IMG/VR virus record: IMGVR_UViG_3300045988_007060
Span: 1-43,620 of that record
Length of the DNA stretch: 43,620 bases
Reading direction: 5' to 3' (one strand)
Source: a virus
Taxonomy: Duplodnaviria; Heunggongvirae; Uroviricota; Caudoviricetes
In this document: one piece after another, positions 1 to 43,620 of the stretch
How positions within the stretch are numbered: position 1 is the first letter of the stretch
Layout of the letters: each line of letters begins with the position of its first letter
The notes under the pieces: generated by a model
Database searches by the model: none
What the model saw: the letters and a program-made list of their open reading frames with translations, nothing else
Told to the model about the DNA's origin: nothing
Translations under genes and position numbers: made by a program

Positions 1-89
1 GCTGACGCTGAATACGATGACCATTCTGTTGTCGATTGCGACCCGTATCTTATGAAGGATGCCAGAGACTTTTTCCAGTTCAGCGTTAT

Positions 90-383
90 TCATTTACGGC
101 AACCTCCCTCAGAGTCGTCGGCACGAGCATCATGGTTCGATGCCGTTCTCATAAACAATTTGCCCTTACGCTGTAGCAAGTCCATCGTTACCGCACCGGC
201 CCCTGACTTATTAGGGCGACGCAGTAGGCTAAAATTCCATGCCCGTGCCTTTGTTACGTCTCTGGCGTTACACACCCACAAAGCGCCATTTTCTCTTAGT
301 TCCAGCAATTCAGAAATGTTGAAATTATTTACGGGAATAAACCCGCTAATGAACTGGCGTTCGCATTGAGGTAATTCTTCCAT
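90..383 (-). CDS. hypothetical protein
   Basis: ORF in - frame; ATG at 383 overlaps stop of upstream gene (TGATG); AAAAGGGG upstream. Competing + ORF 52-369 looks like off-frame translation. Confidence 0.4.
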   Translation of the reverse strand: MEELPQCERQFISGFIPVNNFNISELLELRENGALWVCNARDVTKARAWNFSLLRRPNKSGAGAVTMDLLQRKGKLFMRTASNHDARADDSEGGCRK

Positions 384-574
384 CACTTCGCCCCTTTTAA
401 TTTAAAATTGTTGCCTATTAGTGTTAAATTATCCCGGTAGGCGAACCCGTGTTTCTTTCTTACCAGGCCCCATACGTCAACCAGATTATCCTCGTCATAC
501 TCGTTCTCGTCCTGCAACACTAATACATATTGTCCGCCGCGTTTCGTTTTAACCAACTGACCCTTCTTAAACAT
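383..574 (-). CDS. hypothetical small protein (63 aa)
   Basis: ATG at 574 preceded by GAGGAG at 8-nt spacing; downstream of - strand promoter at 609-637. Confidence 0.55.
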   Translation of the reverse strand: MFKKGQLVKTKRGGQYVLVLQDENEYDEDNLVDVWGLVRKKHGFAYRDNLTLIGNNFKLKGAK

Positions 575-597
575 AACCCTCACTCCTCTGTCTCGTG

Positions 598-637
598 TCG
601 ATAAGTGAATAGTATCCTATTATGTTGGGGTGTGCAA
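598..637. promoter_or_regulatory. overlapping divergent sigma70-like promoters with shared dyad operator
   Basis: - strand: TTGCAC(637-632)-N17-TACTAT(614-609). + strand: TCGATA(598-603)-N17-TATGTT(621-626). Shared site GTGAATAGTATCCTATTAT. Confidence 0.55.
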
Positions 638-802
638 GAGAATAGTTACATTGCCGTTGTGATTCTTTCGTTTCTTAAAAGAGTACGCAACGCAGTGGGT
701 GGGCGTTAGCCCACCCCAGCGGAGTGAAGTACTCTCTACCTTGCTCACGGCAACTATAGAAACTTTTAATTATCAGTGACTTGGGTATTTAGGCGGGATT
801 AA

Positions 803-946
803 CAATAGACTTTGGCCCTTCCGAAAGCGCCAGCGGAACTACACTCAAGTGCCTAATGGCACGCGTTGCGTTCCCTGCCGCTCCGCGGTCGCTTGCGATA
901 TCTCACAAGCTCAGTGAAGCTTAGCATATTTTTAAGTAAAAGTCAA
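803..946 (+). repeat. structured noncoding element, copy A (second copy at 33390-33532)
   Basis: Same-orientation similarity to 33390-33532 (shared blocks GGCCCTTCCGAA, AACTACACTCA, CGCGGTCGCTTG, CACAAGCTCAG, GAGCTTAGCA, AAAAGTCAA); hairpins GTGCC-TAAT-GGCAC (849-862) and AAGCT-CAGTG-AGCTT (907-922). Confidence 0.6.
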
Positions 947-1053
947 TACAAGTAGCATCTTTTGTATCTTAGTAACTTTGTGTGGTGTTTTGGTTGCTTT
1001 TACATTCCCGCTATCCTATACTCAGCTTCACCAAACAAACAGGAGATATAAAA

Positions 1054-1236
1054 ATGCAACATTACATGACCCAGAATGAAGTAGCTGAGCGTATTGGGGT
1101 GACACGCCAGACAATTAATAACTGGTTGCGCAGTGGTAAATTCCCGGATTGTTGTATTAAGGTTATGGGTCGCCGTTTACCAGGAACATTTGACCGTAAT
1201 AAAGTTGAAGCGTGGATTAAGGAGAACGTGAAATGA
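1054..1236 (+). CDS. HTH DNA-binding protein (AlpA/excisionase-like)
   Basis: MQHYMTQNEVAERIGVTRQTINNWLRSGKFP is a typical phage AlpA-type HTH; AGGAG RBS before ATG 1054. Confidence 0.7.
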   Translation: MQHYMTQNEVAERIGVTRQTINNWLRSGKFPDCCIKVMGRRLPGTFDRNKVEAWIKENVK

Positions 1237-1523
1237 AAGGTGTAATTTTCCACGATAAAGAGAACGACAATGCTTATATGGTTTATTTAGTGCAAGGCGA
1301 GTACGCGTTGTGCTTTAACGTTTCTTGTAAGCTGGACTCTTATTCACCGTTTTGCGTTACAGAAGAATTGCAGTTGATTAGCCTCCGAAGACTCAGCACA
1401 ATGTCGGCCTCCATCGATGTCTCGGACCACTTAGCGTACGTTTGTCAGTATTTCGGTTATGAGATAGTCGTAGATTATTATCGTAAGTACGCGCATTTGA
1501 TGGAATGTCTGGCTAAAAGATAA
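1233..1523 (+). CDS. hypothetical protein
   Basis: ATGA start/stop overlap with upstream gene; AAGGAG RBS. Confidence 0.55.
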   Translation: MKGVIFHDKENDNAYMVYLVQGEYALCFNVSCKLDSYSPFCVTEELQLISLRRLSTMSASIDVSDHLAYVCQYFGYEIVVDYYRKYAHLMECLAKR

Positions 1524-1582
1524 AAGAAAGCCCCGACGCGGTGAACGCTGAGGCCAAATTACTTGCTGAAGGAATATACAAC

Positions 1583-3844
1583 ATGTCCGATGTAATTTTA
1601 TCCTACTCGTGGTCTCGTCGCAACGCGCGGGCGGAGAAAAAGGATATAAACGTCAGAACCACACACACGGCAACACTGGACGACCTGAAAGAGTTAATCC
1701 AGCCGCTTGATGCCGTTCGCGATGGGATTAACCCGAAGACCGCGCCCGGTTATATTACCGCCGCTTGTGACTCAACGCACAGCACCGTAAAAGACCCGGA
1801 AACCGGTGACTTTAAGCAAGCGCGTAAAGGCTTCTTCTATCGCTGTGACGCGTCTGTAAGAAAATCGTCACTGGCGTATCTGGACTTCGACAGCGCAACG
1901 CCGGAAGAGTATCGGGAAGCGGTGCGTCTGGTTAAGCGCAGCCGACAGGTGATGTGCCTCTATACCACGGCATCCCATACCGACGAGTCACCGCGCTTTC
2001 GCGTCGTCATGCCGCTGGCCCGCCCGGTTGAAGGGGGTGACATCATCCGTGTTCGCCACGGATTGCTGGAGCACTTCTTCAAAGGCATGGGTGCCGACCG
2101 CAGCGGGTTTACGCTGTCTCAGCCGATGTACCTGCCACCGGTTGGCTCTACCGTTATCTGGTCTCGTCGCAACGACCTGATTGACCCGGACGAGTTGCTG
2201 GAAGGTATCCCCGCCGTTGACGTTAGCAGCGCATCTGACTACCAGATACCGGAAGAACTGCGCACCGCGTTTACCGATGCGTTTGAAGCACTGGCTTTTG
2301 AATACGGCGGCATCATGACGCCGCGCGGTCTGAAAATGCCAGCTACGCCGGAACACGCAGAAAACTACAGCGACCCGACGCCACGCCCGGACGACTTCCT
2401 GTTGTGCTTCCCGCGTGAAGGGTATGAGGCGCCTAACGTAACCATGATTCACGACACTGACATCACGGCAACAGAAGGCATGTCGCCGAAAGATGTGTGG
2501 AAGTACGCGTGCGATGCGACCGGGCTGCCGTTCAGTGAAGTGGCTGAGGCCATCGGCTGGGGTGCGCGTGAATCTGTTTCATGCAGCCTGGACGACCTGG
2601 AAGACGAGGACTCAGAGGACGAGTTACCGGAACCGGTAAAGGCTGATTTCGTCGTTGAGGGGTACATGCCGTCGGATTGTATCTGGGATATTGTCGGGGA
2701 ATCCGGCACGTACAAATCATTCTATACGCTCGGGATGATGTGCATTAGTGCCGCCGGATACCGGTTTGCCGGGGCAGATACCCAGCGTTGCCACCATTTC
2801 TATATCGACGGTGAAGGTGGCGCCGCTACGCGCACACGTATTGACGCACTCGCGGCTAAATATGGCGAGGAAGGTAAAGATTATGTACATGTTATCGACA
2901 TGGGTGAAGTCGGCAAACTGAAAAACCTGATTAAGTTGATGCGTGAAACCGCTGGCGACGAGCCAATTGGGATGGTCGCGTTCGACACCCTTAACCAGAC
3001 CCTGGCTCTGACGATTGATAAGTTCGATGAGAACAGTTCATCAACGGCAATCGGCATGGGTAAAGTTATTGCCATCCTGAAAGAAGTACGTGATGCGACT
3101 AAAGCCGCGGTAGGCGTCGTCCACCATACGCCGAAAGGTGGAAAGAAGGCCCGTGGCAGCGGGGCGCTGTATGCAGGTGTAGACGTAGAACTGACAATTG
3201 AGCGTGCAACAGACCGCCAGATAAACGTATACCACTCTAAATTCAAACACGGACCGCAACAGAAGACGGTTGGTATGGTGCTGGAGTCTGTACAGTTCCG
3301 TGAAGCGCCGCCGCCGAAAGAGTACCGCGCGGTTGAGTTCCCTGGCGGCACCGAGGAATACGGCACAATCGTAAACCTCGACCTGCCGGAGCCACACAAG
3401 GCGCTTGTGCTGATGCCGTGGGGCTTCGAGCCGTTCAAGACCGACGAGGAGAAAGAGCGGGAAGAAGGGCTGACAAAGGAAGGTAAAGAAAACGTACGCA
3501 AAACTGTAGAGAACGCTGTCAACAGTTCAGAGGCTACGATACTCGCAGCGTTTGAACTGGCGGAAGGAACTTACAAAGGCAACGAAGGTATCACGGTAGC
3601 CGCAGCGAATAAGCTAGCACAGTCTGACCCTAACGCAAAGGCGTTCAACTCCAAAGAAGCCATAGAACGCGGGAAGATTAAGAAAATGGTTGAGGCCGGG
3701 TATCTCGTACCCGGGACTGACGAAAACAATCAGATAATCCCGGGTCGTTACCGGCTGAACACCCGGATAACGGATAACAAGATTCCGAAGACAATATACG
3801 AACCGAATGAAATGTTAACAGTGACAGAGGAGGATTTGGAATGA
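1583..3844 (+). CDS. bifunctional primase-polymerase (AEP) / RecA-like replicative helicase
   Basis: N-terminus has AEP primase motifs (LAYLDFDS DxD; YTTASHTDE SxH); C-terminus has Walker A GESGTYKS, Walker B-like MVAFDTL and HHTPKGG. Start may be GTG 1541 or ATG 1583 (GAAGGA RBS). Confidence 0.8.
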   Translation: MSDVILSYSWSRRNARAEKKDINVRTTHTATLDDLKELIQPLDAVRDGINPKTAPGYITAACDSTHSTVKDPETGDFKQARKGFFYRCDASVRKSSLAYLDFDSATPEEYREAVRLVKRSRQVMCLYTTASHTDESPRFRVVMPLARPVEGGDIIRVRHGLLEHFFKGMGADRSGFTLSQPMYLPPVGSTVIWSRRNDLIDPDELLEGIPAVDVSSASDYQIPEELRTAFTDAFEALAFEYGGIMTPRGLKMPATPEHAENYSDPTPRPDDFLLCFPREGYEAPNVTMIHDTDITATEGMSPKDVWKYACDATGLPFSEVAEAIGWGARESVSCSLDDLEDEDSEDELPEPVKADFVVEGYMPSDCIWDIVGESGTYKSFYTLGMMCISAAGYRFAGADTQRCHHFYIDGEGGAATRTRIDALAAKYGEEGKDYVHVIDMGEVGKLKNLIKLMRETAGDEPIGMVAFDTLNQTLALTIDKFDENSSSTAIGMGKVIAILKEVRDATKAAVGVVHHTPKGGKKARGSGALYAGVDVELTIERATDRQINVYHSKFKHGPQQKTVGMVLESVQFREAPPPKEYRAVEFPGGTEEYGTIVNLDLPEPHKALVLMPWGFEPFKTDEEKEREEGLTKEGKENVRKTVENAVNSSEATILAAFELAEGTYKGNEGITVAAANKLAQSDPNAKAFNSKEAIERGKIKKMVEAGYLVPGTDENNQIIPGRYRLNTRITDNKIPKTIYEPNEMLTVTEEDLE

Positions 3845-4155
3845 ATATCTACGATTTTATAGATAACCCATTTAAAGCAGTGAAGGCAGGATACCGCCCG
3901 TCATACCTGACATGTGTTTCCGCGGTAAGCGGCCACTGGTGGACTTTTTGTGTTTACACGGCGGGGATTTTTGCGGAGTTTAAAGACATTTTAGATATGA
4001 CGCTGGCGGAGATTATAAAGTGCCTTTTCAAGTTGATTATCGCGATAACTATTGTAATAAGTTTTCCTGTAAGTGTGTGGTTTCTGGCCTGGATTCAGTA
4101 CCTGAACGTGCAACACACGGTTAAGAATTTGGAAGAACTCGATAAGTTGCAATAA
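3841..4155 (+). CDS. small membrane protein
   Basis: GAGGAGG RBS, ATGA overlap with primase stop; hydrophobic segment LFKLIIAITIVISFPVSVWFLAWI. Confidence 0.5.
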   Translation: MNIYDFIDNPFKAVKAGYRPSYLTCVSAVSGHWWTFCVYTAGIFAEFKDILDMTLAEIIKCLFKLIIAITIVISFPVSVWFLAWIQYLNVQHTVKNLEELDKLQ

Positions 4156-4168
4156 AAAGAAAGGGGCG

Positions 4169-4384
4169 TTAAACCCCTTCACCGAACGCCAGCCACTTGG
4201 CGTCTACTTGCAGCACTTCTGCCAGTTTAAACAGCGTCGCCGGGCGTACGTCCTGAGTTACCCCAAGCGCAAGCTGGTTAATTGCGCCCTGGGAAACGCC
4301 AGCCATGACAGCCAGACGGCGCTGGGAGATGCCAAGTTCTTTACGGCGTTGTTCTACACGGATGCCTAGTTCAGATGGTTGCAT
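4169..4384 (-). CDS. XRE-family HTH transcriptional regulator (Cro/CI-type, 71 aa)
   Basis: RRKELGISQRRLAVMAGVSQGAINQLALG is a canonical XRE HTH; AAGGAG RBS; divergent from early promoter 4449-4477; hairpin with T-run on - strand at 4162-4178. Confidence 0.8.
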   Translation of the reverse strand: MQPSELGIRVEQRRKELGISQRRLAVMAGVSQGAINQLALGVTQDVRPATLFKLAEVLQVDAKWLAFGEGV

Positions 4385-4404
4385 GTCAATTACTCCTTAG
4401 TTAG

Positions 4405-4433
4405 TTGATATGTGAATAGTACCATATTAATTA
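4405..4433. promoter_or_regulatory. operator copy in repressor-proximal intergenic region
   Basis: TGTGAATAGTACCATATTAA matches the operator motif; sits between the repressor start and the rightward promoter. Confidence 0.4.
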
Positions 4434-4448
4434 TTTTAGAAAAGCCCG

Positions 4449-4477
4449 TTGACACGTGAATAGTTCGCTATTATAGT
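4449..4477 (+). promoter_or_regulatory. sigma70-like early promoter with embedded operator
   Basis: TTGACA(4449-4454)-N17-TATAGT(4472-4477); spacer carries GTGAATAGTTCGCTATTAT dyad. Confidence 0.65.
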
Positions 4478-4508
4478 TAGCACATACCAAACGAGAGGAG
4501 AGAAACAA

Positions 4509-5000
4509 ATGTTAGAGAAATTCTTAGTATTACTGGAACGTTTCGTGGTTGCACATGAACTGATTGCTGCGAATAGTGCGAAACAGTTCGCGCCAACTAC
4601 TGCCAAAGAGGCTGCCGCAGTAGCCGCACATAAAATTGAGCAGTTCTCTGAAAGTATTAAAGAAGAAACAAAAGAAATCCCGGTGGAAGGCGAAGACATC
4701 GTTGACACTAAACCAGCAGAAGAAGAGAAGCCAAAACGCAAGCCGCGTAAAGCTAAAGCAGAGGAGCCGACGCCAGAGCCGGAAGAAGAAGTCGATTACC
4801 AGTCTCTGCGCGACCAGATTCAGGCTATCGATGATGCGATTAACGAAGGCCCTAGCGACGCCGCGTGCGATGACTCTGATGAACTGCTGGAAGAGTTCAC
4901 CGGTAAGAAGATGAAGATTGCCGCGATTAAAGACGAAGACCTTGCCGAGTACCTGGAACGTCTGACGGCAATCAAGAACAAGTATTTCGAAGAAGAATAA
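4509..5000 (+). CDS. acidic early protein, unknown function
   Basis: GAGAGGAGAG RBS; E/D-rich sequence with a central K/R-rich patch; first gene after the early promoter. Confidence 0.6.
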   Translation: MLEKFLVLLERFVVAHELIAANSAKQFAPTTAKEAAAVAAHKIEQFSESIKEETKEIPVEGEDIVDTKPAEEEKPKRKPRKAKAEEPTPEPEEEVDYQSLRDQIQAIDDAINEGPSDAACDDSDELLEEFTGKKMKIAAIKDEDLAEYLERLTAIKNKYFEEE

Positions 5001-5007
5001 CTATCTC

Positions 5008-5026
5008 GCGGCCTTCGGGCCGCTTT
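5008..5026 (+). terminator. hairpin, possible terminator/attenuator
   Basis: GCGGCC-TTCG-GGCCGC followed by TTT. Confidence 0.4.
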
Positions 5027-5043
5027 AACTGAGGGTCGGAAAT

Positions 5044-5316
5044 ATGATTTACCAACTCTACCGCGCCGTAGACAGGCGGGATACCACAGAGGCGCTATGG
5101 CTGTTACGTGCGCCGTCCGGTGCTCACCAGATGGAAGAGATGGCGTACTTAGGCAAAGTACCATGGCCTAAAGATATAGGCCGTCACGTGTCTCAGATTA
5201 AGCGCACGACGTTCGTCAAGCCTGACTTTTATGTCTTCGAGTCGATGTATAGCTGGGCTATGCACTGCGAACATAAGACACGACATTTAATTGACCAGTG
5301 GGAGAGCAGGGTATGA
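5044..5316 (+). CDS. hypothetical protein
   Basis: ATG at 5044 after GAGGGTCGG; stop overlaps next start (ATGA). Confidence 0.5.
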   Translation: MIYQLYRAVDRRDTTEALWLLRAPSGAHQMEEMAYLGKVPWPKDIGRHVSQIKRTTFVKPDFYVFESMYSWAMHCEHKTRHLIDQWESRV

Positions 5317-5810
5317 ACTGGCATGAAGTTTTTGACTACGACCCTGATACCGGTAAATTATTTTGGAAAATAAGTCCGTCAAAATCTGTAAAAATAGGGC
5401 AAGAAGCTGGCAGTACGAGGGAGGACAACGACGGGAGTGAATTTAAAATACTACGTTTTAACGGGACTACTAAACTTATCCACCACGTAGTTTGGGAGAT
5501 GTTTAACGGGGTGATAGCGCCCGGGGAAGTAATTCGTCATAAAAATAAAGATAGAACTGATAACAGAATAGAAAATCTTATAAAAATGCGTCGGGGAAGT
5601 ATCGCACACGGCACAAACATACGGACCGACAATACTTCAGGGGTTAAAGGTGTTGGGTTTCATAAACGCTACGGTAAGTGGGTCGCTAGAATTTATGTAG
5701 ACGGCAGGCCGATTTATTTAGGGGCTTACGATAAGTTAGAGAACGCGGCTAAGGCTCGTAGGCAAGCCGAGATTAAATATGGGTTTACAGTTAACGGAGC
5801 TGAGAAATGA
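5313..5810 (+). CDS. HNH homing endonuclease with AP2-like DNA-binding domain
   Basis: HHVVWEMFNG...HKNKDRTDNRIENL (HNH) and SGVKGVGFHKRYGKWVARIYVDGRPIYLG (AP2-like); GGAG RBS; paralog of 25860-26333. Confidence 0.8.
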   Translation: MNWHEVFDYDPDTGKLFWKISPSKSVKIGQEAGSTREDNDGSEFKILRFNGTTKLIHHVVWEMFNGVIAPGEVIRHKNKDRTDNRIENLIKMRRGSIAHGTNIRTDNTSGVKGVGFHKRYGKWVARIYVDGRPIYLGAYDKLENAAKARRQAEIKYGFTVNGAEK

Positions 5811-7108
5811 TTCTTAAAGAACGTGGCGGCAATAACGATGTGCACGCCTTACTGTCACCGTCAGGCGCTAAAAAGTGGCTAAGCTGTGCTGCATCACTGG
5901 CCTGTGAGAAAGATATTCCTAACACGTCCGGTAAAGCTGCGGTATTAGGCACAGCCATGCACACCATAGCGGAGGTCCATCTAAACGCCTATATCCGTGG
6001 CACTGCATTGCCGTTAGGGCGTGAAGTTGGCGCTTACGTGCTGGATGAAGGCAAAGGCCAGATTAAGGCGCTAATCAGCCCGATGAAAGGCGCGGTACTG
6101 ATTACGGCTGACATGATTGAGCAGGTGCGTAAGTACACCGATTACTGCAAAGCTATTATCGACGTGGCTACTTACGCCAAGCTGGAAATGTGCGTCAATC
6201 TTACTGAGGTATTGCATCCTGGCTACATTCATAGCCCTAACGGACGGCAAGAAGAACTACAGACATTCGGAACTTCTGACCTTGTTGCCGTACAGGAGAT
6301 GGCAAACACCGACGAGCACATGCTCATTATTGGCGACCTGAAAACAGGACGACATCGTGTCGAAGCGAAAGAAAACAAACAGCTTATGCTTTACGCTCTC
6401 GGTGTTTATCGCCGTCTCAAGAGACGTTATAACATAACAACTGTTCGTCTGGTAATCTTCCAACCGTACGCTGGTGGGGCGTCGGAGTGGGACATCTCGG
6501 TTGAAGGTCTGGAACTGTTCGCTAAGTTCGCACGGAAACGTGCACTGTTGGCGCTTGATGCATATTTCCGCGGCAAGAAGAACCTGAAAGCGTCGGACTT
6601 CAGGCCGTCGGTCGATGGCTGCCAGTGGTGTCGGTTCTCTGAACAATGCGCCGTGCGTACAAAGACGGTTAACGCAGTACTGGCAGAAGAACTGGAGGAC
6701 GACTTTGCACTGGAACTGACACCAGAGCAACTCGTAGCTGAGTACGAGAAGTTGCCGTTGTTGCGCCAGCACATCGACAAGGTTGAGAAAGCTATGGCCG
6801 CCGCTTTGCATTCCGGTAAGAAAGTGCCGGGGTATAAGCTGGTTGAAGGTCGTCCGGGTAATCGTAGCTGGAGTGATGAAAAATGGGTCGAAGAACTAGC
6901 AGCGCGCCATAACGTAGACATGGATTTGCTAACAAAGAAATCTGTTATGTCACCAACGGAAGCGGAAAAAGTGTTAAAAGGCGCGTATGCCAGGATGTGG
7001 GCCGAACTGGAAACGAAAGTTACTCGTAAGCCAGGCGCGCCATGCGTCGCAACGGCAGACGACAAACGGCCTGAGTGGAATCAGGTTAGTGAAGAAGATT
7101 TAGAATAA
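5807..7108 (+). CDS. PD-(D/E)XK Cas4/RecB-like exonuclease (DUF2800-type)
   Basis: IGDLKTGRHRV..QLMLYALGV nuclease core plus C-terminal Cys cluster DGCQWCRFSEQC; position upstream of DUF2815 and PolA. Confidence 0.75.
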   Translation: MILKERGGNNDVHALLSPSGAKKWLSCAASLACEKDIPNTSGKAAVLGTAMHTIAEVHLNAYIRGTALPLGREVGAYVLDEGKGQIKALISPMKGAVLITADMIEQVRKYTDYCKAIIDVATYAKLEMCVNLTEVLHPGYIHSPNGRQEELQTFGTSDLVAVQEMANTDEHMLIIGDLKTGRHRVEAKENKQLMLYALGVYRRLKRRYNITTVRLVIFQPYAGGASEWDISVEGLELFAKFARKRALLALDAYFRGKKNLKASDFRPSVDGCQWCRFSEQCAVRTKTVNAVLAEELEDDFALELTPEQLVAEYEKLPLLRQHIDKVEKAMAAALHSGKKVPGYKLVEGRPGNRSWSDEKWVEELAARHNVDMDLLTKKSVMSPTEAEKVLKGAYARMWAELETKVTRKPGAPCVATADDKRPEWNQVSEEDLE

Positions 7109-7112
7109 AGTG

Positions 7113-7141
7113 TTGACACCTGAATAGTTAGCTATTATAGT
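7113..7141 (+). promoter_or_regulatory. sigma70-like promoter with embedded operator
   Basis: TTGACA(7113-7118)-N17-TATAGT(7136-7141); spacer CCTGAATAGTTAGCTAT. Confidence 0.65.
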
Positions 7142-7195
7142 TCTAATCACTGGCCGGGCAGTTTCCCGGAGTAAACTTAAAAGCGAGAAATCAAG

Positions 7196-7822
7196 ATGGG
7201 ACTGAAATTAAATCTACGTAAAGTAAACACTGCATGGGTTAACGTATTCGAACGCGAAAAAGACCGTGAAAACGATGATGGCTCAATCACTAAAGGCCAG
7301 TACAGCGCGACTATTATCCTGCCATCTGACCATGCTCAAATCGATGCGCTCTACGACACTGTTTACGCTGTAGTTGAAGAAGCGTTAGGTGCAGCCGCCG
7401 CCGAGAAATGGATGAAGTCGAACTACGGCGAAGGCAAGCACATGGATAAATGCGCGATTAAAGACATTGCCGAGCGCGACAATCCGTTTGAAGACTTCCC
7501 GGAAGGATTCTACTTCAAAGCGAAGGCACAGAAACAGCCGCTGATTGTAACCTCTAAAAAAGGTGAGACTCAGGTAGAGCAGGACTTCAATGTAGACGGC
7601 GAACAGATTGAAGGTGAACAGGTTTACAGCGGCTGTGTCGCCAACGTAAGCGTTGAAATCTGGTTTAGCCAGAAATATAAAGTCCTCGGCGTTAACCTGC
7701 TGGCAATTAAATACGTCGGCGAAGGTAAAGCGTTCGGCGGTTCTAAAGTTGCTGCAAGCGTTAATGACCTGGAAGACGACGAAGAAGATGGAGCACCGCG
7801 CCGTGAACGTCGTCGCCGTTAA
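7196..7822 (+). CDS. DUF2815-type ssDNA-binding protein
   Basis: Acidic C-terminal tail (DLEDDEEDG) then RRERRRR; conserved position between DUF2800 and PolA. Confidence 0.65.
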   Translation: MGLKLNLRKVNTAWVNVFEREKDRENDDGSITKGQYSATIILPSDHAQIDALYDTVYAVVEEALGAAAAEKWMKSNYGEGKHMDKCAIKDIAERDNPFEDFPEGFYFKAKAQKQPLIVTSKKGETQVEQDFNVDGEQIEGEQVYSGCVANVSVEIWFSQKYKVLGVNLLAIKYVGEGKAFGGSKVAASVNDLEDDEEDGAPRRERRRR

Positions 7823-7842
7823 TATCTGAATCAATTTAACTA

Positions 7843-7864
7843 AGGCCCTTCATTGGGCCTTTTT
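7843..7864 (+). terminator. rho-independent terminator
   Basis: AGGCCC-TTCATT-GGGCCT followed by TTTT. Confidence 0.6.
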
Positions 7865-7883
7865 ACTAAGGGTCGAAAATAAT

Positions 7884-10800
7884 ATGGCTAATTTATTGTA
7901 TCTTGATACCGAAACATTCTCTGAAGCTGACCTAAAGAAAGTAGGGTCATACGCATACGCGGAACACGCAACAACTGAGATTATAATATGTACATACGCC
8001 GTTGATGATGGGCCTGTAGAAGTATGGGATTGCACTTCCGAACCAGTAATGCCAATAAGCCTACGCGTTGCGCTACGTAATGTTATGCGCGGGCGTATGA
8101 GAATTGTAGGCCATAACTTTTTAATGTTCGACAGGCTAGTTATGAAGCACTGCTGGGGTGTGGATATCAAACCGAGAAATACCATCGACACTATGATTCG
8201 AGCGTTTCGTCACGCGCTGCCTGGGTCACTTGATGCGCTGTGCGAAGTGCTGGGCGTATCGGCGGACAATGCAAAAGACAAACGCGGCAAGGCGCTGATT
8301 CAGCGTTTCTCTAAACCGACGCCGAAGAACTACAAAATCCGTCGATACACCGCAGAAACACACCCTGACGAGTGGGCGCTGTTCATCAAGTACGCCGTGA
8401 GCGACATCACCGCGATGCGTGAAGTCTTCCATAAACTGCCGCGTTGGGGTAACTCCGAGTTCGAGGACCGTGTACTGGAGCTGGACCAGTTAATCAATGA
8501 CCGCGGGTTTAAGGTTGACGTCGCACTGGCGGAAGCCGCGATTGAAGCCGTGGAGAAGCACAAGGCACAGTTACAGGAAGAAGCCCAACGAAAATACGGC
8601 GGCTCGCTTACTGGTAAAGACTTCCTTCCGATTCTGCGTGAACTCGCACCCGCGCACCGCATCCATAACGCACAGAAGTCGACACTGAATGACCTGCTGG
8701 CAGACGATGATTTACCCGACGATGCTCGCATGATTATAGAAATGCGCCTCGGGGCCGCGTCCACCGCATCAACGAAATATAACCCACTGCTGTTGGGCCG
8801 CTCTTCTGACGACCGACGCCGCGGTTGCTTGCAGTACGGCGGGGCAAAACGCACTCTGCGATGGGCGGGTAAAGGCTTCCAACCGCAGAACCTCGCGCGC
8901 GGGTACTATCACGATGATGAACTGGATAAAGGCATTTCAGCGTTACTTAAGGGCCGCGCGCACCGCCGTTTTGATGTCGCTAAATTAACGGCATCGACGG
9001 TGCGTAGCTGCATCATACCGGAAGCAGGACATAAGTTTGTTGTTGCCGATTATTCTAACGTTGAGGGCCGAGGGCTTGCGTGGCTTGCAGGCGAAGAAAC
9101 CGCGCTAGATACGTTCCGCGCCGGGCTGGATATTTATTGCGTAACCGCAGGTAAGATGTTTGGCATGGACCCAGACGACATTAAGAAAGAACGTAAAGAC
9201 TTGCGCCAGATTGGTAAAGCGTGCCTTCACCGTCATACCCAAGTTTTGACCGATGGCGGATTTAAGGATATTATGGCGGTTACATCAACAGATAAAGTAT
9301 GGAGCGGTGAAAAATGGGTGAATACAAAAGGCGCGCACCTTATGGGGTGGAAACCGGTAATAAATGTGGACGGGGTGCTAATGACCGAAGACCACAAAAT
9401 CTTGGCGCATTCCTGGAAGCAGGCAAAGCAACTCGCTTCAAACAGATATATGATGGGCCTCGCCCTGGAGAGAGGTATGGACGCTTGGTTATCCTGCGCG
9501 AGTTACCAAAACGACAAGGCCAAAGACAACTACTCGTCCAATGTGATTGCGGGGGGATGCCGGGGCGGGTCTATTATGACAACGTCAGAGCGGGTAAAAC
9601 CACTCAATGCAACCGCTGCGCCCTTGAAGCAACAAAAAAATATCGTAAACAGTATTTCTGCTACGAAGACGCAATGCCGGATGATGCGCACAGAACGCGA
9701 TTACTCAACCGGCTGTCCGCGGCTATCACGCGAACAACAAGCCCCAGGGATAAGGGTTATAAAAACTATGGGGCAAGAGGCATCACGGTATTCGACCAGT
9801 GGAGGACTGATAAAAGGTCTTTTCTTAGATATGTTCAAACTCTGGAAAGCTGGGATGACCCGAACCTCGAAATGGATAGAATCGACACAGACGGTAACTA
9901 CGAACCTGGAAACATTCGGTTTGTCAGCCGTTCTGAAAACTGCCGAAACAGACGGCAAATACCCGAGCTTCAACGAAAGTATGATGCAGCCGTTGCCCGC
10001 ATTGCTGAACTTGAGCGGGAAATTAACCTACTGCGAGCCGGTGTACGACCTGATTGATGTGGAAGACGGCAACCGTTTTCTTATAGCCTCAGACTCTGGC
10101 TTTCTTGTGGCGCATAACTGCGAGCTTGGCCTCGGCTACGAGGGAGGCGTCGGAGCGTTCGTTACGTTCGCTAAAAACTTAGGTCTTGACCTTATTGAGA
10201 TGGCAAAAACAATGGACGGTACATTCCCGGGCCACATATGGGCCGCTACCGCACGCGGGTACGAGTGGGCACGCATCCAGGAAGCAAAGCGGCCACCGCA
10301 TCCAGGTGAAAAGGACGACAGACCATCGTATATTCTGGACAAGAAAGTGTGGCGCACATGTGACGCGATCAAGCGTATGTGGCGCGAGTCACACCCGGAA
10401 ACAGTAGCGTTCTGGCGGGACCTTAAAGACGGAATTTTAGCCGCTGTGCGCAATCCTGGTCGTGAATTTTGGGCGGGAGCACACTTGCGCAAGAATGGCG
10501 AGCGCGCTATCCGAATCTGGAGAACAGTAGAAACCGATTCATCAGGTAGGAAGGTTCCCGGTTGGTGGTTGTGTATGGAGTTGCCGTCAGGCCGTATCCT
10601 CTCGTATCCGGGGATCGGCGTTAGCGTGACAAAAGAAACAGACGAAGACGGACGGGTAAACACGAATGTGCGAATCAAGTACCAAGGTGAAAACCAGTTA
10701 ACCCGCCAATGGACTACCCTGTACACCCACGGCGGCAAAGCCTGTGAAAACATTGTTCAGGCGTTGTGCCGTGATTTACTAGCATATGCGATGATTAATG

Positions 10801-10979
10801 TTGAGGGTGGCGGGTATCCCATCGTGCTTTCGGTACACGATGAACTGGTGTGTGAAACTCCAGATACGCCTGATTACACGGTGGCTGAACTGGAAAAATT
10901 AATGTGTTCGCTGCCTGAGTGGGCTGAGGGGTTCCCGCTTGTAGCGGAAGGTGCGGAGATGAAACGTTATGCTAAGTAA
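7884..10979 (+). CDS. family-A DNA polymerase with 3'-5' exonuclease domain, interrupted by an intein
   Basis: Exo motif LYLDTETFS; motif A VVADYSNVEGRGLAWL; motif B split as RQIGKA / intein / CELGLGYEGG; motif C LSVHDELVCE. Confidence 0.9.
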   Translation: MANLLYLDTETFSEADLKKVGSYAYAEHATTEIIICTYAVDDGPVEVWDCTSEPVMPISLRVALRNVMRGRMRIVGHNFLMFDRLVMKHCWGVDIKPRNTIDTMIRAFRHALPGSLDALCEVLGVSADNAKDKRGKALIQRFSKPTPKNYKIRRYTAETHPDEWALFIKYAVSDITAMREVFHKLPRWGNSEFEDRVLELDQLINDRGFKVDVALAEAAIEAVEKHKAQLQEEAQRKYGGSLTGKDFLPILRELAPAHRIHNAQKSTLNDLLADDDLPDDARMIIEMRLGAASTASTKYNPLLLGRSSDDRRRGCLQYGGAKRTLRWAGKGFQPQNLARGYYHDDELDKGISALLKGRAHRRFDVAKLTASTVRSCIIPEAGHKFVVADYSNVEGRGLAWLAGEETALDTFRAGLDIYCVTAGKMFGMDPDDIKKERKDLRQIGKACLHRHTQVLTDGGFKDIMAVTSTDKVWSGEKWVNTKGAHLMGWKPVINVDGVLMTEDHKILAHSWKQAKQLASNRYMMGLALERGMDAWLSCASYQNDKAKDNYSSNVIAGGCRGGSIMTTSERVKPLNATAAPLKQQKNIVNSISATKTQCRMMRTERDYSTGCPRLSREQQAPGIRVIKTMGQEASRYSTSGGLIKGLFLDMFKLWKAGMTRTSKWIESTQTVTTNLETFGLSAVLKTAETDGKYPSFNESMMQPLPALLNLSGKLTYCEPVYDLIDVEDGNRFLIASDSGFLVAHNCELGLGYEGGVGAFVTFAKNLGLDLIEMAKTMDGTFPGHIWAATARGYEWARIQEAKRPPHPGEKDDRPSYILDKKVWRTCDAIKRMWRESHPETVAFWRDLKDGILAAVRNPGREFWAGAHLRKNGERAIRIWRTVETDSSGRKVPGWWLCMELPSGRILSYPGIGVSVTKETDEDGRVNTNVRIKYQGENQLTRQWTTLYTHGGKACENIVQALCRDLLAYAMINVEGGGYPIVLSVHDELVCETPDTPDYTVAELEKLMCSLPEWAEGFPLVAEGAEMKRYAK
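9222..10118 (+). mobile_element. intein in PolA motif B (299 codons in polymerase frame)
   Basis: Begins CLHRHTQVLTDGG, TxxH block GVLMTEDHKIL, ends VYDLIDVEDGNRFLIASDSGFLVAHN then Cys+1; central part in this frame looks like off-frame sequence. Confidence 0.8.
9314..10057 (+). CDS. HNH homing endonuclease encoded in the -1 frame inside the intein
   Basis: GERYGRLVIL, CDCG..CNRC, DRIDTDGNYEPGNIRFVSRSENCRN; GGAG 9 nt before ATG 9314; true start could be further downstream. Confidence 0.7.
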   Translation: MGEYKRRAPYGVETGNKCGRGANDRRPQNLGAFLEAGKATRFKQIYDGPRPGERYGRLVILRELPKRQGQRQLLVQCDCGGMPGRVYYDNVRAGKTTQCNRCALEATKKYRKQYFCYEDAMPDDAHRTRLLNRLSAAITRTTSPRDKGYKNYGARGITVFDQWRTDKRSFLRYVQTLESWDDPNLEMDRIDTDGNYEPGNIRFVSRSENCRNRRQIPELQRKYDAAVARIAELEREINLLRAGVRPD

Positions 10980-11100
10980 ACTGATTATCGTATTACTGGC
11001 GGGATTCGCCGCCGGTGTCTACTGTCACGAGGGTCAATACGGCATGATTGTCACCGTATTGGGTATGTTCATCGCAATTTATCTGTGGGTGCTGGAATGA
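10969..11100 (+). CDS. small membrane protein (43 aa)
   Basis: GGAG RBS; hydrophobic; first of three translationally coupled mini-ORFs. Confidence 0.35.
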   Translation: MLSKLIIVLLAGFAAGVYCHEGQYGMIVTVLGMFIAIYLWVLE

Positions 11101-11186
11101 AAATTTACGGGTTATACGAAGAAGACTGTCGAATCTGCCCGCGCTGCGGGATTGAGCATACAAAACGAGAGGGGTGCGTATTATGA
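11097..11186 (+). CDS. small Cys-rich protein (29 aa, zinc-ribbon-like)
   Basis: ATGA overlaps on both sides; DCRICPRCG...EGC. Confidence 0.3.
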   Translation: MKIYGLYEEDCRICPRCGIEHTKREGCVL

Positions 11187-11335
11187 CAATGTTTGTATTT
11201 TGGACGATAGTAACCATGCTCGCACTGTTACTCGGTGCGGGAATAGCTGCGATGTTCTGTTATGGCCTGTTCTTTAAGTTTGTCGGTGTTGCCGTTCTAG
11301 GCGGGGCGTTTATAACTTGGGTTCTGCGCTCATGA
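11183..11335 (+). CDS. small membrane protein (50 aa)
   Basis: ATGA overlaps; two hydrophobic segments. Confidence 0.35.
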   Translation: MTMFVFWTIVTMLALLLGAGIAAMFCYGLFFKFVGVAVLGGAFITWVLRS

Positions 11336-11616
11336 CCCCGGAGGGCAAGATTCAGAAATACGCAAAAGAACGATTCGAGGCCCTCGGTGGCCTCGTTCGT
11401 AAACTTTCCTACGAGGGGCGCTCCGGCGCTCCCGACCTGCTGGTAATTCTCCCCGGCGGCATCATCTGGTTCGTCGAGGTTAAGAAAGACGAAAACACGA
11501 AGCCAGACCCACACCAGTTACGCGAGCATGCGCGGATGTGTAAACGTGGTGCAAATGTTTTTGTCGTTGGCTCGTTCAAACAGGTTGACGACCTAATAGC
11601 GAACTATTATAGTTAA
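11332..11616 (+). CDS. VRR-NUC domain nuclease
   Basis: SGAPDLLVILPGGIIWFVEVKKD...GANVFVV resembles the VRR-NUC core. Confidence 0.7.
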   Translation: MTPEGKIQKYAKERFEALGGLVRKLSYEGRSGAPDLLVILPGGIIWFVEVKKDENTKPDPHQLREHARMCKRGANVFVVGSFKQVDDLIANYYS

Positions 11617-11646
11617 TCACACACCAACAATATAAGGAATTGAGAA

Positions 11647-11838
11647 ATGAAACACGAATATGACCGCAAACCAGCACGTGACATCGTACCGGGCGACATG
11701 ATTTTCAACGTTAAGACCCGTCGGCCTGTTGCCGTCGATACTGTGTTCGTCGAGTCGAACGGTAAACTGGTTATCGAAGATGTAACGGGTAACGTTACGG
11801 CGTTCGGGCGTAAAGAGCTTGTGCTGGTGCTGAAATGA
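11647..11838 (+). CDS. hypothetical protein
   Basis: AAGGAA RBS; stop overlaps next start. Confidence 0.5.
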   Translation: MKHEYDRKPARDIVPGDMIFNVKTRRPVAVDTVFVESNGKLVIEDVTGNVTAFGRKELVLVLK

Positions 11839-12518
11839 TTGTCTGGTCATTGTTTGACGGTTCGGGCATTATGGCCCAACCGTGGGCGGAAGCGGGCCAT
11901 ACTTGCTATTGTTTCAACTACGACGGCGCCGACCACGGAGACTACGCTCGATTGGGTGCAAAAGTTGAACATGAAAATATCCACTATATAAACGCGTGGA
12001 TTGATAATAAATTCGACTTCGACGTTGCGCCGGATATTATTTTCGCGTTCCCCCCATGCACAGATTTAGCCGTTAGCGGCGCGGCCCATTTCGAAACGAA
12101 GCGGAGAAGGAACCCAACGTTTCAGGTAGAGGCCGTGATTACATGCAAAGTGGCTGCGCGTCTGGCTAAAAAGTACAACGTACCGTATATGATTGAGAAC
12201 CCGGTTAGCGTTCTTTCGTCTTTATGGCGTAAGCCTGACTACGCGTTCAATCCGTACGAATACGGCGGCTATTTACCCGAAGACGACACGCATCCAATGT
12301 TCCCGGATGTTATCCCGGCGCGAGATGCATATGTTAAAAAGACGTGCCTGTGGGCCGGAAATGGGTTTGTTATGCCTAACGTTGCCGAGGTTGCCGTGGG
12401 CAGCGGAGATAACCCTGGTTGGGCTAAACTCGGCGGAAAGAGCGCCAGAACAAAAACAATCCGCAGCCTTACTCCGCGTGGGCTCGCAAAAGCAGTTTAC
12501 GAGGCTAATCATGTCTAA
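11835..12518 (+). CDS. DNA methyltransferase-like protein (C5-MTase-like motifs, short)
   Basis: LFDGSG (motif I-like), FPPCTDLAVSG (motif IV-like PC), MIENP (motif VI-like); only 227 aa, no obvious target-recognition domain. Confidence 0.45.
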   Translation: MIVWSLFDGSGIMAQPWAEAGHTCYCFNYDGADHGDYARLGAKVEHENIHYINAWIDNKFDFDVAPDIIFAFPPCTDLAVSGAAHFETKRRRNPTFQVEAVITCKVAARLAKKYNVPYMIENPVSVLSSLWRKPDYAFNPYEYGGYLPEDDTHPMFPDVIPARDAYVKKTCLWAGNGFVMPNVAEVAVGSGDNPGWAKLGGKSARTKTIRSLTPRGLAKAVYEANHV

Positions 12519-13935
12519 GTTTCAAAGGCGCGAGTACCAAAAGCTCATGACTTCGTTTATGTTGCGGCACAATCGCTGCAACATATGGGCAAGCATGGGT
12601 GCCGGGAAGACTGGCAGCGTACTGTGGGCATTAAACCGACTGTTCCGCAACGGCCAACTTAACGATGACGACCGCGTGTTAATACTAGCTCCGCTGCGCG
12701 TTGCGTCCGGCACATGGCCAGCAGAACAAGAGAAATGGCGATTCCCATGCCTGAGTGTCGTCGATGCCACGGGTTCGGAGAAGCGCCGCATCGCGGCGCT
12801 GGAGTCATACGCTAACGTGGTGTGCACGAACTATGAAGTTATCGAATGGCTGATTGACTACTACGGCAAAGACGACTGGCCTTTTACGGTTATCGTTGCC
12901 GATGAAAGCACGAAACTTAAATCATTCCGCAGCCGTTCCGGCGGAAGCAAGCGGGCAAAGGCGCTTAGCAAAGTGGCATTCGGTAAGGTTAAGCGTTTTA
13001 TCAACCTGACAGGTACGCCATCACCAAACGGCCTGAAGGACTTGTGGGGGCAGAACTGGTTTATTGACGCTGGCGAGCGACTGGGTTCTTCATACACCGC
13101 GTTCACCGACCGCTGGTTTAATTCGGTCCAGAAGGGTAAGTCCGCTATGGCGCGAGAGTATCATGCGCGCCCGGGGGCGGATAACGAAATTCACCAGAAG
13201 ATGAAGGACATCAGTCTCACGATTGACGCTGCCGAGTGGTTCGGGTGTGAAGCGCCTGTTATCGTGCCAGTGGAAATCGACCTGCCGAAGAAAGCACGTC
13301 AGGCGTACATCGATATGGAGGAGAAGTTATTCGCGGAACTGGAGAGCGGGGAGGTTGAAGCCGCTAACGCTGCGGCGAAGACGTCGAAGTGTTTGCAGAT
13401 TGCCTCCGGTGCCGTATATGTGTCAGGGCCAGACGGCGAAGCAACCAAAGACTGGGAGAAAGTGCACGATACGAAACTTGACGCGCTTGAGTCAATTGTC
13501 GAGGAGTTACAGGGCGCGCCGCTGCTTGTGGCTTATCAGTTCAAGCACGAACTGGAACGCATCCTGAAACGTTTCCCGCAGGCACAGGCGTTTGCAAAAG
13601 GCGCTAAGGGTAATAAGCAGATGGAAGCGTGGAACCGTGGTGAAATCGAAATACTATGCGTCCACCCTGCGTCAGCCGGTCATGGTTTAAATTTACAGGA
13701 CGGCGGGCATCATCTGGCGTTCATAAGTCAGGGATGGAACCTTGAGCACTATTTGCAGGTCGTTGAGCGTATAGGTCCAGTCCGTCAGAAACAGGCAGGA
13801 CACGAGCGCCCGGTGTTCCTCTACCACATCGTCGCTAAAGACACGCTGGACGAGGTTGTTGCCGCGCGTACGGACGAGAAAAAATCGGTACAGGAAGAGT
13901 TGCTTAATTACATGAAGAGACGAGGTAAGAAATGA
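12511..13935 (+). CDS. SNF2/DEAD-like superfamily 2 helicase
   Basis: MGAGKTG Walker A, ADESTKLK DExx box, helicase-C region HPASAGHGLNLQ; start chosen at ATG 12511 (MSKFQRREYQ). Confidence 0.85.
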   Translation: MSKFQRREYQKLMTSFMLRHNRCNIWASMGAGKTGSVLWALNRLFRNGQLNDDDRVLILAPLRVASGTWPAEQEKWRFPCLSVVDATGSEKRRIAALESYANVVCTNYEVIEWLIDYYGKDDWPFTVIVADESTKLKSFRSRSGGSKRAKALSKVAFGKVKRFINLTGTPSPNGLKDLWGQNWFIDAGERLGSSYTAFTDRWFNSVQKGKSAMAREYHARPGADNEIHQKMKDISLTIDAAEWFGCEAPVIVPVEIDLPKKARQAYIDMEEKLFAELESGEVEAANAAAKTSKCLQIASGAVYVSGPDGEATKDWEKVHDTKLDALESIVEELQGAPLLVAYQFKHELERILKRFPQAQAFAKGAKGNKQMEAWNRGEIEILCVHPASAGHGLNLQDGGHHLAFISQGWNLEHYLQVVERIGPVRQKQAGHERPVFLYHIVAKDTLDEVVAARTDEKKSVQEELLNYMKRRGKK

Positions 13936-14117
13936 AACTTAATGTTGGTGATGAAATATACAGCATACGCACATTCAATACTTTCACCATCGAGTACATA
14001 TCAAAAGACGGCAACAGCTTTGTTTTGGTAAGCTCGAACGGTAAATACGAAAAGTCACGATGTTACACGCTGCCGGACATAAAGCGCAGCTTCAAGAAAA
14101 GCGAAGGTGAGAAATGA
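13932..14117 (+). CDS. hypothetical protein
   Basis: ATGA-coupled ORF. Confidence 0.45.
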   Translation: MKLNVGDEIYSIRTFNTFTIEYISKDGNSFVLVSSNGKYEKSRCYTLPDIKRSFKKSEGEK

Positions 14118-14251
14118 ACATCATAGCTCCGATTCCGGCATTGCAAAAACGTATCAAGGAACTTGAAGAGGAGGTTCTACGCCTACGGCAGCAAAGAGAC
14201 GCCGCTAATGCGCAACTGGCGTTTGTACTGGAGAAGTTATCAGAAGAGTAG
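14114..14251 (+). CDS. small coiled-coil protein (45 aa)
   Basis: ATGA-coupled; heptad-like KELEEEVLRLRQQ. Confidence 0.3.
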   Translation: MNIIAPIPALQKRIKELEEEVLRLRQQRDAANAQLAFVLEKLSEE

Positions 14252-14252
14252 A

Positions 14253-14279
14253 GAAAAGGGCCTTTCGGCCCTTTTTTTT
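14253..14279. terminator. bidirectional rho-independent terminator between convergent arms
   Basis: GAAAA-GGGCC-TTTC-GGCCC-TTTTTTTT. Confidence 0.8.
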
Positions 14280-17151
14280 ATAAACTCCACGCCGCCAGAA
14301 CAGGAGCAACCAGAGCGTCACCCCACTGCGCCCCGCCAAGCTCTCCGGGATGGACGTCATCAGGTAACGATACAGTCTGGACACCAGTATCACTGGTTGT
14401 TGTGATAGTTTCGTTCATTCCGTATTTGTAGCTCATCTGCGCCCATGCAGGCGCCACAATTATTTTCTCGCCAAGGCGATTGTCGAACTTCCTGACCTTC
14501 TCCGTTATCCATTTTGCAAAGTCAGGCCAATTCTTGGGTGCACTTGCTCCCGACCAGCCAAATGCCTGGTGAGAAATAACGAAACGGGAATCCGCTATTT
14601 TCTCACGGAATTTCGCAATCATGAACTCCTGCGCGTCGGCGGTCTGCTGCGGGGTGTAGTTATAATACAAATCATTGTATCCCAGTTGGATAACCACAAC
14701 CAGTTTGTCTGATGCGCTCACGCCAGCCGCTGCCATCCATGCCGTCACATCAAAAATGTGATACCCCTCCAGATTAGGGTTATCTGCATAGCTCTGCCCG
14801 GAGTAGGCTTTATCGAAGCAATACTGCGGATAAGCAGAGAAATCTGTGCTCGTAGCGTCACGCAGGAATGGCTGCGAGAAGTTCGTCTTCTGCGTCTTCC
14901 CGATGTAGTCGAACGTCGTCCAGCCACCACGACCGTCAAAAGGAATGCCTGCTGACGGTGTATTTGGCAGAGTGTAACCTCCCTCGTCCGTTATACCACG
15001 AGTGGTTCGGGAACCAGCACCTACGTAAGCAGCACCAGTGGCATTGATGGCGAAGTACAACCAAGGAACGCAACGTTCACCAAGTGAGTCCATAATAGTA
15101 GCGACTTTCACGTTACCGGTCTGAGTCGCCGCCAGTTTGGTGAACGCAGCTTTCTTACGAAATACATCCCCAGAACCATCAGCACGAGCATTAACGTTCA
15201 GCGTTGGTCCGTTGATTTCTGACGGCATTATCGTTGCGTCAGGCACAACATTTTTAAGTAATACTGGCTTTCCCTCATACCCATGACTGGACAGCACAAC
15301 GTCAGTATTATTTCGCCACGGGCGAGCACCACTGACCATATTGGCACCATAAAAACGCAATGGACGACCATCTACAGCATAAAAATATGCCGGGAAAATA
15401 ACGTCAGTATTCTGGTTAGTGACCTGCCCGTTTTCCAGTGCGGTAACTCTGGTGTTGAGTGAATCTGCGGACGTCATGAGTCCGTACAAAATAGCTGTGG
15501 CTGGGGTGAAAAATACCCCATCGGCAGAAACAGGAATCATCGTCACATCGGCTTGATACCCACCTGATTTTGCTGCTGAGTACACACCCCACCCAGAGAA
15601 AACCTGCCCCGAAGCTAATGCGAGGTCCACTTCATGATAATTACCGTCTGCAATGAGAGCCTTTTCATTTGCCCCCCACGCATTACCATTACGACTCTGA
15701 ATCTTCAGTGCCGCATTAGATGATGCAATTTTATACATCATCTTGACGGTTGAAACGCCAGATACTGGGGTGATTGTGTTCATCAATTGCTTATACGCGG
15801 TTCCGGCATCGGAAAGAGTATAGGTGTAAGGTGAACTGTTAACGAAAGAGTCGAAGGTAGAATCTTGTGACAAAATAGCAAGAACAGCATTGGCTGAAGC
15901 GATTGAAGAATATAGCGCGTCAATCTGTTCGGTCAGTGAGTTTTTCTGTCCGAAGTTTACCTCTGCAAATATACTCCCTGATGAAACTTCTGCTTTTGAG
16001 TAGATTTTAATCTGCTTAGTGTCTGCCGTAGCTGTCAGGATAACAGTCTGCCGTGCATCACCATTAGTCAATTGGACTTCGTCGCTGGTCCAGTTGCTAC
16101 CGTTGGCAAGTCGAGCGAATAAACGACCTGAAGTAATATCCAGCGAGTAGCTGAGCGTTACCTTCTCGCCTGAAGGAACGGAAGCGTTGGCGTACATTTC
16201 AGAGTATACGCCTGAAGCATTAGCGTAGTTCACGCGGTTGTTATTGACCTGGGAAAATGTGGAAAATGGATATCCGGTATTATTAACCCACGAATCCACA
16301 GAACCAATACGCACCTTCCCATTTAAACTGGAAATGCTATCCAGTGAGTTAAGAATTGCCGTGGTAATAGCATTTTTCTTCGATGCGTAGGCGATAATCG
16401 ATAACTGAACAGTGGTTGCAAGCCTTGTGTTCACCCCGATAGCCAGGAGCGTTGCGGTAGCTGCGGTAGCGGTAAGCTGCACTTCCTGCCAGTCATTTGA
16501 AGAGGTCAGCGTTGGCTGATTACTCACAAATGTGCCGTTCAGCGATGTTTTTAATCCAATGGTTGGGGCGCCTCCGGTTCCGCTGTATCTATAACGGACA
16601 GTGATAATGTCGCCCGCTGCAACTGTAGATAATAAAGCGGAGTAGGCCTCTCGGTACGCAATCGTATCTACTGCGGCTACGCTCATTGATACCAAGTTTT
16701 CGTTTGGCGATGAAAATGAATCAAATGAGTAAAGATTGTTATTAACCCACGAATCTACAGAACCAATGACCATTGATGCCCGTGAAGGCATTTTTCGGCC
16801 TGTGGCTGTCAAGACCCCGGCTACGTTCTGGTATTCCAGCGCCAATGCGCTGCCAGACGAATCTCTGATATACGTATAGGAATTTACTGGGATATTAGCT
16901 ATATCTGCCTGCGCGGCAGCAAGGTCCGAATATTGTTTGCTAAAAGGCACTACATTCAACGCAATATCATCAAGAACAGCTGGTAATGTTTTTTGCACCT
17001 GCCCTGTTACAGCGTTCGTTGCTTCGTCAATGTCAGCACCCCCAGCAACCCCACCGGATTTACCGGTAATGACCTCTGCCTCAAAAATCTGGTGTTTCTT
17101 GGCGGTCTGTAAATCCGCCAGGCTTAAAACGTCACCGCATCCGCTTGACAT
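14278..17151 (-). CDS. tail fiber with C-terminal SGNH/GDSL esterase domain
   Basis: AAAGAGGA RBS; C-terminal ~290 aa carry IMDSLG, LGYNDL and DDVHPGE (SGNH blocks); internal repeats GSVDSWVNN.LYSFDSFS and GSVDSWVNNTGYPFSTFS. Confidence 0.75.
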   Translation of the reverse strand: MSSGCGDVLSLADLQTAKKHQIFEAEVITGKSGGVAGGADIDEATNAVTGQVQKTLPAVLDDIALNVVPFSKQYSDLAAAQADIANIPVNSYTYIRDSSGSALALEYQNVAGVLTATGRKMPSRASMVIGSVDSWVNNNLYSFDSFSSPNENLVSMSVAAVDTIAYREAYSALLSTVAAGDIITVRYRYSGTGGAPTIGLKTSLNGTFVSNQPTLTSSNDWQEVQLTATAATATLLAIGVNTRLATTVQLSIIAYASKKNAITTAILNSLDSISSLNGKVRIGSVDSWVNNTGYPFSTFSQVNNNRVNYANASGVYSEMYANASVPSGEKVTLSYSLDITSGRLFARLANGSNWTSDEVQLTNGDARQTVILTATADTKQIKIYSKAEVSSGSIFAEVNFGQKNSLTEQIDALYSSIASANAVLAILSQDSTFDSFVNSSPYTYTLSDAGTAYKQLMNTITPVSGVSTVKMMYKIASSNAALKIQSRNGNAWGANEKALIADGNYHEVDLALASGQVFSGWGVYSAAKSGGYQADVTMIPVSADGVFFTPATAILYGLMTSADSLNTRVTALENGQVTNQNTDVIFPAYFYAVDGRPLRFYGANMVSGARPWRNNTDVVLSSHGYEGKPVLLKNVVPDATIMPSEINGPTLNVNARADGSGDVFRKKAAFTKLAATQTGNVKVATIMDSLGERCVPWLYFAINATGAAYVGAGSRTTRGITDEGGYTLPNTPSAGIPFDGRGGWTTFDYIGKTQKTNFSQPFLRDATSTDFSAYPQYCFDKAYSGQSYADNPNLEGYHIFDVTAWMAAAGVSASDKLVVVIQLGYNDLYYNYTPQQTADAQEFMIAKFREKIADSRFVISHQAFGWSGASAPKNWPDFAKWITEKVRKFDNRLGEKIIVAPAWAQMSYKYGMNETITTTSDTGVQTVSLPDDVHPGELGGAQWGDALVAPVLAAWSL

Positions 17152-17163
17152 ATAGAGTCCTCT

Positions 17164-26589: not shown

Positions 26590-27760
26590 ACGCGTAACTA
26601 ATACGTTGAATTACGATAGATGATTGATATTGATTGCCTGTGGACTGTCCTTCAATGGACTGAGTGATTGACTCAGGTCCGCCAATCTCTGGCGTAACCG
26701 CCGTAAGCTCTGCGCGTTTCAAACTGAAAGACATAGCACCGTTTACCCCAGCCAGAATAGAGTTAATCTCTACCTGCTGTTCGTTGATAAACTTCTGAAT
26801 CATAGCCATGTCGTACAGTTTGCCGGAGATAGAGAATGTGTTAGCTGCGCGGCTACGTTCCACAAAGGCCACGTTAGTGTTGCCGAGTTCGAACTGTGCG
26901 GACGCGCTGTTGTCGTTAGTGATGGTCAGACTGTCGCAACGCAACGGCGTAGACCCATCGAACACAGAAACGTCAACCGAGGAGAACGGCTCGTCACCAA
27001 ACGTAACGGAAGAGAAGTCGGAACCGGACGGCTGCTCGGTGAGAATCTCCTGACTGCGACCGATGAACGGGAAGCTGCCAGTTACCATCGCATTAACTGC
27101 CTGTTCAACGGTAAAACCCGAAACTTCAACGCCTTTGGTCAGCGTATATACACTGGCCCCTCCGCACTGGCCTTTGTACCAGGTGAGAATAGAGAACGTC
27201 TTACATTGGTTACCGGTTTCCAGTTTATCTCCAGTTTTGGCCGCGGTAGTGACAGTCTCCGCGGTAAGAGTGTGCTGGATACCTGCACCTGTTACCGCCA
27301 GTGCCTCTACCGCAGTAACGATAAACGGCTTAGCGTTGTCGCCCGTTAAGTCGGTAAACGCAATCAGGTCGCCCACTTCAACGCCGTCGGTAATAAAGCT
27401 ACCATCAGCACGGGTGAACGTCTTACCCGCCGGTGCAACGGTAATCGATAACCCTGACAGAGAAGCCCCTGACTGCCACGTAGAGCCTAAAGCGCCAGCC
27501 AGCCAGTCGTCCTGGCTTTTCGAGCTAAGCTCAATTGCGTATTCCCCGCTAACCTGCCTGTTACCGGTGCGGATGGATGTAGTTTCACGGCTGCCGTCCA
27601 GTTCGTTGGAGGCCAGCGTGTCGCGGGTAACGGCGGGAACACCGCCTGTGTTGCGCAACGGCGACCAGACCGGGTTATCAGGTGTTACGCCCGGGGTCAC
27701 TTCCGCCACATAGAATTGCGCGGTATTCGCGCCCTTAAAAGGAGTTGTAGCCATATTCAC
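26588..27760 (-). CDS. major tail (tube) protein
   Basis: AAGAGG RBS; 390 aa; position between tail terminator-like genes and chaperones. Confidence 0.65.
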   Translation of the reverse strand: MNMATTPFKGANTAQFYVAEVTPGVTPDNPVWSPLRNTGGVPAVTRDTLASNELDGSRETTSIRTGNRQVSGEYAIELSSKSQDDWLAGALGSTWQSGASLSGLSITVAPAGKTFTRADGSFITDGVEVGDLIAFTDLTGDNAKPFIVTAVEALAVTGAGIQHTLTAETVTTAAKTGDKLETGNQCKTFSILTWYKGQCGGASVYTLTKGVEVSGFTVEQAVNAMVTGSFPFIGRSQEILTEQPSGSDFSSVTFGDEPFSSVDVSVFDGSTPLRCDSLTITNDNSASAQFELGNTNVAFVERSRAANTFSISGKLYDMAMIQKFINEQQVEINSILAGVNGAMSFSLKRAELTAVTPEIGGPESITQSIEGQSTGNQYQSSIVIQRISYA

Positions 27761-28173
27761 AGCCTCTTGGTGAATGCAATAAAGTTAATTGACAATGGTC
27801 GTTTGGCCCATCCGTTTTCTACAATCAGCGGCCCCAGGCTAACCGATTGAACCTCGGCGCAGATGTCGTTACGTGAAAATGACTTACCTGCTTTAAACGC
27901 CGTGTTAAGTAAGTCTGCCATTTTATTGATTGGCGCGCTACCCTTCACCGATGCGTAGTTAATGTCGACCTGATAGACACCAGCGCGTTGTTCTGTGAAG
28001 AACAAATCCGCCTGCTCGGTATCCGCCAGCAACATGTAACTCGCCAGATACGGTGTATCGGTAGACGTCGGCGCGTCGATATTTTCAAGCGCAACCTTGA
28101 TGCCGTTGGTGTTTCCGAAGGCTACCAGCGGAACATCAAACGCTTTTGTTAAGTCCTCAAAGTAGCCCATCAT
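27757..28173 (-). CDS. tail completion/terminator protein
   Basis: Coupled small gene upstream of major tail. Confidence 0.5.
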   Translation of the reverse strand: MMGYFEDLTKAFDVPLVAFGNTNGIKVALENIDAPTSTDTPYLASYMLLADTEQADLFFTEQRAGVYQVDINYASVKGSAPINKMADLLNTAFKAGKSFSRNDICAEVQSVSLGPLIVENGWAKRPLSINFIAFTKRL

Positions 28174-28565
28174 TTCACCTTGTTGGCTTCTTCGTTAATG
28201 AGTTGCTGGAAACGCGATATATTAGTCCTTACCATACCTTGTGGGGCCTGTTGCGACCAGCCATACTCAAGCCGCTGTATATACGGCAGGTTATTGGTAA
28301 GTGTGAACTCGCCCCAGTCTGTAGCGGTGTTTATAACCGCAGTAACACGCTGTATAGTAGCCGTCCCTTGCGGTGCGCCGTAGGTCGTAGTTTCCTGCGA
28401 CGGGGTACTGCCTGACGCAAACCAGTTATTTCTCGCACGACCAGTATCAACTGGCGTCGCCTTTATGATAGCGGAAAACAGCTTGATAGACACCTGGCGC
28501 ATAACCTTCTCGGGATTCTTCTTCGCCTTTTCCACGAACTTAGAGACATCAAGCGCGAAACTCAT
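28170..28565 (-). CDS. head-tail joining protein (HK97 gp10-like)
   Basis: PVDTGRARNNW signature; AGGTGAGAA RBS. Confidence 0.6.
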   Translation of the reverse strand: MSFALDVSKFVEKAKKNPEKVMRQVSIKLFSAIIKATPVDTGRARNNWFASGSTPSQETTTYGAPQGTATIQRVTAVINTATDWGEFTLTNNLPYIQRLEYGWSQQAPQGMVRTNISRFQQLINEEANKVK

Positions 28566-28921
28566 TTTCTCACCTGAATAAAGTAGGTCACGGCGTCGTC
28601 GTTAACCATCTTCTTCTCAATAGCTACGACAGACCATTGCTCGCCGCCGAATTGCACCTTGTCTTCCATCTTAGGAACGACACTGCAATCGGCTTTAACA
28701 ATCATGTCGCCCGCCCGAATCGTCGTACCGTTTATCAGCCCCGCGTTTACCGGAACCGGAACCGCCTTCAACGGCAACACTTCATTAGCAGACCAGACGT
28801 ACTCACCAAGAACTTCATCCCACACTTTCGAGCCAGCGCGAATCAGAGATACCGTGCTACCAAATTTGGTTAGCAGGCGCGTACCAACGCCTTGCATACG
28901 TTTACTGAAAGTGGTGCTCAT
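28562..28921 (-). CDS. head-tail connector protein
   Basis: GGAGG RBS before ATG 28921; ATGA coupling. Confidence 0.5.
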   Translation of the reverse strand: MSTTFSKRMQGVGTRLLTKFGSTVSLIRAGSKVWDEVLGEYVWSANEVLPLKAVPVPVNAGLINGTTIRAGDMIVKADCSVVPKMEDKVQFGGEQWSVVAIEKKMVNDDAVTYFIQVRK

Positions 28922-29535
28922 CCGGCGGCCTCCAGTCTCGAAATAACCAGTAGTGCTGACGGGGCGGTACCCCATGCGGTTACCGTAGCCGCTTGCGGGT
29001 ATACGCCGCCGAAGTTAGTTCCAGCACTATCCCGCATAATCTGAACGGCAAACGTCTGGCCCGCGGTTGGGTTAATAACAACGCGGGACTCAATCGGGAT
29101 TGTGGTGTCGGCACTTACCAGTTTAGTAGCTGCTGGCGAGCCGTACTGAGCGCCGTTCAGAAGAATACGCGATAACAGGATAGACGTGCCGCTAGCACCC
29201 GTGCGCCCAGCCTGTAACTTGATGCGAACGGCGTAGTTACCCGCGGTGTTGAACGTAACCAGCCCGGCGGCATTAATCATTACCGGGTCAGATGCGCTAC
29301 CCTGAGCAGAGCCGAAAGTTAACTGCAATGCTGTATCTACTGCGGTAGGCGCTTGTACCACGGTCGACGCGGCGCGGAGAACTTCAACCTCTTTCACCCC
29401 AGGAGTGGCGTAAATAGGCGAGTCCGCCATCTGTGTCATTACTTCACGCAATGCGGCGGGGGTAATAAGTCCGGTGGTGTTATCAGGAAGGTTAGCACCT
29501 ATAAGGGTAAACATCTCTGTCTTAGTCTTCGCCAT
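28918..29535 (-). CDS. structural protein, unknown role
   Basis: ORF within the head-tail joining cluster. Confidence 0.45.
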   Translation of the reverse strand: MAKTKTEMFTLIGANLPDNTTGLITPAALREVMTQMADSPIYATPGVKEVEVLRAASTVVQAPTAVDTALQLTFGSAQGSASDPVMINAAGLVTFNTAGNYAVRIKLQAGRTGASGTSILLSRILLNGAQYGSPAATKLVSADTTIPIESRVVINPTAGQTFAVQIMRDSAGTNFGGVYPQAATVTAWGTAPSALLVISRLEAAG

Positions 29536-29537
29536 TT

Positions 29538-30050
29538 TTAACCCCGGTACACGTTAAATGAGAAGCCATTGTTAAGTCCGCCACACAGTAGCGGGCGTAA
29601 AGCGTCGTCCGCAGCGGTGATCGAGGTCGTAGCACCACTGTTGCCGTTGTTGAAGTATGTCACCGTTACTGCACCCTCTACACGCTCCGTCTGCACGGAA
29701 CGACCGTCTGAGTTGGCGCGCACTTCGGTGCCTGCGCCATATGTAACGGCGGCGATTACCTGCGCAAGAATTATCTGCTTCGGAATGACATTGTTTGCTA
29801 CAGGGAACCCATTTAGCGTTACGCCGGTTCGCGGGTACGCAAGAGACTGCTCTGCGGATACACGACGACCGCACATCTGCGGTTCTGCAAGCCCGACATA
29901 AGTAGCGCCGTTGCGCAAGGCCACCCCTGCCGCGGTATCGTCTTCCGGCAGCTCAAGACCATAATTAGCCGCTAACGCGCGGGCGTCAGCCAGACTAACG
30001 TAACTGTCAGCGCCAGGTACTATTGACCCATCTTCCACGATTAGCGGCAT
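29538..30050 (-). CDS. head-tail adaptor/connector-like protein
   Basis: AGAGGAA RBS; N-terminal MPLIVEDGS..ADSYVSLADA pattern typical of phage connectors. Confidence 0.5.
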   Translation of the reverse strand: MPLIVEDGSIVPGADSYVSLADARALAANYGLELPEDDTAAGVALRNGATYVGLAEPQMCGRRVSAEQSLAYPRTGVTLNGFPVANNVIPKQIILAQVIAAVTYGAGTEVRANSDGRSVQTERVEGAVTVTYFNNGNSGATTSITAADDALRPLLCGGLNNGFSFNVYRG

Positions 30051-30053
30051 AAA

Positions 30054-30233
30054 TTATTCCTCTGACTTACGGCGACGACGCTTAACACCACCGCCGTTGT
30101 TGTGCGCTTCTTCGCTGTCCGGTTGGGTCGCAACCAGTTCACCCGCTTCTACAACACCGCGAACCGGCATCACCTGACCGTCGACAACATCAACGTGGGT
30201 GTACTTTTCGCGGATTACGTAATTATCTGCCAT
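30054..30233 (-). CDS. small protein with basic C-terminus (59 aa)
   Basis: AAGGAAAGG RBS; below the ORF-track threshold; C-terminal KRRRRK. Confidence 0.3.
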   Translation of the reverse strand: MADNYVIREKYTHVDVVDGQVMPVRGVVEAGELVATQPDSEEAHNNGGGVKRRRRKSEE

Positions 30234-30269
30234 GACCTTTCCTTATTACGGCCCCGAAGGGCCGTTGCA

Positions 30270-30623
30270 TTAAGATACAGTTACTACGGAGCTACTGGAG
30301 ATAATATTACCATACACATCGTGAACAACCACTTTATACGTACCAGAATCGGTAGATGCAACAGTGGTGGCTTTGGTGTACGTAGCCGCTGTAGCGCCTG
30401 AGATGGCGTTGTTATCCTTGAACCACTGATAGGAATAAGGCGCCAGCCCACCGGTCGCCACAACGGTAAGGGTTAACGCGTTAGGTGCAGTAACAGCGGT
30501 AGTAGCAGCAAGCGCGGTAGAAAAAGATGCTGGCGCGATATTTGCCATGTCGATTTCAACCTGGCCGTCGGCGGGAGAGTCGTCAGAAACACCGGTAATA
30601 CGACGTTTGATTACATCAACCAT
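30270..30623 (-). CDS. Ig-like domain protein (possible capsid decoration)
   Basis: AAGGGGA RBS; Ig-like signature YSYQWFKDNNAISGATAATYT..GTYKVVV. Confidence 0.55.
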   Translation of the reverse strand: MVDVIKRRITGVSDDSPADGQVEIDMANIAPASFSTALAATTAVTAPNALTLTVVATGGLAPYSYQWFKDNNAISGATAATYTKATTVASTDSGTYKVVVHDVYGNIISSSSVVTVS

Positions 30624-30633
30624 TTTAATCCCC

Positions 30634-30888
30634 TTATGATTCGATTACACCGGCGGCGCGGAGTTGCGCCAGAAGTGCGTTTAGTTTAGTACCTACGGCG
30701 TTAACCGCAGTCTGCGCGGACGTAGCAACTGCGGCGGCCTCTTCACCAGTAACAGTTTGCGAGCCGATGTCAGTTACCGCGGCGCCTTTCTTAACCAGCC
30801 CAGCGGTTTCTGCCGTTGCTTCTGGCACAACACTGCTGAAATCGGTGTTCTCAAGGCTGCGCGGTAAGCCCTTTCCGGTCTTAGCCAT
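30634..30888 (-). CDS. small head-associated protein
   Basis: AAGAGGT RBS; directly downstream of major capsid gene. Confidence 0.45.
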   Translation of the reverse strand: MAKTGKGLPRSLENTDFSSVVPEATAETAGLVKKGAAVTDIGSQTVTGEEAAAVATSAQTAVNAVGTKLNALLAQLRAAGVIES

Positions 30889-30902
30889 AATTTACCTCTT
30901 AG

Positions 30903-30931
30903 TAAATGAAAAGAGGGACCGAAGTCCCTCT
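30903..30931 (-). terminator. hairpin terminator/attenuator after major capsid gene
   Basis: AGAGGGAC-CGAA-GTCCCTCT with T-rich tract on - strand. Confidence 0.6.
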
Positions 30932-30947
30932 CGATTATAACTTAACC

Positions 30948-31997
30948 TTAAGCACCTACACCAGTTACCAGGAAGGCAATCGGTACGTGCTTACGGTCAA
31001 CCACGCGGTTCCAGTTGGAGGCGTTCGCCAGGTCCTGCCAGGAGGCAGAGCGTGGGGTAGTCTCGGTGCCGTTACCGGTGATTACCGCGCTGGTGAAGCT
31101 GTAGCCCAGAGGATGCAGCAACCAAGTCTTGCGGGTCCACAGGGTTTCAACGCCACCACCGTTACCACGAGACGCTTCACGCTCGTATTCCAGCGGGTTA
31201 GACGGATTGCCTTCACCGTAACCGATAGCACCGTTGCCGAAGATGATAGAGATGAACTTGCGGCTCGGGCCAGTTCCGACCACGGTCATGCTGTCATCAA
31301 CAATCACACGGTAACCCTGGTAGGTGGCGAACAGGGTGTCGTTGTCGGCGTCTTTGATGAAGTCGATAAGCTGCTGCTTACGCGCCTGAGCATAAACGAA
31401 GCTGTGCATCGCAATAGCGCCCAGCACTTCACCGCCGTTGTCCATCAGCGCATCACCCATAGTCTGGGTAGCGTCGATGAATGCGCCTGCGTCAAAGCCC
31501 AGAGTAGCAGACACGTCGATAACCATGTCGTTCTGCTCGTGGTAAGCATCGGTAGCGGCTACGTTGTCGTTGTACAGACCGAGCGCGGTAGCAATAAGAC
31601 GACGTTGTGCCTGGCGCTGCCAGAAGTTATCAAGACGAGAAGCCACGGATTGCAGCGGATTCTCGCTGGTCAGTTCAACCGTCAGGTCTGCCTGGCCAAA
31701 GCCTTCGTTCAGGTACGCAACGCGCGCCATCATCTCACCGGTCTGCACATTACGCGGGGTAGCGATGTCCTGGTATACGTCGTTCGAGTAGTTAGGCTCG
31801 ATAGAGGTGTCAATCGCTTTCCAGAAAGGAATATTAGCGACGTTGGACGGGCCTCGGGCAATCTCGGCAGCGTATGGAGTCGGGGTAAGAATACCAGACT
31901 GGAAGAACGCGGTTTTTTCTACCGGGTCCTCTGTCATATAAGACGCAAGGACCGGGATGTTGCCAGTTACGATATCGCCGATAGTGGTAATTGCCAT
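30948..31997 (-). CDS. major capsid protein
   Basis: GAGGAAA RBS; 349 aa; preceded by coiled-coil scaffold gene. Confidence 0.8.
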   Translation of the reverse strand: MAITTIGDIVTGNIPVLASYMTEDPVEKTAFFQSGILTPTPYAAEIARGPSNVANIPFWKAIDTSIEPNYSNDVYQDIATPRNVQTGEMMARVAYLNEGFGQADLTVELTSENPLQSVASRLDNFWQRQAQRRLIATALGLYNDNVAATDAYHEQNDMVIDVSATLGFDAGAFIDATQTMGDALMDNGGEVLGAIAMHSFVYAQARKQQLIDFIKDADNDTLFATYQGYRVIVDDSMTVVGTGPSRKFISIIFGNGAIGYGEGNPSNPLEYEREASRGNGGGVETLWTRKTWLLHPLGYSFTSAVITGNGTETTPRSASWQDLANASNWNRVVDRKHVPIAFLVTGVGA

Positions 31998-31999
31998 TA

Positions 32000-32701
32000 T
32001 TATTTCCTCAGGGCTTTAAGTTGCCGTTCAAATTCGGCAGGGTTCGATTTATACAGAGCCAAACGCTCCGATTCACTCATGTCTTTAAACGCTGGTGCGG
32101 CCCCGCCGCCTTTGCCACCGGAAGCCCCGCCGCCGGAAGCTGCATTTGCTTTAATCAAATGCGAAAACGCTTTGTGTTCGCGCAGGTATTTGCGGAACTG
32201 TTCAGGGTCAGTCGTGATTACGTTACCGTCTGCACCAACAAACTTAGTAACCACATCATCGCCTTCAAACTCAGTCCTAACGAACGGTGCAAGAATGTCC
32301 ACCGCTTCCGGGGTAATAAAGTCGCCCGCGAAAGAGCCTAGCACCGCTTTACGTTCGCTGCCGAGGATGCGCTCCGCCATTCTGGAGATGCGACCATCTT
32401 TCTCGGCTAGCACCGGGTCATACTGGCTACGAATCGTTTTTTCGAACTCGTCCATCTTACCAGCGGCTTTTAACGCCTCCTGATGCGCGCGCTGCCGTTC
32501 TTCTTCGGCTTCTTTTGCTTTGCGAGCGGCTTCTTTCTTCTCCGCCAGCAATGCTTCCTGATTGGCCTTAAGCCCGGCAACTTCTTTCTCAATCAGCACC
32601 TGAACTTCTTCAGCGGTGAACATTTTCGGCGCGTCACCGCCACCAGCTTTATCTTCTACCCCAGCTTCTTCCTGGAACGGATAACGTAAAAAACGATTCA
32701 T
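32000..32701 (-). CDS. scaffolding protein
   Basis: Highly charged coiled-coil (EKKEAARKAKEAEEERQRAHQEALKA), Gly-rich C-terminus, immediately upstream of capsid gene; start uncertain. Confidence 0.6.
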   Translation of the reverse strand: MNRFLRYPFQEEAGVEDKAGGGDAPKMFTAEEVQVLIEKEVAGLKANQEALLAEKKEAARKAKEAEEERQRAHQEALKAAGKMDEFEKTIRSQYDPVLAEKDGRISRMAERILGSERKAVLGSFAGDFITPEAVDILAPFVRTEFEGDDVVTKFVGADGNVITTDPEQFRKYLREHKAFSHLIKANAASGGGASGGKGGGAAPAFKDMSESERLALYKSNPAEFERQLKALRK

Positions 32702-32783
32702 AGTCAGTATGTCCCCTGGACGTTGGAATCCGGGCCACCCGGATTTACATGTCAAGAATAAATTATTCCAACATGCAAGGCAA

Positions 32784-33047
32784 CTATTCCAGAATATTCC
32801 TCACGTAATCCTGCAACATGAACACTTTCAGCCTCAGTTGCCGTACGCATTCTGCGTTCTGAACGTCGATAGCCAAATCCTCATCGGCGTCGCTACTTGG
32901 CGGGGCCAGTTTGCACGGCGACTGCATCATCGTCGTATCCGGGGATGGAATTGGCATTCGCGACGGCTCGGGACTTGAGCTGCACGCGCTCAGGGTCAAA
33001 AGTGCACACGCTGCGACCAGGCGTTTTAATGTACTTAACGACTTCAC
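32784..33047 (-). CDS. o-spanin (Rz1-like lipoprotein), overlapped with i-spanin
   Basis: Lipobox LLTLSAC, Pro-rich mature region; starts inside and extends past the i-spanin gene in another frame. Confidence 0.6.
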   Translation of the reverse strand: MKSLSTLKRLVAACALLTLSACSSSPEPSRMPIPSPDTTMMQSPCKLAPPSSDADEDLAIDVQNAECVRQLRLKVFMLQDYVRNILE

Positions 33048-33279
33048 GGGTAATCACCTCTGATTTCGTCTTGCCTTCGTTATCAGCGGCTGCGGCCTTC
33101 GATTCGTCCTGCTGCTGCCGTTGTGTTTTCTTTGCTAACTCAGCCTGCGCTTTCTGTTGTTGCTGCGAAACGAGATTCGCCCGGCCTTCGTTCCAGCCGA
33201 TGCGGTATTGATAGTAGCCGTGCGCATATAACAGGATGATGAAACATGCTCCCGCTACGACAGTTGCTTTAAGATTCAT
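32893..33279 (-). CDS. i-spanin (Rz-like)
   Basis: AAGGAG RBS; N-terminal TM segment then Q/K/A-rich coiled-coil periplasmic domain. Confidence 0.6.
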   Translation of the reverse strand: MNLKATVVAGACFIILLYAHGYYQYRIGWNEGRANLVSQQQQKAQAELAKKTQRQQQDESKAAAADNEGKTKSEVITREVVKYIKTPGRSVCTFDPERVQLKSRAVANANSIPGYDDDAVAVQTGPAK

Positions 33280-33389
33280 GTTTCTCCTTTCTCGATAAGT
33301 AAAGCCCCGCCTTAAAGCGGGGCGCTAGTCCTTATCATTTAAACATAGAAACGGCGTAATCTCAGTAAACCAGTTACTTTTTACACAAG

Positions 33390-33532
33390 CAATAGAGTAT
33401 GGCCCTTCCGAACGCGTCAGCGTAACTACACTCAGGACTTACGTCCCGCTCCGTTACCTGCCCGCGCCGCGGTCGCTTGTTCATACTTCACAAGCTCAGG
33501 TGGAGCTTAGCACATTTTTAGTGAAAAGTCAA
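33390..33532 (+). repeat. structured noncoding element, copy B
   Basis: Homologous to 803-946; hairpins GGAC-TTAC-GTCC (33435-33446) and AAGCTC-AGGTG-GAGCTT (33492-33508); followed by palindrome AACTATTCGAATAGTT (33531-33546). Confidence 0.6.
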
Positions 33533-33584
33533 CTATTCGAATAGTTTATTCCAACATTTACAATTGAGAGGAATAACTGGAATA

Positions 33585-33603
33585 ATCACAGGCACTAAAA
33601 AGC
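33585..33603 (-). terminator. rho-independent terminator for the terminase-portal-head transcript
   Basis: GCCCC-GGAA-GGGGC followed by TTTTT on - strand. Confidence 0.7.
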
Positions 33604-33621
33604 CCCTTCCGGGGCTTCGCA

Positions 33622-34083
33622 TTATTCTGGCTTAGTGACATTCGCCGCTTTACTCACGGCCTCTACACCACCGGCATCAGTAACTTTCACGAAGTATTCA
33701 CCTACCGCATTAACCGTCAGAGACAAAGCCTCTTCTGGCGCATTAACCACTTCCTTTCCGTCTTTGTACCAGGTCAGAGCATACGGTGCTTTACCCGCCT
33801 TAACTTCAACCGTGATTACCGCGCTTCCGTCTACCAGTTCAGCGTCCTGCGGTTGCGCAGAGAAATACACGTCGCCAGCGTCCGCCAGATACGGAATCTC
33901 ATAAAGCATACCCGCGGCCGGTAGCGCAATACCGGTTTTATCCGCAAACGGCATATCATCTACCGGTGTGCCAAGTACACTTTCGTCTTCAATAAACACC
34001 ACGTTCTCGCCGGAGCCAGACACGCGGGCGTACTGGACTACGCGACGCGACGGTACGTCAGTTACTTTGAAAAAGCCCATCAT
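33622..34083 (-). CDS. Ig-like domain protein
   Basis: Coupled to head morphogenesis gene; APYALTWYKDGKEV Ig-like motif. Confidence 0.45.
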   Translation of the reverse strand: MMGFFKVTDVPSRRVVQYARVSGSGENVVFIEDESVLGTPVDDMPFADKTGIALPAAGMLYEIPYLADAGDVYFSAQPQDAELVDGSAVITVEVKAGKAPYALTWYKDGKEVVNAPEEALSLTVNAVGEYFVKVTDAGGVEAVSKAANVTKPE

Positions 34084-35159
34084 TAATCCCCTTTCAGATA
34101 ATCAGCAACACGTTTATCGAGTTCCGCCATCTGCTTAAGTGTCAGCGGATTCCCGAAACCATCTACAGATATTACGCGAAACTCTTCCGGCGATATACCG
34201 CTGTTGCGGAAAATCTTACCGCGAACCGGGCCGAGAGCTTCATCAATAAACCATGCCGGTTGTTGTTTCAGGAACTCGTAGTAAGTGGTGTCCGCGCTTA
34301 CCTGAGTACCGCCGTCCGCACCCTTAGCCGCACGTTTTGCGCCTTTATCGAGGAAGTCGAACTCTGAACTGATTACCGGGGCCGTGCACGACCGACAATT
34401 CGGATGGGCTGGAGGCATCGGCCCTTTACCAATTTCCCATGTCATTCCGTCTCTGGCTCTGCAAATCGTACTGGTACGGCTGTCCAGCGTTGACACCCAC
34501 TCGTACTTCTCGATGATGTCGTCGTTCTGGCGGTACGTCTCGTTACGGGCTTCGTTGGACACGTGAGACAGCGCAGTACGTATTACCGTAGCTGCGTTGC
34601 GCTCAGAGATGTCGGCCAGTCCGCCCGCGCCGACTACGCTTTTAACAATCTGCCGTGTGGTTTGACCTTGTACGAAACCCATCTTAACGCCGGTTACAAG
34701 GCGCGCGACTTCTGTTTCACCCCAGCCGTCCATCAGCTTAGTGAAGTCAACAGGCTTGTCGTTCAACGCCAGAGGTTGAAACTCGGCGGCGGCCCACACT
34801 TGCTCGGCAGTAGGCGTAACAAATTCCCCATTTACGTTAGTGGTCAGAGTCTTTACGTTCCACTCAGCCTCGTACGCTGCCAGTTCTTTGAGGTCTTCTA
34901 TCAGCTTTGTCCGCCAGTCACCAGTAAGTCCTGTTAATGCTTCTTCAAGGTCGCGTAACAGTTTATTTAGTCGCGCGGTGCTTCGCCCGTCGTCACCGAA
35001 TAACAGCACCTGCCGTTTGATTTCGTCCCGCATTTCCTGAAGAAACGGCGCAAGGTCTTTCACTTCACCGGATGCGGTGCGTTGCAGCCATATCTGGTGG
35101 CTGATTAGGGATGTAAGTAAGCTCATAGATAAACCCTGTGGCGCTAAAGTTAATAGCAT
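34083..35159 (-). CDS. head morphogenesis protein (Mu F / SPP1 gp7-like)
   Basis: Position directly after portal; ~360 aa, typical size and order. Confidence 0.65.
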   Translation of the reverse strand: MLLTLAPQGLSMSLLTSLISHQIWLQRTASGEVKDLAPFLQEMRDEIKRQVLLFGDDGRSTARLNKLLRDLEEALTGLTGDWRTKLIEDLKELAAYEAEWNVKTLTTNVNGEFVTPTAEQVWAAAEFQPLALNDKPVDFTKLMDGWGETEVARLVTGVKMGFVQGQTTRQIVKSVVGAGGLADISERNAATVIRTALSHVSNEARNETYRQNDDIIEKYEWVSTLDSRTSTICRARDGMTWEIGKGPMPPAHPNCRSCTAPVISSEFDFLDKGAKRAAKGADGGTQVSADTTYYEFLKQQPAWFIDEALGPVRGKIFRNSGISPEEFRVISVDGFGNPLTLKQMAELDKRVADYLKGD

Positions 35160-35195
35160 ACTATAAGAAAGCCCCTTTCGGAGCTATAAGCATAC

Positions 35196-36677
35196 TTACT
35201 GCTGAGCGGCGTCTTGTTGCTGCGCCGCCTGCGGAATCTCTCCTGCTACCTGAGTAACAGCACCTAACGGCAAAGGGACATCCTCAATAGCATTCTGAAT
35301 GTCCTCATCTGTCCAGTCAGTTACACCGGCCTTGCGCAATGCCGCGTAATAAGCGGTGGCCGGTAACAGGCCCGCGTTAATATCTGCCATCCACTGCGCT
35401 CTGTCCTGCGCGGTCATCGGTTGCAGGAAGAACTCCATGTTCAGTTTGAACTCAATCTCGGTGTCTTCACGCAATCCAAGCATCGCAGCAACCCAGCGCA
35501 ACGCATCTGTATACGCCATGCTTACATTACGAGCGATTGTCGCCATAACAGACGTGTCGGCGCCGCGTTGCAGTCTGGCCGATTCAGCGGTGATTTGCTG
35601 CGTCGGGGTGATAAGCTGCGCGCCAATCTGGATTGCCTGATTCTCTTTATCCAGCATGTTCTGCTTAGCGAGGTTGTTCTCCTCCGCCTGAACCAGAAAC
35701 GCATTGCCGCCGTAACCGATGTTGTGACCCGAGCGCGACCCCATGCGTACGCCGTGAGGGTTGGCTTCTTTCCACTGTTCCATGCTCATGTTCTCGCCTG
35801 GGGCGATGAACAGAGTGGGTTGGCCTACAACGAAGCTGGACTCCTCATTGTCCGCGCTGTTGCGGAAATGTCCGATATTAAGTTCAGCCAACGGCAGCAA
35901 AGGCGCATCGTCAATAGTAGCGTCGTTGTTGCTCGCCCCGATAAACGTGAAGGGGATTTTGCCGCGCAACTGTTCTCCGAGTTCCGGGAATATTTCGATC
36001 ACTTCATCCTGTGCGCCGCCTTCGGCATCGAAACGATATATTCGCTGGCGATAACGACCGTCAATCAGGTCAAGGACGCGGTATTGCTCGCCAAACTTGG
36101 TTTCGAACTCCGCACCCGGTTCTGAGTATTCCCATGCCTCACGCAGCACGACCATAGTCACACGGTTCACTGAACCTACGCGTGTCAGTCGCCAGTTGAT
36201 GATGTTCTCTGCGGTATAGAATGCGATGACCGGGTTTAATAATCCAGCGTTCTGTTCGGCTGCCGTTGCCGCGGCGGTCTCTGGCGCATCAACCAGCAAC
36301 CCGCCACGGCCTACCGAGTCAATCTCCATCAGCGTATCCTGCGCGTGCTGCCACAACCCGACACCAGAACCGTCGGCATTGCGTAACAGGTACTCCATTT
36401 CAGTAGGAATAATCTGTTCAGGGTCTTTGCGCATGACACTGCCGACCATCCCAGCCAGGGTACGTTTCGTGAAGTTGTAGCAGATAGCGCCGTTCTCATA
36501 TTCTTCCTGGCGCTGGTCTGCGTATTTCTGGTCCGGCTCGTTCTTCCCGACGTTGCGCAGATAGCGAATAAGGTCGCCTTCCAGCGCGTGGCGTACCTTC
36601 TGCCATTTATTGAAGTGATGCAGCCATTCCCGGTGTTTTGTCTTAACACCCTGATTCTGACCGTTCATAGTTAACAT
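35196..36677 (-). CDS. portal protein
   Basis: AAGAGGA RBS; 493 aa immediately downstream of large terminase. Confidence 0.8.
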   Translation of the reverse strand: MLTMNGQNQGVKTKHREWLHHFNKWQKVRHALEGDLIRYLRNVGKNEPDQKYADQRQEEYENGAICYNFTKRTLAGMVGSVMRKDPEQIIPTEMEYLLRNADGSGVGLWQHAQDTLMEIDSVGRGGLLVDAPETAAATAAEQNAGLLNPVIAFYTAENIINWRLTRVGSVNRVTMVVLREAWEYSEPGAEFETKFGEQYRVLDLIDGRYRQRIYRFDAEGGAQDEVIEIFPELGEQLRGKIPFTFIGASNNDATIDDAPLLPLAELNIGHFRNSADNEESSFVVGQPTLFIAPGENMSMEQWKEANPHGVRMGSRSGHNIGYGGNAFLVQAEENNLAKQNMLDKENQAIQIGAQLITPTQQITAESARLQRGADTSVMATIARNVSMAYTDALRWVAAMLGLREDTEIEFKLNMEFFLQPMTAQDRAQWMADINAGLLPATAYYAALRKAGVTDWTDEDIQNAIEDVPLPLGAVTQVAGEIPQAAQQQDAAQQ

Positions 36678-36689
36678 TGAATAATCCTC

Positions 36690-37940
36690 TTAAAGTGCGA
36701 AAGTCACCGGGATGTTGATTACTGGTTTGACCACTGGCATCTCGTAAACTACAGGATAGCCGAGAGCATCCGCCATATGGTCGATGATGCCATCTTTGGA
36801 TGGCTCCCCGTTATCGTCGTATGCCTGCTGCTCCAGCGTCTTAGCTATCTCAGGGCATAAGTGGTCGTTAACCCACAGCTTACCTTTTTCCAGTGCGGTA
36901 TTCACGGCTAAAACACGGTCTTTAACCGGGGGGTTGGCGGATTTAGCGCGAACATCGAAGCCGGCCTGCTGGAGTAATGCAATATCGGAGATTGATGCCG
37001 AGTTGGTTTTGCGGTTCTTGCCGCTGGCGTCGGGATAAACGACGATGCGGTGGCCTTGCGACTTCCACTTCTCGGTAATTACGCGCACAGTATCTGGCGT
37101 ATCGAACAGTCCTTTCAGTTCTGCCACCGCGTGCCAGCCGTCTTTACGTTGCACATATACGGCGCTGGCGTTCTTAGTAACGTTGAAGTCCTGGCCGATG
37201 TACAGCGTGTCGCCCGGTTGAATTGTCTCTTTGCTGCGATGTTTGTGGCGGTCGTATGCGTAATACACGCTGCCGGAGGTCAGGTTGACGAACTCACCAT
37301 TCAGATACGCGTTAATCAGTTGCGCCGGGTAAGTCTCTGTCAGCGAGCTAATGTAATCCGGCGGCAGGAATCGCGCATTCTCGTGTGTTGAAGCCTGCAC
37401 CATTGAGTAACTCGGTGTCGGGTTATCTTTGAACTTGGCAAAGACGAACTTGAACCCTTCCGGCGTCGTGGTTACAGAGATGTGGTTAGTTACGCCAGGA
37501 ATAACAAGACGCATACGGGCAACAATTTTGTTCCATGCCAGCTCAGCTTTCTCACGACTCAATACATCGAGTTCATCCACGACCGCAGCCGCGATTTTGA
37601 AACCAACGATAGAACCTGGGTTATCCATCGAACGGCAGATAACCGTACCGAGCACCGTCTTACCACGAGTAACCACGACTTCTTTGTCGCCGGATTTAAC
37701 CAGCACATCGAGCCCGAGCAGGTTCGCCGCCTCCTCGAATGTCGGGTAGAAGATGTCGCGGATAGCTGGATAGGTCGGGCCGAAGTAGCCCAGGCGCGTA
37801 CCGGGGTGCTTGAGCATAAACGTAAGCAGGTCCAGACAGCCAACAAATGTCTTGCCGCTGCCGAAGCCACCGACATAGGCCTTGTATTTGTTATCGCAAT
37901 TCAGGAACAGTGCCTGCGGGGCGGATAGCTGAATACTCAT
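36690..37940 (-). CDS. terminase large subunit
   Basis: Walker A GGFGSGKT near N-terminus; C-terminal nuclease-like region; followed by portal. Confidence 0.85.
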   Translation of the reverse strand: MSIQLSAPQALFLNCDNKYKAYVGGFGSGKTFVGCLDLLTFMLKHPGTRLGYFGPTYPAIRDIFYPTFEEAANLLGLDVLVKSGDKEVVVTRGKTVLGTVICRSMDNPGSIVGFKIAAAVVDELDVLSREKAELAWNKIVARMRLVIPGVTNHISVTTTPEGFKFVFAKFKDNPTPSYSMVQASTHENARFLPPDYISSLTETYPAQLINAYLNGEFVNLTSGSVYYAYDRHKHRSKETIQPGDTLYIGQDFNVTKNASAVYVQRKDGWHAVAELKGLFDTPDTVRVITEKWKSQGHRIVVYPDASGKNRKTNSASISDIALLQQAGFDVRAKSANPPVKDRVLAVNTALEKGKLWVNDHLCPEIAKTLEQQAYDDNGEPSKDGIIDHMADALGYPVVYEMPVVKPVINIPVTFAL

Positions 37941-38482
37941 TCCTCTACCTCGCCCATGTTCGTTGTTACGATTTTACCTACAGGCTCTGCGACACTGAAA
38001 ATAATCTCAGTCGGTGCTGTTTCTTCGGTGGATTCAACCGGTTTCTCTTTGCCAAGACCTAGCTTCGCAGCGGCAAACGTAGCGGATATGCCCACCGCGC
38101 CTGTCTCAGTGAAGTATGCCTCTTCCAGTGCCTGCGCCGTTTCATAGGCTTCTGCAAATGCGGGAATCTCGCGCAGCCACAGCTTGATAATCGGGATAGT
38201 GACGCCGATATGTAAGGCGAAGCGGGCCAGTGACGGTGGCTTATCCTGAATCAGCGGGCGTTCGTCGCCCTTAGACGTAGGCACAAGTTCCCATGACGTG
38301 CGGTCGAAGAAACGAATCAATTCGTCACAATAGTCCGGGTCCCACAACGCAGCGGAATTACGGGATGATTGATAAAGGCTCTGTTTACCGCGTGGCCGTT
38401 TACGGCGACGGTTTGCGCTAACAGCTTCTTCATGTGCAGCTTGCACCACCTCTGGAGATGGCTGCTTAAGTTTCAGCTTCAT
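37937..38482 (-). CDS. terminase small subunit (putative)
   Basis: ATGA-coupled to large terminase; HTH-like segment ARFALHIGVTIPIIKLWLREIP; AAGGGGA RBS before ATG 38482. Confidence 0.55.
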   Translation of the reverse strand: MKLKLKQPSPEVVQAAHEEAVSANRRRKRPRGKQSLYQSSRNSAALWDPDYCDELIRFFDRTSWELVPTSKGDERPLIQDKPPSLARFALHIGVTIPIIKLWLREIPAFAEAYETAQALEEAYFTETGAVGISATFAAAKLGLGKEKPVESTEETAPTEIIFSVAEPVGKIVTTNMGEVEE

Positions 38483-38575
38483 AGAATCCCCTTGCATATG
38501 CGTCTGACCATCAGAGCGCACCAGACGCGCCCTACGCGTCTAAATGGATTATATAAGGGGATTGGGCGGGATGTA

Positions 38576-38598
38576 CAGAAAAGCCCTCCGTAGAGGGC
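38576..38598 (-). terminator. rho-independent terminator
   Basis: GCCCTC-CGTA-GAGGGC then CTTTTCTG on - strand. Confidence 0.6.
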
Positions 38599-38603
38599 TT
38601 GTA

Positions 38604-38819
38604 TCAATATTCAATCCAGCGTATTACACGGGAATATCCTATCTTAAAGCCATCAAGCCCCTGCCACTTATACCCGCTCCAGTACGCTTGTCCGGAGTTA
38701 ATACTTTTATCTCGTCCTTTGCTTCTTGTTATCACGTCGACCTTTTTATACGGTTCCGGGTATTCGCCGTGTTGTGGTATTCCGGAGCGGTTCCACTTGA
38801 AGGGTTCCATATCTTTCAT
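38604..38819 (-). CDS. hypothetical protein
   Basis: GGAGAG RBS before ATG 38819. Confidence 0.4.
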   Translation of the reverse strand: MKDMEPFKWNRSGIPQHGEYPEPYKKVDVITRSKGRDKSINSGQAYWSGYKWQGLDGFKIGYSRVIRWIEY

Positions 38820-38931
38820 CTCTCGCTCTCCAATCAATTATATAGGCCGTGTCGAGGTGCTCTTTTACCATCGCCGCCGTAGTGGTCGTTAGCTACGGCA
38901 ATAGCCCAGGCGTTTGGTATGATTAGTAGTC

Positions 38932-39114
38932 TCATTTGAAAAACCACAACAGGACGCCTGCCACTCCTGTTACCCCCATGCCTAAAAACATAGGCCACCA
39001 CAGATGGCCAGGAAGACTGTTAAACAAAGTCGGTTGTTTTATCAGCACAACGAAAAAGGCCAGCCAAAATACCAGGTTGCCCGCGGCATCAAGTGCCTTC
39101 AAAAACTCAATCAT
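38932..39114 (-). CDS. small membrane protein
   Basis: Two hydrophobic segments; coupled to upstream gene. Confidence 0.45.
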   Translation of the reverse strand: MIEFLKALDAAGNLVFWLAFFVVLIKQPTLFNSLPGHLWWPMFLGMGVTGVAGVLLWFFK

Positions 39115-39347
39115 TCCCTGCTCTCCTCTTTAGCAATGCGTTGCTCAGTTTTAGTGATACCCCGGCGCGTGAATAACACCGGGCTTGTCTTAACGTGCGT
39201 CATCAGACGGTTGTTATAAATTACGTGGCGCTCGCAATCAACGTCTTTGCTGTACTTCGCAATCGTCATCTCGCAGATACCGGTTTGTCGGCAAGTCTCC
39301 GACATATTTCCGTACTTTTCAATCAGTTTAGGGATGCTGGTAATCAA
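39111..39347 (-). CDS. putative HTH DNA-binding protein
   Basis: HTH-like segment SETCRQTGICEMTIAKYSKD. Confidence 0.4.
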   Translation of the reverse strand: MITSIPKLIEKYGNMSETCRQTGICEMTIAKYSKDVDCERHVIYNNRLMTHVKTSPVLFTRRGITKTEQRIAKEESRE

Positions 39348-39625
39348 TTTGTCTCTCCTTTAGTGACGGTAATATCTTTCTTGTTAAGGTCTACAAAAAT
39401 AGTATGTACACCGCTTGTGTAAATGTGGCACCGCGGGATGAGGCTTTCTGTTGTCCATAAAAACTCGTATGGACGGTCGGCGCGCACCCTTCTAACCTCA
39501 AACTTGCCATATTTAACAATAACTCCGTAGTTATGTACCGCGGAGGGGTTGCAAAATCTACAATAAACGGCTTCTTCTATAGCGGATTCAATATCAGTGA
39601 ATCTCGCGGAAACAGTACGTGCCAT
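39344..39625 (-). CDS. hypothetical protein
   Basis: Coupled ORF in - strand early cluster. Confidence 0.45.
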   Translation of the reverse strand: MARTVSARFTDIESAIEEAVYCRFCNPSAVHNYGVIVKYGKFEVRRVRADRPYEFLWTTESLIPRCHIYTSGVHTIFVDLNKKDITVTKGETN

Positions 39626-39629
39626 ACTC

Positions 39630-39818
39630 TCACCCCACTATCTCGTCACCAAGCCACGCCGTTTCTCGTATATCGTCGACCACACAGGCGGCGTGCTCAC
39701 GGCTAATTGCAAAAATGTAGAAGCTGAACCTCTTTCCGTCGGCGTCGATGTGGTTAACCGAGTAGGGTTTCCACAGGACGCCATCGATAACTACTGGTTC
39801 AGGCGCTTTCATATCCAT
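39630..39818 (-). CDS. hypothetical protein
   Basis: ORF in - strand cluster. Confidence 0.4.
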   Translation of the reverse strand: MDMKAPEPVVIDGVLWKPYSVNHIDADGKRFSFYIFAISREHAACVVDDIRETAWLGDEIVG

Positions 39819-39996
39819 CGCCCGGGACTTTGTTCAGGTTGAAGCGGTTGATAAGTTCACGGCGTGTCTCGTAAAGCGACTCCACCATTTGTTCAGCTAC
39901 CGCGATTTTAGTATTCAGGACGTGCATCACGTTACCGATGTCTACGCCGCCGTTAACGGCCTCTACCATCATCTTTTCGTATTCACGGTCAGTCAT
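39799..39996 (-). CDS. hypothetical protein
   Basis: ORF in - strand cluster. Confidence 0.4.
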   Translation of the reverse strand: MTDREYEKMMVEAVNGGVDIGNVMHVLNTKIAVAEQMVESLYETRRELINRFNLNKVPGDGYESA

Positions 39997-40151
39997 TCTT
40001 TACGCTCTCCCCACATGCGATTGAGATACTTGTTCTTGTCCGGCCCCGGGAAACTGTTACGTTTCATTAGTTCCTCGCGTGTCGGGAACGGGGTGTGGTT
40101 GACTTTAAGGCCTACACGTAATGGCTGGCTTGCTGGGCCTTGTTCGCTCAT
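39993..40151 (-). CDS. hypothetical small protein (52 aa)
   Basis: AGGAGAG RBS, ATGA coupling. Confidence 0.3.
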   Translation of the reverse strand: MSEQGPASQPLRVGLKVNHTPFPTREELMKRNSFPGPDKNKYLNRMWGERKE

Positions 40152-40297
40152 TTCTTCTCTCCTGCATAAGCTGCTTTAAGCGCCTTCATCGCTGCGGACC
40201 AGAACCACTCCGCAGGAATGTTTCCACCCAGGTTACTAACGGCAATACGTGCCATCAGTTGTGCGTCTTCGAATGCCTCGATATCTGTGATTTTCAT
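40148..40297 (-). CDS. hypothetical small protein (49 aa)
   Basis: AAGGAG RBS, coupled. Confidence 0.3.
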
Positions 40298-40394
40298 TTT
40301 CCAAACACTCCTTTAGTTTTCAGATTATTGCGGTAGAACTGCATCACATGTTCGTTATGGAAGTTACTCATCTTCTCTACTCCGTTCTCGTTAT

Positions 40395-40423
40395 CGATGA
40401 AGTAAATATAATTGGTGTAAGAG
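40395..40423 (-). promoter_or_regulatory. sigma70-like promoter
   Basis: TTGACT(40423-40418)-N17-TATATT(40400-40395) on - strand. Confidence 0.55.
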
Positions 40424-40454
40424 TAATAGTCAACTAGTCATTACAGAAAATAGA

Positions 40455-40484
40455 TAAAAAAAATCCCGGCTGGGTCAGGGCCGG
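40455..40484 (-). terminator. rho-independent terminator after lysis cassette
   Basis: CCCGGC-loop-GCCGGG followed by TTTTTTTT on - strand. Confidence 0.8.
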
Positions 40485-40551
40485 GATAAAACTGGAGAGT
40501 AGAGGGATGGAACAGGAGGTGATTTAAGTATCGTCAGATTGGTCTTAGGTG

Positions 40552-41040
40552 TCAACCTTTCACCGCGCGCCCAATAGCCTCCGCCTCTTGCCACGGTTTA
40601 CCGCCAAACAGTGCCAGGCGACCAGCGGTACGGCGACGCAGACCAAGTAATGGTTTACCGTTCTGGTTAATGAACAGCGACAGCTTGGTCCGTAACGTCG
40701 CGGTATCACCGGAGCGCAGTGCCTTACCGGTGCCGGTAGTAGCCGCGATAACACCCGCACCTGCGTTATAGACCAGGTCGCACACGGCGTCGAACTGCGC
40801 CTGTGTCAATGAATGGTGTGCTGCCGCATCAACCGCAGCTACGGCCTTAGCCATATCACGGTTCAGTAACAGGAGGCCTTGTCCTTGGGTGATGGTCTTG
40901 CCTGGAGTCACGTCCGGCCCGTAATGACCGTACCCAATAGTCAGGTACTTCTCGCTCGGTGTAGCACGATACGCAGTTCCACGGAATCCCTCAAATGCAG
41001 CGGTGAAATGCAACCCATTATCTGAAATATTTCGAGACAC
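40552..41040 (-). CDS. endolysin (T4-lysozyme-like muramidase)
   Basis: FEGFRGTAY..TIGYGH catalytic-region signature; GTG start at 41040 with GGAGG at 8-nt spacing. Confidence 0.8.
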   Translation of the reverse strand: MSRNISDNGLHFTAAFEGFRGTAYRATPSEKYLTIGYGHYGPDVTPGKTITQGQGLLLLNRDMAKAVAAVDAAAHHSLTQAQFDAVCDLVYNAGAGVIAATTGTGKALRSGDTATLRTKLSLFINQNGKPLLGLRRRTAGRLALFGGKPWQEAEAIGRAVKG

Positions 41041-41290
41041 GCTTATGTCCTCCGTATGACAGCCACGCCTGACGAATCTGACGCAGCGCAACTAATGTGA
41101 TTAATGTTTCAGGCAGCGTCGATGACATGCTGCCCTGTAACAGGTGGATACATCCGGCAGCGCAGACGATAGCGGTCAGGATATAGAGCACACGACCGAA
41201 TAACCCGTCGTCAACGCTGGGGTGATATACATTAAATAGCGATGTGCCCCCGATGGCCAGCATACCGCCGAACCAGAATAACTCATTCAT
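41018..41290 (-). CDS. second holin-like membrane protein (2 TM)
   Basis: Start ATG 41290 overlaps upstream stop; two hydrophobic helices; between holin and endolysin. Confidence 0.55.
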   Translation of the reverse strand: MNELFWFGGMLAIGGTSLFNVYHPSVDDGLFGRVLYILTAIVCAAGCIHLLQGSMSSTLPETLITLVALRQIRQAWLSYGGHKRVSKYFR

Positions 41291-41591
41291 CTGTGCCTCC
41301 TCGACGTGCGATGTATTCTCCGGCAACGATACTGGAGAGACGGGAATAGATAGGCATCCAGAGAACAGCGATGATAAAGCCCAGGCCAGCGATTTCACGG
41401 TCGCCCGTGATGCCAAACCATTGAGCTGCGAGAGGTGCACCAAATACGGCGCAGGTGAAGCCAGTTGCGATAAAGCAGAATCCGTCGATAGGGCCGGAAA
41501 TAACAGACTTATGTTGTCGTAGTCCGATAACCCCTCCGGCTAGCGCGGCGGCGAGAAGCCAGCCTGTCACTGTTTCAGTAAATTTATCCAA
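41283..41591 (-). CDS. holin
   Basis: ~100 aa with three hydrophobic segments, charged C-terminus, first gene of lysis cassette. Confidence 0.6.
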   Translation of the reverse strand: MDKFTETVTGWLLAAALAGGVIGLRQHKSVISGPIDGFCFIATGFTCAVFGAPLAAQWFGITGDREIAGLGFIIAVLWMPIYSRLSSIVAGEYIARRGGTDE

Positions 41592-41666
41592 GATGAATCC
41601 TCCAGGTGCGTATTAAGTATGCAGTAACTGGAGGATAGCACGGTTAGGAATTATCTTAATAACGGT

Positions 41667-41960
41667 TTATTTATGACGCCAGATGTATTGTCGTCTCTGC
41701 GGTTTCGTTGGAATATCATCGTATCCCAGCGATTTCCAGTAATTAAATAGCCGATTAGCTATAGCCGCACGTTCCTGTGTTTTGAACTCACCGAGATTCA
41801 CGGCCTTACCGTTCTGGAATCCGCAGGCGCGGACAGCTTTGCGCCTGGCCTGAATCTCAGGGTACAGCGCATTACGGCGACGCTTGTATATCTGTGTTTT
41901 AGCTCTCGGTGACAGCGGCGCAAGGCCGCTTCGTTCCAGGATGTCAGTTGCAAGAGACAT
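41667..41960 (-). CDS. hypothetical basic protein
   Basis: AAGGGGTGGAG RBS; TGATG coupling. Confidence 0.45.
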   Translation of the reverse strand: MSLATDILERSGLAPLSPRAKTQIYKRRRNALYPEIQARRKAVRACGFQNGKAVNLGEFKTQERAAIANRLFNYWKSLGYDDIPTKPQRRQYIWRHK

Positions 41961-42139
41961 CACTCCACCCCTTCCACATGTGTAATTGATCCGCAGTTCG
42001 CGCACTCGACGTAATCCGGGAACTGGTCTTTGTATTTCTGTAACTCGGCTTCTAGTTTCACATAATCGTTATATAAGACCCAGTGTCCTTCATCACACGG
42101 GGTTACAAAACCACCCTGGAATAAGTATCTCTGTACCAT
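41960..42139 (-). CDS. hypothetical protein (Cys-containing)
   Basis: AGGAGA RBS; coupled. Confidence 0.4.
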   Translation of the reverse strand: MVQRYLFQGGFVTPCDEGHWVLYNDYVKLEAELQKYKDQFPDYVECANCGSITHVEGVE

Positions 42140-42141
42140 AA

Positions 42142-42345
42142 TCACTTCTCCTGTTTACCAAGTCGCTTAGGTGAGCAGATAGCGCGTACCTCCGAATCGT
42201 TGGGCTTGTCACCCTGAAACAGGAAGTGTGCGTTCTCCGCGGCGCGTGCCGCTGACTGGCACGCCTCCATCGAGTAAAACGTTTCTGATGCCGCTAGTTG
42301 CATCTGGCCTGCGGACAATACCCAGATAAATAAGATGCTGGTCAT
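42142..42345 (-). CDS. small protein with N-terminal signal-like segment
   Basis: ATGA coupling; hydrophobic N-terminus. Confidence 0.4.
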   Translation of the reverse strand: MTSILFIWVLSAGQMQLAASETFYSMEACQSAARAAENAHFLFQGDKPNDSEVRAICSPKRLGKQEK

Positions 42346-42686
42346 TTCTGAACGTCCCACTCACGCGCACCGCATTCACAGCAAAACCGACTACCAGGCA
42401 CGTTATCCTTGTGGCCTTCAGCAATAAACAATCCGGGAGCGATAATCCAATTGTGCGCACACCCCTGTGCATCCTCCTTACGGCAACCTGATTGCTCAGG
42501 CTCGTGCGGGAATGCGTTAGCGAGAACCGATAATTCCCTATTCAATTCCTTAATCTGCGACGAAGCATCACGTAACTGATTCTTAAGTGACTGCACCTCC
42601 TGCGCCAGGTCTTCGCACTGGTTGCTATTTACCTGCCGCCGTAACTGGTCAATCAGGTACTCAAATACTTCGTTTTTGTTACTCAT
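42342..42686 (-). CDS. hypothetical coiled-coil protein with Cys-rich C-terminus
   Basis: Start at MSNKNEVFEY coupled to upstream mini-ORF; CCECG near C-terminus. Confidence 0.45.
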   Translation of the reverse strand: MSNKNEVFEYLIDQLRRQVNSNQCEDLAQEVQSLKNQLRDASSQIKELNRELSVLANAFPHEPEQSGCRKEDAQGCAHNWIIAPGLFIAEGHKDNVPGSRFCCECGAREWDVQK

Positions 42687-42807
42687 CTTCTGGATCCTCA
42701 ATACCCTCAGTGTGGGCGCGTTTTGTGTCCCCATCACAAACAATAACCCAGCCGAGTGTCGCATAATTCTTTGCTAATCCAAATACGTCTAAAATTTCGT
42801 ATTTCAT
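42679..42807 (-). CDS. hypothetical mini-protein (42 aa)
   Basis: First ORF after promoter 42838-42866; GGGGAGAG RBS. Confidence 0.3.
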   Translation of the reverse strand: MKYEILDVFGLAKNYATLGWVIVCDGDTKRAHTEGIEDPEDE

Positions 42808-42837
42808 CTCTGTCTCTCCCCTCGTTTGTGTAAATGA

Positions 42838-42866
42838 ATAGTAGCCTATTCTATCTTAGTGTGCAA
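42838..42866 (-). promoter_or_regulatory. sigma70-like promoter with operator
   Basis: TTGCAC(42866-42861)-N17-TACTAT(42843-42838); operator TGAATAGTAGCCTATTCT. Confidence 0.6.
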
Positions 42867-42949
42867 GTAAATTTTATTGGTGTTTGCATTGTTGCATCTC
42901 CTGCAATAGTCGCTTCGATTGTTGCGTTTAGTGAAATAGAACAAAAATG

Positions 42950-42980
42950 AGAAAAATGATACGCTGCTGTGTAGCAGCGT
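42950..42980 (-). terminator. rho-independent terminator
   Basis: ACGCTGCT-GTGT-AGCAGCGT followed by T-rich tract on - strand. Confidence 0.55.
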
Positions 42981-43014
42981 AAGTCACAAAGCCAAATAGT
43001 AAACTATTGACCTG

Positions 43015-43227
43015 TTACACCAGCGACGGTGGCTCTGGTAATGGCATCCAGTGTGATGGCTTCCACGAAGCGCCGGGAATTAGCCCCCCATCGCCAGCGT
43101 CAGGATGTCCCGGAATATAAGTAGCCCACTTCATTCGCCAATCACCTTTATGCCCGAACTCCGTTGCTACAATAACGCCTGTCATTTTTGGTGGTATCTG
43201 CTCACTACACTTAATCCACTCACCCAT
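43015..43227 (-). CDS. DUF551-like phage protein
   Basis: GEWIKCSEQIP N-terminus typical of DUF551; GAGGTGAG RBS. Confidence 0.55.
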   Translation of the reverse strand: MGEWIKCSEQIPPKMTGVIVATEFGHKGDWRMKWATYIPGHPDAGDGGLIPGASWKPSHWMPLPEPPSLV

Positions 43228-43230
43228 AGC

Positions 43231-43374
43231 TCACCTCGTATTCATCACAGCCTGCGCACCAGCTTTCCACGCCCGCCACGCGAGACGCGTCTTAACGTTC
43301 AGGTACTCTTTCTTTGAACCCTTGTTAACCGTCAGACCCTCGACGACGGCCCACCGTTCAAATGCTTCTCTCAT
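43231..43374 (-). CDS. hypothetical mini-protein (47 aa)
   Basis: Coupled ORF between two listed genes. Confidence 0.3.
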   Translation of the reverse strand: MREAFERWAVVEGLTVNKGSKKEYLNVKTRLAWRAWKAGAQAVMNTR

Positions 43375-43377
43375 AAC

Positions 43378-43563
43378 TCAGCCCATCTTCTCTTTAACGT
43401 GCACCCAAAACTCACCGCAGTACCAGCACCACATAAGATTAGGTGTCTCGCGAACCCACCCGTAATCCCCGCGTGCGCGAATCGGGATAAAGCCTTTAGT
43501 GAAATAATAACCTGTTCGCAGAAACTCAGGGGTGCTTGCCGCTTTGACGGAATGGGTCACCAT
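43378..43563 (-). CDS. hypothetical protein
   Basis: TAATG coupling to an upstream gene running off the window. Confidence 0.4.
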   Translation of the reverse strand: MVTHSVKAASTPEFLRTGYYFTKGFIPIRARGDYGWVRETPNLMWCWYCGEFWVHVKEKMG

Positions 43564-43620
43564 TAAAATCGATTGTCCCGCTTCGTTGACGGAGGCAAAA
43601 AGCCGCAGAAGCTCGTCCGA

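Follow-up and report, generated by a model that had tools for sequence, protein, structure and literature searches.

Which protein, if any, reads the short inverted repeat that recurs at promoters throughout the genome of an E. coli-infecting phage is the question raised by the stretch of viral DNA analysed here (the window; 43,620 nt, IMG/VR record IMGVR_UViG_3300045988_007060), which is a complete Kagunavirus (Guernseyvirinae) genome. A first-pass annotation, made from the sequence alone, had described a family of sigma70-like promoters with an embedded dyad operator, duplicated as a cassette, and had put forward a 71-aa XRE protein as the binder; its sequences and coordinates were all reproduced. 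The motif itself has appeared before, as PHIRE-derived 'phage promoters', in the genome papers of two Kagunaviruses. An Rfam scan of the window gave no matches.

With up to three mismatches allowed, the motif TGAATAGT-N3-CTATTAT is matched 11 times in the window compared to 0.92 expected matches, a count reached by 0 of 100 shuffles. The core, a 14-bp dyad AATAG-N4-CTATT, is found 13 times with at most one mismatch (about 1.0 expected; at most 5 in 200 shuffles) and ranks first among all 5+5 palindromes in an unbiased listing of the window, with seven perfect copies against 0.04 expected. Matches deep within genes, at 406 and 18060, correspond to the chance level of about one, while about 11 copies are located at gene junctions or in non-coding DNA and nearly all overlap predicted sigma70-like promoters. 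The imperfect dyads 33524-33537, 35152-35165 and 40425-40438 were added and are kept in relatives. Six of the seven perfect dyads lie outside the greedy ORF map, that is in 7.7% of the genome, the seventh reaching into a gene only at its last codons (P about 1e-6 for placement outside ORFs by our own binomial arithmetic). The motif carries about 21 bits of information; to specify 11 sites takes 12 bits within the phage and 18.7 bits when the host is counted in. Its information profile falls to near 0 bits at the centre, and the dyad thus has the form of those operators of about 14-18 bp in which the outer half-sites are conserved and the centre is free to vary.

The promoters associated with these dyads, predicted from consensus only, possess sigma70 hexamers at a spacing of 17 +/- 1 bp, all upstream of ORFs on the matching strand. 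In positions 1-15000 the sigma70 consensus is best matched by the TTGACA-N17-TATAGT promoters at 4449 and 7113, scoring 11/12, and a further near-consensus promoter with a dyad at 11585 (TTGACG-N17-TATAGT), absent from that annotation, completes the three best matches of this region, all of which hold the dyad. The promoters at 11585 and 40433 score 10/12. The TTGCAC-N17-TACTAT units at 637(-), 24275(+) and 42866(-) are equally present, with a weaker match of 7-8/12, and alternative -10 hexamers can be drawn for them. The probable promoter of the HTH_17/helicase operon (around 994) is without a full dyad. All dyad copies but one overlap the -35, the spacer or the -10 of a predicted promoter, the dyad centre falling at -18.5, -12.5 or -33.5 relative to the hexamers and at about +4.5 at the candidate promoter of the XRE gene. 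Occurrence at three registers and at about +4.5 of the XRE promoter is a pattern that fits an operator and not a promoter element. In many copies the -10 shares bases with the right half-site, which must therefore be conserved in part for the sake of RNA polymerase. Transcription start sites are predicted, to within 2 nt, at 4484, 7148, 11620 and 24310 (+) and at 602, 4426 (or about 4412), 24279, 33497, 40398 and 42831 (-). The coordinates of promoters and dyads are compiled in the table.

Table. Predicted promoters, dyads and the gene of the candidate repressor in the window.
Feature	Position	Strand	Context
Cassette copy 1, TTGCAC-N17-TACTAT, dyad 608-621 over -10	609..637	-	predicted to drive leftward small-gene operon (583 down)
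Weak hexamers TCGATA-N17-TATGTT round dyad 608-621	598..626	+	8/12; centre -18.5; function uncertain
XRE/HTH_3 protein gene, 71 aa (Pfam HTH_3)	4169..4384	-	434-Cro-like candidate repressor
O2, imperfect dyad AATAGTACCATATT	4415..4428		between XRE start codon and O1
Candidate promoter of XRE gene, TTCACG-N16-TAAAAT	4433..4460	-	9/12; back-to-back with P4449, overlapping
P4449, TTGACA-N17-TATAGT	4449..4477	+	11/12 sigma70; predicted to drive 4509-7108
O1, perfect dyad AATAGTTCGCTATT	4459..4472		in P4449 spacer (centre -18.5); overlaps -35 of leftward XRE candidate promoter (centre -39.5)
P7113, TTGACA-N17-TATAGT, dyad 7123-7136	7113..7141	+	predicted to drive Enc34-type ssDNA-binding protein and DNA polymerase genes
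P11585, TTGACG-N17-TATAGT, dyad 11595-11608	11585..11613	+	predicted to drive 11647-13935 including SNF2 helicase
Cassette copy 2, TTGCAC-N17-TACTAT, dyad 24291-24304	24275..24303	+	predicted to drive 24332-26560
Divergent GTTACA-N17-TATATT, common dyad 24291-24304 (centre -18.5)	24286..24314	-	faces tail operon (24167 to 14278)
TTGACT-N17-TAAGCT, imperfect dyad 33524-33537 over -35 (centre -33.5)	33504..33532	-	
Imperfect dyad AATAGCATACTATA	35152..35165		between terminator of portal gene and head-morphogenesis gene
TTGACT-N17-TATATT, imperfect dyad 40425-40438 over -35 (centre -33.5)	40405..40433	-	10/12
Cassette copy 3, TTGCAC-N17-TACTAT, dyad 42837-42850	42838..42866	-	predicted to drive 42764 down (small genes, holins, endolysin)
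Perfect 6-2-6 palindrome AATAGTAAACTATT	42995..43008		without promoter; between stop codon of DUF551 gene and terminator

Downstream of P4449, a 163-aa protein, an HNH-AP2 protein and a DUF2800 nuclease are encoded, and the operon behind the second cassette copy comprises a superinfection-immunity homolog and a phosphoesterase, identities taken from relatives. Upstream of the XRE gene, the O2 centre lies at about +4.5 if TTCACG-N16-TAAAAT is taken as the promoter and at -12.5 if a weak TACTAT-type promoter is taken instead, with TTGCGT-N17-TACTAT as the Jerseyvirus counterpart when the sequences are read by eye. At the site orthologous to the divergent promoter at 24286..24314, phage PVP-SE2 has an annotated leftward promoter, where TTGACG-N17-TATTAA can be read. 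The two further copies that the first-pass annotation had listed at 4411-4430 and 42995-43009 correspond to O2 and to the promoterless palindrome, of which the latter recurs in the divergent Kagunavirus-like locus L058. That annotation had also described an 'inverted version' at 33531-33546. The palindrome AACTATTCGAATAGTT is present there, but was rejected as an alternative binding mode, its half-sites being arranged tail-to-tail with 7-bp spacing unlike at other sites; it is better read as the imperfect dyad 33524-33537, in standard orientation over a leftward -35, plus an orphan half-site. The corresponding promoter is 'HP1' of phage fBC-Eco01, and the dyad with its mismatch is kept in K1G, fFiEco03 and LSPA1. 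The promoter at 40405..40433, which is found downstream of the endolysin terminator, is conserved in Kagunavirus and Jerseyvirus, P11585 in K1G, fFiEco03 and the Jerseyviruses, and the dyad at 35152..35165, listed among the PHIRE sites of phage Golestan (PMC7203180), in fFiEco03 and LSPA1.

The TTGCAC-type promoters form a truly repeated unit of about 35 nt, with 605-638 and 24274-24307 as 34-nt inverted copies that are 94% identical and a third copy at 42835-42869 with 83% identity. A recent duplication within this genome, however, was rejected as all three copies are already present in K1G and fFiEco03. Furthermore, accessory genes inserted in relatives bring their own copy, for example in fFiEco03 at 4896. 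The unit can be regarded as a compact and portable promoter-operator-RBS cassette, reused for accessory genes, which could help to engineer these phages.

Conservation in relatives delineates the dyad further. When O1 was compared among 30 distinct Kagunavirus sequences, its half-sites were invariant while the central bases and 2 nt beside the -35 vary, a footprint of limited resolving power given the close relationship of Kagunavirus genomes. The dyad is kept at orthologous promoters in Jerseyvirus, with another centre and other flanks, and in both genera the half-sites are fixed while the central 4 bp drift. Together with the variable register over the core promoter, this bears out the operator-like nature of the embedded dyad. 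Imperfect sites retain their own mismatch across relatives, that of O2 in all Kagunavirus loci. Among all palindromes, AATAG-N4-CTATT comes out on top in four of five Kagunavirus and Jerseyvirus relatives and is tied for the top in the fifth, PVP-SE2. The SP-031-like outlier St162, with a 39%-identical XRE protein and no detectable HTH_17 protein, has no AATAG-N4-CTATT; a weak candidate for a replacement operator, TATTA-N6-TAATA, is found there on TTGACA/TTGCAA-N17-TAATAT promoters, at three sites, which are too few for a firm argument for a switch in specificity.

A good candidate to bind the dyad is the XRE protein, as the first-pass annotation had proposed. It is a small HTH_3 (lambda-repressor-like) domain protein (Pfam HTH_3, E 5.7e-13, 49.1 bits with a cut-off of 23), which finds its best PDB sequence match over its full length in 434 Cro, equally of 71 aa (E 3.6e-7, 38-41% identity). 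The AF2 model has five helices and is matched by Foldseek to 434 Cro/cI, P22 c2, SinR and C.AhdI, and these matches, the C-proteins included, all bind dyads as dimers. Operators of phage 434 are likewise dyads of 14 bp, in which the outer bases are conserved and the centre is without protein contact. Two dyads, O1 and O2, are located in the upstream region that separates the XRE gene from the divergent P4449, where they flank the candidate XRE promoter. Homologs of the XRE protein were retrieved from 490 phage records, almost all of them Guernseyvirinae, and none in unrelated contexts, all close homologs residing within the same phage group. In an RNA-seq analysis of Kagunavirus K1B4, an HTH-domain gene (_008) is among just four early genes (PMC12645636). 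From gene order we infer that this gene is the XRE ortholog, the supplements giving no unambiguous mapping; the transcriptome, the only one found for the genus, reports timing at the level of genes and not of 5' ends (PMC12645636).

The XRE protein is not, as had been claimed, the only classical regulator in the window, in which an HTH_17/excisionase-like protein (1054-1236), a NinH-family protein (39111-39347) and an HNH-AP2 protein (5298-5810) are also encoded. That the dyad is a genuine operator of another protein, such as the HTH_17 or NinH-family protein or a host transcription factor, is an unlikely alternative which has nevertheless several observations in its favour: HTH_17 and NinH are both encoded in the window, HTH_17 heads the rightward helicase operon, St162 without HTH_17 is also without the dyad, and Kagunavirus and Jerseyvirus have one and the same AATAG/CTATT core, with HTH_17 up to 84% identical between the two genera but XRE only about 51%. 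The base just outside AATAG, however, which is G in 15 of 36 Kagunavirus compared to 1 of 22 Jerseyvirus half-sites, tracks the XRE recognition helix (SQGAINQ versus SQSLITH), a co-variation of one operator position in two lineages. No such correspondence is seen with the helix type of HTH_17, and here two cases are informative: locus L056 has flanks of Kaguna type together with a Jersey-type HTH_17, and in K1G the dyads are unchanged although the HTH_17 helix is of a third type. HTH_17 is thus the less likely binder, as its recognition helix comes in three types with the dyad unchanged and the type shared by L056 and Jerseyvirus occurs with two flank states; moreover, the usual mode of HTH_17/Xis-like proteins is to recognize direct repeats or to bend DNA, and not to bind 14-bp dyads. 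There is equally no evidence for the site of a host factor: the Jerseyvirus buks, on E. coli, has Jersey-type flanks, so that the flank tracks phage lineage and not host, and an AATAG-N4-CTATT consensus is not known for any factor of E. coli or Salmonella. The position of two dyads directly in the control region of the XRE gene itself also argues against another binder.

It might also be considered that there is no separate operator at all and that the dyad is the shared core of a family of host sigma70 promoters, whose members have been kept alike by shared ancestry, duplication of the cassette and selection for promoter strength. Such a scenario can draw on the -10-like hexamers that CTATTAT, TATAGT and TACTAT supply in every class, on the 83-94% identity of the three TTGCAC units over about 35 nt and on the copies carried by inserted accessory genes in relatives, but it appears improbable since the same dyad takes three registers relative to the hexamers and is once found downstream of a predicted start site, and since the copy at 42995 is without any promoter. 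Equally, conservation is symmetric around a variable centre, and the upstream half-site AATAG, which falls in the spacer, never changes although the spacer bases beside it do; base-specific contacts with sigma70 are not made in the spacer. The published label, which assigns the motif to an RNA polymerase encoded by the phage, derives from the recovery of the motif by PHIRE, with the consensus tgAATAGTa-ccTATTat-T at seven sites listed as 'Phage RNAP promoter' in fBC-Eco01 (PMC9825357) and the same core at seven sites in VB_EcoS-Golestan (PMC7203180). This is highly implausible. No RNA polymerase domain was detected in any large ORF and none is annotated in six relatives; the ORFs of at least 750 aa encode the helicase-primase, DNA polymerase A and three proteins without Pfam match, which sit where relatives annotate tailspike, tail protein and tape measure. 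With no RNA polymerase gene, the label is not tenable. Furthermore, the motif is palindromic, occurs in both orientations relative to downstream genes, the flanked motif facing away from the gene at 637(-), 24275(+) and 42866(-), and is embedded in near-consensus sigma70 promoters.

We consider it probable, on the basis of sequence comparison, that the dyad (G/T)AATAG-N4-CTATT(A) on nearly all predicted sigma70 promoters is an operator bound by a dimer of the 434-Cro-like XRE protein of the phage. Because the copies overlap a core promoter element, be it spacer, -10 or -35, the bound dimer would block RNA polymerase. At infection, no XRE protein would be present and all promoters would fire, most strongly the near-consensus TTGACA-N17-TATAGT promoters of the replication genes. 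The XRE protein would be produced from the promoter that overlaps P4449 back-to-back and, on accumulation, would fill the perfect dyads first, namely those of O1/P4449, P7113, P11585 and the three TTGCAC-type cassettes, with the divergent pair at 24291 among them. The conserved imperfect dyads, O2 over the XRE promoter/leader and the -35 sites of the leftward promoters at 33532 and 40433, would be filled later. Early and middle transcription would thereby be turned down with graded timing and XRE production would be self-limited, as with Cro late in lambdoid lytic growth. Should the same repressor also act on tail and lysis/head promoters, a simple early shut-off model would be incomplete.

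More speculative, and as a whole rather doubtful, is an extended reading in which this single Cro-like protein serves as a genome-wide timer in a phage group without lysogeny genes; neither integrase nor cI is annotated in the six relatives examined. About 11 operators of graded quality in three registers might order the turn-down of replication, accessory, lysis/head and tail promoters. O1 at -39.5 might repress P4449 and meanwhile favour or directly activate the XRE promoter, one common dyad might co-ordinate the divergent tail and superinfection-immunity promoters, and the XRE protein might also gate the promoter of a conserved structured leader RNA ahead of the lysis and head genes.

Guernseyvirinae, with Kagunavirus and Jerseyvirus, belong to the most frequently isolated phages for therapy and biocontrol directed against E. 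coli and Salmonella. For these phages a published mislabel can be replaced by a testable model, in which host sigma70 promoters are gated by a phage Cro-like repressor and exact coordinates are available for operators, promoters and predicted start sites. The PHIRE 'promoters' of fBC-Eco01 and Golestan present the same motif at the same orthologous positions, with no mention of dyad symmetry, overlap with sigma70 hexamers or a link to the XRE gene in either paper (PMC9825357, PMC7203180).

Among known systems, the closest resemblance is to phage 434, with respect to the XRE protein, which shares the length, single HTH_3 domain and five-helix fold of 434 Cro, and to OR/OL, where, as with 434 cI and P22 c2/Cro, the dyads are equally 14 bp long, with outer bases conserved and the central 4 bp variable, and overlap promoters, which in the window are predicted ones. 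As in 434, the XRE gene adjoins a pair of divergent promoters, here predicted, at which two or more operators of unequal quality are found, an arrangement that implies autoregulation. Unlike in 434, a cI partner, an integrase and a tripartite OR/OL are absent, the half-site is AATAG instead of ACAA, and about 11 operators extend over all transcription units instead of being gathered in two clusters. A lambdoid immunity region with a cI-Cro switch is equally not recovered, as only two dyads are found next to the XRE gene instead of three adjacent operators and the divergent gene encodes the 163-aa protein of PHROG 3127. Small XRE folds were also found with Foldseek in C.AhdI and C.BclI, C-proteins that bind as dimers to dyad 'C-boxes' over their own promoter, where strong and weak sites give a concentration-dependent control comparable to the system proposed here; in contrast, the control by C-proteins is confined to one operon and begins with activation. 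Activation at the XRE promoter, with O1 centred near -39.5, would be possible. Repressors with scattered sites are known from temperate phages, with more than a dozen operators for P1 C1 and the 'stoperators' of gp71 of mycobacteriophage L5; these sites are asymmetric, bound without dyad symmetry and maintain lysogeny. The candidate system shares with these one phage-encoded repressor, many scattered sites and many operons, and the 42995 site is located within a transcription unit as a roadblock would be. The sites described here are, however, symmetric, about 10 of 11 on promoters with only 42995 inside a transcription unit, and no lysogeny module accompanies them. Conceptually, this is an ordinary repressor-operator system, of which the unusual aspect is the genome-wide spread in a phage without lysogeny module.

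Listing all 5+5 palindromes with gaps of 0-8, without prior assumptions, placed AATAG-N4-CTATT (the dyad, a putative 14-bp operator) on top in the window with seven perfect copies against 0.04 expected. Equally, it comes first in K1G (six copies), fFiEco03 (seven), LSPA1 (five) and buks (four) and tied first in PVP-SE2 (three); the remaining high-scoring palindromes are GC-rich terminator stems. In the window, the core dyad has 13 matches at up to one mismatch against 1.0 expected and the longer motif TGAATAGT-N3-CTATTAT 11 matches at up to three mismatches against 0.92. The motif copies and promoters reported in the first-pass annotation were all recovered, and the cassette duplication it had placed at 609-637 and 24275-24303 was returned by a repeat finder as 34-nt inverted copies (605-638 and 24274-24307, 94% identity) with a third copy at 42835-42869 (83% identity); absent from it were the near-consensus, rightward, dyad-bearing promoter P11585 (TTGACG-N17-TATAGT) and the imperfect dyads at 33524, 35152 and 40425, which are kept in relatives. 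A greedy ORF map leaves 7.7% of the genome uncovered; six of the perfect dyads fall there, while a seventh (11595) overlaps only the last codons of a gene; matches deep in genes at up to one mismatch (406, 18060) occur in the number expected by chance. The symmetrised motif holds about 21 bits, near zero at its centre, while specifying 11 sites takes 12 bits when only the phage is considered and 18.7 bits when a 4.6-Mb host is added, as expected for a phage regulator that has to ignore the host chromosome.

The window covers the entire genome of an E. coli siphophage of the Kagunavirus type (subfamily Guernseyvirinae), 87-92% identical to fFiEco03, Ivi, K1G and others across most of its length, recognisably similar to several hundred Salmonella Jerseyvirus records and with the gene order of the annotated relatives. 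Ahead of the HTH_17/helicase-primase operon, some 470 bp (584-1053) are non-coding, which is unusually long. The DNA polymerase A ORF (7884-10979, + strand) has 1031 aa, likewise in PVP-SE2, compared with about 733 aa in fFiEco03 and K1G, and its Pfam match is short (residues 370-446), which suggests an in-frame insertion, possibly an intein.

Features of the genome, and position of the dyad centre relative to predicted promoters
Feature	Position	Strand	Remark
Replication arm	about 1054-13935	+	one leftward gene within, XRE (4169-4384)
Tail operon	24167 down to 14278	-	
Small island, superinfection-immunity homolog and phosphoesterase	24332-26560	+	
Head, packaging, lysis and small-gene blocks	remainder of window	-	
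HTH_17/excisionase-like protein	1054-1236		
HNH-AP2 endonuclease-like protein	5298-5810		
NinH-family protein	39111-39347		
TTGACA/G-N17-TATAGT (P4449, P7113, P11585)	4449, 7113, 11585	+	dyad centre -18.5 (spacer)
GTTACA-N17-TATATT, facing tail operon	24314	-	dyad centre -18.5 (spacer)
TTGCAC-N17-TACTAT (cassette)	637, 24275, 42866	-, +, -	dyad centre -12.5 (over -10)
TTGACT-N17-TAAGCT	33532	-	dyad centre -33.5 (over -35)
TTGACT-N17-TATATT	40433	-	dyad centre -33.5 (over -35)
TTCACG-N16-TAAAAT, XRE candidate promoter	site 4415	-	dyad centre about +4.5
Dyad without promoter	42995		
TTGACT-N17-TAAGCT, promoters of RNA-like blocks	33504-33532, 922-950	-	each directly upstream of block

Whether the dyad is a promoter element or an operator was judged by aligning each copy with the best sigma70-like hexamers of either strand. 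The registers differ and both orientations occur, always over the core promoter, which resembles a repressor site, as a sequence read by a polymerase would hold one register. The promoter reading is the published one. The motif has been seen previously, without interpretation, as seven PHIRE sites of fBC-Eco01 with the consensus tgAATAGTa-ccTATTat-T, labelled "phage RNAP promoters" (PMC9825357, Suppl. Table S2), and as seven PHIRE-predicted promoter sites of Golestan with the same core (PMC7203180, Suppl. Table S4). The large ORFs of the window are all replication enzymes or virion proteins and none is an RNA polymerase gene, six relatives carry no RNA polymerase annotation and no Guernseyvirinae genome examined encodes one; with the gene absent from the window and the examined relatives, the label is untenable. 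The dyad at 24291 is common to two divergent overlapping predicted promoters; the orthologous PVP-SE2 site carries an annotated leftward promoter, and around this site TTGCAT-N17-TATTAT and TTGACG-N17-TATTAA are both readable.

The 'inverted version' of the motif reported at 33531-33546 (AACTATTCGAATAGTT) is present, not as a separate inverted site: its left portion supplies the right half of a standard imperfect dyad (33524-33537, AAAAG-TCAA-CTATT) lying over the -35 of TTGACT-N17-TAAGCT, a leftward promoter named 'HP1' in fBC-Eco01 (PMC9825357), and the AATAG that follows is an orphan half-site shared with a different conserved palindrome, GAATA-N3-TATTC. A second binding mode was rejected on this ground. 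Between the stop codon of a DUF551 gene and a terminator (42960-42981) lies a perfect 6-2-6 palindrome, AATAGTAAACTATT (42995-43008), about 145 bp from the 42837 operator and kept in a relative's locus (L058), which could act as a roadblock or looping partner. TTGCTT-N17-TATACT at 994-1022 (+), read by eye, is the probable promoter of the HTH_17/helicase-primase operon; it has the right half-site CTAT only, and since a full dyad is missing this operon may escape the proposed repressor.

The region between XRE and P4449 was compared in 30 distinct Kagunavirus versions, close relatives that give such a comparison limited power alone. Both half-sites of the perfect dyad O1 (4459-4472) are invariant and variation is concentrated in the dyad centre and the 2 nt separating the -35 from the dyad; P7113 follows the same pattern in 17 versions. 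A comparison over greater distance is more telling, as orthologous Jerseyvirus promoters retain AATAG and CTATT and differ in centres and flanks. Imperfect sites retain their own mismatch across relatives (CATATT at O2, the imperfect copy at 4415-4428; AAAAG at 33524; CTAG at 40425), suggesting that the weaker sites are under maintaining selection.

The XRE protein had been proposed as binder on the premise that it is the only regulator. This premise is false, as HTH_17, NinH-family and HNH-AP2 proteins are also encoded; the interpretation, with its putatively XRE-bound operators, is nevertheless largely right, and XRE is still the best candidate. It contains an HTH_3 domain, its nearest solved sequence relative is the Cro protein of phage 434, likewise 71 aa (E 3.6e-7, end-to-end alignment), followed by 434 repressor and P22 c2, and its AlphaFold model of five helices (pLDDT 78.9) matches 434 Cro/cI, P22 c2, SinR and R-M controller proteins. 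These proteins bind dyads as dimers, and in the operators of 434, which are dyads of 14 bp, the outer bases are conserved and the central segment is free of protein contact, the same geometry as in the window. The interval that separates the XRE gene from the divergent P4449 contains a perfect and an imperfect dyad, a classic layout for autoregulation. In the GenBank record of phage Shashou, the XRE ortholog is annotated "cro".

Co-variation points to the same protein. By recognition helix, XRE splits into three lineages: Kagunavirus with SQGAINQ, Jerseyvirus with SQSLITH and the SP-031-like St162 group with TQSAISH. Directly outside AATAG, 15 of 36 Kagunavirus half-sites have G; of 22 Jerseyvirus half-sites, only one has G and 21 have T. 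The flank state tracks XRE and not HTH_17, because in locus L056 a Kaguna-type XRE and Kaguna-type flanks go with TRRTLNNW, the HTH_17 helix of the Jersey type, and in K1G the dyads are unchanged with yet another HTH_17 helix, SPMTLNRW, the third type; it tracks phage lineage and not host, because buks, a Jerseyvirus growing on E. coli K-12, has Jersey-type flanks. Salmonella phage St162, whose XRE is 39% identical, has no detectable HTH_17, no AATAG-N4-CTATT and a weak alternative dyad, TATTA-N6-TAATA, at three sites in equivalent promoter position; operator specificity may have switched, a weak case with three sites only. In St162 (positions 13003, 13652, 26798-26825 and 33415), TATTA(S)-N4-(S)TAATA is seen in the spacer of TTGACA/TTGCAA-N17-TAATAT promoters, and the XRE gene heads the helicase operon, a position held by HTH_17 in Kagunavirus. 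All close XRE homologs found were within this phage group, none outside.

A Cro-like turn-down on a whole-genome scale can be envisaged. At the start of infection, XRE would be absent and host RNA polymerase would use all promoters, most strongly those of the replication arm (10-11 of 12 consensus positions). XRE would be transcribed leftward from a predicted promoter whose -35 abuts that of P4449, and with predicted starts about 58 bp apart the two would compete for polymerase. XRE dimers would fill the perfect dyads first and turn down P4449, P7113, P11585, the three cassette promoters and the divergent pair at 24291. Occupancy of O1 would also remove a strong competitor of the XRE promoter and, as O1 is centred near -39.5 of that promoter, direct activation is possible. 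At higher levels, XRE would reach the weaker dyads as well, namely O2 at the promoter or leader of its own gene, for self-limitation, and those that cover the -35 element of the leftward promoters at 33532 and 40433. In the one transcriptome for the genus, that of K1B4, the HTH-domain gene _008 is among four early genes (PMC12645636); by gene order, it is probably the XRE ortholog.

The TTGCAC unit of about 35 nt with leader and RBS appears to behave as a portable promoter-operator cassette. fFiEco03 carries an extra copy at an inserted accessory gene (4896), and relatives would express such genes from extra copies. A 42-nt inverted repeat of 71% identity (4388-4429 vs 24290-24331) shows that the dyad-leader-RBS region upstream of XRE resembles that of the superinfection-immunity homolog (sie), which suggests that the promoter-operator-RBS unit has been reused whole.

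Two paralogous conserved transcribed blocks (916 down to 800 and 33501 down to 33387, both -), each about 116 nt long, resemble structured RNA. They fold into two hairpins (94.8% of cells paired, double changes in 8 of 24 pairs). Covariation is strong, with a score of 0.326; shuffles score 0.143 and slid controls no higher than 0.087. In K1G, fFiEco03 and LSPA1, copy 2 is kept at 97-98% identity, and a covariance model finds an orthologous block in buks and PVP-SE2, both Jerseyviruses, directly after an annotated promoter and ahead of the spanin genes; an Rfam match was not found. A GC hairpin with a weak U-tract and then the next genes follow 3' of each block, which may be a leader, or a put-like or PR'-6S-like late (processive) antitermination RNA for lysis and head genes. 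Of the two block promoters, at 33532(-) and 945(-), only the former bears an XRE-type dyad. The palindrome GAATA-N3-TATTC lies at 32756-32768 and 33539-33551, preceded by ATGTTG and with GGAATA/TATTCC repeats nearby. It occurs twice per genome in Kagunavirus, Jerseyvirus and also St162, which is without the AATAG dyad, flanks the spanin genes beside promoter-like -35 elements and may be recognised by another regulator, one that acts late.

The published mislabel of these sites is hereby corrected. The dyad and XRE would form a repressor-operator system of the well-known Cro/434 type, of note chiefly because it extends over the whole genome of a phage without a lysogeny module.

Follow-up and report, generated by a model that had tools for sequence, protein, structure and literature searches.

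What are two copies of one noncoding segment doing in a phage genome, and do they act as DNA or as RNA? This question was raised by the window analysed here, the whole stretch of 43,620 bases, in which positions 803-946 (copy A) and 33390-33532 (copy B) had been predicted to be same-orientation, noncoding homologs under selection for RNA or DNA structure. Our answer is that each copy very probably consists of a promoter followed by a selected leader RNA, read on the minus strand. The homology itself was confirmed: the two copies are direct repeats, 79.6% identical over 147 columns by blastn (E 2e-28) and 81.2% identical in a global alignment. Fainter homology reached position 749 in copy A and 33338 in copy B (71% identity over 213 columns), making up a unit of about 195 nt. 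Neither a core-motif search nor a covariance model found a third copy in the window.

Both copies were intergenic, and their predicted noncoding nature was upheld. The sole ORF, of 37 codons (37 amino acids), which is annotated in phage Snoke and starts in the loop of the hairpin called P1 below, was present in copy B; we rejected it as a gene, as it had no start codon in copy A and was frameshifted by 1-nt indels in relatives. A UUG mini-ORF after the SD-like GGAAGGG was also discarded, its length ranging from 1 to 19 codons and its start codon not always being present.

By sequence match, the window is the genome of a Kagunavirus-like siphophage (Guernseyvirinae). Its nearest relatives are vB_EcoS_fFiEco02 and fFiEco03 (about 96% identity over positions 600-1300), and Salmonella Jerseyvirus phages are also related to it. 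The orientation is opposite to that of the deposited relatives, the minus strand of the window being the plus strand of their genomes. This minus strand carries two long gene strings, operons A and B. Operon A starts near position 583, with the ATG of its first gene at 583, and runs leftwards; provided that the window is complete and circularly permuted, it continues from 43620 to 33622 (related complete genomes measure 41-45 kb). It comprises about 25 small genes, holins and endolysin, the small and large terminase subunits, the portal, a MuF-like head protein and a Hoc-like protein. Operon B extends from 33279 down to 14278 and encodes the i- and o-spanins, the scaffold, the major capsid protein (30948-31997), the connector, tail proteins and the tailspike; a plus-strand gene block at 24332-26560 breaks up this gene string. 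Replication and early genes are on the plus strand, from position 1054. Within the operons, minus-strand intrinsic terminators were found at 30932-30911, 42981-42960 and 39009-38993. The first of these is strong and lies directly after the capsid gene, with no space for a downstream promoter. The total number of terminators in the window was not above that in shuffled sequence.

Each copy starts, on the minus strand, with the pattern TTGACT-N14-TGn-TAAGCT, in which the spacer measures 17 bp (Table 1). In 44 distinct sequences from two alleles, the Kagunavirus type and the SETP3 type, TA(A/C)GCT was invariant and the preceding TG was kept (T in 43 and G in 44), the next base being free (A in 5, C in 24, G in 9 and T in 6). 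The spacer was not conserved between the alleles, and little of the upstream part of the SETP3-type allele was shared beyond T(T/A)GACT-N14-TGn-TACGCT. The conserved footprint is a predicted sigma-70 promoter with an extended -10 element. A consensus promoter scanner overlooked both promoters, because TAAGCT matches TATAAT at only three of six positions, and the original prediction had interpreted the same stretch as a hairpin with an A/T-rich tail. Solely the usual 7-nt spacing was used to place the start sites (about 911/912 and about 33497). The hairpin in question, AAGCT..AGCTT, is made up of the -10 hexamer and the 5' arm of P1. Its supposed compensation did not hold up, the arms being the same in both copies, with one C-G pair added in copy B; it is probably no RNA helix, since its minus-strand 5' arm is the -10 hexamer of the promoter. 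Both alleles do have an inverted repeat over the -10 element and the start site, and its arms differ between them by a double change (TAAGCT/AGCTT versus TACGCT/AGCGTA).

In the predicted leader RNA, of about 115 nt, a hairpin at the 5' end (P1) is followed by a second one, long and irregular (P2), and then by a purine-rich tail, GGAAGGGCC..UCUAUUG. P1 has 6-8 pairs, lies 2-3 nt from the predicted 5' end and shows only U-A to U.G changes; in the SETP3-type allele, it is reduced to at most 3 pairs or absent. About 25 distinct P2 sequences, each folded alone, adopted one common architecture. From the base up, this consists of CCG/CGG, a bulged C, a 6-pair helix starting with a tandem G.U (GGAGCG/CGCUUU in copy A) and a small internal loop, followed by CAG/CUG, a bulged G, a 5-pair helix (GGAAC/GUUCC in copy A) and an asymmetric internal loop with 5' G-R-A-G-C-G and 3' A-G-Y-G-U-A, which carries GAGUGUAG in copy A. 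The tip is an apical stem of 4-6 pairs closed by a loop of 4-6 nt. In total, P2 contains about 23 pairs, with a bulge or loop every 3-6 pairs. The third pair of the 6-pair helix occurs as C-G, U-A or A-U, three Watson-Crick types, and the second pair of the 5-pair helix as U-A, G-C or A-U. The apical stem corresponds to the other hairpin proposed originally (GTGCC-TAAT-GGCAC versus GGAC-TTAC-GTCC), which proved to be a truly compensated helix, with five more versions in relatives; the longer compensated helices of P2, like the promoter, the minus-strand reading and the homology out to 749 and 33338, had been missed. Across both alleles, the unpaired nucleotides of P2 were invariant while the stems covaried. 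No partner pairing with the GGAAGGGCC tail and no terminator/antiterminator alternatives were conserved among copy A, copy B and the SETP3-type allele. A resemblance to the RfaH ops element, TAGCGT, was confined to the SETP3-type loop and treated as a coincidence, and UCUAU and ACUGAnAUUA were rejected as dispersed protein-binding motifs, neither being enriched in the window.

Table 1. Positions of promoter, leader and terminator-like features around copies A and B in the window.
Feature	Position	Strand	Remarks
Copy A -35 hexamer TTGACT	941-946	-	Nearly invariant in 44 distinct promoter sequences; spacer varies
Copy A extended -10 TGcTAAGCT	918-926	-	TG 925-926, hexamer 918-923; predicted start G912 or A911
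Copy A P1, GCUUGUGA-GAUA-UCGCAAGC	891-910	-	100% of cells paired; U-A to U.G changes allowed on minus strand only
Copy A P2, long irregular hairpin	821-888	-	Apical stem GUGCC-AUUA-GGCAC
Copy A single-stranded tail AAGGGCCAAAGUCUAUUG	803-820	-	GGAAGGGCC and UAUUG conserved in both alleles
Copy A second conserved block CACUGAUAAUUAAAAGUUUCUAUAGUUGCC	749-779	-	Homologous to 33341-33367; kept in K1G
Copy A downstream long hairpin, GAGUAC..GGGGUGGGC-UAAC-GCCCACCC..GUACUC + UUUU	677-736	-	Terminator-like
Second promoter TTGCAC-N17-TACTAT	609-637	-	Predicted; with AATAG..CTATT palindrome, directly before first gene (ATG 583)
Bidirectional terminator	33595-33617	.	Ends operon A after Hoc-like gene (33622-34083); annotated terminator in Snoke
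Palindrome CTATTCGAATAG adjoining copy B -35	33533-33544	.	Not at copy A; half-sites match D1 promoter family palindromes
Copy B -35 hexamer TTGACT	33527-33532	-	Sequence and conservation
Copy B extended -10 TGcTAAGCT	33504-33512	-	Predicted start G33497
Copy B P1, GCUUGU-GAAGUAUGA-ACAAGC	33475-33495	-	Fold and covariance model
Copy B P2, long irregular hairpin	33408-33472	-	Apical stem (C)GGGAC-GUAA-GUCC(UG)
Copy B tail AAGGGCCAUACUCUAUUG	33390-33407	-	Sequence
Copy B second conserved block ACUGAGAUUACGCCGUUUCUAUGUUU	33341-33367	-	Homology and conservation
Pre-spanin long hairpin, GAUAAG..GCCCCGC-UUUAAG-GCGGGGC..CUUAUC	33294-33336	-	Core 33304-33323 plus UUUACUUAU scores terminator-like

Covariation in alignments of homologs had been proposed from the outset as a check on the structure. 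We gathered copies from IMG/VR, metagenomes and capsid-gene loci (47 distinct Kagunavirus-type sequences and 11 SETP3-type hits). In a plain MAFFT alignment, 91.5% of the cells at paired positions were standard pairs and 48 were double changes, compared with 14 in shuffles (none of 500 reached 48). A model-guided alignment of 48 distinct sequences gave 95.9% standard pairs and 93 double-change cells, compared with 23 in shuffles (0 of 500), and sliding the register left 0-2 doubly changed pairs. In this alignment, the double changes fell in 9 of the 29 pairs, a pair count that was not significant, as 184 of 500 shuffles reached 9. When the SETP3-type allele was included (model-guided, 40 distinct sequences), 94.5% of the pair cells were standard and compensatory changes affected 17 of 29 pairs, in 136 cells. 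None of 500 shuffles equalled this, and slid registers gave 28-43% pairing and 2-6 pairs. Model-guided alignments lean to structure, but the same picture emerged from the MAFFT alignment and from independent folding of single sequences.

The same alignments told the strands apart. Read on the minus strand, the 48 distinct sequences contained 153 G.U cells and 10 A.C cells, and standard pairing amounted to 95.9% as compared with 85.5% on the plus strand. Furthermore, the mean folding energy was -42.1 kcal/mol for the minus and -30.3 kcal/mol for the plus strand, the minus strand being the more stable in all 48 sequences. The G.U/A.C asymmetry and the folding energy thus designate the minus strand as the functional one. 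As G.U pairs are frequent on one strand only, selection appears to act on RNA and not on DNA, so that of the two levels of structure put forward originally, RNA is strongly supported and DNA is not. The orientation also alters the reading of the locus: copy A had been described as preceding the first early gene, but its RNA reads on the minus strand, away from the helix-turn-helix (HTH) gene at 1054.

Downstream of their tails, both copies share the second conserved block and then run into a terminator-like hairpin, the 3' halves of the two copies being different. Snoke-type relatives have, in place of the hairpin after copy A, another one, GGUGCC-UUCG-GGCACC, with a U-rich run. The pre-spanin hairpin after copy B has about 18 pairs and adjoins the ribosome-binding site of the i-spanin gene (GGAG at 33284-33287, ATG at 33279). 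Since this leaves no room for a promoter between hairpin and ribosome-binding site, operon B must be read from the copy B promoter or from further upstream. In SETP3-type phages, compensatory changes preserve the pre-spanin hairpin (GCCCGGC/GCCGGGC; outer stem UAUACG/CGUAUA), yet no U run follows it; conservation thus does not extend to a leader terminator. The sequence GCUUGUG, the 5' arm of P1, recurs after the tail of copy B, which would allow an alternative pairing; this repeat is absent from copy A.

The module was present in about 450 related phage genomes when both alleles were counted. The Kagunavirus-type allele was found in 181 phage records, mostly from E. coli phages with some from Salmonella phages, at 223 places, which means that about 40 genomes have two copies. 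The SETP3-type allele, only about 50% identical to it, occurred once per genome in 268 records, almost all of Salmonella phages. Copy B was near-universal in the group and copy A was confined to those approximately 40 genomes; copy A is a secondary duplicate of promoter plus structured leader. The possibility raised originally as a refutation, a recent duplication of a promoter fragment, is thus correct as to the duplication, but the duplicated unit includes the structured leader, which is under selection in both copies. K1G has no copy A; there, the shared downstream block is preceded by another promoter and leader, with the junction at GUCUAUU.

The copy B leader (33498-33280) was 97-100% identical to that of the Salmonella phages LSPA1 and SETP13, its 3' half being 100% identical, whereas the flanking genes were 71-88% identical. 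Compared with SETP3-type phages, it was only about 50% identical, and the capsid genes were equally distant. This divergence between leader and flanking-gene identities points to two strongly constrained alleles that have been exchanged horizontally. Site B is occupied by an A-type P2 in two recombinants, L056 and L074, and therefore the two copies appear to be interchangeable in function. The element was absent from relatives further removed (capsid proteins 83-91% identical), in which the scaffold gene is preceded by a short hairpin and a plain promoter. The 5,426 E. coli genomes searched contained no match. Among 100,044 species genomes from bacteria and archaea, there were 16 pattern hits, two of which matched the model; these two, on a 738-bp scaffold and on a 6.2-kb contig in a Bacillota metagenome-assembled genome, look like stray phage DNA and not chromosome.

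The comparative evidence indicates that the element is a real, strongly selected family of leader RNAs with its own promoter, and one that had not been described. An Rfam search, also proposed originally, gave no match in the whole window at gathering thresholds, and in E-value mode both loci produced chance-level hits only (wcaG, 16.2 bits against a threshold of 42; OrzO-P, 15.8 bits against 60). We found no paper describing the element in the literature; the Golestan paper counts predicted promoters and terminators only, and the one Kagunavirus RNA-seq paper, on K1B4, is at gene level only.

How might such a leader act? The two modules, each a predicted host sigma-70 promoter with an extended -10 element followed at once by the conserved structured leader, head the two long late operons of the phage on the minus strand. 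We propose that the leader folds on emerging from RNA polymerase, acts on its own transcription complex and thereby lessens pausing and termination, both at the next terminator-like hairpin and at the intrinsic terminators inside the operon. This mode of action, in cis on the elongating polymerase as for the put sites of phage HK022, is an analogy that we favour tentatively. It is favoured because the copies start two long terminator-containing operons regardless of the gene downstream, and because P2 is bulge-rich and specifically shaped and not a plain duplex; P2 looks like a poor double-stranded-RNA substrate. The fact that the same unpaired nucleotides are found in alleles only about 50% identical implies a conserved partner, which may be RNA polymerase, a host factor or a conserved phage protein.

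The likeness to put has several aspects. In both cases, two related copies per genome lie just downstream of the promoters of long operons, although most relatives of the window have a single copy, at the late structural operon, and HK022 has two. HK022 putL starts at the 5' end of its transcript, and P1 and P2 lie right at the predicted 5' end of the leader. Both are irregular bulged stem-loops free of ORFs; put is cis-acting, and we propose the same for the leader. The sizes differ, put being about 70 nt long with two bulged stem-loops, compared with about 100 nt for the Kagunavirus-type P1 plus P2 and about 115 nt for the whole leader. HK022 is a lambdoid phage, whereas the element described here belongs to a virulent Guernseyvirinae phage. 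Mechanistically, put binds the zinc-binding domain of the beta' subunit of RNA polymerase, independently of any factor, and suppresses pausing and termination; the leader is likened to it by analogy only. Homology with put was rejected: a covariance model run with filters off against HK022 22000-31000 gave a best score of 5.4 bits (E 4.7). This segment is the stretch from IS903 to O, the expected immunity region with putL and putR, put itself not being annotated in the record.

In favour of a put-like action, both copies in the window run into terminator-like hairpins. Against it stand the lack of similarity to put, the missing U run in the SETP3-type hairpin, the reduced P1 of that allele, the absence of copy A from K1G and most relatives and the absence of the whole element from distant relatives. 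In addition, the strong terminator after the capsid gene suggests that polymerase in operon B is not fully terminator-resistant, and to that extent argues against put-like behaviour. It is more doubtful still, and again a matter of analogy, whether P2 and the tail represent a second, non-homologous class of polymerase-modifying nascent RNA, put-like in antitermination or antipausing, that arose in virulent Guernseyvirinae siphophages and needs no phage protein; if they did, RNA-only control of elongation would not be confined to a few lambdoid phages.

The capsid-gene terminator is compatible with another role for the leader, as an element of mRNA processing or stability that determines how long the mRNAs of the long operons persist and how they are translated. 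P1, so close to the predicted 5' end, would cap it against 5'-end-dependent attack, and P2, the long hairpin before the first gene or both would be cut, for instance by RNase III, or would block exonucleases. We consider such a role possible but doubtful, and nearly as likely as an action on polymerase. The roughly 23 pairs of P2 and the 18 or so of the pre-spanin hairpin next to the ribosome-binding site speak for it, as does the preservation of the latter by compensatory changes even where its U run is not kept. The RNase III sites of T7, such as R0.3 in the early leader, are likewise irregular hairpins in phage leaders, about 60 nt in size, which contain an internal loop and are conserved through compensatory change. 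P2 differs from these, and from a generic double-stranded-RNA substrate, in its interruptions every 3-6 pairs and its invariant unpaired bases; it occurs just once or twice per genome, at the head of an operon in every case and never between genes. Moreover, P1 is not conserved in the SETP3-type allele, and the second promoter past copy A is predicted to yield transcripts without the element. If the leader is instead a platform for a trans-acting factor, either a phage protein, as with lambda N and nut, or a riboswitch ligand, it would gate the passage of transcription or translation beyond the hairpin and so time the late genes. Conserved loops and junctions on covarying stems are an aptamer-like pattern, a hairpin does lie between leader and first gene, and the near-consensus promoter would otherwise fire the late genes at once; the GCUUGUG repeat after copy B would permit the alternative pairing, though it is missing in copy A. 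The lambda nutL and nutR sites are also two RNA sites, one per operon, close to their promoters. They consist of boxA and boxB and serve N, however, and the leader has no short boxB-type hairpin. No boxA (GCUCUUWA) was present on the minus strand of 749-946 and 33338-33532 even with one mismatch allowed, Rfam returned no riboswitch, and neither an N-like protein nor any other candidate RNA-binding protein was identified. The sharing of the same conserved nucleotides by both alleles points to a conserved partner and not to an allele-specific one. We regard a trans-acting factor as unlikely.

The chance that each copy is a stand-alone sRNA gene (promoter, RNA of about 205-235 nt and terminator), acting in trans or formed like the lambda 6S RNA as a by-product of PR', appears small as well. 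From promoter to hairpin, copy B spans about 205 nt, conserved at 97-100% over its whole length, and copy A ends in a hairpin with UUUU, after which the genes have a separate promoter. Against an sRNA gene, operon B has no promoter between hairpin and spanin ribosome-binding site and needs read-through, the SETP3-type allele is without the U run, the 3' halves of copies A and B differ and there was no match in E. coli genomes. In position, copy B resembles the arrangement PR'-6S-tR' controlled by lambda Q, with its strong, constitutive-looking promoter, untranslated leader of about 200 nt and terminator-like hairpin before Rz-like spanin and structural genes. The lambda Q and AlpA systems (the promoter and terminator principle of the latter is described in PMC9371919) also share with the element a -10-like repeat at the start site and a nearby HTH gene, but they do not depend on a covarying RNA fold, and the leader here does covary. 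No Q or AlpA homolog was found among the ten proteins scanned, which are encoded in the early region and at the beginning of operon A, and no Q-family protein is named in the annotations of relatives. An AlpA-like identity was not supported for the 60-aa early protein (1054-1236), which matched the generic Pfam HTH_17 (E 1.6e-8) and had no AlpA among its PDB matches. Very improbable, finally, is a purely DNA-level element, that is, a duplicated promoter with operator-like inverted repeats, an origin or a packaging structure, with an incidental RNA fold. The doubly changed inverted repeat across the -10 element and start site of both alleles, the palindrome adjoining the -35 element of copy B and the HTH gene next to copy A would suit it. 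It is contradicted by the compensation of 17 of 29 pairs and by the excess of G.U over A.C cells (153 versus 10), and largely refuted because DNA hairpins would not tolerate this asymmetry. Of the candidates named in the original prediction, a put- or nut-like RNA, a processing site and a small RNA thus stay in contention, and an origin or other protein-binding site on DNA is disfavoured.

Should the leader act on RNA polymerase, it would extend the put paradigm past the lambdoid phages; should it be a processing or stability element, expression design would gain a useful portable leader. Among phages of E. coli and Salmonella, those of the Kagunavirus and Jerseyvirus type rank with the most often isolated, and they are used in therapy and biocontrol work. 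With its place at the head of the structural operon in about 450 sequenced genomes and a conservation exceeding that of the capsid gene, the module is likely to be central to late gene expression. The clear covariation, the two natural alleles and the natural recombinants make it a tractable experimental system. These findings also correct the annotation of several deposited genomes, in which small 'hypothetical proteins' are called over the leader region.

In both copies of the leader element, the -10 hexamer and a sequence lying just inside the transcript are complementary (TAAGCT..AGCTT; 907-923 in copy A and 33493-33509 in copy B). In the SETP3-type allele, the divergent version of the element found in SETP3-type Salmonella phages, the hexamer is TACGCT, which is repeated 3 nt later and followed by AGCGTA (locus L165, ~2005-2035). 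The complementarity of the -10 thus survives a double change. It could correspond to an operator, to a hairpin forming only in read-through RNA, or to a sigma-dependent pause element.

Promoter-like repeats of the form GTTGACAC-TGAATAGTT-GCTATTATAGTT, corresponding to TTGACA-N17-TATAGT, make up a further family in the window, and an AATAG-N4/5-CTATT palindrome spans their spacer and -10. The plus-strand repeats lie ahead of genes on the same strand, which begin at 4509, 7196 and 11647. The palindrome is likely the operator of a putative phage HTH regulator. Its half-sites are shared by the palindrome CTATTCGAATAG, which lies immediately next to the copy B promoter's -35; this second palindrome is absent at copy A and degraded in the variants L068 and L077.

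Diverging from the copy B promoter is another promoter-like site, TTTACA-N18(TG)-AATAAT, which leads straight into a bidirectional terminator. At this position, and on the same strand, the related phages fFiEco03 and Snoke carry an inserted sliding-clamp-like gene. The site may therefore be a leftover promoter or mark an insertion hotspot.

Features of the window discussed in this section
Feature	Position	Strand	Remarks
TTGCAC-N17-TACTAT promoter	609-637	minus	AATAG-N4/5-CTATT-type palindrome inside; family entry 597-627
Promoter-like repeat	4448-4478	plus	by sequence
Promoter-like repeat	7112-7142	plus	by sequence
DNA polymerase A ORF	7884-10979	plus	1031 aa
Promoter-like repeat	11584-11614	plus	by sequence
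56-nt direct repeat	16253-16308 and 16712-16767		77% identical; inside tailspike gene (14278-17151)
Intrinsic terminator	30911-30932	minus	immediately 3' of major capsid gene
Palindrome CTATTCGAATAG	33533-33544		centre ~ -42 of copy B promoter
TTTACA-N18(TG)-AATAAT promoter-like site	33557-33586	plus

The terminator that follows the major capsid gene is a strong one (GAGAGGGAC-UUCG-GUCCCUCUU and a U run), and it leaves no room for a promoter ahead of the gene that follows. Its probable role is to fix how much capsid protein is made relative to the proteins encoded downstream.

In deposited genomes, the leader RNA is overlain by small 'hypothetical protein' genes (6449-6559 in Snoke, L003, and several further records), which are probably spurious calls. 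Snoke-type site A leaders, i.e. those at the position of copy A, have a GGTGCC-TTCG-GGCACC hairpin immediately preceded by a (CTCA)n microsatellite whose length varies (~37880-37900 in Snoke; also in locus L061); this microsatellite is absent from the window. In the related phage K1G (L002), CCGTATAACTGACCGCAGGCTTAT is present three times in tandem at 37510-37580, which is downstream of the operon's first genes.

Two further observations concern protein-coding genes of the window. DNA polymerase A is longer than in fFiEco03 and K1G (~730 aa in both), and Pfam covers only its residues 63-185 and 370-446. The extra length, together with this partial coverage, makes it possible that the ORF holds an insertion, perhaps an intein or a mobile domain. 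The direct repeat in the tailspike gene is probably the trace of a segment duplicated within the protein.

Follow-up and report, generated by a model that had tools for sequence, protein, structure and literature searches.

Introduction

T4-type free-standing homing endonucleases cleave at a distance and bring about co-conversion; the T4 Seg enzymes belong to the GIY-YIG class. HNH-AP2 genes rank with the most frequent accessory genes in phage genomes and join an N-terminal HNH domain to a C-terminal AP2 domain. For HNH-AP2 homing endonucleases, PMC10448857 cites Magnani, Sjolander and Hake (2004). The 'IPA-HNH' genes of phage ICP1 (Barth et al. 2023, PMC10448857) share this domain order, are free-standing and patchily distributed, and lie at genetic-exchange boundaries; the same paper places nuclease genes at recombination boundaries. 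In I-HmuI, an HNH homing or nicking endonuclease of Bacillus phage SPO1, D74 and N96 are metal-ligand/catalytic residues, and the identities of the catalytic residues (D74, H75, N96) are given in PMC12724721.

Two further systems bear on the present genome. In actinobacteriophages, inteins can contain an out-of-frame endonuclease that is endonuclease VII-like, lies in frame 3 and lacks a Shine-Dalgarno sequence (Gosselin, Arsenault and Gogarten, bioRxiv 10.1101/2025.01.02.630785); a 'hidden HNH' insertion is known from phage ShiLan (PMC11855218). This architecture is a recent description and comes so far mainly from actinophage genome surveys. In addition, plant AP2/ERF factors and the phage CasPR silencers (bioRxiv 10.64898/2026.02.23.707548) exhibit AP2-mediated, sequence-specific binding without cleavage; taken to be derivatives of homing-endonuclease modules, they contain no HNH domain.

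Here, we describe the genome of a Kagunavirus-like phage, analysed over its entire 43,620 nucleotides (the window). It contains two free-standing HNH-AP2 genes, HEG-1 and HEG-2, and an HNH-like open reading frame (ORF) nested in a DNA polymerase intein. Finding HEG-1 and HEG-2 is by itself routine. What matters is that three clean, testable examples occur together in a single 43-kb genome from culturable enterobacterial phages: an apparent homing event between genera, for which the co-conversion breakpoint is mapped and the target predicted (HEG-2); a pair of alleles at the same site, one canonical and the other ligand-less but constrained, which could show the fate of a homing endonuclease after cutting ends; and an out-of-frame endonuclease-like gene in a widespread DNA polymerase intein of a tractable E. 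coli/Salmonella phage system. We consider it likely that HEG-1 and HEG-2 were acquired separately, as cassettes from the large HNH-AP2 homing-endonuclease family of phages; this confidence applies to the whole explanation given below, that is, to the readings of HEG-1, HEG-2 and the intein ORF together.

Results and Discussion

HEG-1 and HEG-2 belong to the HNH-AP2 family

The two genes and their domains are as follows.

5313..5810, + strand: HEG-1, free-standing HNH-AP2 gene, 165 aa (ATG 5313, TGA 5808-5810)
5475..5612, + strand: HEG-1 HNH (beta-beta-alpha) core, residues 55-100, from the HEG-2/I-HmuI alignment and column counts
5631..5780, + strand: HEG-1 AP2-fold domain, residues 107-156, from the sub-threshold Pfam AP2 match, WRI1 and Foldseek
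25860..26333, + strand: HEG-2, free-standing HNH-AP2 gene, 157 aa (TTG 25860, TGA 26331-26333)
26004..26141, + strand: HEG-2 HNH core, residues 49-94, from Pfam HNH_3, the 1U3E alignment and the model
26160..26300, + strand: HEG-2 AP2-fold domain, residues 101-147, from the family profile and Foldseek (TEM1, rmsd 1.4 A)

An initial annotation had ascribed a common HNH plus AP2-like architecture to these two ORFs. We located both, and found in them all of the motifs quoted in its support (V/IWEMFNG, DNRIENL, SGV.GV and GKWV..I). The two proteins are 35% identical over 157 aligned residues (E 4e-21), well above chance. Both exceed the 24.8-bit cut-off of Pfam HNH_3 (PF13392), HEG-1 with 48.7 bits (6e-13) and HEG-2 with 75.5 bits (2.5e-21), and both match phrog_99 'HNH endonuclease' (1.7e-50 and 1.1e-48, respectively). 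The Pfam AP2 match of HEG-1 (4.7e-6, 27.2 bits) lies under the gathering cut-off of 33.3, and a Pfam AP2 search with the single HEG-2 sequence gave no match. In the PDB, HEG-1 matched WRI1 (7WQ5; phmmer, 1.2e-5), and the HEG-2 family profile matched I-HmuI (1U3E, 6.8e-9), WRI1 (1.9e-4) and TEM1 (4.6e-3). NCBIfam contained no match for HEG-1, HEG-2 or the intein-nested protein.

The structural comparisons agreed for the two proteins. For both AlphaFold models (pLDDT 86.6 for HEG-1 and 90.4 for HEG-2), the top PDB fold match was I-HmuI (1U3E), followed by the plant AP2 domains of TEM1 and WRI1 for the C-terminal part. By Foldseek, the TEM1 AP2 fold matched at an rmsd of 1.1-1.4 A across the two models; for the AP2 part of HEG-1, TEM1 and WRI1 both matched at 1.1-1.3 A. 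Across the N-terminal two-thirds of each protein, which take in the HNH_3 core and the beta-sheet region that binds DNA, I-HmuI gives the best match in both structure and sequence. Beyond this region the likeness ends: I-HmuI is intron-encoded and carries helical and HTH C-terminal DNA-binding modules, whereas HEG-1 and HEG-2 are free-standing and carry AP2. Both proteins have the layout of HNH-AP2 enzymes, which begin with a DNA-binding sheet like that of I-HmuI, continue with the HNH_3 nuclease core and end in a DNA-binding domain of the AP2 fold. The family is large, with 63,052 cluster representatives at E<=1e-3 and with tblastn matches in 2,724 (HEG-1 query) and 3,075 (HEG-2 query) phage records. 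Near-identical copies are named 'HNH endonuclease' or 'homing endonuclease' in GenBank (EcoPhCCP1, CTH7).

Each gene forms a low-GC cassette of about 0.5 kb, placed exactly between two translationally coupled genes. GC content is 42.4% for HEG-1 and 41.6% for HEG-2, against 51% for the genome, and under the 5th percentile of 480-nt windows. Each cassette recreates the overlapping stop/start codons, and its expression therefore rides on the host operon. Together with the intein ORF, these genes bring the number of endonuclease-type selfish genes in the 43 kb to three, as initially counted: neither tblastn with both proteins nor PHROG scans of 10 unassigned ORFs revealed a further homing-endonuclease gene in the window.

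HEG-2 lies beside an imported flank

The HEG-2 locus comprises the following features.

24724..25863, + strand: Mre11/SbcD-like metallophosphoesterase gene, whose stop overlaps the HEG-2 start (TTGA); probable HEG-2 target gene
25384..25859, + strand: putative co-conversion tract, the 3' 480 nt of the metallophosphoesterase gene; Jerseyvirus-type, HEG-linked allele
26330..26560, + strand: 76-aa gene downstream of HEG-2 (phrog_2452), whose ATG overlaps the HEG-2 stop (ATGA)

HEG-2 had been reported next to tail genes; its neighbor is instead the metallophosphoesterase gene, for which the Pfam Metallophos matches are both sub-cut-off and which is annotated 'DNA repair exonuclease' in relatives. 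HEG-2 contains the full canonical set of residues, D69-H70...N82...N91..N94, equivalent to D74, H75, N87, N96 and N99 of I-HmuI. It is 98% identical in amino acid sequence to the 'homing endonuclease' of CTH7 and PST-H1, with stretches that are 100% identical to CTH7 at the nucleotide level, and 60-71% identical to relatives in Klebsiella and E. coli phages. The empty site is seen in ZCEC5, which reads ...GAGATGCTGGGATGACTTC...

The metallophosphoesterase gene is composite. Its 5' 660 nt are Kagunavirus-like (83-95%), whereas the tract at 25384..25859 is 88-98% identical to the HEG-2-carrying Salmonella Jerseyviruses CTH7 and S4lw, 53-80% identical to HEG-less Kagunaviruses and 62-93% identical to the HEG-less Jerseyvirus PK1. 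At the amino acid level, the tract is still 86-90% identical to HEG-less alleles: the changes are mostly synonymous. The recombination breakpoint lies at about 25384, and the tract is asymmetric, situated upstream of HEG-2; directly past the cassette, the sequence is again of the Kagunavirus type. Fixed differences between HEG-carrying and HEG-less alleles cluster within the tract and beside the junction, and positions 25804-25862, conserved in HEG-less and recoded in HEG-carrying alleles, are the candidate recognition region.

This identity pattern is consistent with a co-conversion scar and fits recent homing between genera. Such homing would begin in a mixed infection, in which HEG-2 would cut or nick the Mre11-like phosphoesterase gene of a HEG-less genome, close to the 3' end. 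The break would then be resected, and the HEG-carrying genome would serve as the repair template, so that repair would bring in the HEG-2 gene with about 480 bp of its upstream flank. The flank imported into the Kagunavirus-type genome would be the Jerseyvirus-type, synonymously recoded and presumably cleavage-resistant allele. In principle, the tract could alternatively reflect ordinary homologous recombination that ended by chance at the cassette; the comparison covers in detail 8-9 genomes out of about 460 relatives. We conclude that HEG-2, with its active site intact, is likely a recently active homing endonuclease, where 'active' for HEG-2, like 'inactive' for HEG-1 below, refers to residues and population patterns.

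HEG-2 is the same in kind as the HNH-AP2 and IPA-HNH genes. It also resembles T4-type free-standing enzymes such as SegG, which act in intronless homing, in its intergenic insertion, its asymmetric tract of a few hundred base pairs within a conserved adjacent gene and its recoded HEG-linked allele. It differs from the T4 Seg enzymes in being HNH-AP2 and in the reach of the exchange, which crosses phage genera, from Jerseyvirus to Kagunavirus.

HEG-1 is constrained, with a substituted active site

HEG-1 is flanked by the following genes.

5044..5316, + strand: 90-aa gene upstream of HEG-1 (phrog_4965), whose stop overlaps the HEG-1 start (ATGA 5313-5316)
5807..7108, + strand: DUF2800 / PD-(D/E)XK (Cas4-like) nuclease gene downstream of HEG-1, from Pfam and the junction alignment

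The downstream gene matches Pfam DUF2800 (1.2e-69) and PDDEXK_1 (6.4e-8), and its ATG overlaps the HEG-1 stop (ATGA 5807-5810). In fKuEco01, a single ATGA couples the 90-aa gene straight to the nuclease gene; the empty site reads GGGTATGATT, and the window holds an exact 494-nt insert at that point. At this same junction, horsemountain/SXAU_B4 carry a canonical allele that is 54% identical to HEG-1.

We mapped the HEG-1 residues by ungapped alignment to HEG-2 and, through HEG-2, to I-HmuI. Where the family has D-H...N...N, HEG-1 has R75-H76...N88...I97: in I-HmuI numbering, D74 is replaced by R, N96 by I and N99 by G, while the equivalents of H75 and N87 are retained. The R and I occur in all four genomic alleles (the window, EcoPhCCP1, ZCEC5 and LM02P1) and likewise in P0001 and P0002, two metagenomic representatives. 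Each of the approximately 90 further aligned homologs retains at least one of the D74 and N96 equivalents. Because neither ligand residue is preserved in any of the four genomic alleles, HEG-1 is classed here as a derivative of the HNH-AP2 family and not as a demonstrated endonuclease. In the initial annotation it had figured as a homing endonuclease; with these two residues lost, activity as a canonical HNH nuclease is improbable. HEG-1 also gives no mosaic signal: neither flank exhibits co-conversion, a HEG-linked allele or an identity switch.

HEG-1 is nevertheless under strong constraint. Its dN/dS is 0.09-0.13, with dS up to 0.45, equal to or under that of the flanking genes, and its HNH core is almost invariant across the four alleles. 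We lean, by a small measure, towards the view that HEG-1 has ceased to cut DNA in the canonical way. It has probably been kept as a protein that binds specific DNA sequences, in a regulatory or site-occupying role, and would probably be a settled or repurposed DNA-binding derivative. A stronger form of this idea, which we offer tentatively, is that the HEG-1 clade represents a natural, selectively maintained, nuclease-dead HNH-AP2 protein that now functions purely as a sequence-specific DNA-binding factor. Possible roles are regulation of the adjacent replication/recombination genes or that of a 'site guardian' that excludes the canonical endonuclease allele of the same site. Substituted metal ligands and strong purifying selection set HEG-1 apart from the HNH-AP2 and IPA-HNH genes. 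The AP2/ERF factors and CasPR silencers are a possible analogue; unlike them, HEG-1 retains a conserved, ligand-less HNH core, and its DNA binding is putative. If the stronger form is true, HEG-1 would be a living intermediate on the path from endonuclease to AP2 transcription factor that has been proposed for plants.

Some His-Me nucleases have a single protein metal ligand, or different ligands. The conserved general-base His and structural Asn of HEG-1, together with its almost invariant core, could mean that its site is non-canonical yet catalytic. HEG-1 and HEG-2 would then both be active and drive mosaicism at both junctions, HEG-1 either with metal bound at a non-canonical site or as a nickase that relies on other ligands. 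The purifying selection on the near-invariant core fits such activity, as do the presence/absence polymorphism of the gene, its clean empty site, and the occasional R, Y, K, E or N at the D74 position of other homologs. Between carriers, moreover, dS is 0.11-0.35 for HEG-1 and the upstream orf90 versus 0.55 for the downstream nuclease gene. However, the D74, N96 and near-invariant N99 equivalents, here R, I and G, are kept in more than 90% of homologs; the confidence of the model falls (pLDDT 65-74) at residues 91-110, the helix expected to bear the ligand; and the flanks lack the linked allele and identity switch that mark HEG-2. We therefore regard activity of both genes as doubtful.

It is less likely still that the cassettes are domesticated phage genes that serve in marker exclusion, in degradation of host or satellite DNA, or in regulation, with their patchiness reflecting accessory-gene turnover rather than homing. 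HEG-1 does evolve as a constrained resident gene, and precedents exist: domestication is documented for phage homing endonucleases (PMC10448857), expressed I-HmuI-like enzymes cause marker exclusion in Skunavirus (PMC12724721), and AP2-domain phage proteins can be pure DNA-binding silencers, as reported for CasPR. Turnover would leave unexplained the homing footprint of HEG-2, namely its exact junction insertion, asymmetric co-converted flank and recoded linked allele, as well as its near-identity across genera; exclusion and homing can, in any case, coexist.

The loss of catalytic residues and the absence of a co-conversion signal could also mean that HEG-1 has come to the end of the homing cycle and is decaying into a pseudogene. 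We rejected this reading on dN/dS and consider it very improbable: a ratio of about 0.10 was maintained once the common ancestor had acquired the substitutions, the gene is at least as constrained as its neighbors, and none of the four carriers has a disrupted ORF, with 97 member sequences in the metagenomic clusters P0001 and P0002. Least probable of all is that HEG-1 and HEG-2, each the other's sole homolog within the window and alike in architecture, are true paralogs that arose by duplication and transposition inside the phage lineage, an origin that we rejected because both are closer to outside relatives (HEG-2 at 98% to Jerseyvirus genes and 60-71% to others, HEG-1 at 54% to its same-site allele) than to each other, and no relative examined carries both. 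The term 'paralogous' first applied to them is misleading; these identities indicate independent acquisitions. Loss of both catalytic sites with no polymorphism for presence had been named as evidence against the endonuclease reading: we found substitution in HEG-1, an intact site in HEG-2, and polymorphism for both.

An HNH-like gene is overprinted in the polymerase intein

The third element comprises the following two features.

9222..10118, + strand: class-1 intein, 299 aa, in motif B of the family-A DNA polymerase gene (7884-10979)
9314..10057, + strand: HNH-like endonuclease ORF, 247 aa, lying within the intein but read in a frame other than the polymerase's

The intein contains the splicing residues C1 (CLHRHT...), block B MTEDHKIL (TEDH), a terminal HN (...FLVAHN|C) and C+1. 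Its position in polymerase motif B, as first proposed, is borne out by the junction RQIGKA|C...HN|CELGLGY; intein-less alleles read RQIGKA|CELGLGY, with the native Cys at the junction. The polymerase precursor presumably splices, because the polymerase is essential and the splicing blocks are intact.

An HNH gene had also been described as nested in this intein. An HNH-like ORF does lie inside it, in a separate frame and not as an in-frame nested domain: the in-frame intein sequence contains no HNH, LAGLIDADG or other nuclease domain in Pfam or NCBIfam. The nested ORF is open in all eight intein-bearing phages compared. Within the core of the overlap, dN/dS is about 0.13 in the frame of the nested ORF and about 1 in the polymerase frame, which stays open in just 0.23% of synonymous recodings. 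These data indicate that an HNH-like gene is overprinted in the intein, with the polymerase frame merely kept open. The intein would thus act as a mini-intein with a long linker, and the endonuclease-like protein would presumably be translated from its own start.

The nested protein matches phrog_374 'HNH endonuclease' (9.5e-47), and its putative nuclease identity draws on PHROG and GenBank names and on the pattern of spread. Sequence and profile searches of Pfam and the PDB gave no nuclease match, and the zinc-ribbon-like PDB hits were insignificant (E>=0.06). When 40 members of the nested-protein family were searched, Pfam returned CapR alone, in eight of them. In this family, an invariant D-R takes the place of the D-H of HNH_3; hhalign against the HNH-AP2 profile gave a weak alignment (41% probability), limited to the DxxD...N...N stretch.

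Like the actinophage out-of-frame inteins and ShiLan, this intein combines an ORF between the splicing blocks in another frame, a stop-free host frame and evidence of ongoing horizontal spread. Unlike them, it is a SETP3-type DNA polymerase intein of enterobacterial Guernseyvirinae, and its nested protein is CapR-like zinc ribbon and D-R-type HNH-like, with GGAG 9 nt 5' of the ATG. A literature search on the SETP3 intein returned only incidental mentions and no description of an out-of-frame gene in Guernseyvirinae.

The intein forms an island that is 97-99% identical to KMB36 and SXAU_B4, with flanks at about 90%. The suggestion that endonucleases likely explain the mosaic junctions of this genome is supported at the HEG-2 junction and at this high-identity island, and fails at HEG-1.

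The three elements assort independently

Presence or absence at fixed junctions, proposed at the outset as a check, proved polymorphic for every element: full-length HEG-1 occurs in 4 of 251 matching phage records, full-length HEG-2 in 8 of 335, and the intein in 162 of 339. HEG-1, HEG-2 and the intein assort independently among relatives: EcoPhCCP1 carries only HEG-1, CTH7 only HEG-2, KMB36 only the intein, and fKuEco01 none of the three.

Three endonuclease elements in a Kagunavirus-like genome

The window covers almost the whole genome of a Kagunavirus-like siphophage (Guernseyvirinae). By megablast, positions 4000-12000 matched 464 phage records; the best matches were E. coli K1-type Kagunaviruses (~90% identity), with Salmonella Jerseyviruses farther off. 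In a bin-wise comparison with eight relatives, most of the genome was 85-95% identical to Kagunaviruses and 65-85% to Jerseyviruses, and several segments lacked a match, among them the tailspike gene and a portion of the tape-measure gene. The latter two segments (14278-17151 and ~22000-24000; blastn matches in 0 of 8 relatives) are modules peculiar to this genome, of host-range or mosaic type, with no connection to the endonuclease genes. The initial annotation, which portrayed the genome as colonised by selfish endonuclease genes, was right in outline and wrong on four details: paralogy, HEG-1 activity, a tail-gene target, and in-frame nesting. The features are as follows.

5313-5810: HEG-1, HNH-AP2 gene, ATG (5313) to TGA (5810), 165 aa
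25860-26333: HEG-2, HNH-AP2 gene, TTG (25860) to TGA (26333), 157 aa
7884-10979: polymerase gene, 1031 aa
9222-10118: class-1 intein, 299 aa, between RQIGKA and CELGLGY (polymerase motif B)
9314-10057: nested ORF in a frame other than that of intein and polymerase; phrog_374 'HNH endonuclease' (9.5e-47)
3841-4155: ORF within 3501-4155; phrog_2638, function unknown
11835-12518: DNA methyltransferase-like ORF; phrog_757 (4.6e-86)

HEG-1, HEG-2 and the intein are ordinary elements that provide three well-defined, experimentally tractable cases. Segment 3501-4155, 3' of the helicase-primase gene, was matched by LM02P1 only; other relatives carry a minus-strand DicA-like repressor gene there. Among the compared genomes, the methyltransferase-like ORF is common to CTH7 and LM02P1 only, and the others have different methylase genes, or none, at that position. 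The lowest GC of the window (39-42% vs 51%) lies in the early-gene region at 840-1200, which may be another foreign insert.

HEG-1 and HEG-2 are inserted members of one family

Both ORFs are present as first placed, and their HNH plus AP2-like architecture is real, because Pfam, phrog_99, structural and profile matches all indicate it. Both matched Pfam HNH_3 well over threshold and fall in phrog_99; Pfam AP2 was sub-threshold for HEG-1 and undetected for HEG-2 in a single-sequence search. AlphaFold models built from homologue alignments A1 and A2 were confident (pLDDT 86.6 for HEG-1 and 90.4 for HEG-2), and in Foldseek searches the top PDB match of both was I-HmuI (1U3E), followed by plant AP2 domains over the C-terminal 40-60 residues (rmsd 1.1-1.4 A). 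The HEG-2 family profile matched I-HmuI (6.8e-9, residues 1-99) and the AP2 domains of WRI1 (1.9e-4) and TEM1 (4.6e-3). Homing endonucleases of the HNH-AP2 type are a recognised family (Magnani et al. 2004, cited in PMC10448857); we found 63,052 representatives of 50%-identity clusters within E<=1e-3, of which 13,388 pass E<=1e-10. HEG-2 shows every feature of these enzymes testable here. HEG-1 does not have the full set of catalytic residues, and should best be described as a derivative of the family.

The two genes had been called paralogous, and they do align with each other (35% identity, E 4e-21). We rejected duplication within this genome, since each is closer to genes outside the window: HEG-2 is 98% identical to a gene of CTH7 and PST-H1 annotated 'homing endonuclease' and 60-71% identical to Klebsiella and E. 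coli phage genes, and HEG-1 is nearest to its own clade and to a 54%-identical allele at the same site.

Both are insertions. At the empty HEG-1 site of fKuEco01, one ATGA joins a 90-aa gene to a DUF2800/PD-(D/E)XK nuclease gene; in the window, an extra 494 nt stand between the two, with ATGA at each end. At the empty HEG-2 site of ZCEC5, ATGA couples a metallophosphoesterase gene to a 76-aa gene, and the cassette in the window begins with TTGA and ends with ATGA; HEG-2 thus adjoins these genes rather than the proposed tail-gene target. The GC content of both cassettes is ~42% vs 51% for the genome, below the 5th percentile of equal-size windows.

Full-length HEG-1 occurs in 4 of 251 matching records (three phages), HEG-2 in 8 of 335 (phages of Salmonella or Shigella in every case) and the polymerase intein in 162 of 339, and the three assort independently among relatives: EcoPhCCP1 has only HEG-1, CTH7 only HEG-2, and fKuEco01 none. 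Of the three, KMB36 has just the intein; it carries a further three genes of the phrog_99 type at other places. The HEG-1 junction is filled by a 57-aa ORF in fPoEco01 and by the 54%-identical HNH-AP2 allele in Salmonella phages horsemountain and UPWr_S2-4 and E. coli phage SXAU_B4. That allele is canonical (D-H...N...N; L004 1814-2335, L008 23643-24161), so the junction offers a natural pair of active-looking and ligand-less alleles at one site. HNH-AP2-type genes of close relatives use other junctions, beside the tail tube gene and up- and downstream of the polymerase; the regions concerned are 12411-12950, 26564-27061, 30353-30688 and 2784-4754 in KMB36 (L006), and 29478-29936 and ~42891-43328 in ZCEC5 (L010).

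HEG-2 is flanked by a probable co-conversion footprint

HEG-2 retains the equivalents of I-HmuI residues D74, H75, N87 and N96 (roles from PMC12724721). Over the first 660 nt of the 1140-nt phosphoesterase gene upstream, identity is 83-95% to Kagunaviruses and 50-95% to Jerseyviruses. It switches at alignment column ~661 (window ~25384): from there, it is 88-98% to CTH7 and S4lw, Jerseyviruses that carry HEG-2, vs 53-80% to HEG-less Kagunaviruses and 62-93% to the HEG-less Jerseyvirus PK1. Kagunavirus-like sequence (93-97%, first 100-nt bin) resumes right after the cassette, from 26334. The protein encoded by the tract is 86-90% identical to HEG-less alleles, and the nucleotide differences are therefore mostly synonymous. 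Differences that are fixed between alleles with and without the HEG occur in the tract only. Their density peaks over the ~60 nt that precede the junction, a stretch in which the HEG-less alleles of the two genera hardly differ. Judged from sequence, this pattern is the footprint expected of intronless homing, in which a break in the conserved target would be followed by resection and repair from the donor. HEG-2 thus looks recently mobile, and we infer a putative recognition site at the 3' end of the phosphoesterase gene.

HEG-1 has a substituted active site under constraint

HEG-1 had been presumed active. We found instead that R, I and G replace the equivalents of D74 and N96, the metal-ligand positions, and N99 throughout its clade; this assignment is secure because the region is ungapped against HEG-2 and the canonical same-site allele. 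The four genomic alleles (window, EcoPhCCP1, ZCEC5, LM02P1) all carry the motif (...VIRH.NKDRTDNRIENLIKMRRGSIAHGT), as do P0001 and P0002, the metagenomic representatives. Outside the clade, every sequence in the 97 rows of A1 and A2 keeps at least one of the two ligands; a rougher scan found DHNNN in 240 of ~300 family members, and the D position was occasionally occupied by another residue.

Decay of HEG-1 was rejected, as dN/dS among the four alleles, all of which inherit the substitutions, is 0.09-0.13 (dS up to 0.45), equal to or below that of orf90, the nuclease gene and the adjacent 13.88-kDa gene. AlphaFold confidence is lowest over the helix that should hold the ligand. HEG-1 is probably a settled derivative that has lost canonical cutting and persists as a DNA-binding protein; a non-canonical catalytic site is possible. 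Nuclease genes at exchange boundaries in phage genomes are an established idea (PMC10448857), and the proposed link to mosaicism is documented at HEG-2 and the intein only; at HEG-1, neither flank showed a HEG-linked allele or an identity switch. Two patches of the DUF2800/PD-(D/E)XK nuclease gene (6200-6300 and 6800-7000) reach just 47-67% identity to each of the six relatives compared, and the remainder 85-95%.

The polymerase intein contains a constrained out-of-frame ORF

Intein-less relatives share the Cys at the intein junction. An HNH gene had been described as nested in the intein; this was borne out by the phrog_374 ORF, which lies in another frame. The in-frame middle of the intein had no domain match. 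The nested ORF is open in all eight intein-bearing phages examined, and GGAG lies 9 nt upstream of its conserved ATG. Over the overlap core (9462-10055), dN/dS is ~0.13 in the alternative frame (e.g. dS 0.76, dN 0.10 vs PS2) and ~1 in the polymerase frame, which is the constrained frame outside the core. When the nested protein is recoded synonymously, the polymerase frame stays stop-free in just 0.23% of cases, which argues that selection holds that frame open. By these substitution patterns, the alternative frame is under purifying selection, with the polymerase frame there merely kept open.

The island at 9500-10000 shows 99% identity to KMB36 and SXAU_B4, and ~95% to Salmonella phages, vs ~90% for the exteins of KMB36 and SXAU_B4; this comparison indicates recent spread.

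The family of the nested protein comprises at least 291 sequences, free-standing genes among them, and has a Cys4 CapR-like zinc ribbon. Copies in Sodalis phage SO-1 and Salmonella phage SS3e are annotated 'HNH endonuclease'. We found no nuclease match in Pfam or PDB; the protein is 'HNH' by PHROG and GenBank names alone, and its nuclease identity is putative. An invariant D-R...N...N..N stretch (alignment A3; protein residues 186-214) aligns only weakly with the D-H...N...N..N of HNH_3.

The intein lacks an in-frame endonuclease and fits the newer out-of-frame class reported in 2025 from actinophages (bioRxiv 10.1101/2025.01.02.630785), which it resembles in having an endonuclease-like ORF in a frame other than the intein's. 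Another report (PMC11855218) places a related 'hidden HNH' insertion within a methylase gene; we found no description in the literature of an out-of-frame intein endonuclease in Guernseyvirinae. The authors who described KMB36 mention a head-protein intein only; the 1031-aa KMB36 polymerase also contains the polymerase intein found in the window.

Follow-up and report, generated by a model that had tools for sequence, protein, structure and literature searches.

The window, by which we mean the whole 43,620-nucleotide stretch of DNA analysed here, contains a continuous open reading frame (ORF) of 1031 aa (7884–10979) that matches the Pfam models DNA_pol_A and DNA_pol_A_exo1 and encodes a family A polymerase (PolA). 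All features described below lie on the same, plus strand. Motif B, which is one of the core catalytic motifs in polymerases of family A, is split by 299 residues (RQIGKA|CELGLGY). The N-extein (7884–9221) comprises the 3'-5' exonuclease region and the polymerase up to motif B, ending in RQIGKA, and the C-extein (10119–10979) provides the remainder of the motif, CELGLGYEGG, starting with the +1 Cys (10119–10121). The intein-less alleles PST-H1 and ZCEC5, which read RQIGKA-CELGLGYEGG around CAGATAGGCAAGGCTTGCGAACTGGGCCTC, are colinear with both flanks of the insert and have the +1 Cys as a native residue; the 897-nt insert therefore lies exactly between the Ala and the native +1 Cys. A first-pass annotation of this DNA had described an uninterrupted PolA frame with 299 codons splitting motif B, exactly as we find it, and its insertion point is confirmed by the two intein-less alleles.

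The intein and the ORF nested in it

On its sequence, the insert (9222–10118) is assigned to the class-1 mini-inteins, with 299 codons in the PolA frame running from Cys1 to His298-Asn299 and with splicing as the predicted outcome. The N-terminal splicing region (9222–9463) contains block A (CLHRHTQVLT), the segment WSGEKWV, block B (TEDH, 9384–9395) and SWKQAKQL, and the C-terminal splicing region (10031–10118) contains block F (VYDLIDVEDGNRF, with Asp276 at 10047–10049) and block G (FLVAHN). Cys1 (31/31 lineages), Thr55 and His58 of the TxxH block, Asp276 and His298-Asn299 are invariant among 31 diverse homologs, Gly293 is likewise invariant, and the +1 residue is Cys, with Ser in a few lineages. 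These are the canonical intein ends that the first-pass annotation had picked out. A profile trimmed to the N- and C-terminal parts of the intein matches the NEQ068 split polymerase intein (2.7e-5) and the Spl DnaX mini-intein (1.7e-4, covering 2–110 of 115), and 12 of its 14 matches are inteins, which supplies the Hint similarity to solved inteins on which the intein reading had been made to depend. No Hint or HNH model of Pfam or NCBIfam matches either frame or the N+C mini construct; Pfam scans of individual members give Vint and Hint_2 below threshold only (4 of 27 members), and a single-sequence structure model of the intein reaches a pLDDT of 33. The SETP3 Pol intein presumably has an entry in InBase. 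We looked for a second nuclease copy or another intein in the window and found none.

An insert of this kind might never be removed and might instead be tolerated as a surface loop of the polymerase, as has been proposed for the ShiLan methylase insertion, an out-of-frame HNH insert without a splicing domain (PMC11855218). Here, however, all class-1 intein catalytic residues are invariant, the profile resembles those of solved inteins, and a retained loop would leave a core catalytic motif interrupted by 299 residues. We therefore consider it very improbable that the insert stays in the protein, and regard it as an intein in what follows.

Nested in the insert is a 247-codon ORF in the -1 frame (offset +2; 9314–10057). 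Its product strongly matches the PHROG profile of the HNH endonuclease family phrog_374 (E = 9.5e-47) and also matches the HNH families 3377 and 2081, with a weak match to phrog_1035 (1.9e-5) far below these. The Pfam HNH models and NCBIfam give no nuclease match at E up to 1, and Pfam Endonuclease_7 does not match. We gathered 291 homologs of the nuclease and obtained an AF2 model with a pLDDT of 84.6, in which aa 1–20 fall below 50. The protein is laid out as a leader (aa 1–45), a CapR-like zinc-ribbon beta domain (C77, C79, C99 and C102), a helical domain, a beta-beta-alpha nuclease finger (D188-R189, Y196, N200, N209 and N212) and a C-terminal coiled helix. The predicted structure has the beta-beta-alpha-metal topology, and together with the PHROG profiles it places the putative nuclease in the HNH superfamily.

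The position of the catalytic His, at the end of the first strand, is occupied by an invariant Arg (D188-R189) in 48/48 family members. Tyr196, in the loop joining the two strands of the finger, and Asn200, Asn209 and Asn212, which agree with the loop Asn and the metal-binding helix residue expected of such a finger, are also invariant, and the conservation of the Arg, Tyr and Asn residues extends across the whole family, free-standing members included. The first-pass description of a complete HNH nuclease thus holds for the 247-codon ORF in the -1 frame, but not for the motif itself, whose first His is the invariant Arg and which no Pfam HNH model recognises. In PacI, a member of group 20 of the His-Me fingers, the catalytic His is absent and a Tyr in the omega loop is found instead (PMC5714182). 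The structural similarity of the nuclease to this group is weak, a Foldseek search with the nuclease model found nothing, and the N-terminal CapR-like zinc-ribbon and helical domains do not resemble PacI; we treat membership of the PacI group as a lead.

The putative start codon of the nuclease, ATG (9314–9316), takes its A from the third position of the Lys31 codon (AAA) and its TG from the start of the codon for the conserved intein residue Trp32 (TGG, 9315–9317). A start is found at the homologous Trp site in 73 of the 74 unique lineages (ATG 56, GTG 16, TTG 1), and the codon before the Trp ends in A in 41 of 55, compared with 24.3 expected. The ORF itself (237–262 aa) is intact in 72 of 74, counted over lineages that are not phylogenetically independent. 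The codons for Trp27-Ser28 provide a Shine-Dalgarno-like GGAG (9301–9304), a weak motif 9 nt upstream of the ATG, which is a long spacer. The GGAG-N9-ATG reported by the first-pass annotation is therefore present in the window, but since GGAG is only partly conserved (GGAA or GGGA stand at the same place in relatives), we treat it as weak evidence. A TGA (9308–9310) closes the nuclease frame just upstream of the ATG. The nuclease leader (9314–9403) overlaps the intein N-domain and is open, with no protein constraint in the nuclease frame (dN/dS in the HNH frame is about 1.6 for 9222–9403, the segment that encloses it). The probability that the leader is open by chance is about 0.24 per lineage, and it is observed open in nearly all of the 74.

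Phages often use ribosomal frameshifting. With two overlapping frames on a single mRNA and a weak internal Shine-Dalgarno-like signal, the nuclease might instead be produced by a programmed -1 frameshift out of the polymerase frame, as an N-extein/N-intein/nuclease fusion. Such a shift would not explain why a start codon lies at one precise site in nearly all lineages, behind a codon selected for A; in the window the nuclease frame is shut by the TGA two codons before the ATG, inspection of 9310–9463 showed no slippery heptamer of the X XXY YYZ type, and a sister group, which uses the other frame offset, would require a +1 shift. A frameshift is thus unlikely, and we favour initiation within the Trp codon.

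Frame-specific selection and stop avoidance

The 'linker' of the intein (9464–10030, about 190 codons) doubles as the core of the nuclease, and selection in this segment acts on the nuclease frame. In the core, dN/dS is 0.12 (0.10–0.15, at dS values of up to 0.86) in the HNH frame and 1.15 (0.67–1.23) in the intein frame. In the polymerase frame, protein constraint is confined to the ends of the intein (dN/dS 0.04–0.07). Over the individual comparisons at these ends, the intein-frame dN/dS is 0.00–0.08 with a single exception of 0.25; it amounts to 0.06–0.08 over 9222–9403 in five of seven pairs and to 0.00–0.05 in the C-terminal splicing region. Variable sites at intein codon positions 1/2/3 number 19/82/42 in the core and 1/2/11 at the C-terminal end, and substitutions in the N-terminal splicing region fall at intein codon position 3. 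Both the codon-position and the dN/dS patterns show that constraint changes frame at about 9450 and about 10030. A function for the linker peptide in the intein frame was considered and rejected, given its dN/dS of about 1.15 and its lack of conservation in the intein-frame alignment.

Although unconstrained as a protein, the linker is stop-free in the PolA frame. Conditioned on the HNH protein and on local codon usage, the chance of finding the intein frame without a stop over the 189-codon core is P = 0.004, with 4.4 stops expected. The first-pass annotation had estimated 1e-3 to 1e-4, which we consider to be of the same order. Among the 77 unique lineages, which are not phylogenetically independent, there are zero host-frame stops, compared with 5.5 and 11.4 expected. 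Free-standing nuclease homologs and those at fractured sites contain 13–27 stops in their alternative frames. Both ORFs are intact in 12/12 distinct close relatives and, as described above, the nuclease ORF in 72/74 deep lineages; together with the frame-switching dN/dS, this bears out the earlier proposal that both frames are maintained.

Introns in phage polymerase genes often carry HNH nucleases, examples being I-HmuI, I-BasI and I-TwoI. The corresponding region of Sodalis phage SO-1 (gp38 and gp39; GenBank GQ502199) is annotated accordingly, with a polymerase that 'contains type I self-splicing intron' and the nested ORF as the gene of that intron. For our insert we regard a group I intron as highly improbable. 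No intron or other RNA family of Rfam matches 8900–10500 at E up to 1. An intron does not need an open host frame, yet this frame is open in 77/77 unique lineages, and the insert ends evolve as host-frame protein, as their low dN/dS and the third-position changes indicate. Moreover, these ends carry the invariant catalytic residues of an intein and match solved inteins.

Distribution and signs of mobility

An unbiased survey based on nuclease similarity placed 87 of 90 loci inside a longer ORF on the same strand, and almost all of these longer ORFs are homologous to the PolA exteins and carry intein ends. The nuclease lies in the intein frame in 0 of the 90. The layout recurs in 77 unique lineages with nuclease identities down to 30% and differing GC backgrounds, and the hosts of the element include Salmonella and E. 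coli siphophages, Streptococcus prophages and many uncultured phages.

These data bear on whether the layout is a sequencing or assembly artefact, that is, an ordinary in-frame HNH intein disrupted by two compensating indels near 9450 and 10030. The points at which constraint switches frame do coincide with the positions at which such indels would be required, and the old SS3e record shows 2 gaps relative to the window, with its polymerase annotated as split. However, the insert is present at full length, with no compensating indels, in 163 phage records that were sequenced independently, 14 of 15 aligned records are gapless relative to the window (SS3e being the exception), and the layout is shared by 77 unique lineages, with no in-frame locus among the 90. 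The artefact can for practical purposes be dismissed.

The insert also bears the signature of horizontal transfer. The intein-less allele, recognised by a contiguous match to the spliced junction, is present in 476 records and the insert in about 166. Between phages with polymerase genes of 71–90% identity, the insert is 97–99% identical; set beside this, identity is 84–91% in the adjacent flanks and 71–92% in the distal polymerase gene. Since the insert is less diverged than the polymerase around it and intein-less records are this numerous, it behaves as a homing element. Double constraint could partly lower the divergence of the insert, but it would not account for 99% compared with 71%. 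Cutting of the intein-less allele by the nuclease and biased inheritance of the insert are predicted from this pattern.

In a few relatives (L017, L063/L065 and L103), a single in-frame stop interrupts the nuclease while the intein frame is open. This, together with the missing canonical catalytic His and the weak ribosome-binding signal, is what one would expect if the nuclease ORF were a silent relic within a vertically inherited mini-intein, with a junk linker and a decay too recent to be visible elsewhere. Several observations speak against a relic: purifying selection in the nuclease frame (dN/dS 0.12) is seen although synonymous divergence has reached about 0.8; nearly all lineages have an intact ORF and keep its start codon, with a biased codon in front of it; no family member departs from the Arg, Tyr and Asn residues; and the insert is patchily distributed and has diverged much less than the gene that hosts it. 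We therefore judge a relic to be improbable and prefer a nuclease gene that is maintained by selection.

Two relatives (L017 and L081) are fractured, with IntN, HNH and IntC ORFs in three frames. Because none of the 90 loci is in-frame and the sister group has the other offset, invasion by a free-standing gene fits better as the possible origin of the nested arrangement. For the same reasons, an ancestral in-frame HNH intein that underwent two frameshifts fits less well.

A probable two-frame mobile element and known systems

We conclude that the insert is probably a composite mobile element, namely a class-1 mini-intein whose central linker, read in another frame, encodes a homing endonuclease that is translated separately. 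The first-pass annotation had proposed a mini-intein with a linker overprinted by a nested homing endonuclease gene, and the frame-switching dN/dS, the conserved ORFs and the profile matches support that proposal. Splicing, internal initiation and the activity and target of the nuclease we infer as follows. Ribosomes translating PolA would pass through 9222–10118 in frame 0 and produce a 299-aa intein in which about 80 N-terminal and about 30 C-terminal residues form the Hint domain, with a roughly 190-residue unconstrained peptide in the usual position of an endonuclease domain. Protein splicing through Cys1, TxxH, Asp276, His-Asn and the +1 Cys would rejoin RQIGKA-CELGLGY and thereby restore motif B. 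A minority of ribosomes on the same mRNA would initiate at ATG 9314, inside the conserved Trp codon, and make a 247-aa His-Me-finger nuclease (HNH superfamily, PacI-like). In a mixed infection, this nuclease may cut or nick the intein-less PolA gene near the motif-B site, and repair would copy in the whole insert. Selection on the polymerase would bar stops in frame 0, and selection for mobility would keep the nuclease in frame -1.

A broader interpretation, which we rate as slightly more probable than not, would make the element in the window the type example of a large and old clade of two-gene mobile units that has so far gone unrecognised. In such a clade, a mini-intein and a free-standing-type nuclease gene would have co-evolved in two frames, with a Trp-embedded start and with nuclease amino acids adapted so that the host frame stays free of stops. 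It would span hundreds of phage lineages and at least 572 viral contigs, use both alternative frames, and be found in family A polymerases at two or more sites and in three or more registers, and the same nuclease family would also occur in free-standing and in 'fractured' (split-intein) form.

The origins of intein endonucleases and of split inteins are old questions that have been argued mostly from models (Derbyshire & Belfort 1998 and Dassa 2009, as cited in bioRxiv 10.1101/2025.01.02.630785). The element described here would be a stable, selected intermediate, a contiguous intein that was invaded by a free-standing nuclease gene and never fused with it, and among its relatives the free-standing, overprinted, decaying and fractured states all occur together. 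If the broader interpretation is true, the clade is a natural series for endonuclease gain by inteins and for the origin of split inteins, available in culturable Salmonella and E. coli phages. The carriers include Jersey- and Kaguna-like phages of these hosts, which are easily grown and of which many are candidates for biocontrol or therapy, so that splicing with the linker, internal initiation and homing are directly testable. For taxonomy and engineering it is important that the polymerase gene of carrier phages is a recombination hotspot, and the tolerance of an intein for an arbitrary 190-residue insert would be relevant to intein engineering. Gene callers and databases mislabel the region, as the SO-1 intron and the split SS3e polymerase illustrate, and the off-frame translation hits PHROG family 93 ('endonuclease') at E = 3e-196.

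The first-pass annotation had not recognised the arrangement as described. The class was in fact first reported in 2025, as same-strand, out-of-frame homing endonucleases inside inteins of actinobacteriophages, with an endonuclease VII-like nuclease (Gosselin et al. 2025, bioRxiv 10.1101/2025.01.02.630785); the polymerase/HNH family is not covered in that report, and we did not find this family, its size or its embedded start codon in the searchable literature. In the actinophage inteins, as here, the host frame is open, its central region is unrecognisable in that frame, and a nuclease ORF with free-standing relatives lies in another frame of the same strand; invasion of the intein by a free-standing endonuclease gene is proposed there too. 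The two systems differ in several respects. The actinophage nuclease is endonuclease VII-like (IPR004211), whereas ours has no match to Pfam Endonuclease_7 and only the weak one to phrog_1035. The invaded polymerase in the host list of Gosselin et al. is the polymerase III alpha subunit and not a family A enzyme invaded at motif B, and the hosts are actinophages instead of the Salmonella, E. coli, Streptococcus and uncultured phages found here. A start codon on a conserved Trp, with about 45 leader codons inside the splicing domain, distinguishes our element from what the accessible part of the report describes, and that part contains no frame-specific dN/dS or stop-avoidance test that we could find.

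The ShiLan insertion (PMC11855218) resembles our element in being stop-free in the host frame, in hiding an HNH ORF with its own start and in its homing-like distribution. It is thought to remain in the protein, whereas a complete intein flanks the nuclease here. Fractured genes (Dassa et al., NAR 2009, PMC2677866) likewise combine a mini-intein with a free-standing-type nuclease gene at the endonuclease insertion point, a state that L017 and L081 show for relatives of this element. In the window the host frame is unbroken; the intein is therefore contiguous and should splice in cis, unlike those of fractured genes. Nor does our nuclease belong to the family announced in the title of Dassa et al., whose nucleases are described as VSR-like by Gosselin et al. 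(2025).

Bifunctional inteins, such as the LAGLIDADG intein PI-SceI, have a Hint domain split by an endonuclease segment at the same topological position and home into a conserved site of an essential gene, as our element is predicted to do; in-frame HNH inteins of phages are also on record (Dalgaard 1997, as cited in the same preprint). In bifunctional inteins, however, the endonuclease is a domain of the intein, whereas here it would be a separate polypeptide read from another frame, and the intein holds a non-functional translation of the same DNA in its place.

The polymerase insert and its ends

The window comprises a Jersey-/Kaguna-like siphophage genome (Guernseyvirinae), in which the polymerase gene shares 93% identity with that of Escherichia phage vB-Eco-KMB36 and 87–91% with its counterparts in Salmonella phages, SETP3 and FSL SP-101 among them. 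As the first-pass annotation had claimed, the gene is one family A polymerase ORF without a break (7884–10979, 1031 aa), and a second ORF of 247 aa lies off frame within it (9314–10057, frame offset +2). The proposed split of motif B is borne out by intein-less PolA alleles of the same genera: the PST-H1 (734 aa) and ZCEC5 (733 aa) polymerases read RQIGKA-CELGLGYEGG, so the insert (9222–10118) lies exactly between the Ala and the polymerase-native Cys.

Copies of the 897-nt insert occur in 166 phage records (82–99% identity) and are nearly full-length in 163 of them. All 12 distinct sequences have zero stops in the intein frame, that is, the PolA reading frame, and a nested ORF running from ATG through to its own stop. 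Compensating indels introduced by sequencing error could mimic such a frame switch, but 14 of 15 aligned relatives show no gap relative to the window (the old SS3e record alone has two), and the layout recurs across lineages, in 80 of the 80 best loci of the survey below (41–99% identity); sequencing error is thus excluded. Public annotation of the gene is inconsistent: SS3e (NC_006940.2), with its two indels, is recorded with the polymerase split and an ‘HNH endonuclease’ alongside, and most records show one long polymerase and nothing else. In KMB36, the closest relative, an additional annotated ‘HNH homing endonuclease’ gene (173–508 of that locus, L001) overlaps the polymerase start, a further mobile nuclease bordering this gene; the window has merely a short gap (about 7823–7884) between a DUF2815-like gene (7196–7822) and the polymerase.

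Alignment of 31 diverse intein-frame translations shows that C1, T55, H58, D276, H298 and N299, the class-1 intein catalytic set, are invariant, in agreement with the canonical ends read at first pass; about 190 middle columns are without conservation. Neither Pfam nor NCBIfam recognizes an intein domain. The alignment profile nevertheless matches almost only inteins among solved structures. With the middle removed, 12 of its 14 matches are inteins, including the Nanoarchaeum split polymerase intein (E 2.7e-5) and the Spl DnaX mini-intein, which is matched almost end to end (positions 2–110 of 115, E 1.7e-4). Several GenBank records label the gene ‘intein-containing DNA polymerase precursor’. 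That the insert is instead a loop that stays unspliced in the polymerase is unlikely. The depositors of Sodalis phage SO-1 (L108, GQ502199; 1094–4282, 2578–3336) annotated a type I self-splicing intron with a nested gp39, but there is no Rfam match, the host frame is universally open and the insert ends evolve as protein, which excludes a group I intron.

Selection on both reading frames

In the core of the insert (9464–10030), variable sites among the 12 sequences number 19/82/42 at intein codon positions 1/2/3, and substitutions therefore concentrate at nested-frame third positions. The corresponding counts are 6/2/14 for 9222–9313 and 1/2/11 for 10058–10118, where substitutions are mostly at the intein-frame third position. 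Nei-Gojobori estimates from comparison with the EP23/SO-1 clade give a core dN/dS of 0.12–0.13 for the nested frame, with dS about 0.8, and of 1.15–1.2 for the intein frame. For 9222–9403, dN/dS is 0.06–0.07 in the intein frame versus about 1.6 in the nested frame, and for 10031–10118 it is 0.05 in the intein frame. By these patterns, the polymerase frame encodes genuine protein at the insert ends alone, and the nested frame does so in the middle; codons 1 to ~30 of the nested ORF form a leader without constraint. The intein-frame translation of 9222–10118, nonsense middle included, matches phrog_93 ‘endonuclease’ (E 3e-196). This family would thus seem to derive in part from the off-frame reading and to bear a functional label proper to the other frame.

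The intein frame had been judged unlikely to stay stop-free by chance. When the nested protein was re-encoded with synonymous codons drawn by the window's own usage, only 0.4% of re-encodings left the 189-codon core open, with 4.4 stops expected; for a GC-rich relative, the figure was 0 of 5000. No host-frame stop was observed in 73 unique lineages that share the window's frame offset or in four with the other offset (lineages that are not phylogenetically independent), where medians of 5.5 and 11.4 were expected, and the remaining third frame has medians of 14 and 11.5 stops, respectively. Free-standing or fractured-site nuclease homologs carry 13–19 and 17–27 stops in the two alternative frames. 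The open intein frame is maintained by selection. Since the re-encoding expectation of ~5.5 stops is well under the 13–19 found in that frame of free-standing homologs, these comparisons suggest that nested nucleases have also adapted in amino acids to escape host-frame stops; Met, Leu, Ile or Val followed by a codon beginning with A or G, for example, makes one unavoidable.

A TGA (9308–9310) ends the nested frame directly 5′ of ATG 9314. The GGAG noted earlier does lie 9 nt upstream of this ATG (9301–9304), but it is not conserved; the Shine-Dalgarno-like motif is weak and comes from the Trp-Asp/Ser-Gly codons of the intein. We scored the start site as the last base of the codon preceding the conserved Trp plus the TG of the Trp codon. 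Among 74 unique main-group inteins, this site reads ATG in 56, GTG in 16, and TTG and CTG in one each. Where Glu, Lys or Gln precedes Trp, the codon ends in A in 41 of 55 cases versus 24.3 expected from extein usage; where Ser or Ala does, it is TCA or GCA in every listed case, A-ending codons that make up just 3–27% of extein usage. ORFs from this start are 237–262 aa long in 72 of the 74 (unique lineages, not phylogenetically independent), and chance alone would leave the 48-codon leader open in about 24% of the re-encodings for each lineage. Start-site conservation, codon bias, ORF length and open leader together argue for independent translation initiation at 9314, and expression of the nuclease by frameshift is unlikely.

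The nested nuclease, its spread and its mobility

The nested protein matches PHROG HNH-endonuclease families (phrog_374, E 9.5e-47), and a tblastn search places it in 797 phage records, of which 634 fall under 60% identity and many are annotated as free-standing HNH endonucleases. A protein collection yielded 291 homologs. The family has an invariant CxC...CxxC zinc ribbon, over which two homologs match the Pfam CapR domain, and invariant D188-R189, Y196, N200, N209 and N212. In the AlphaFold model (pLDDT 84.6, confident except for residues 1–20), D188-R189 lies at a strand end; a loop, then another strand and a helix come next, giving a beta-beta-alpha-metal topology. The ‘complete HNH nuclease’ of the first pass is thus of the HNH superfamily but not canonical, its catalytic His being replaced by Arg. 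PacI, in a mostly viral group, also lacks the catalytic His, for which a loop Tyr substitutes (PMC5714182). Y196 fits this pattern and may play a PacI-like role; it is by this analogy that the nested nuclease would be catalytically competent.

We searched viral contigs with the nuclease alone, hence without selection for context. In all of the best 80 loci, the nuclease is nested in a same-strand ORF open in another frame. These host ORFs are 900–1250 aa where complete, and nearly all have PolA N- and C-extein homology and an intein that starts C(L/F)..T.VLT..G...LWDG..WV and ends GPLIVHN-C. Contigs of high GC (L016) and low GC (L018), one from an NCBI assembly (L025), and Streptococcus prophage Javan255 share this layout; free-standing copies are confined to the remotest homologs (L019, L022, L023). 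As far as these sequences tell, the nested arrangement is old and widespread; it may have arisen either by invasion or by a double frameshift. A distant subgroup (L018, 961–3858; L020; L021; L024, from Javan255) has its nuclease, 30–37% identical, in a motif-B intein at the other offset (host = nuclease frame + 2), with about 11 stops expected and none seen, which points to independent invasions or frame changes by indels. In four loci (L017, 2429–3190; L063; L065; L103), a single in-frame stop interrupts the nuclease and the intein frame is open, probably early endonuclease decay toward a plain mini-intein.

Among related inteins (L026–L105), the insertion point falls in one of three registers of the 9-residue motif B: GK(A/T/V)-C(E/I/Q)L.LGY, the window's register; GK(V/I)A-CLALGY, one residue later; and GKV.ELA-CG(Y/F).GG, four residues later and commonest. 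Each register supplies its own +1 Cys.

Some polymerase genes carry further inteins. In L017 (52–3779) and L081 (2–3393), the gene also bears an upstream ‘fractured’ intein: ORF 1 (PolA-N plus IntN) ends in a stop, ORF 2, in a second frame, is HNH-family, and ORF 3, in the third, begins with IntC (..LVPVYDIRNCGPRRRF..HN-SESINLQNLPRK) and then holds the overprinted motif-B intein. The split-intein layout of Dassa 2009 here stands beside the overprinted one, with the same nuclease family. Split-looking inteins also lie upstream in L100 (190–4627) and L084 (248–4342), with a different nuclease as intervening ORF (in L100, 1461–2378, matching phrog_314 ‘homing endonuclease’). Five loci (L085, 1451–5137; L091; L069; L074; L039) have polymerase ORFs of about 1230–1280 aa that contain two inteins, each of them open in frame. 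Within the second, at GGKL-C..LIVHN-CEN..Q, a separate ORF is nested in the other frame offset; in the four loci tested (L069 apart), this ORF is of those same PHROG HNH families, with E down to 1e-57.

The artificially spliced junction has a contiguous match in 476 phage records, which makes intein-less alleles a common state in the same genera. When the window is compared with f18SE, identity is 99.1% in the insert, 89–90.5% in the adjacent 200 bp and 70.6% in the distal N-extein. SETP3, AG11 and SP-101 show similar contrasts, and for SO-1 and EP23 the values are 83% versus 55–71%; L036 is an exception, without such a contrast. This is the pattern that would be expected of a homing element moving between phages with short co-conversion tracts. 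The transfer signature, purifying selection in the nested frame and the conserved start codon exclude the nuclease ORF being a dead relic.

Comparison with known out-of-frame endonucleases

The intein in Jersey-like phage polymerases is already annotated in GenBank, and InBase has a SETP3 Pol entry. The overprinted arrangement had not been recognized as described at first pass. This holds for the present polymerase/HNH case, of which literature searches found no description, but not for the architecture: a 2025 preprint on actinobacteriophages (Gosselin et al., bioRxiv 10.1101/2025.01.02.630785) presents the first same-strand out-of-frame homing endonucleases inside inteins, endonuclease VII-like enzymes in an architecture that its authors call previously unreported. 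The same group also describes an out-of-frame HNH in a methylase without an intein (PMC11855218), and both papers make no mention of Salmonella, SETP3 or the present nuclease family. Among the preprint's host genes, the DNA polymerase listed is the polymerase III alpha subunit, whereas the host here is a family A enzyme. Set against the preprint case, the nuclease family, host gene and phage groups differ, the abundance is far greater, and start codon and leader are embedded in the splicing domain. The present case adds quantitative evidence of selection on both frames.

Follow-up and report, generated by a model that had tools for sequence, protein, structure and literature searches.

Does a phage protein of 227 amino acids, which displays blocks resembling those of DNA cytosine-C5 methyltransferases (C5-MTases) but no obvious target-recognition domain (TRD), modify DNA, or is it a relative that has lost catalysis? 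The open reading frame (ORF) that raises this question lies in a stretch of 43,620 nucleotides (positions 1 to 43,620 of the Caudoviricetes record IMGVR_UViG_3300045988_007060), hereafter the window. A sequence-only reading of this DNA had kept both options, i.e., a minimal or divergent DNA-modification enzyme and a non-catalytic relative. The fold of the protein, its conserved catalytic residues, and its homology to the enzyme of phages K42 and KarlJaspers make it very probable that the gene encodes an active, unusually small, S-adenosylmethionine (SAM)-dependent DNA C5-MTase.

The ORF is real. It starts with ATG and encodes the full 227 residues, and the motif I-, IV-, and VI-like blocks described earlier can be read directly in the sequence, with their key residues invariant in an alignment of 32 homologues (Table 1). 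The window derives from a Kagunavirus-like phage: megablast with positions 11000-13000 returned 453 phage records, with Escherichia phage phiWAO78-1 (Guernseyvirinae, Kagunavirus) as the best match at 93% identity. Gene order in phiWAO78-1 is identical (PolA, small ORFs, VRR-NUC, 63-aa ORF, MTase, helicase). The sequence-only reading had named a VRR-NUC nuclease and an SNF2 helicase as the flanking genes; this is right, except that the 63-aa ORF separates the VRR-NUC gene from the MTase. Annotations of relatives label the upstream nuclease gene VRR-NUC or Holliday junction resolvase and the downstream gene DNA helicase. The 63-aa ORF occupies the same position in phiWAO78-1 and in phage CTH7, and its product may act with the MTase, regulate it, or have nothing to do with it. 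Its stop codon overlaps the MTase start by ATGA, and the helicase ATG at 12511 precedes the end of the MTase gene, with an overlap of 8 nt at the stop; because of these two overlaps, the 63-aa ORF, the MTase, and the helicase are translationally coupled.

Table 1. Features of the methyltransferase locus (window coordinates)
Feature	Position	Strand	Evidence
Short Dcm-like DNA cytosine-C5 methyltransferase gene, 227 aa	11835..12518	+	ORF, PHROG 757, AF2 model, fold matches, KarlJaspers homology
Conserved 63-aa ORF directly upstream of the MTase	11647..11838	+	phrog_4879, E 4.2e-46 (PHROG without assigned function)
VRR-NUC-type nuclease gene	11317..11616	+	Pfam VRR_NUC, 17.6 bits, under its cut-off
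SNF2-related helicase gene	12511..13935	+	Pfam SNF2-rel_dom, 45.4 bits, E 7.4e-12
Motif I-like cofactor loop, S5-L-F-D-G-S-G11	11847..11867	+	G9, S10, and G11 invariant in the 32-homologue alignment
Motif IV, F72-P-P-C75, with catalytic cysteine	12048..12059	+	Invariant in 32 homologues; C75 in 110/117 distant representatives
Motif VI, E121-N-P123	12195..12203	+	Invariant in 32 homologues; E121 in 114/117 distant representatives
Variable cassette, residues 155-198, TRD-equivalent position, 'NPGW' allele	12297..12428	+	Two co-varying alleles among the 120 closest homologues
K168-K169-T170, motif VIII equivalent, Lys replacing canonical RxR	12336..12344	+	K168 in 108/117 and T170 in 106/117 representatives
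Conserved C-terminal block, I209-R-S-L-T-P-R-G216, probably motif X-like	12459..12482	+	Invariant in 32 homologues

Phage C5-MTases of this unusually small size form a large family that has been annotated before, and the gene is an unremarkable member of it. Annotated members are present in hundreds of phage genomes, a PHROG is devoted to the family, and one member has been characterized; the papers found on methyltransferases of Jerseyvirus or Kagunavirus phages were genome announcements only. Same-locus genes annotated 'DNA cytosine methyltransferase' or 'Dcm' occur in phiWAO78-1 (gp40, 'DNA cytosine methyltransferase'), hz69, SZH-1, Jersey, and FSL SP-101. These Guernseyvirinae orthologues, all within PHROG 757, are 88-98% identical in protein sequence to the window protein and do not differ substantially from it, although some, such as that of Jerseyvirus CTH7, carry a 'GYSxQH' cassette. 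Beyond them, tblastn with the MTase protein returned 1528 phage records, including Escherichia, Klebsiella, Salmonella, Shigella, Campylobacter, and Vibrio phages. A word-indexed search of 90% clusters retrieved 6933 relatives, nearly all of 225-260 aa, and an exhaustive search of 50%-identity clusters yielded 2047 representatives at E <=1e-3 (914 at <=1e-10 and 210 at <=1e-30), with a median length of 237 aa among the best 150 of the 2047. The 227 residues of the window protein thus fit the single-domain, ~220-260-aa length of the family. Short length is a stable family trait, which therefore argues for an active minimal C5-MTase rather than a dead relative.

Profile searches gave a mixed picture. 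The protein matched PHROG 757 ('DNA methyltransferase') over residues 1-226 with an E value of 4.6e-86, but the match to Pfam PF00145 reached 18.6 bits against a gathering cut-off of 22 and covered only residues 3-102 (motifs I-IV), and no NCBIfam model matched. Searches against solved proteins were similarly sparse: phmmer with the window protein found no match among PDB sequences, the family profile found a weak match to DNMT3B over motifs I-IV (E 0.38), and the C-terminal 64 residues searched alone against the PDB gave a chance match only. When the family profile was compared by hhalign with an approximate M.HhaI sequence, motif IV alone aligned, with a probability of 0.8%.

The fold provided the firmer assignment. 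An AlphaFold2 (AF2) model built from 32 homologues (pLDDT 89.9; pTM 0.88) has a seven-stranded core, and the best 50 Foldseek matches in the PDB (best E value, 1.7e-6) were all C5-MTases, either catalytic-domain entries of DNMT3A/B/C or M.HaeIII. The protein thus has a class I MTase fold that matches C5-MTase structures specifically. The catalytic domains of DNMT3A and DNMT3B were the best structural matches, yet they share only 12-18% identity with the window protein. The DNMT3 enzymes, which are eukaryotic de novo CpG MTases, further differ from it in having catalytic domains of ~280 aa that form dimers or tetramers with regulatory domains, and an RxR in motif VIII; the resemblance is one of architecture, not of DNMT3 family membership. 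In the viral structure library (BFVD), the best matches were other short phage 'DNA-cytosine methylases' of ~225 aa. A few matches in the same library, such as A0A6J5SE15 (1397 aa) and A0A6J5NPY6 (1126 aa), are very large helicase/UvrB-like proteins in which the MTase fold is one domain. Such 1100-1400-aa fusions, from uncultured Caudovirales phages, echo the adjacency of MTase and helicase genes in the window.

The model also bears on the missing TRD. Only ~50 residues follow the last core strand (170-175), and there is therefore no separate TRD, in agreement with the sequence-only reading. About 30 of them (176-205), modeled partly with low confidence, lie between that strand and the C-terminal helices; no distinct TRD is present between motifs VIII and IX. 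The protein has its chemistry and core motifs I, IV, and VI in common with E. coli Dcm/M.EcoRII-type enzymes (PF00145; ~470 aa) and with M.HhaI/M.HaeIII. However, it has no detectable full-length sequence similarity to E. coli Dcm and the classical C5-MTases, lacks their ~100-aa TRD, and is about half as large.

Conservation was evaluated on 117 full-length representatives that are 32-59% identical to the window protein. Positions conserved in at least 90% of them comprise P73, C75, E121, N122, and P123 in motifs IV and VI, as well as D164, Y166, K168, T170, W173, and, within the C-terminal block, R210, P214, and G216. HMMER alignments placed L6-F-D-G-S-G11 on motif I of both PF00145 and DNMT3B, and the distant representatives retain only the (S/T)-G part of this loop. 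At the end of strand 2, residue 28 (nt 11916..11918) is Asp in 105 of the 117 distant members, presumably the ribose-binding acid of motif II, and an invariant Asn in the subfamily of the window protein, where D30, two residues further on, is invariant too. The active K42/KarlJaspers enzyme likewise has Asn at this position. Canonical motifs VIII, (Q/R)xRxR, and X, GN(S/A)V, are absent, and K168-K169-T170 and I-R-S-L-T-P-R-G stand in their places. Neither could be aligned by sequence to a solved enzyme (hhalign to M.HhaI; C-terminal PDB search), and the C-terminal block is probably motif X-like. We nevertheless interpret both elements as variants rather than losses, on the basis of a structural superposition by the authors of the K42 study and of our own reasoning. 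In these alignments the motifs are conserved far beyond chance, in the manner of an enzyme selected for catalysis.

Functional evidence comes from the family's one experimentally studied member. KarlJaspers (Bas06, MZ501090) encodes bas06_0055, a 711-bp gene whose 236-aa product is annotated 'Dcm-like C5 cytosine methyltransferase' and shares 60% identity with the window protein along its whole length (E 5e-105). The Sashavirus orthologue, P0082, also has 236 aa and equal residue numbering. The KarlJaspers and window proteins belong to the same family and length class and have FPPC, ENP, KKT, IRSLTPRG, and the 'NPGW' allele in common. They differ in phage family (Drexlerviridae versus the Guernseyvirinae of the window), in gene neighborhood, and in a 6-residue insertion that the KarlJaspers/K42 protein carries after motif III. 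Phage K42 is a KarlJaspers-like Drexlerviridae phage, 95% identical to KarlJaspers, and its Dcm is the trigger of retron Ec86: four of four K42 escapers of Ec86 had lost or damaged the 711-bp dcm gene, and expression of Dcm was toxic only when the retron was present (bioRxiv 10.1101/2023.08.16.553469). In the same study, msDNA from cells expressing K42 Dcm contained high 5mC by LC-MS, whereas a C82A/E128A/K175A/K176A mutant was inert and caused no rise in msDNA 5mC; K175 and K176 were assigned to substrate binding by superposition on DNMT3A (bioRxiv 10.1101/2023.08.16.553469). The Ec86 evidence given here is that of the preprint, which has since appeared in print (Wang et al., Cell Rep 2024;43:114857). 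C82, E128, K175, and K176 align with C75, E121, K168, and K169 of the window protein, and all four are conserved.

These results weigh directly on the possibility that the window protein is a catalytically dead MTase-like factor that binds DNA or SAM, as a decoy, regulator, or SAM sponge, without modifying DNA. Its very short length, the absence of a TRD, the sub-threshold Pfam score, the non-canonical motifs VIII and X, and the Asn at the acidic position of motif II would all suit such a protein. Yet thousands of sequences show little or no variation in the catalytic Cys, the ENP Glu, and the cofactor loop, and the quadruple substitution of active-site and DNA-contact residues cost the homologue both its effect and the 5mC. 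Because the family has a characterized, active representative, we set aside the non-catalytic alternative, which we find barely credible. The other option of the sequence-only reading, a minimal or divergent DNA-modification enzyme, gains from the C5-MTase fold, the preserved catalytic residues, and the production of 5mC in vivo by a 60%-identical homologue, from which we infer that the window protein is active as well. What this adds is modest: a phage gene that is annotated as 'Dcm' as a matter of routine encodes a true and probably active minimal C5-MTase, and it can now be linked to the one member of its family studied experimentally.

Intact C5-MTase chemistry could also serve to attach a different group in place of methyl, such as the carboxymethyl of Cx-SAM, leading to a hypermodified cytosine as made by CmoX. 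This phage DNA cytosine C5-carboxymethyltransferase (PDB 8yf3) has 333 aa, is defined by an SPPC motif and Arg350, and is encoded beside CmoA and CmoY. The window protein has FPPC instead of SPPC, and neither CmoA nor a CmoY-type ligase appears among the annotated neighbors in relatives. An 'RS' in motif X does not speak for carboxymethyl transfer, since the DNMT3 enzymes also have it and use SAM. With 5mC itself detected by LC-MS for the K42 homologue, we consider carboxymethylation very improbable.

If the protein is an active C5-MTase that transfers methyl groups, its mechanism can be sketched by extrapolation from the C5-MTase family. To hold SAM, the protein would use the F7-D-G-S-G11 loop together with N28/D30 at the end of strand 2. 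The target cytosine would be flipped out of the helix, Cys75 of FPPC would attack C6, and Glu121 of ENP would activate the ring, with Lys168/Lys169 in the positions where motif VIII normally has arginines; C5 would then receive the methyl group from SAM. As there is no separate TRD, recognition would have to come from short loops, probably the catalytic loop, a family-specific insert (139-167), and the variable cassette (155-198), in a manner resembling DNMT3A/B, the closest structures. The gene lies within the replication module, and the MTase is thus probably made early enough, together with the replication genes, to methylate replicating phage DNA. Phage DNA and any reachable host DNA would then gain 5mC, by analogy with K42 probably at CCWGG or at a shorter CC-containing site.

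The substrate might, however, be something other than phage double-stranded DNA, namely host DNA, single-stranded replication or recombination intermediates, or even RNA (cf. DNMT2), which would give an active C5-MTase a role in takeover or regulation. The gene shares its transcription with genes for replication and recombination (VRR-NUC, SNF2 helicase, PolA), and the homologue acts on an msDNA hairpin. In the BASEL study, methyltransferase genes of this kind showed no simple link to, or clear correlation with, restriction resistance. Still, the best structural matches of the window protein are DNA enzymes, and the stem of msDNA is itself double-stranded DNA. Phages that methylate their own DNA also usually carry the responsible orphan MTase in a replication module. 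We therefore give a different substrate a small chance and retain methylation of phage DNA as the preferred reading.

As to the site that is methylated, the host used in the K42 work, MG1655, is dcm+. Its msDNA 5mC was low without the phage enzyme, and the CCWGG specificity of K42 Dcm was assumed after that of E. coli Dcm, mutation of the msDNA site being its only test; changing CCTGG in the stem to AATGG, ACTGG, or CATGG abolished defence in each case (bioRxiv 10.1101/2023.08.16.553469). These mutations fit CCWGG, and equally a shorter CC-containing site. Should the assumption about K42 Dcm be correct, the target of the window enzyme may match that of E. coli Dcm, and we regard CCWGG as a plausible recognition site with a little less than an even chance of being the right one. 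The composition of the window offers a further view of this site. The window contains 81 CCWGG sites where 118 would be expected (ratio, 0.68), which places CCWGG among the two most depleted 5-bp palindromes, and the deamination product of 5mC, CTWGG, shows no excess in the window. Mild depletion of CCWGG is not what full self-protection would predict; as a guide to specificity, these counts point neither way.

The enzyme may have an anti-restriction role. By analogy with K42, 5mC could blunt restriction at methylated sites, which would be the benefit to the phage; the phage is predicted to carry 5mC and to be partly protected at such sites. The cost would be exposure to defences that sense methylation. 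Retron Ec86 (Eco1), and possibly methylation-dependent nucleases as well, are predicted to act against the phage, which would be relevant to the choice of hosts and phages in therapy.

With respect to other recognition sequences, palindrome counts over the whole window revealed strong avoidance of GATC, by far the most depleted palindrome: only 8 sites (10367, 10613, 18241, 25990, 29619, 35997, 41988, and 42693) were found where 143.5 would be expected (ratio, 0.06; z, -11). The window is also almost devoid of many 6-bp palindromes, with one occurrence each of AAGCTT, CAGCTG, CTGCAG, GGTACC, and GCCGGC, and none of GGGCCC. For adenine-type and 6-bp targets, the phage, which carries only a cytosine MTase, seems to depend on avoiding the sites.

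Sequence comparison within the family pointed to a candidate determinant of specificity. The cassette spanning residues 155-198, which includes the lowest-confidence part of the AF2 model, exists in two forms. The first, 'PD(V/I)IPARDAYx-KKT...NPGWAK', is present in the window protein, phiWAO78-1, and KarlJaspers; the second, 'PE(Y)IKPRDAYP-KKT...GYSxQHxK', in homologues P0035-37 and in Jerseyvirus CTH7, a Salmonella phage (L005:1501-2181). Outside the cassette, the P0035-37 and CTH7 proteins are 94-96% (residues 1-154) and 86-97% (residues 199-227) identical to the window protein, versus 57-59% inside it. This mosaic pattern, a modest new observation, suggests recombinational exchange of a putative specificity module. 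A TRD-less C5-MTase of ~230 aa whose putative specificity cassette is apparently exchanged between phages would be of enzymological interest. The stronger proposal is that the family represents the smallest natural DNA C5-MTase architecture, with a specificity distinct from that of Dcm, set by a swappable cassette of ~44 residues whose alleles recombine between ~95%-identical genes; we hold it to be doubtful, albeit worth stating. If it were true, close phage relatives would each methylate sites of their own, which might be very short, and would not escape the same restriction systems or trip the same methylation sensors (retron Ec86, type IV enzymes).

Upstream of the locus in Table 1, the PolA gene (7884..10979) encodes a family A DNA polymerase of 1031 aa, compared with 726 aa in phiWAO78-1. 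The difference includes a 299-aa in-frame insertion at 9222..10118, which begins with 'CLHRHTQ', ends with 'VAHN/C', and matches phrog_93 'endonuclease' (E 3e-196). Pfam returned no intein or HNH match at E <=0.01; the insertion nonetheless looks like an intein. Inside it lies a 247-aa out-of-frame ORF on the plus strand (9314..10057) that matches HNH endonucleases (phrog_374, E 9.5e-47), so that both reading frames are open over ~740 nt.

Follow-up and report, generated by a model that had tools for sequence, protein, structure and literature searches.

What kind of receptor-binding protein fills the single tailspike slot of this phage, and how might it carry the virion through the glycans on the surface of its host? 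The window, by which we mean the whole stretch of 43,620 nucleotides analysed here (IMG/VR record IMGVR_UViG_3300045988_007060), is that of a Kagunavirus-like siphophage, in whose tail operon the tape measure gene is followed by the genes for minor tail proteins, a J-like protein and the receptor-binding protein (RBP). In Kagunavirus, the slot after the J-like gene is that of the only RBP, infection depends on glycan receptors, and the other RBPs described for this slot so far are all enzymatic tailspikes (PMC11990801). We propose that the gene found here (Table 1) probably encodes the sole RBP of the phage, an imported cassette of beads resembling carbohydrate-binding modules (CBMs) and an SGNH esterase, which would deacetylate a surface polysaccharide and allow the virion to walk in a manner like that of G7C gp63.1.

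Table 1. Features of the receptor-binding protein gene and its surroundings (window coordinates).
Feature	Residues	Position	Strand	Remark	Basis
Receptor-binding protein gene		14278..17151	-	957 aa; stop codon 14278-14280	ORF list
Shine-Dalgarno sequence AAGAGG		17159..17164	-	7 nt before ATG; overlaps J-like gene stop codon 17164-17166	upstream sequence
J-like central tail protein gene		17164..19719	-	directly upstream; defines Kagunavirus tailspike slot	phrog_469, phrog_31307 'tail protein'
Kagunavirus/Guernseyvirinae tailspike N-terminal adaptor	1-70	16942..17151	-	sole part common to the phage's relatives	
Small alpha/beta 'neck'	71-127	16771..16941	-	ends in GRKMPS	model pLDDT 81-92
Repeat R1, predicted CBM-like beta-jelly-roll	128-262	16366..16770	-	begins IGSVDSWVNN	
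Linker 1	263-280	16312..16365	-	with helix aa 261-273	model secondary structure
Repeat R2, predicted CBM-like beta-jelly-roll	281-412	15916..16311	-	begins IGSVDSWVNN	
Linker 2	413-429	15865..15915	-	with helix aa 405-418	model
Repeat R3, degenerate third copy	430-548	15508..15864	-	DSFVNS; like predicted fold	
Linker 3	549-578	15418..15507	-	helices aa 550-560 and 562-573; precedes enzymatic tip	model
DNA direct repeat, copy 1		16712..16767	.	codes for R1 start; 56 nt, 77% identical to 16253-16308	
DNA direct repeat, copy 2		16253..16308	.	codes for R2 start	
Beta-sandwich fused to esterase	579-677	15121..15417	-	CE2-like two-domain layout	model strands aa ~589-673, pLDDT mostly 83-97
SGNH (GDSL) esterase domain, predicted	678-957	14281..15120	-		Foldseek and profile search
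S689 codon, predicted nucleophile	689	15085..15087	-	block I, IMDSLG	conservation and 5b5s alignment
G743 codon, predicted oxyanion-hole glycine	743	14923..14925	-	block II, GRGGW	aligns with EGHSGW of 5b5s
N826 codon	826	14674..14676	-	block III, LGYND; invariant	aligns with LGTND of 5b5s
D931-D-V-H934 codons, predicted triad acid and base	931-934	14350..14361	-	block V, DxxH	aligns with DDgVHP of 5b5s

The open reading frame that an earlier note on this DNA had reported was recovered with exactly the same coordinates, on the minus strand; ATG is its start codon, and public databases list an identical protein under the name 'MAG TPA_asm: tail spike [Caudoviricetes sp.]'. Residues 1-71 match phrog_29731 ('tail spike protein', E = 1e-30), the N-terminal stretch from residue 1 to residues 68-85 is 71-88% identical to Kagunavirus tailspikes (tblastn), and the first 153-197 nucleotides of the gene are 82-89% identical to Kagunavirus tailspike genes (megablast). 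This similarity stops at about nucleotides 153-197 of the gene and returns at about position 14262-14287 of the window, around the stop codon. Both the N-terminal adaptor and the position downstream of the J-like gene are those of a Kagunavirus tailspike, whereas the beta-helix or beta-propeller depolymerase body is absent from both structure models and has no family match. Judging from these boundaries, the remainder of the gene, starting at about codon 60-66 and running through the stop codon, is a swapped-in cassette. The neck is a joint common to hundreds of otherwise unlike fibres and spikes, more than 200 clusters at 50% identity matching the neck stretch only, and residues 26-127 are 45% identical (E = 3e-25) to the N terminus and neck of the Klebsiella esterase fibre 164_08-KL2. 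A separate tail-fibre assembly gene was considered and rejected, as no minus-strand gene follows the RBP gene because the next genes converge from the plus strand; an intramolecular chaperone was likewise rejected, no chaperone domain being present in the fibre.

The claim that the protein ends in an SGNH domain held up under family-profile search and structure prediction. Its three sequence blocks lie near the C terminus where they had been placed, IMDSLG at residues 686-691 (window 15079-15096), LGYNDL at 823-828 (14668-14685) and DDVHPGE at 931-937 (14341-14361), and the set of Ser, Gly, Asn and Asp-His residues is complete. S689, N826, H934 and W744 are invariant and G743 is nearly so in sets of 34 and 17 sequences that reach down to 18-21% identity, and at least 90% of relatives, down to about 20% identity, keep D688 and D931; block I reads MDS, not GDS, in the studied lineage, and GDS in more distant relatives. 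A search of PDB sequences with the whole protein as a single sequence returned nothing useful, and a family profile was needed. With this profile, the CE3 acetyl esterase 5b5s was found (E = 5.6e-8). The alignment covers blocks I, II, III and V and places S689 on Ser10 of 5b5s, the residue replaced by alanine in the mutant entry 5b5l (S10A). The CE2 enzyme 2wao reached an E value of only 3e-3. An AlphaFold2 model of residues 540-957 (pLDDT 85.5, pTM 0.85) consists of a beta-sandwich followed by an SGNH fold, the very fold whose absence from a predicted structure the earlier note had named as grounds for abandoning its reading. Foldseek matched the model with a probability of 1.00 to many SGNH structures, including CE2, CE3 and sialate esterases, and its best PDB matches are all carbohydrate O-acetyl esterases (CE2 2wao, E = 1.9e-8; the sialate esterase 8f9q; Est2A; and CE3 2vpt). 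At the top stand the two-domain CE2 esterases 2wao, 2wab and 4xvh, with TM values of only 0.3-0.38 because the domain orientations differ; single-domain CE3 and GDSL proteins reach TMt values of 0.57-0.68 (0.64-0.68 for CE3, with 2vpt at 0.68).

The protein has the marks of the SGNH/GDSL superfamily: the block I serine, the oxyanion-hole residues (block II glycine and block III asparagine), the block V DxxH and the three-layer alpha/beta/alpha fold. The Pfam gathering thresholds are missed (23.3 versus 23.6 bits for PF00657 and 22.9 versus 32.9 bits for PF13472), and a few close homologues carry a precomputed PF13472 match. Because the Pfam GDSL score is marginal, the SGNH assignment rests on conservation, profile and fold evidence, and the protein is best described as a divergent member of the superfamily rather than a clean member of PF00657 or PF13472. 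Within the family, conservation is strongest in the esterase, where the mean column entropy is 0.12 and 65% of columns are invariant; the beads are two to three times more variable. Conservation and modelling together point to an acetyl-esterase tip, its activity and substrate being predicted ones.

Ahead of the tip, the earlier note had counted at least two copies of a domain marked by GSVDSWVNN. Two clear copies are present, with the motif at residues 130-138 (followed by SFS at 145-147) and 283-291 (followed by TFS at 298-300), and to these we add a third, degenerate one. R1 and R2 are 38% identical over 107 residues (BLASTP, E = 1.4e-12), and their Smith-Waterman score of 137, compared with 32.9 +/- 6.2 in 500 shuffles (z = 16.8), is far beyond chance. 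R3 is weakly detectable by sequence (Smith-Waterman z = 3.9-4.4), and an HMM built from R1 and R2 finds it with an i-E of 7e-3 in the studied protein and of 1.6e-2 to 2.5e-6 in every tested homologue at least 76% identical to the query. In a model of residues 71-575 (pLDDT 81.9), which contains three beta-sandwiches with helices between them, R3 folds like R1 and R2, and all three are predicted to have the beta-jelly-roll fold of a beta-sandwich-type CBM. They fall in no defined CBM family, with no Pfam or NCBIfam match over residues 128-575 and bead sequence identities of 4-13% to CBM86, CBM4, CBM11, CBM27, CBM29 and CBM35/36. Of the shaft of tandem carbohydrate-binding modules proposed earlier, the CBM-like fold stands, and the shaft is more aptly pictured as beads with short helices between them. 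As modelled, the fibre comprises three beads and, joined to the esterase, a fourth beta-sandwich. The beads may well bind sugar, although a CBM fold alone is no proof of carbohydrate binding.

The duplication is also visible in the DNA, where the two copies of a direct repeat are spaced by 459 nucleotides (153 codons), that is, by one domain, and are likely to be a substrate for unequal crossing-over that alters the number of beads. Homologues P0002-P0007 are 153 residues longer and carry an extra copy of R1 that is 98-99% or 75% identical to its neighbour, and bead number in the fibre family ranges from 2 to 4.

We can thus envisage a fibre that, as other phage fibres and spikes suggest, is most probably a homotrimer, in which residues 1-70 would dock to the baseplate beside the J-like protein, and everything from the shared neck joint (residues ~58-127) onward is imported cassette. 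The three beads, with the short helices between them, may form the central stalk of the trimer, a geometry extrapolated from models that are monomers, and would provide multivalent, low-affinity binding to a surface polysaccharide, either capsule or O-antigen, on Klebsiella-type cells. The tip would strip O-acetyl groups from the polysaccharide and leave its backbone uncut, and cycles of binding, deacetylation and release could lower the virion through the layer of glycan until its J-like tip meets the outer membrane, as has been proposed for G7C gp63.1.

This reading supposes that the tip is a working enzyme. Alternatively, the SGNH domain could be mainly a lectin-like binding tip in which catalysis is unimportant, and the fibre a simple adhesin like non-enzymatic tail fibres. 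Three further CBM-like domains are already present on the fibre, its esterase activity is here a prediction only, and the title of PDB entry 2w9x, which concerns a CE2-type SGNH protein, speaks of 'divergent catalytic and non-catalytic binding functions'. We nevertheless consider a mere binding tip unlikely, as lineages at 20-40% identity have kept every catalytic residue unchanged or almost unchanged and the esterase is the best conserved part of the protein, which is the pattern expected of an active enzyme; in addition, activity was seen in the related classes put to the test. If the domain is an enzyme, it might still act on a non-glycan ester, either in lipid A or outer-membrane lipids or, during penetration, as an O-acetyl-peptidoglycan esterase. 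The Pfam family is named 'GDSL-like lipase/acylhydrolase', and the profile search touches PAF acetylhydrolases and also 4k3u (E = 2.3e-4), which is listed as 'GDSL-like Lipase/Acylhydrolase family protein' and which we take to be the Neisseria O-acetyl-peptidoglycan esterase Ape1. However, both the fold search and the profile search have their best matches among carbohydrate O-acetyl esterases (CE2, CE3 and sialate esterases), and the domain lies at the distal tip of the fibre behind three CBM-like domains, where it would meet capsule or O-antigen first, making a non-glycan target very unlikely.

The slot itself raises a different doubt. As the other RBPs described in it are all enzymatic tailspikes (PMC11990801), a beta-rich domain of the present protein could be a disguised depolymerase that cuts the polysaccharide backbone, as ordinary Kagunavirus tailspikes do. 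Yet no parallel beta-helix is predicted in either model (residues 71-575 and 540-957), searches of Pfam, PHROG and PDB linked nothing beyond the N-terminal adaptor to lyases, hydrolases or endosialidases, and the beads match non-catalytic CBMs. Moreover, two Klebsiella prophage SGNH fibres that hydrolyse pNP-acetate are without depolymerase activity and produced halos on none of 118 K-types (Otwinowska et al., PLoS Biol 2026, PMC13123978). A hidden depolymerase is scarcely credible in view of these results, and a fibre that deacetylates its glycan remains the reading that we prefer.

The cassette is widespread outside Kagunavirus. Residues ~71-957 are 76-90% identical, over 87-100% of the query, to at least 119 proteins among the matches listed, whose carriers are prophages of K. 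pneumoniae, K. variicola and K. quasipneumoniae, a few E. coli and one Shigella genome. Further homologues occur in Mydovirus K45PH128C2 (76% identical) and P2-like Kp4852-2 (73%), relatives that are 34-40% identical come from Serratia, Raoultella and Enterobacter, and several homologues are already named 'SGNH/GDSL hydrolase family protein'. Homology to this Klebsiella/Enterobacterales prophage family of CBM-like beads and GDSL esterase is collinear over the beads, the beta-sandwich and the esterase. The cassette is not an invention of the studied phage, having come from this fibre family, which is very common in Klebsiella prophages. Neither the 50,697 phage records nor the 18 IMG/VR loci searched yielded a second carrier on a Kagunavirus backbone, and tblastn of the esterase part (residues 580-957, E <= 1e-3) against the same phage records returned only K45PH128C2, Kp4852-2 and a weak match to a Halocynthia phage. 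A single-protein scan of species-representative genomes gave one remote Clostridia match only.

The cassette keeps its 76-90% identity on at least a dozen different adaptors and is carried on siphophage, myophage, P2-like and lambda-like tails in several Klebsiella species and a few E. coli. These observations are the basis of a bolder and rather doubtful suggestion, that it is a 'master-key' module, which would recognise and deacetylate a conserved glycan found across capsule types, such as an O-acetylated O-antigen or another common Klebsiella-type surface polysaccharide, and would not be tied to a single K-type. In that case, deacetylation could be all that a siphophage with one RBP needs to get through capsule or O-antigen, and the swap of one cassette would shift an E. 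coli-type phage to Klebsiella-type surfaces. The module is present in 3 of 5,426 complete E. coli genomes (at megablast sensitivity), and this rarity speaks against a target shared by all enterobacteria, for example enterobacterial common antigen.

The studied fibre leaves the current picture of phage RBPs unchanged. It does show that a small, virulent-type siphophage of the E. coli kind can take up, in its only tailspike slot and as a precise gene-body cassette, the esterase-tipped fibre that is dominant in Klebsiella prophages. It is therefore a clean natural example for RBP engineering, whose exchange points are the stop codon at one end and, at the other, either the GRKMPS neck joint or codon ~60-66. 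The 44-kb Kagunavirus backbone would offer a manageable chassis in which to ask if deacetylation by itself is enough for infection, and a bead number that varies from 2 to 4 via a recognisable repeat would be a handle on the tuning of fibre length or avidity.

Among characterized enzymes, the closest in architecture is the CE2 esterase of C. thermocellum (CtCE2, 2wao), in which an N-terminal beta-sandwich and an SGNH domain are arranged in a similar layout, and the CE3 enzymes (the T. cellulolyticus acetyl esterase 5b5s and C. thermocellum 2vpt) share the SGNH fold, with all four blocks aligned. Sequence identity to CE2 and CE3 is only 12-16%, and these are secreted plant-cell-wall enzymes, not parts of a virion. 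CE2 enzymes use a Ser-His dyad, whereas the studied family keeps the DxxH aspartate. Compared with the Kagunavirus (Guernseyvirinae) tailspikes, such as the K1-specific endosialidases and the O16-specific spikes of Bas70-76, the protein shares the slot, the N-terminal adaptor and the role of sole glycan-directed RBP, but its entire receptor-binding and enzymatic body has been replaced, with CBM-like beads and an esterase in place of a beta-helix or beta-propeller.

In phages, G7C gp63.1 deacetylates the O-antigen, an activity essential for infection (PMC10743462), and the fibre of phage Possum deacetylates O-polysaccharide (PMC9569702). These proteins, other Pectobacterium phage fibres of this kind and the studied fibre are all RBPs with an SGNH esterase domain, and for each of them deacetylation of a surface polysaccharide without depolymerisation has been shown or is proposed; in the known phages the activity is required for infection. 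With the esterases of gp63.1-like tailspikes there is no detectable sequence similarity (tblastn, 50,697 phage records), and gp63.1 is absent from the top 50 Foldseek matches of the esterase-tip model. The phages also differ, as G7C and the Possum-type phages are N4-like podophages and G7C has a second fibre, whereas the studied phage has a single RBP slot.

SGNH-tipped fibres have also been described from Klebsiella prophages, among which the active fibre 164_08-KL2 shares the neck (PMC13123978). The two assayed fibres have other esterase domains (one of SASA type, one of a different architecture), and neither GSVDSWVNN nor IMDSLG was found in the supplements of that study; as they are different proteins, their activity is not directly transferable to the fibre described here. 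In Mydovirus, a class of 'GDSL-like lipase-containing tail fibre' has been listed as exclusive to myoviruses (bioRxiv 10.64898/2026.05.12.724579). The fibre characterized here is a further real example of this known type of phage fibre, and it differs from its Klebsiella prophage and Mydovirus counterparts in standing on a virulent-type Kagunavirus siphophage backbone, with a Kagunavirus adaptor.

Judged from its sequence, the window is the genome of a Kagunavirus-like (Guernseyvirinae) siphophage, whose structural genes share 88-90% nucleotide identity with E. coli phages, among them M01, fFiEco02 and BASEL Bas70-76, over 83-88% of 22.8 kb; the same phage is also present on an ENA metagenome contig. 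The gene order runs from the tail assembly chaperone through the tape measure, minor tail proteins and a J-like tail protein to the fibre gene, which begins 13 nt past the end of the preceding gene, with a ribosome-binding site (AAGAGG) 7 nt 5' of its ATG. In Kagunavirus, the slot after the J-like gene holds the sole receptor-binding protein, normally an enzymatic tailspike, and dependence on a glycan receptor is regarded as general for the subfamily (PMC11990801). The window holds no further gene on the minus strand 3' of the fibre gene, on which a 61-aa ORF, an SNF2-type helicase gene and a methyltransferase gene converge from the plus strand. The coordinates that the earlier note had given for the fibre ORF proved exact, and the SGNH blocks and the repeated nonapeptide that it had named were all located in the protein (see the table). 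A protein identical to the fibre has already been deposited as 'MAG TPA_asm: tail spike [Caudoviricetes sp.]'.

Coordinates of the fibre, its parts and the other features discussed
Feature	Position	Strand	Remark
Fibre ORF	14278-17151	-	957 aa, ATG start
J-like tail protein gene	17164-19719		
Return of Kagunavirus similarity	~14262-14287		fibre stop codon
Fibre adaptor; neck	aa 1-70; aa 71-127		
Beads R1; R2; R3	aa 128-262; 281-412; 430-548		R3 with DSFVNS
GSVDSWVNN	aa 130-138; 283-291		
Inter-bead helices	aa 261-273; 405-418; 550-573		model of aa 71-575
Beta-sandwich	aa ~589-673		model of aa 540-957
SGNH esterase domain	aa 678-957		
IMDSLG; LGYNDL; DDVHPGE	aa 686-691; 823-828; 931-937		
Methyltransferase ORF	11835-12518	+	
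Longest SNF2-type helicase ORF	12193-13935	+	TTG start
Family-A DNA polymerase ORF	7884-10979	+	1031 aa
Polymerase insert	about 9222-10118	+	
Convergent arrangement, locus L006	7301-9914	-	
Convergent arrangement, locus L015	7219-13115	-	
Fibre homologue, locus L001	6001-8670		2.7 kb

Two observations concern the remaining genes of the window. The methyltransferase ORF and the longest helicase ORF share ~325 nt, read in different frames. On the ENA contig, the helicase is called as a shorter gene of 474 aa, whose overlap with the methyltransferase ORF amounts to just a few bases; the long TTG-start ORF therefore probably does not have the true start. The DNA polymerase ORF is interrupted: an 'endonuclease' PHROG matches aa 464-836, and the polymerase matches lie at aa 1-447 and aa 820-1031. 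Its insert has Cys as the first residue (…IGKA/CLHRH…) and ends with …VAHN/C (aa 744-746), which is the classic intein signature, and the polymerase thus probably contains an intein of ~299 aa.

The Kagunavirus similarity of the fibre is confined to its beginning, covering nt 1 to 153-197 at 82-89% identity by megablast and aa 1 to 68-85 at 71-88% by tblastn, and phrog_29731 ('tail spike protein') covers aa 1-71. The homology of other proteins to the fibre body (aa ~71-957, the module) typically begins at query residues 53-86. A small alpha/beta domain with GRKMPS at its end spans residues ~58-127, and most of the 245 matches among 1.84 billion cluster representatives were to this stretch only, in proteins of very different lengths. 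A Klebsiella prophage fibre with demonstrated esterase activity, 164_08-KL2, shares its N-terminus and neck with fibre aa 26-127 (45% identity, E 3e-25), and the two sequences diverge fully directly past GRKMPS. This shared neck with divergent bodies agrees with the N-terminal 'recombination hotspots' reported in Klebsiella receptor-binding proteins (bioRxiv 10.64898/2026.05.12.724579).

Among 50,697 phage records, the module has two counterparts only, one in the Klebsiella Mydovirus K45PH128C2 (76%) and the other in Kp4852-2, a P2-like Klebsiella phage (73%), and the esterase part searched alone returned the same two phages. The protein collection holds at least 119 clusters at 76-90% identity over 87-100% of the query; chromosomes of K. 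pneumoniae, K. variicola and K. quasipneumoniae supply most of the matches listed, E. coli a few and Shigella one. At megablast sensitivity, the module is present in only three complete E. coli genomes out of 5,426. Its homologues follow at least 12 unrelated N-termini, including lambda-Stf-like ones (PF08400), and one locus (L017) has sheath and tube genes 3' of the fibre gene, the context of a contractile-tail, P2-like prophage. In IMG/VR, 18 viral contigs, mostly derived from isolate genomes, carry the module, and none of these 18 encodes a Kagunavirus adaptor or J-like protein. This distribution and the sharp boundaries identify the module as a prophage fibre body associated with Klebsiella, which was grafted onto the backbone of an E. 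coli-type Kagunavirus.

Several isolate genomes yield two or three separate viral contigs, each with the module (L006/L011, L009/L014/L021 and L007/L016; genome 2671180503, for example, contributes three UViGs, and genomes 2657245431 and 2713897157 contribute two each). One and the same receptor-binding body is thus shared by several prophages of a polylysogen. At the prophage loci L006 and L015, the fibre homologue converges with a second gene set on the opposite strand. At L006, this set consists of a 614-aa protein, which has a GDSL-type domain of its own, followed by a 251-aa ORF; at L015, it consists of a 725-aa protein behind a J-like protein. These sets may represent a second receptor-binding protein or an invertible or alternative fibre arrangement. 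In the K45PH128C2 record (L001; OY978796.1, Klebsiella phage vB_Kpn_K45PH128C2), ~10 short CDS named 'unknown function', 'GP30.8 protein' or 'exonuclease', many flagged as pseudogenes, cover the homologue, and the annotation seems to be out of register with the sequence. The same beads-plus-esterase layout occurs in further relatives (P0121, P0124, P0137 and others), in Serratia marcescens at 34-35% identity, in Raoultella ornithinolytica and Enterobacter ludwigii, and in a 29%-identity relative from the alphaproteobacterium Ancylobacter; these relatives indicate that the architecture is older and wider than the Klebsiella lineage.

The domains marked by GSVDSWVNN are genuine repeats, as R1 and R2 align at 38% identity over 107 residues (BLASTP E 1.4e-12), with a Smith-Waterman score of 137 against 32.9 +/- 6.2 for 500 shuffles. 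At the DNA level, their starts form a 56-nt direct repeat spaced by 459 nt, one domain length. R3 has marginal sequence similarity to them (z ~4), and an HMM of R1 and R2 found it at the same position (i-E 1.6e-2 to 2.5e-6) in every tested homologue that shares 76% identity or more with the query. No Pfam or NCBIfam family matches the repeats. The model of aa 71-575, a monomer from a shallow alignment, as is that of the tip (30-34 sequences), predicts the neck and three beta-sandwiches of 8-9 strands (pLDDT 81.9). Foldseek matched these with tandem CBM-like domain proteins (Cry1A protoxin, the Vip3 C-terminus and CBM22 tandems), in line with the earlier suggestion of tandem carbohydrate-binding modules in the shaft. 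Bead number varies: P0002-P0007 are 153 aa longer through a tandem duplicate of R1 (98-99% identical to the neighbouring copy in P0002 and P0004, 75% in P0005 and P0007), and relatives at 27-40% identity have 2-4 copies. Within the DNA repeat, a core of 31 nt is nearly identical between the copies and is a plausible site of unequal crossing-over. Across 120 proteins including the query, column entropy was lowest in the esterase (mean 0.12, 65% invariant columns), 2-3 times higher in the beads (0.28-0.41) and highest in the neck. Single loci combine a 91% esterase with 72-75% beads, which suggests recombination inside the cassette.

Alignments that reach relatives of 18-48% identity show no variation at S689, N826 and H934, and conservation of at least 90% at D688, G743/W744 and D931; in remoter members, block I reads the canonical GDS. 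The family profile aligned blocks I, II, III and V with 5b5s, a CE3 acetyl esterase from Talaromyces (E 5.6e-8), placing S689 opposite its Ser10, which is Ala in the S10A entry 5b5l. The AlphaFold2 model of aa 540-957 (34 sequences; pLDDT 85.5, pTM 0.85) comprises two helices, a beta-sandwich and an alpha/beta domain. Carbohydrate O-acetyl esterases are its top matches in the PDB, as expected of the SGNH fold proposed earlier: two-domain CE2 enzymes (2wao, E 1.9e-8; 4xvh), mammalian sialic-acid esterases (8f9q), Est2A and single-domain CE3 enzymes (2vpt, TMt 0.68; 5b5s, 0.64). The Pfam GDSL match of the fibre on its own is sub-threshold, NCBIfam has no model for the esterase, and phmmer-level relatives form only about 25 50%-identity clusters in the whole library; the esterase is a divergent SGNH lineage.

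Homotrimers are well established among phage fibres and spikes, and by analogy this fibre most probably forms one as well. In such a trimer, the short helices between the domains would make up a central stalk, with nine CBM-like beads projecting from it and three beta-sandwich/esterase units at the tip. The beads would anchor the virion on surface polysaccharide, the tip would remove O-acetyl groups and leave the chain intact, and cycles of binding, deacetylation and release would bring the tail down to the outer membrane. Cyclic deacetylation was put forward for G7C gp63.1, and G7C infection needs both gp63.1 esterase activity and O-antigen O-acetylation (PMC10743462); the Possum fibre deacetylates O-polysaccharide (PMC9569702), and two Klebsiella prophage SGNH fibres cleaved pNP-acetate and gave no halos across 118 K-types (PMC13123978). 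The near-absence of the module from E. coli genomes argues against a pan-enterobacterial target. Because the module spans several Klebsiella species, and because SGNH fibres have been published as less K-locus-specific than beta-helix depolymerases, the target may be K-antigen, O-antigen or another structure.

Esterase-tipped receptor-binding proteins are already known from G7C and Pectobacterium phages, SGNH fibres are the commonest enzymatic receptor-binding proteins of Klebsiella prophages, and a 'GDSL-like lipase-containing tail fibre' class has been described in Mydovirus. By sequence, the fibre is a clear member of the Klebsiella prophage family, whereas it is not a relative of G7C gp63.1. 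What is new is the carrier, the only Kagunavirus-type backbone with the module among the 50,697 phage records and 18 IMG/VR contigs, and the anatomy, with its exact cassette boundaries, three predicted CBM-fold beads of variable number and a modelled CE2-like beta-sandwich/esterase tip.

Follow-up and report, generated by a model that had tools for sequence, protein, structure and literature searches.

An overlapped spanin pair, probably of the Jersey/K1G family, behind a structured leader RNA in the head module of a Kagunavirus-type phage

Does the position of a spanin gene pair among the head genes of a phage, kilobases away from the holin and endolysin genes, mean that the last step of lysis is under a transcriptional control of its own? 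The question is raised by positions 32,784 to 33,279 of the viral sequence IMGVR_UViG_3300045988_007060, a stretch of 43,620 nucleotides (in its whole length, the window), in which an initial annotation had recognized an i-spanin and an o-spanin gene and had concluded from their location that they are differently controlled. Our analysis supports, with a probability that we put at roughly 0.88, the identification of the locus as a two-component spanin of the Jersey/K1G overlapped family, whose genes lead a leader-headed unit within the head module. The direct observations concern gene structure, family membership, conservation, synteny, and the anatomy of the promoter and leader; lipidation, complex formation and a role in lysis would follow for the Jersey/K1G pair by analogy with Rz/Rz1 of phage lambda. 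Unless stated otherwise, the genes and elements given with coordinates lie on the minus strand.

The window represents the genome of a Kagunavirus-type siphophage. It is colinear with that of phage Sciku as a reversed circular permutation, and the 1.1-kb spanin region is 93-95.5% identical in nucleotide sequence to that of Kagunavirus phages (EF2-1, K1ind1-3, K1G, Sciku, Shashou, XY1 and others); for K1ind1, K1G, Sciku and others the identity of the locus is 94-95%. Read along the minus strand, copy A of a repeated element (802-946) is followed by small genes across the window ends, a protease gene, two holin genes and the endolysin gene; then by small genes, TerS, TerL, the portal, a gp7-like head protein and a Hoc-like protein; and finally by a terminator, copy B of the element, the spanins, the scaffold and the major capsid protein. 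Holins, endolysin, terminase, portal, head genes, spanins, scaffold and capsid all occupy this one strand, in one continuous leftward block.

The i-spanin gene (32893-33279) encodes a protein of 128 amino acids; the ORF list and the sequence place its start at an ATG, with the SD sequence AAGGAG at 33289-33284, 5 nt before it. The N-terminus, MNLKATVVAGACFIILLYA, is hydrophobic (Kyte-Doolittle 19-residue maximum of 1.76, at residues 1-19), and hydropathy together with an AF2 model indicates an N-terminal transmembrane anchor with a largely helical periplasmic remainder, which includes Cys92. The model, built from the single sequence, has a continuous helix at residues 3-63 (pLDDT 75-94) and a second one at residues 69-79; its C-terminal half is of low confidence. 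Two polyQ stretches, SQQQQK and RQQQD, are present, and the long helix contains polyQ. Among PHROGs, phrog_2536 (“Rz-like spanin”) matches the protein end to end (E=5e-57); the sole Pfam match at E<=0.1 was DUF2514, below its threshold (18.1 against a cutoff of 26), and the Pfam family of lambda Rz was not among the matches at that level. Hydropathy and the PHROG match thus bear out an Rz-like i-spanin with a transmembrane segment, whereas the coiled coil that had been ascribed to it was not demonstrated; the model gives one long helix.

The o-spanin gene (32784-33047) lies in the +1 frame and encodes 87 amino acids from a GTG start, with the SD sequence GAGGTGAT at 33060-33053. Its signal peptide, MKSLSTLKR-LVAACALLT-LSAC, combines three positive charges, a hydrophobic core and a lipobox ending in Cys22; the residue at +2 of this lipobox (MKSLSTLKRLVAACALLT-LSAC) is Ser, which is not one for inner-membrane retention. 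The mature chain of 66 amino acids contains 8 Pro, has a Pro-rich linker and a conserved C-terminal helix, and carries Cys at full-length positions 45 and 67, so that the description as a Pro-rich, Rz1-like lipoprotein with the lipobox LSAC was accurate. With Cys92 in the i-spanin and Cys45 and Cys67 in the o-spanin, both proteins have periplasmic cysteines available for intermolecular disulfides. The o-spanin matches phrog_5672 end to end (E=1.7e-28) and phrog_1267 (E=3.4e-20); at E<=0.1 no Pfam family was matched, that of lambda Rz1 included. For both spanins, then, PHROGs was the informative library, and Pfam and NCBIfam gave nothing above threshold.

The two genes share 155 nt (32893-33047), in which the end of the i-spanin and the start of the o-spanin, in its +1 frame, are read from the same DNA. 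Since the o-spanin extends 109 nt beyond the i-spanin stop, the architecture is “overlapped”, as the title of the initial annotation had it, and not “embedded”, as was said in its text. The +1 ORF with its lipobox is open in every one of 45 related loci, which encode 35 distinct protein pairs and in which the lipobox reads LSAC, LASC, LSGC, LNGC or FGC, both periplasmic cysteines of the o-spanin are conserved throughout, and the C-terminus is almost invariant (DEDLAxDVxNAECxRQLRLKVFxLQxYxRNILE). Pairwise diversity among the relatives at the three codon positions is 0.11/0.09/0.24 in the i frame of the part that belongs to the i-spanin only, and 0.08/0.023/0.227 in the o frame of the part downstream of the i-spanin stop; in the overlap itself it is the i frame that dominates, in keeping with an o-spanin whose signal peptide and linker are variable. 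Judged by comparative sequence analysis, the o-spanin is a coding gene and not a chance ORF, because its frame is intact in all relatives and variation in the o-only part is biased to third positions.

The pair belongs to a family that has been described before. According to Kongari et al. (2018; PMC6139136), “Jersey” is the largest family of overlapped spanins, with 27 members including K1G, K1H and K1ind1-3; the overlap in phage Jersey is 155 bp, Cys45 and Cys67 of the o-spanin are invariant, and the i-spanin of the first subfamily has two polyQ stretches. Homology, the 155-nt overlap, both cysteines and both polyQ stretches are all found in the window pair, which thereby has every testable defining feature of the Jersey/K1G family. 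With the pairs of K1G (ADA82248/ADA82249) and Sciku (QEG06881/QEG06882) it shares homology, lengths of 128 and 87 amino acids, the overlap of 155 nt, the +1 frame, the GTG start, Cys45/Cys67, the polyQ and the position between the Hoc-like and scaffold genes; the few differences are substitutions (for example, the lipobox is LSAC here and LASC in Sciku-type members), and there is no structural difference. In tblastn searches the i-spanin was found in 663 phage records, with amino acid identities of 89-97% in Kagunavirus, 64-76% in Jerseyvirus and weaker similarity in Dhillonvirus; the values are 92.2% for K1G and 64.8% for Jerseyvirus jersey over 128 amino acids.

The 1.1-kb region matches 241 phage records, many of which annotate the pair as “i-spanin/o-spanin” or “Rz-like spanin”. 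The Sciku record (Texas A&M Center for Phage Technology) names i-spanin and o-spanin by similarity to the “overlapping” spanins of K1G, and the RefSeq record of K1ind1 also labels both genes in this way. The ORFs at these coordinates, the spanin PHROGs, the transmembrane segment and lipobox, and the annotated relatives all agree with the identification as a two-component spanin pair; both the pair and its layout are already known from annotated and published genomes and are not new. The announcement paper for Sciku does not mention lysis genes, and a literature search found no experimental paper on the Jersey/K1G spanin family.

By analogy, the window pair would work like lambda Rz/Rz1 and P2 LysB/LysC while lying outside their sequence families. 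In LysB/LysC, the prototype of the overlapped architecture, the o-spanin gene likewise has its start within the i-spanin gene, in the +1 frame, and its end past the i-spanin stop, and predicted topology and role are the same; sequence similarity, however, is not significant (the NCBIfam model NF038368, P2_Rz1, for P2 LysC scored 17.6 bits on the o-spanin, against a curated cutoff of 27). The P2 genes sit in a lysis cassette beside holin and endolysin. Lambda Rz/Rz1 likewise consists of an inner-membrane type II protein with a helical periplasmic domain and a Pro-rich outer-membrane lipoprotein, with an activity gated by peptidoglycan removal (PMC6139136), but Rz1 is fully embedded in Rz, the two genes are the last members of an S-R-Rz/Rz1 cassette, and the window proteins match neither an Rz nor an Rz1 family in Pfam at E<=0.1. 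The likeness to T4 PseT.3/PseT.2 is one of location, these spanin genes also being away from holin (t) and endolysin (e), and T4 is the textbook precedent for such unlinked spanins (PMC6139136); the T4 genes differ in having a separated architecture, unrelated sequences and a location that is not in a head-gene cluster.

In the mechanism that we propose, the N-terminal helix of the i-spanin would anchor in the inner membrane, with its helical, polyQ-containing domain projecting into the periplasm, and the o-spanin, translated from the internal GTG in the +1 frame, would be exported and receive its lipid at Cys22; with Ser and not Asp at +2, it would then be sorted to the outer membrane. The two proteins would bind through their C-terminal parts to form complexes that span the periplasm through the peptidoglycan mesh and that would build up during late gene expression. 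In the established spanin model such complexes accumulate harmlessly and are set free only by the endolysin's removal of the peptidoglycan (PMC6139136); the spanins of the window would act only when this layer has been destroyed by holin and endolysin, and would complete lysis by fusing or disrupting the outer membrane. The unit that encodes them would have a sigma70-like promoter and a structured leader RNA at its head and would extend into the scaffold and major capsid protein genes, and the spanins would presumably be expressed late, together with these head genes.

How unusual is it for these genes to be where they are? The holin-holin-endolysin cassette is at 40552-41591, about 8 kb away, as had been noted, and is spanned by a class I-like holin/antiholin of 102 amino acids (41283-41591; phrog_2359, E=3.4e-29), a second holin starting with MNELFW (41018-41290; phrog_2508, E=3.6e-33, matched by residues 52-141 of a long ORF) and an endolysin of the phage lysozyme type (40552-41040; PF00959, E=2.2e-27), which probably starts with VSRNISDNG and, translated from there, has no SAR-type hydrophobic segment at its N-terminus. 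The i-spanin start is 7.3 kb from the endolysin stop and 8.3 kb from the start of the first holin. Directly upstream of the spanin unit is the gene for a Hoc-like Ig-domain head decoration protein (33622-34083; phrog_3945, E=1.2e-84); downstream follow the head scaffolding protein (32000-32701, with its ATG at 32701; phrog_206, E=1.5e-55, and the Sciku annotation) and the major capsid protein (30948-31997, from the ORF list and the annotation of Sciku and K1ind1). The earlier statement that the spanins lead the unit after the terminator and copy B, ahead of scaffold and capsid in the head-morphogenesis module, is therefore right.

The same arrangement, between a Hoc-like or minor (gp7-like) head gene and the scaffold, is seen in Sciku, K1ind1, the Jerseyvirus AG11 and Hafnia phage TS33, and in the Dhillonvirus Oekolampad the pair directly follows the minor capsid protein; no second spanin candidate is annotated beside the holin-endolysin cassette in the relatives. 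Genome papers have listed spanins apart from holin and endolysin (PMC7203180; PMC9825357), as in phage Golestan, with holins ORF66 and ORF67, endolysin ORF68 and spanins ORF7 and ORF8 (PMC7203180), and a Kagunavirus genome paper already remarks on the distance. Spanins inside the head module are the ancestral and normal layout for Guernseyvirinae and Dhillonvirus.

A canonical intrinsic terminator follows the Hoc-like gene at 33597-33617 (AAGCCCC-GGAA-GGGGCTT and TTT; fold of -14.4 kcal/mol), and the Sciku record annotates a terminator at the equivalent site; the initial annotation was right about its existence and misplaced it, at 33585-33603. Transcription of the spanin unit would begin at the sigma70-like promoter P_B (33504-33532), with TTGACT, a spacer of 17 nt and an extended -10 element (TGc-TAAGCT); this form recurs at copy A, and the Jerseyvirus version is TAGACT-17-TGtTACGCT. 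A perfect palindrome, CTATTCGAATAG (33533-33544), abuts the -35 element of P_B, and GGAATAAACTATTC lies at 33539-33552. These upstream palindromes (CTATTCGAATAG and GGAATA..TATTC) are missing at P_A, the promoter of copy A, and the spacers of the strong early promoters of the opposite strand again contain GAATAG/CTATT half-sites, which hints at a shared DNA-binding regulator. Generic promoter and terminator scans returned as many sites as shuffled controls and missed the canonical terminator at 33597-33617; they were used for coordinates only.

At the other end of the unit, the 82-nt gap between spanins and scaffold contains, besides an SD sequence, two further elements within 32727-32773, namely an invariant palindrome, GGAATAATTTATTC (32756-32769), and a covarying hairpin (32727-32745). 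The palindrome resembles the GGAATA..TATTC motif that borders the -35 element of P_B. A sigma70 promoter in this gap was considered and rejected, as the TTGACA there is unconserved and a -10 element is absent. Scaffold and capsid are probably co-transcribed with the spanins, a view for which the basis is the lack of a conserved promoter in this gap.

What had been called copy B of a repeat is a real element, whose nature can now be specified: it is a promoter together with a structured RNA, at 33389-33532. The leader RNA of copy B (33389-33497) would begin at the start site of P_B and is made up of a short hairpin, P1, a long irregular hairpin, P2, and, 3' of P2, a UUCGGAAGGGCC segment that is conserved and single-stranded; some 65 nt of linker separate the leader from a GC-rich hairpin with a weak U tract, UUUACUUAUC (33304-33325; -17.2 kcal/mol), which lies 24 nt before the i-spanin ATG, is kept in Sciku by a compensatory C-G to A-T change, and is a possible partial terminator or stabilizer. 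Copy A is the same promoter-RNA-hairpin unit in the same orientation (promoter 918-946, leader RNA 802-912, GC hairpin 697-717) and stands at the head of a block, on the same strand, that continues past the window ends and takes in the lysis cassette and packaging genes.

A covariance model built from copy B found exactly two copies in the window, at 141 bits (B) and 80 bits (A), two in Sciku and, ahead of the spanins, one in the whole genome of AG11, the one Jerseyvirus genome that was searched in full; about 50 IMG/VR contigs of 40-45 kb also contain the element. MAFFT and RNAalifold on the raw variants recovered the basal stem only, owing to indels, and were replaced by an alignment based on the covariance model. 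All leader variants fold into a short P1 and a long irregular P2; in the model-based alignment of 30 distinct sequences, 97.5% of the cells are paired and 17 of the 29 pairs show compensatory changes, against at most 5 in shifted-register controls. Two pairs are invariant G-U, which favours a structure in RNA transcribed in the late-gene sense over one in the DNA. Of 181 phage records, 179 have a promoter and leader with at least 95% identity, and in FSL SP-101 these are 96.8% identical next to an i-spanin protein with just 75.8% identity. We consider it very probable, from these patterns of covariation and conservation, that a structured leader RNA exists.

The GenBank records examined leave the leader without annotation or place short “hypothetical protein” ORFs on top of it. 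An ORF of 36 amino acids at 33374-33484, “hypothetical” in some relatives, was rejected as a gene because no ORF is conserved across the leader variants. No credible Rfam 15 match was obtained, either at the gathering threshold on the whole window or in E-value mode on both copies. A pattern scan of bacterial genomes gave at least 120 matches, in GC-rich genomes, of which 80 were tested with the covariance model and one was upheld; it lies on a contig of 6 kb from a “Bacillota” MAG, and this contig is probably phage DNA that was mis-binned. The scan thus yielded no evidence for the element outside these phages. The leader RNA, for which neither Rfam nor the GenBank records examined gave a prior description, is the one part of the locus that looks new.

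Candidate roles for the leader are a cis-acting antiterminator like HK022 put, a stabilizing 5' leader, and an attenuator or small RNA that ends at the hairpin. The likeness to HK022 putL/putR is one of architecture only: in both cases a genome has two copies that resemble one another, and each copy directly follows a sigma70 promoter and has two bulged stem-loops (PMC9378689). The leader is longer (about 110 nt versus about 70), its P1 is short, and there is a single copy in AG11, the one Jerseyvirus searched in full; moreover, its covariance model found no match in the HK022 immunity region (20000-35000), which includes the put regions, and homology to putL/putR is accordingly not indicated. 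That the leader would act in cis as put does, by letting host RNA polymerase read through the intrinsic terminators of the late region, we regard as rather a long shot, argued from this resemblance.

Against the reading as a spanin pair led by a promoter and leader, several others have to be weighed. That the two ORFs are membrane-associated accessory proteins of head assembly would agree with their place inside the head module and with curated Pfam and NCBIfam matches that are all below threshold, but it leaves aside the strong spanin PHROG matches of both proteins, the presence of the defining signals (a type II transmembrane segment, and a lipobox with outer-membrane sorting) and the lack, in the relatives, of any other annotated spanin candidate beside the holin-endolysin cassette; a chance overlap is contradicted by the conservation and coding signature of the +1 ORF, and we hold either version to be extremely improbable. 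Less remote, and still unlikely in our judgement, is a programme for the last lysis step that is functionally distinct from that of holin and endolysin. The spanins are indeed preceded by the canonical terminator (33597-33617) and by a separate promoter, P_B, with palindromes that the copy A promoter lacks, and AG11, the sole Jerseyvirus searched whole, has only the spanin-proximal leader copy. Yet all of the genes are on one strand in one contiguous late-type block, in this genome both blocks have homologous core promoters and leader RNAs, unlinked spanins are common and have been described before, as in T4, and it is peptidoglycan removal, not the time of expression, that gates spanins (PMC6139136). 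The proposal of a different transcriptional control for the last lysis step is not supported, mainly on account of this last point, since with gating after translation the timing of transcription within the late period matters little. If anything, the lysis-cassette and spanin blocks of this genome would appear to be under coordinated rather than separate control, because they share one strand and have the same promoter and leader at their heads; the differing upstream palindromes at P_A and P_B leave some room for differential regulation.

A somewhat better case, though one that we still think doubtful, can be made for a small RNA gene of about 200 nt that is complete in promoter, leader and hairpin, with the spanins expressed by low, attenuated read-through past 33304-33325, where the hairpin could terminate much of the transcription from P_B. 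This hairpin is the top-listed terminator-like site in the regional scan and is maintained by the compensatory change in Sciku, the whole unit is duplicated from promoter through hairpin and has no conserved ORF inside, and a low level would suit a catalytic membrane-fusion protein set before highly expressed head genes. The U tract, however, is weak here and missing after the equivalent hairpins of Jerseyvirus and copy A, and scaffold and capsid, which need high expression and have no conserved promoter of their own, would need read-through too. We retain the reading of the locus as a Jersey/K1G spanin pair that leads a leader-headed unit.

As far as the spanins are concerned, the existing annotation proves correct and the genome layout is one already known; that spanin genes are unlinked calls for no special explanation, as the cell wall physically restrains the proteins. 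It should also be borne in mind that automatic gene callers often overlook the overlapping o-spanin and place short, non-conserved ORFs over adjacent non-coding RNA. The leader RNA deserves separate follow-up, since it heads late units of a group of virulent phages that are widely isolated and often proposed for therapy. Should it prove to be an antiterminator, RNA-only processive antiterminators would have a second, unrelated family, and both halves of the lysis system would be tied to one control element. The leader could explain how late genes in these phages run on the host polymerase.

A structured leader RNA of ~110 nt is encoded twice on the minus strand of the window, upstream of the spanin genes (copy B; 33389-33497) and at the head of the lysis/packaging block (copy A; 802-912). 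Two copies are likewise present in the Kagunavirus Sciku and one in the Jerseyvirus AG11, and in three of the numbered loci compared the element lies at L001 5608-5716, L006 19539-19648 and L007 5806-5901. Immediately upstream of it is a sigma70-like promoter, and its layout comprises a hairpin, P1, then a long bulged hairpin, P2, followed by a conserved UUCGGAAGGGCC. Paired cells account for 97.5% of the alignment, with compensatory pairs at 17/29, and the leader RNA is better conserved than the adjoining genes. Comparison with Rfam gave no match; we consider it a previously undescribed structured element.

In relatives, short “hypothetical protein” ORFs have been placed over this RNA, as in Sciku (CPT_Sciku_007, L001 5621-5731; CPT_Sciku_053, 37531-37638 of the record); the ORF in the window is at 33374-33484 (minus strand). 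One of the annotated ORFs runs antisense to the RNA, across copy A. Because no ORF was found to be conserved among the leader RNA variants, these are probably annotation artefacts.

Among 80 bacterial-genome hits tested with the covariance model, the sole contig carrying the leader RNA was JAEWLW010000073.1 (2136-2246; 71 bits), a 6.2-kb contig from a “Bacillota bacterium” MAG, which is probably Kagunavirus-like phage DNA mis-binned into that assembly.

Strong early promoters form a family at 597-627, 4404-4429, 4448-4478, 7112-7142, 11584-11614 (+) and 42826-42851, with the form TTGACA, 17 nt, TATAGT and a spacer holding the inverted repeat GAATAGT..CTATTA. The “phage promoters” motif of fBC-Eco01, tgAATAGTa-ccTATTat-T, is this same motif (PMC9825357), and the family looks like operator-bearing sigma70 promoters rather than phage-polymerase promoters. 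Within 597-946, the plus-strand early-type promoter at 597-627 faces copy A, which is itself transcribed from a minus-strand promoter at 946-918; the two transcripts would be mutually antisense across ~300 nt.

The terminator at 33597-33617 (minus strand) has the textbook form, GCCCC-GGAA-GGGGC then TTTTT, and is annotated in Sciku; since the consensus terminator scan missed it, negatives from that scan are unreliable. The minus-strand hairpin AATCCGGG-TGG-CCCGGATT (32727-32745), which follows the o-spanin stop and precedes the scaffold SD, lacks a U tract and is preserved through compensatory changes in AG11 and the Hafnia phage TS33; a role in processing or stability is possible. The palindrome GGAATA(N3)TATTC occurs on the minus strand directly upstream of the spanin-unit promoter (33533-33552), whose -35 is adjoined by the perfect palindrome CTATTCGAATAG, and at a second site between the o-spanin and scaffold genes (32756-32769), unchanged from Kagunavirus through TS33. 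All of these palindromes are probably bound by a phage regulator.
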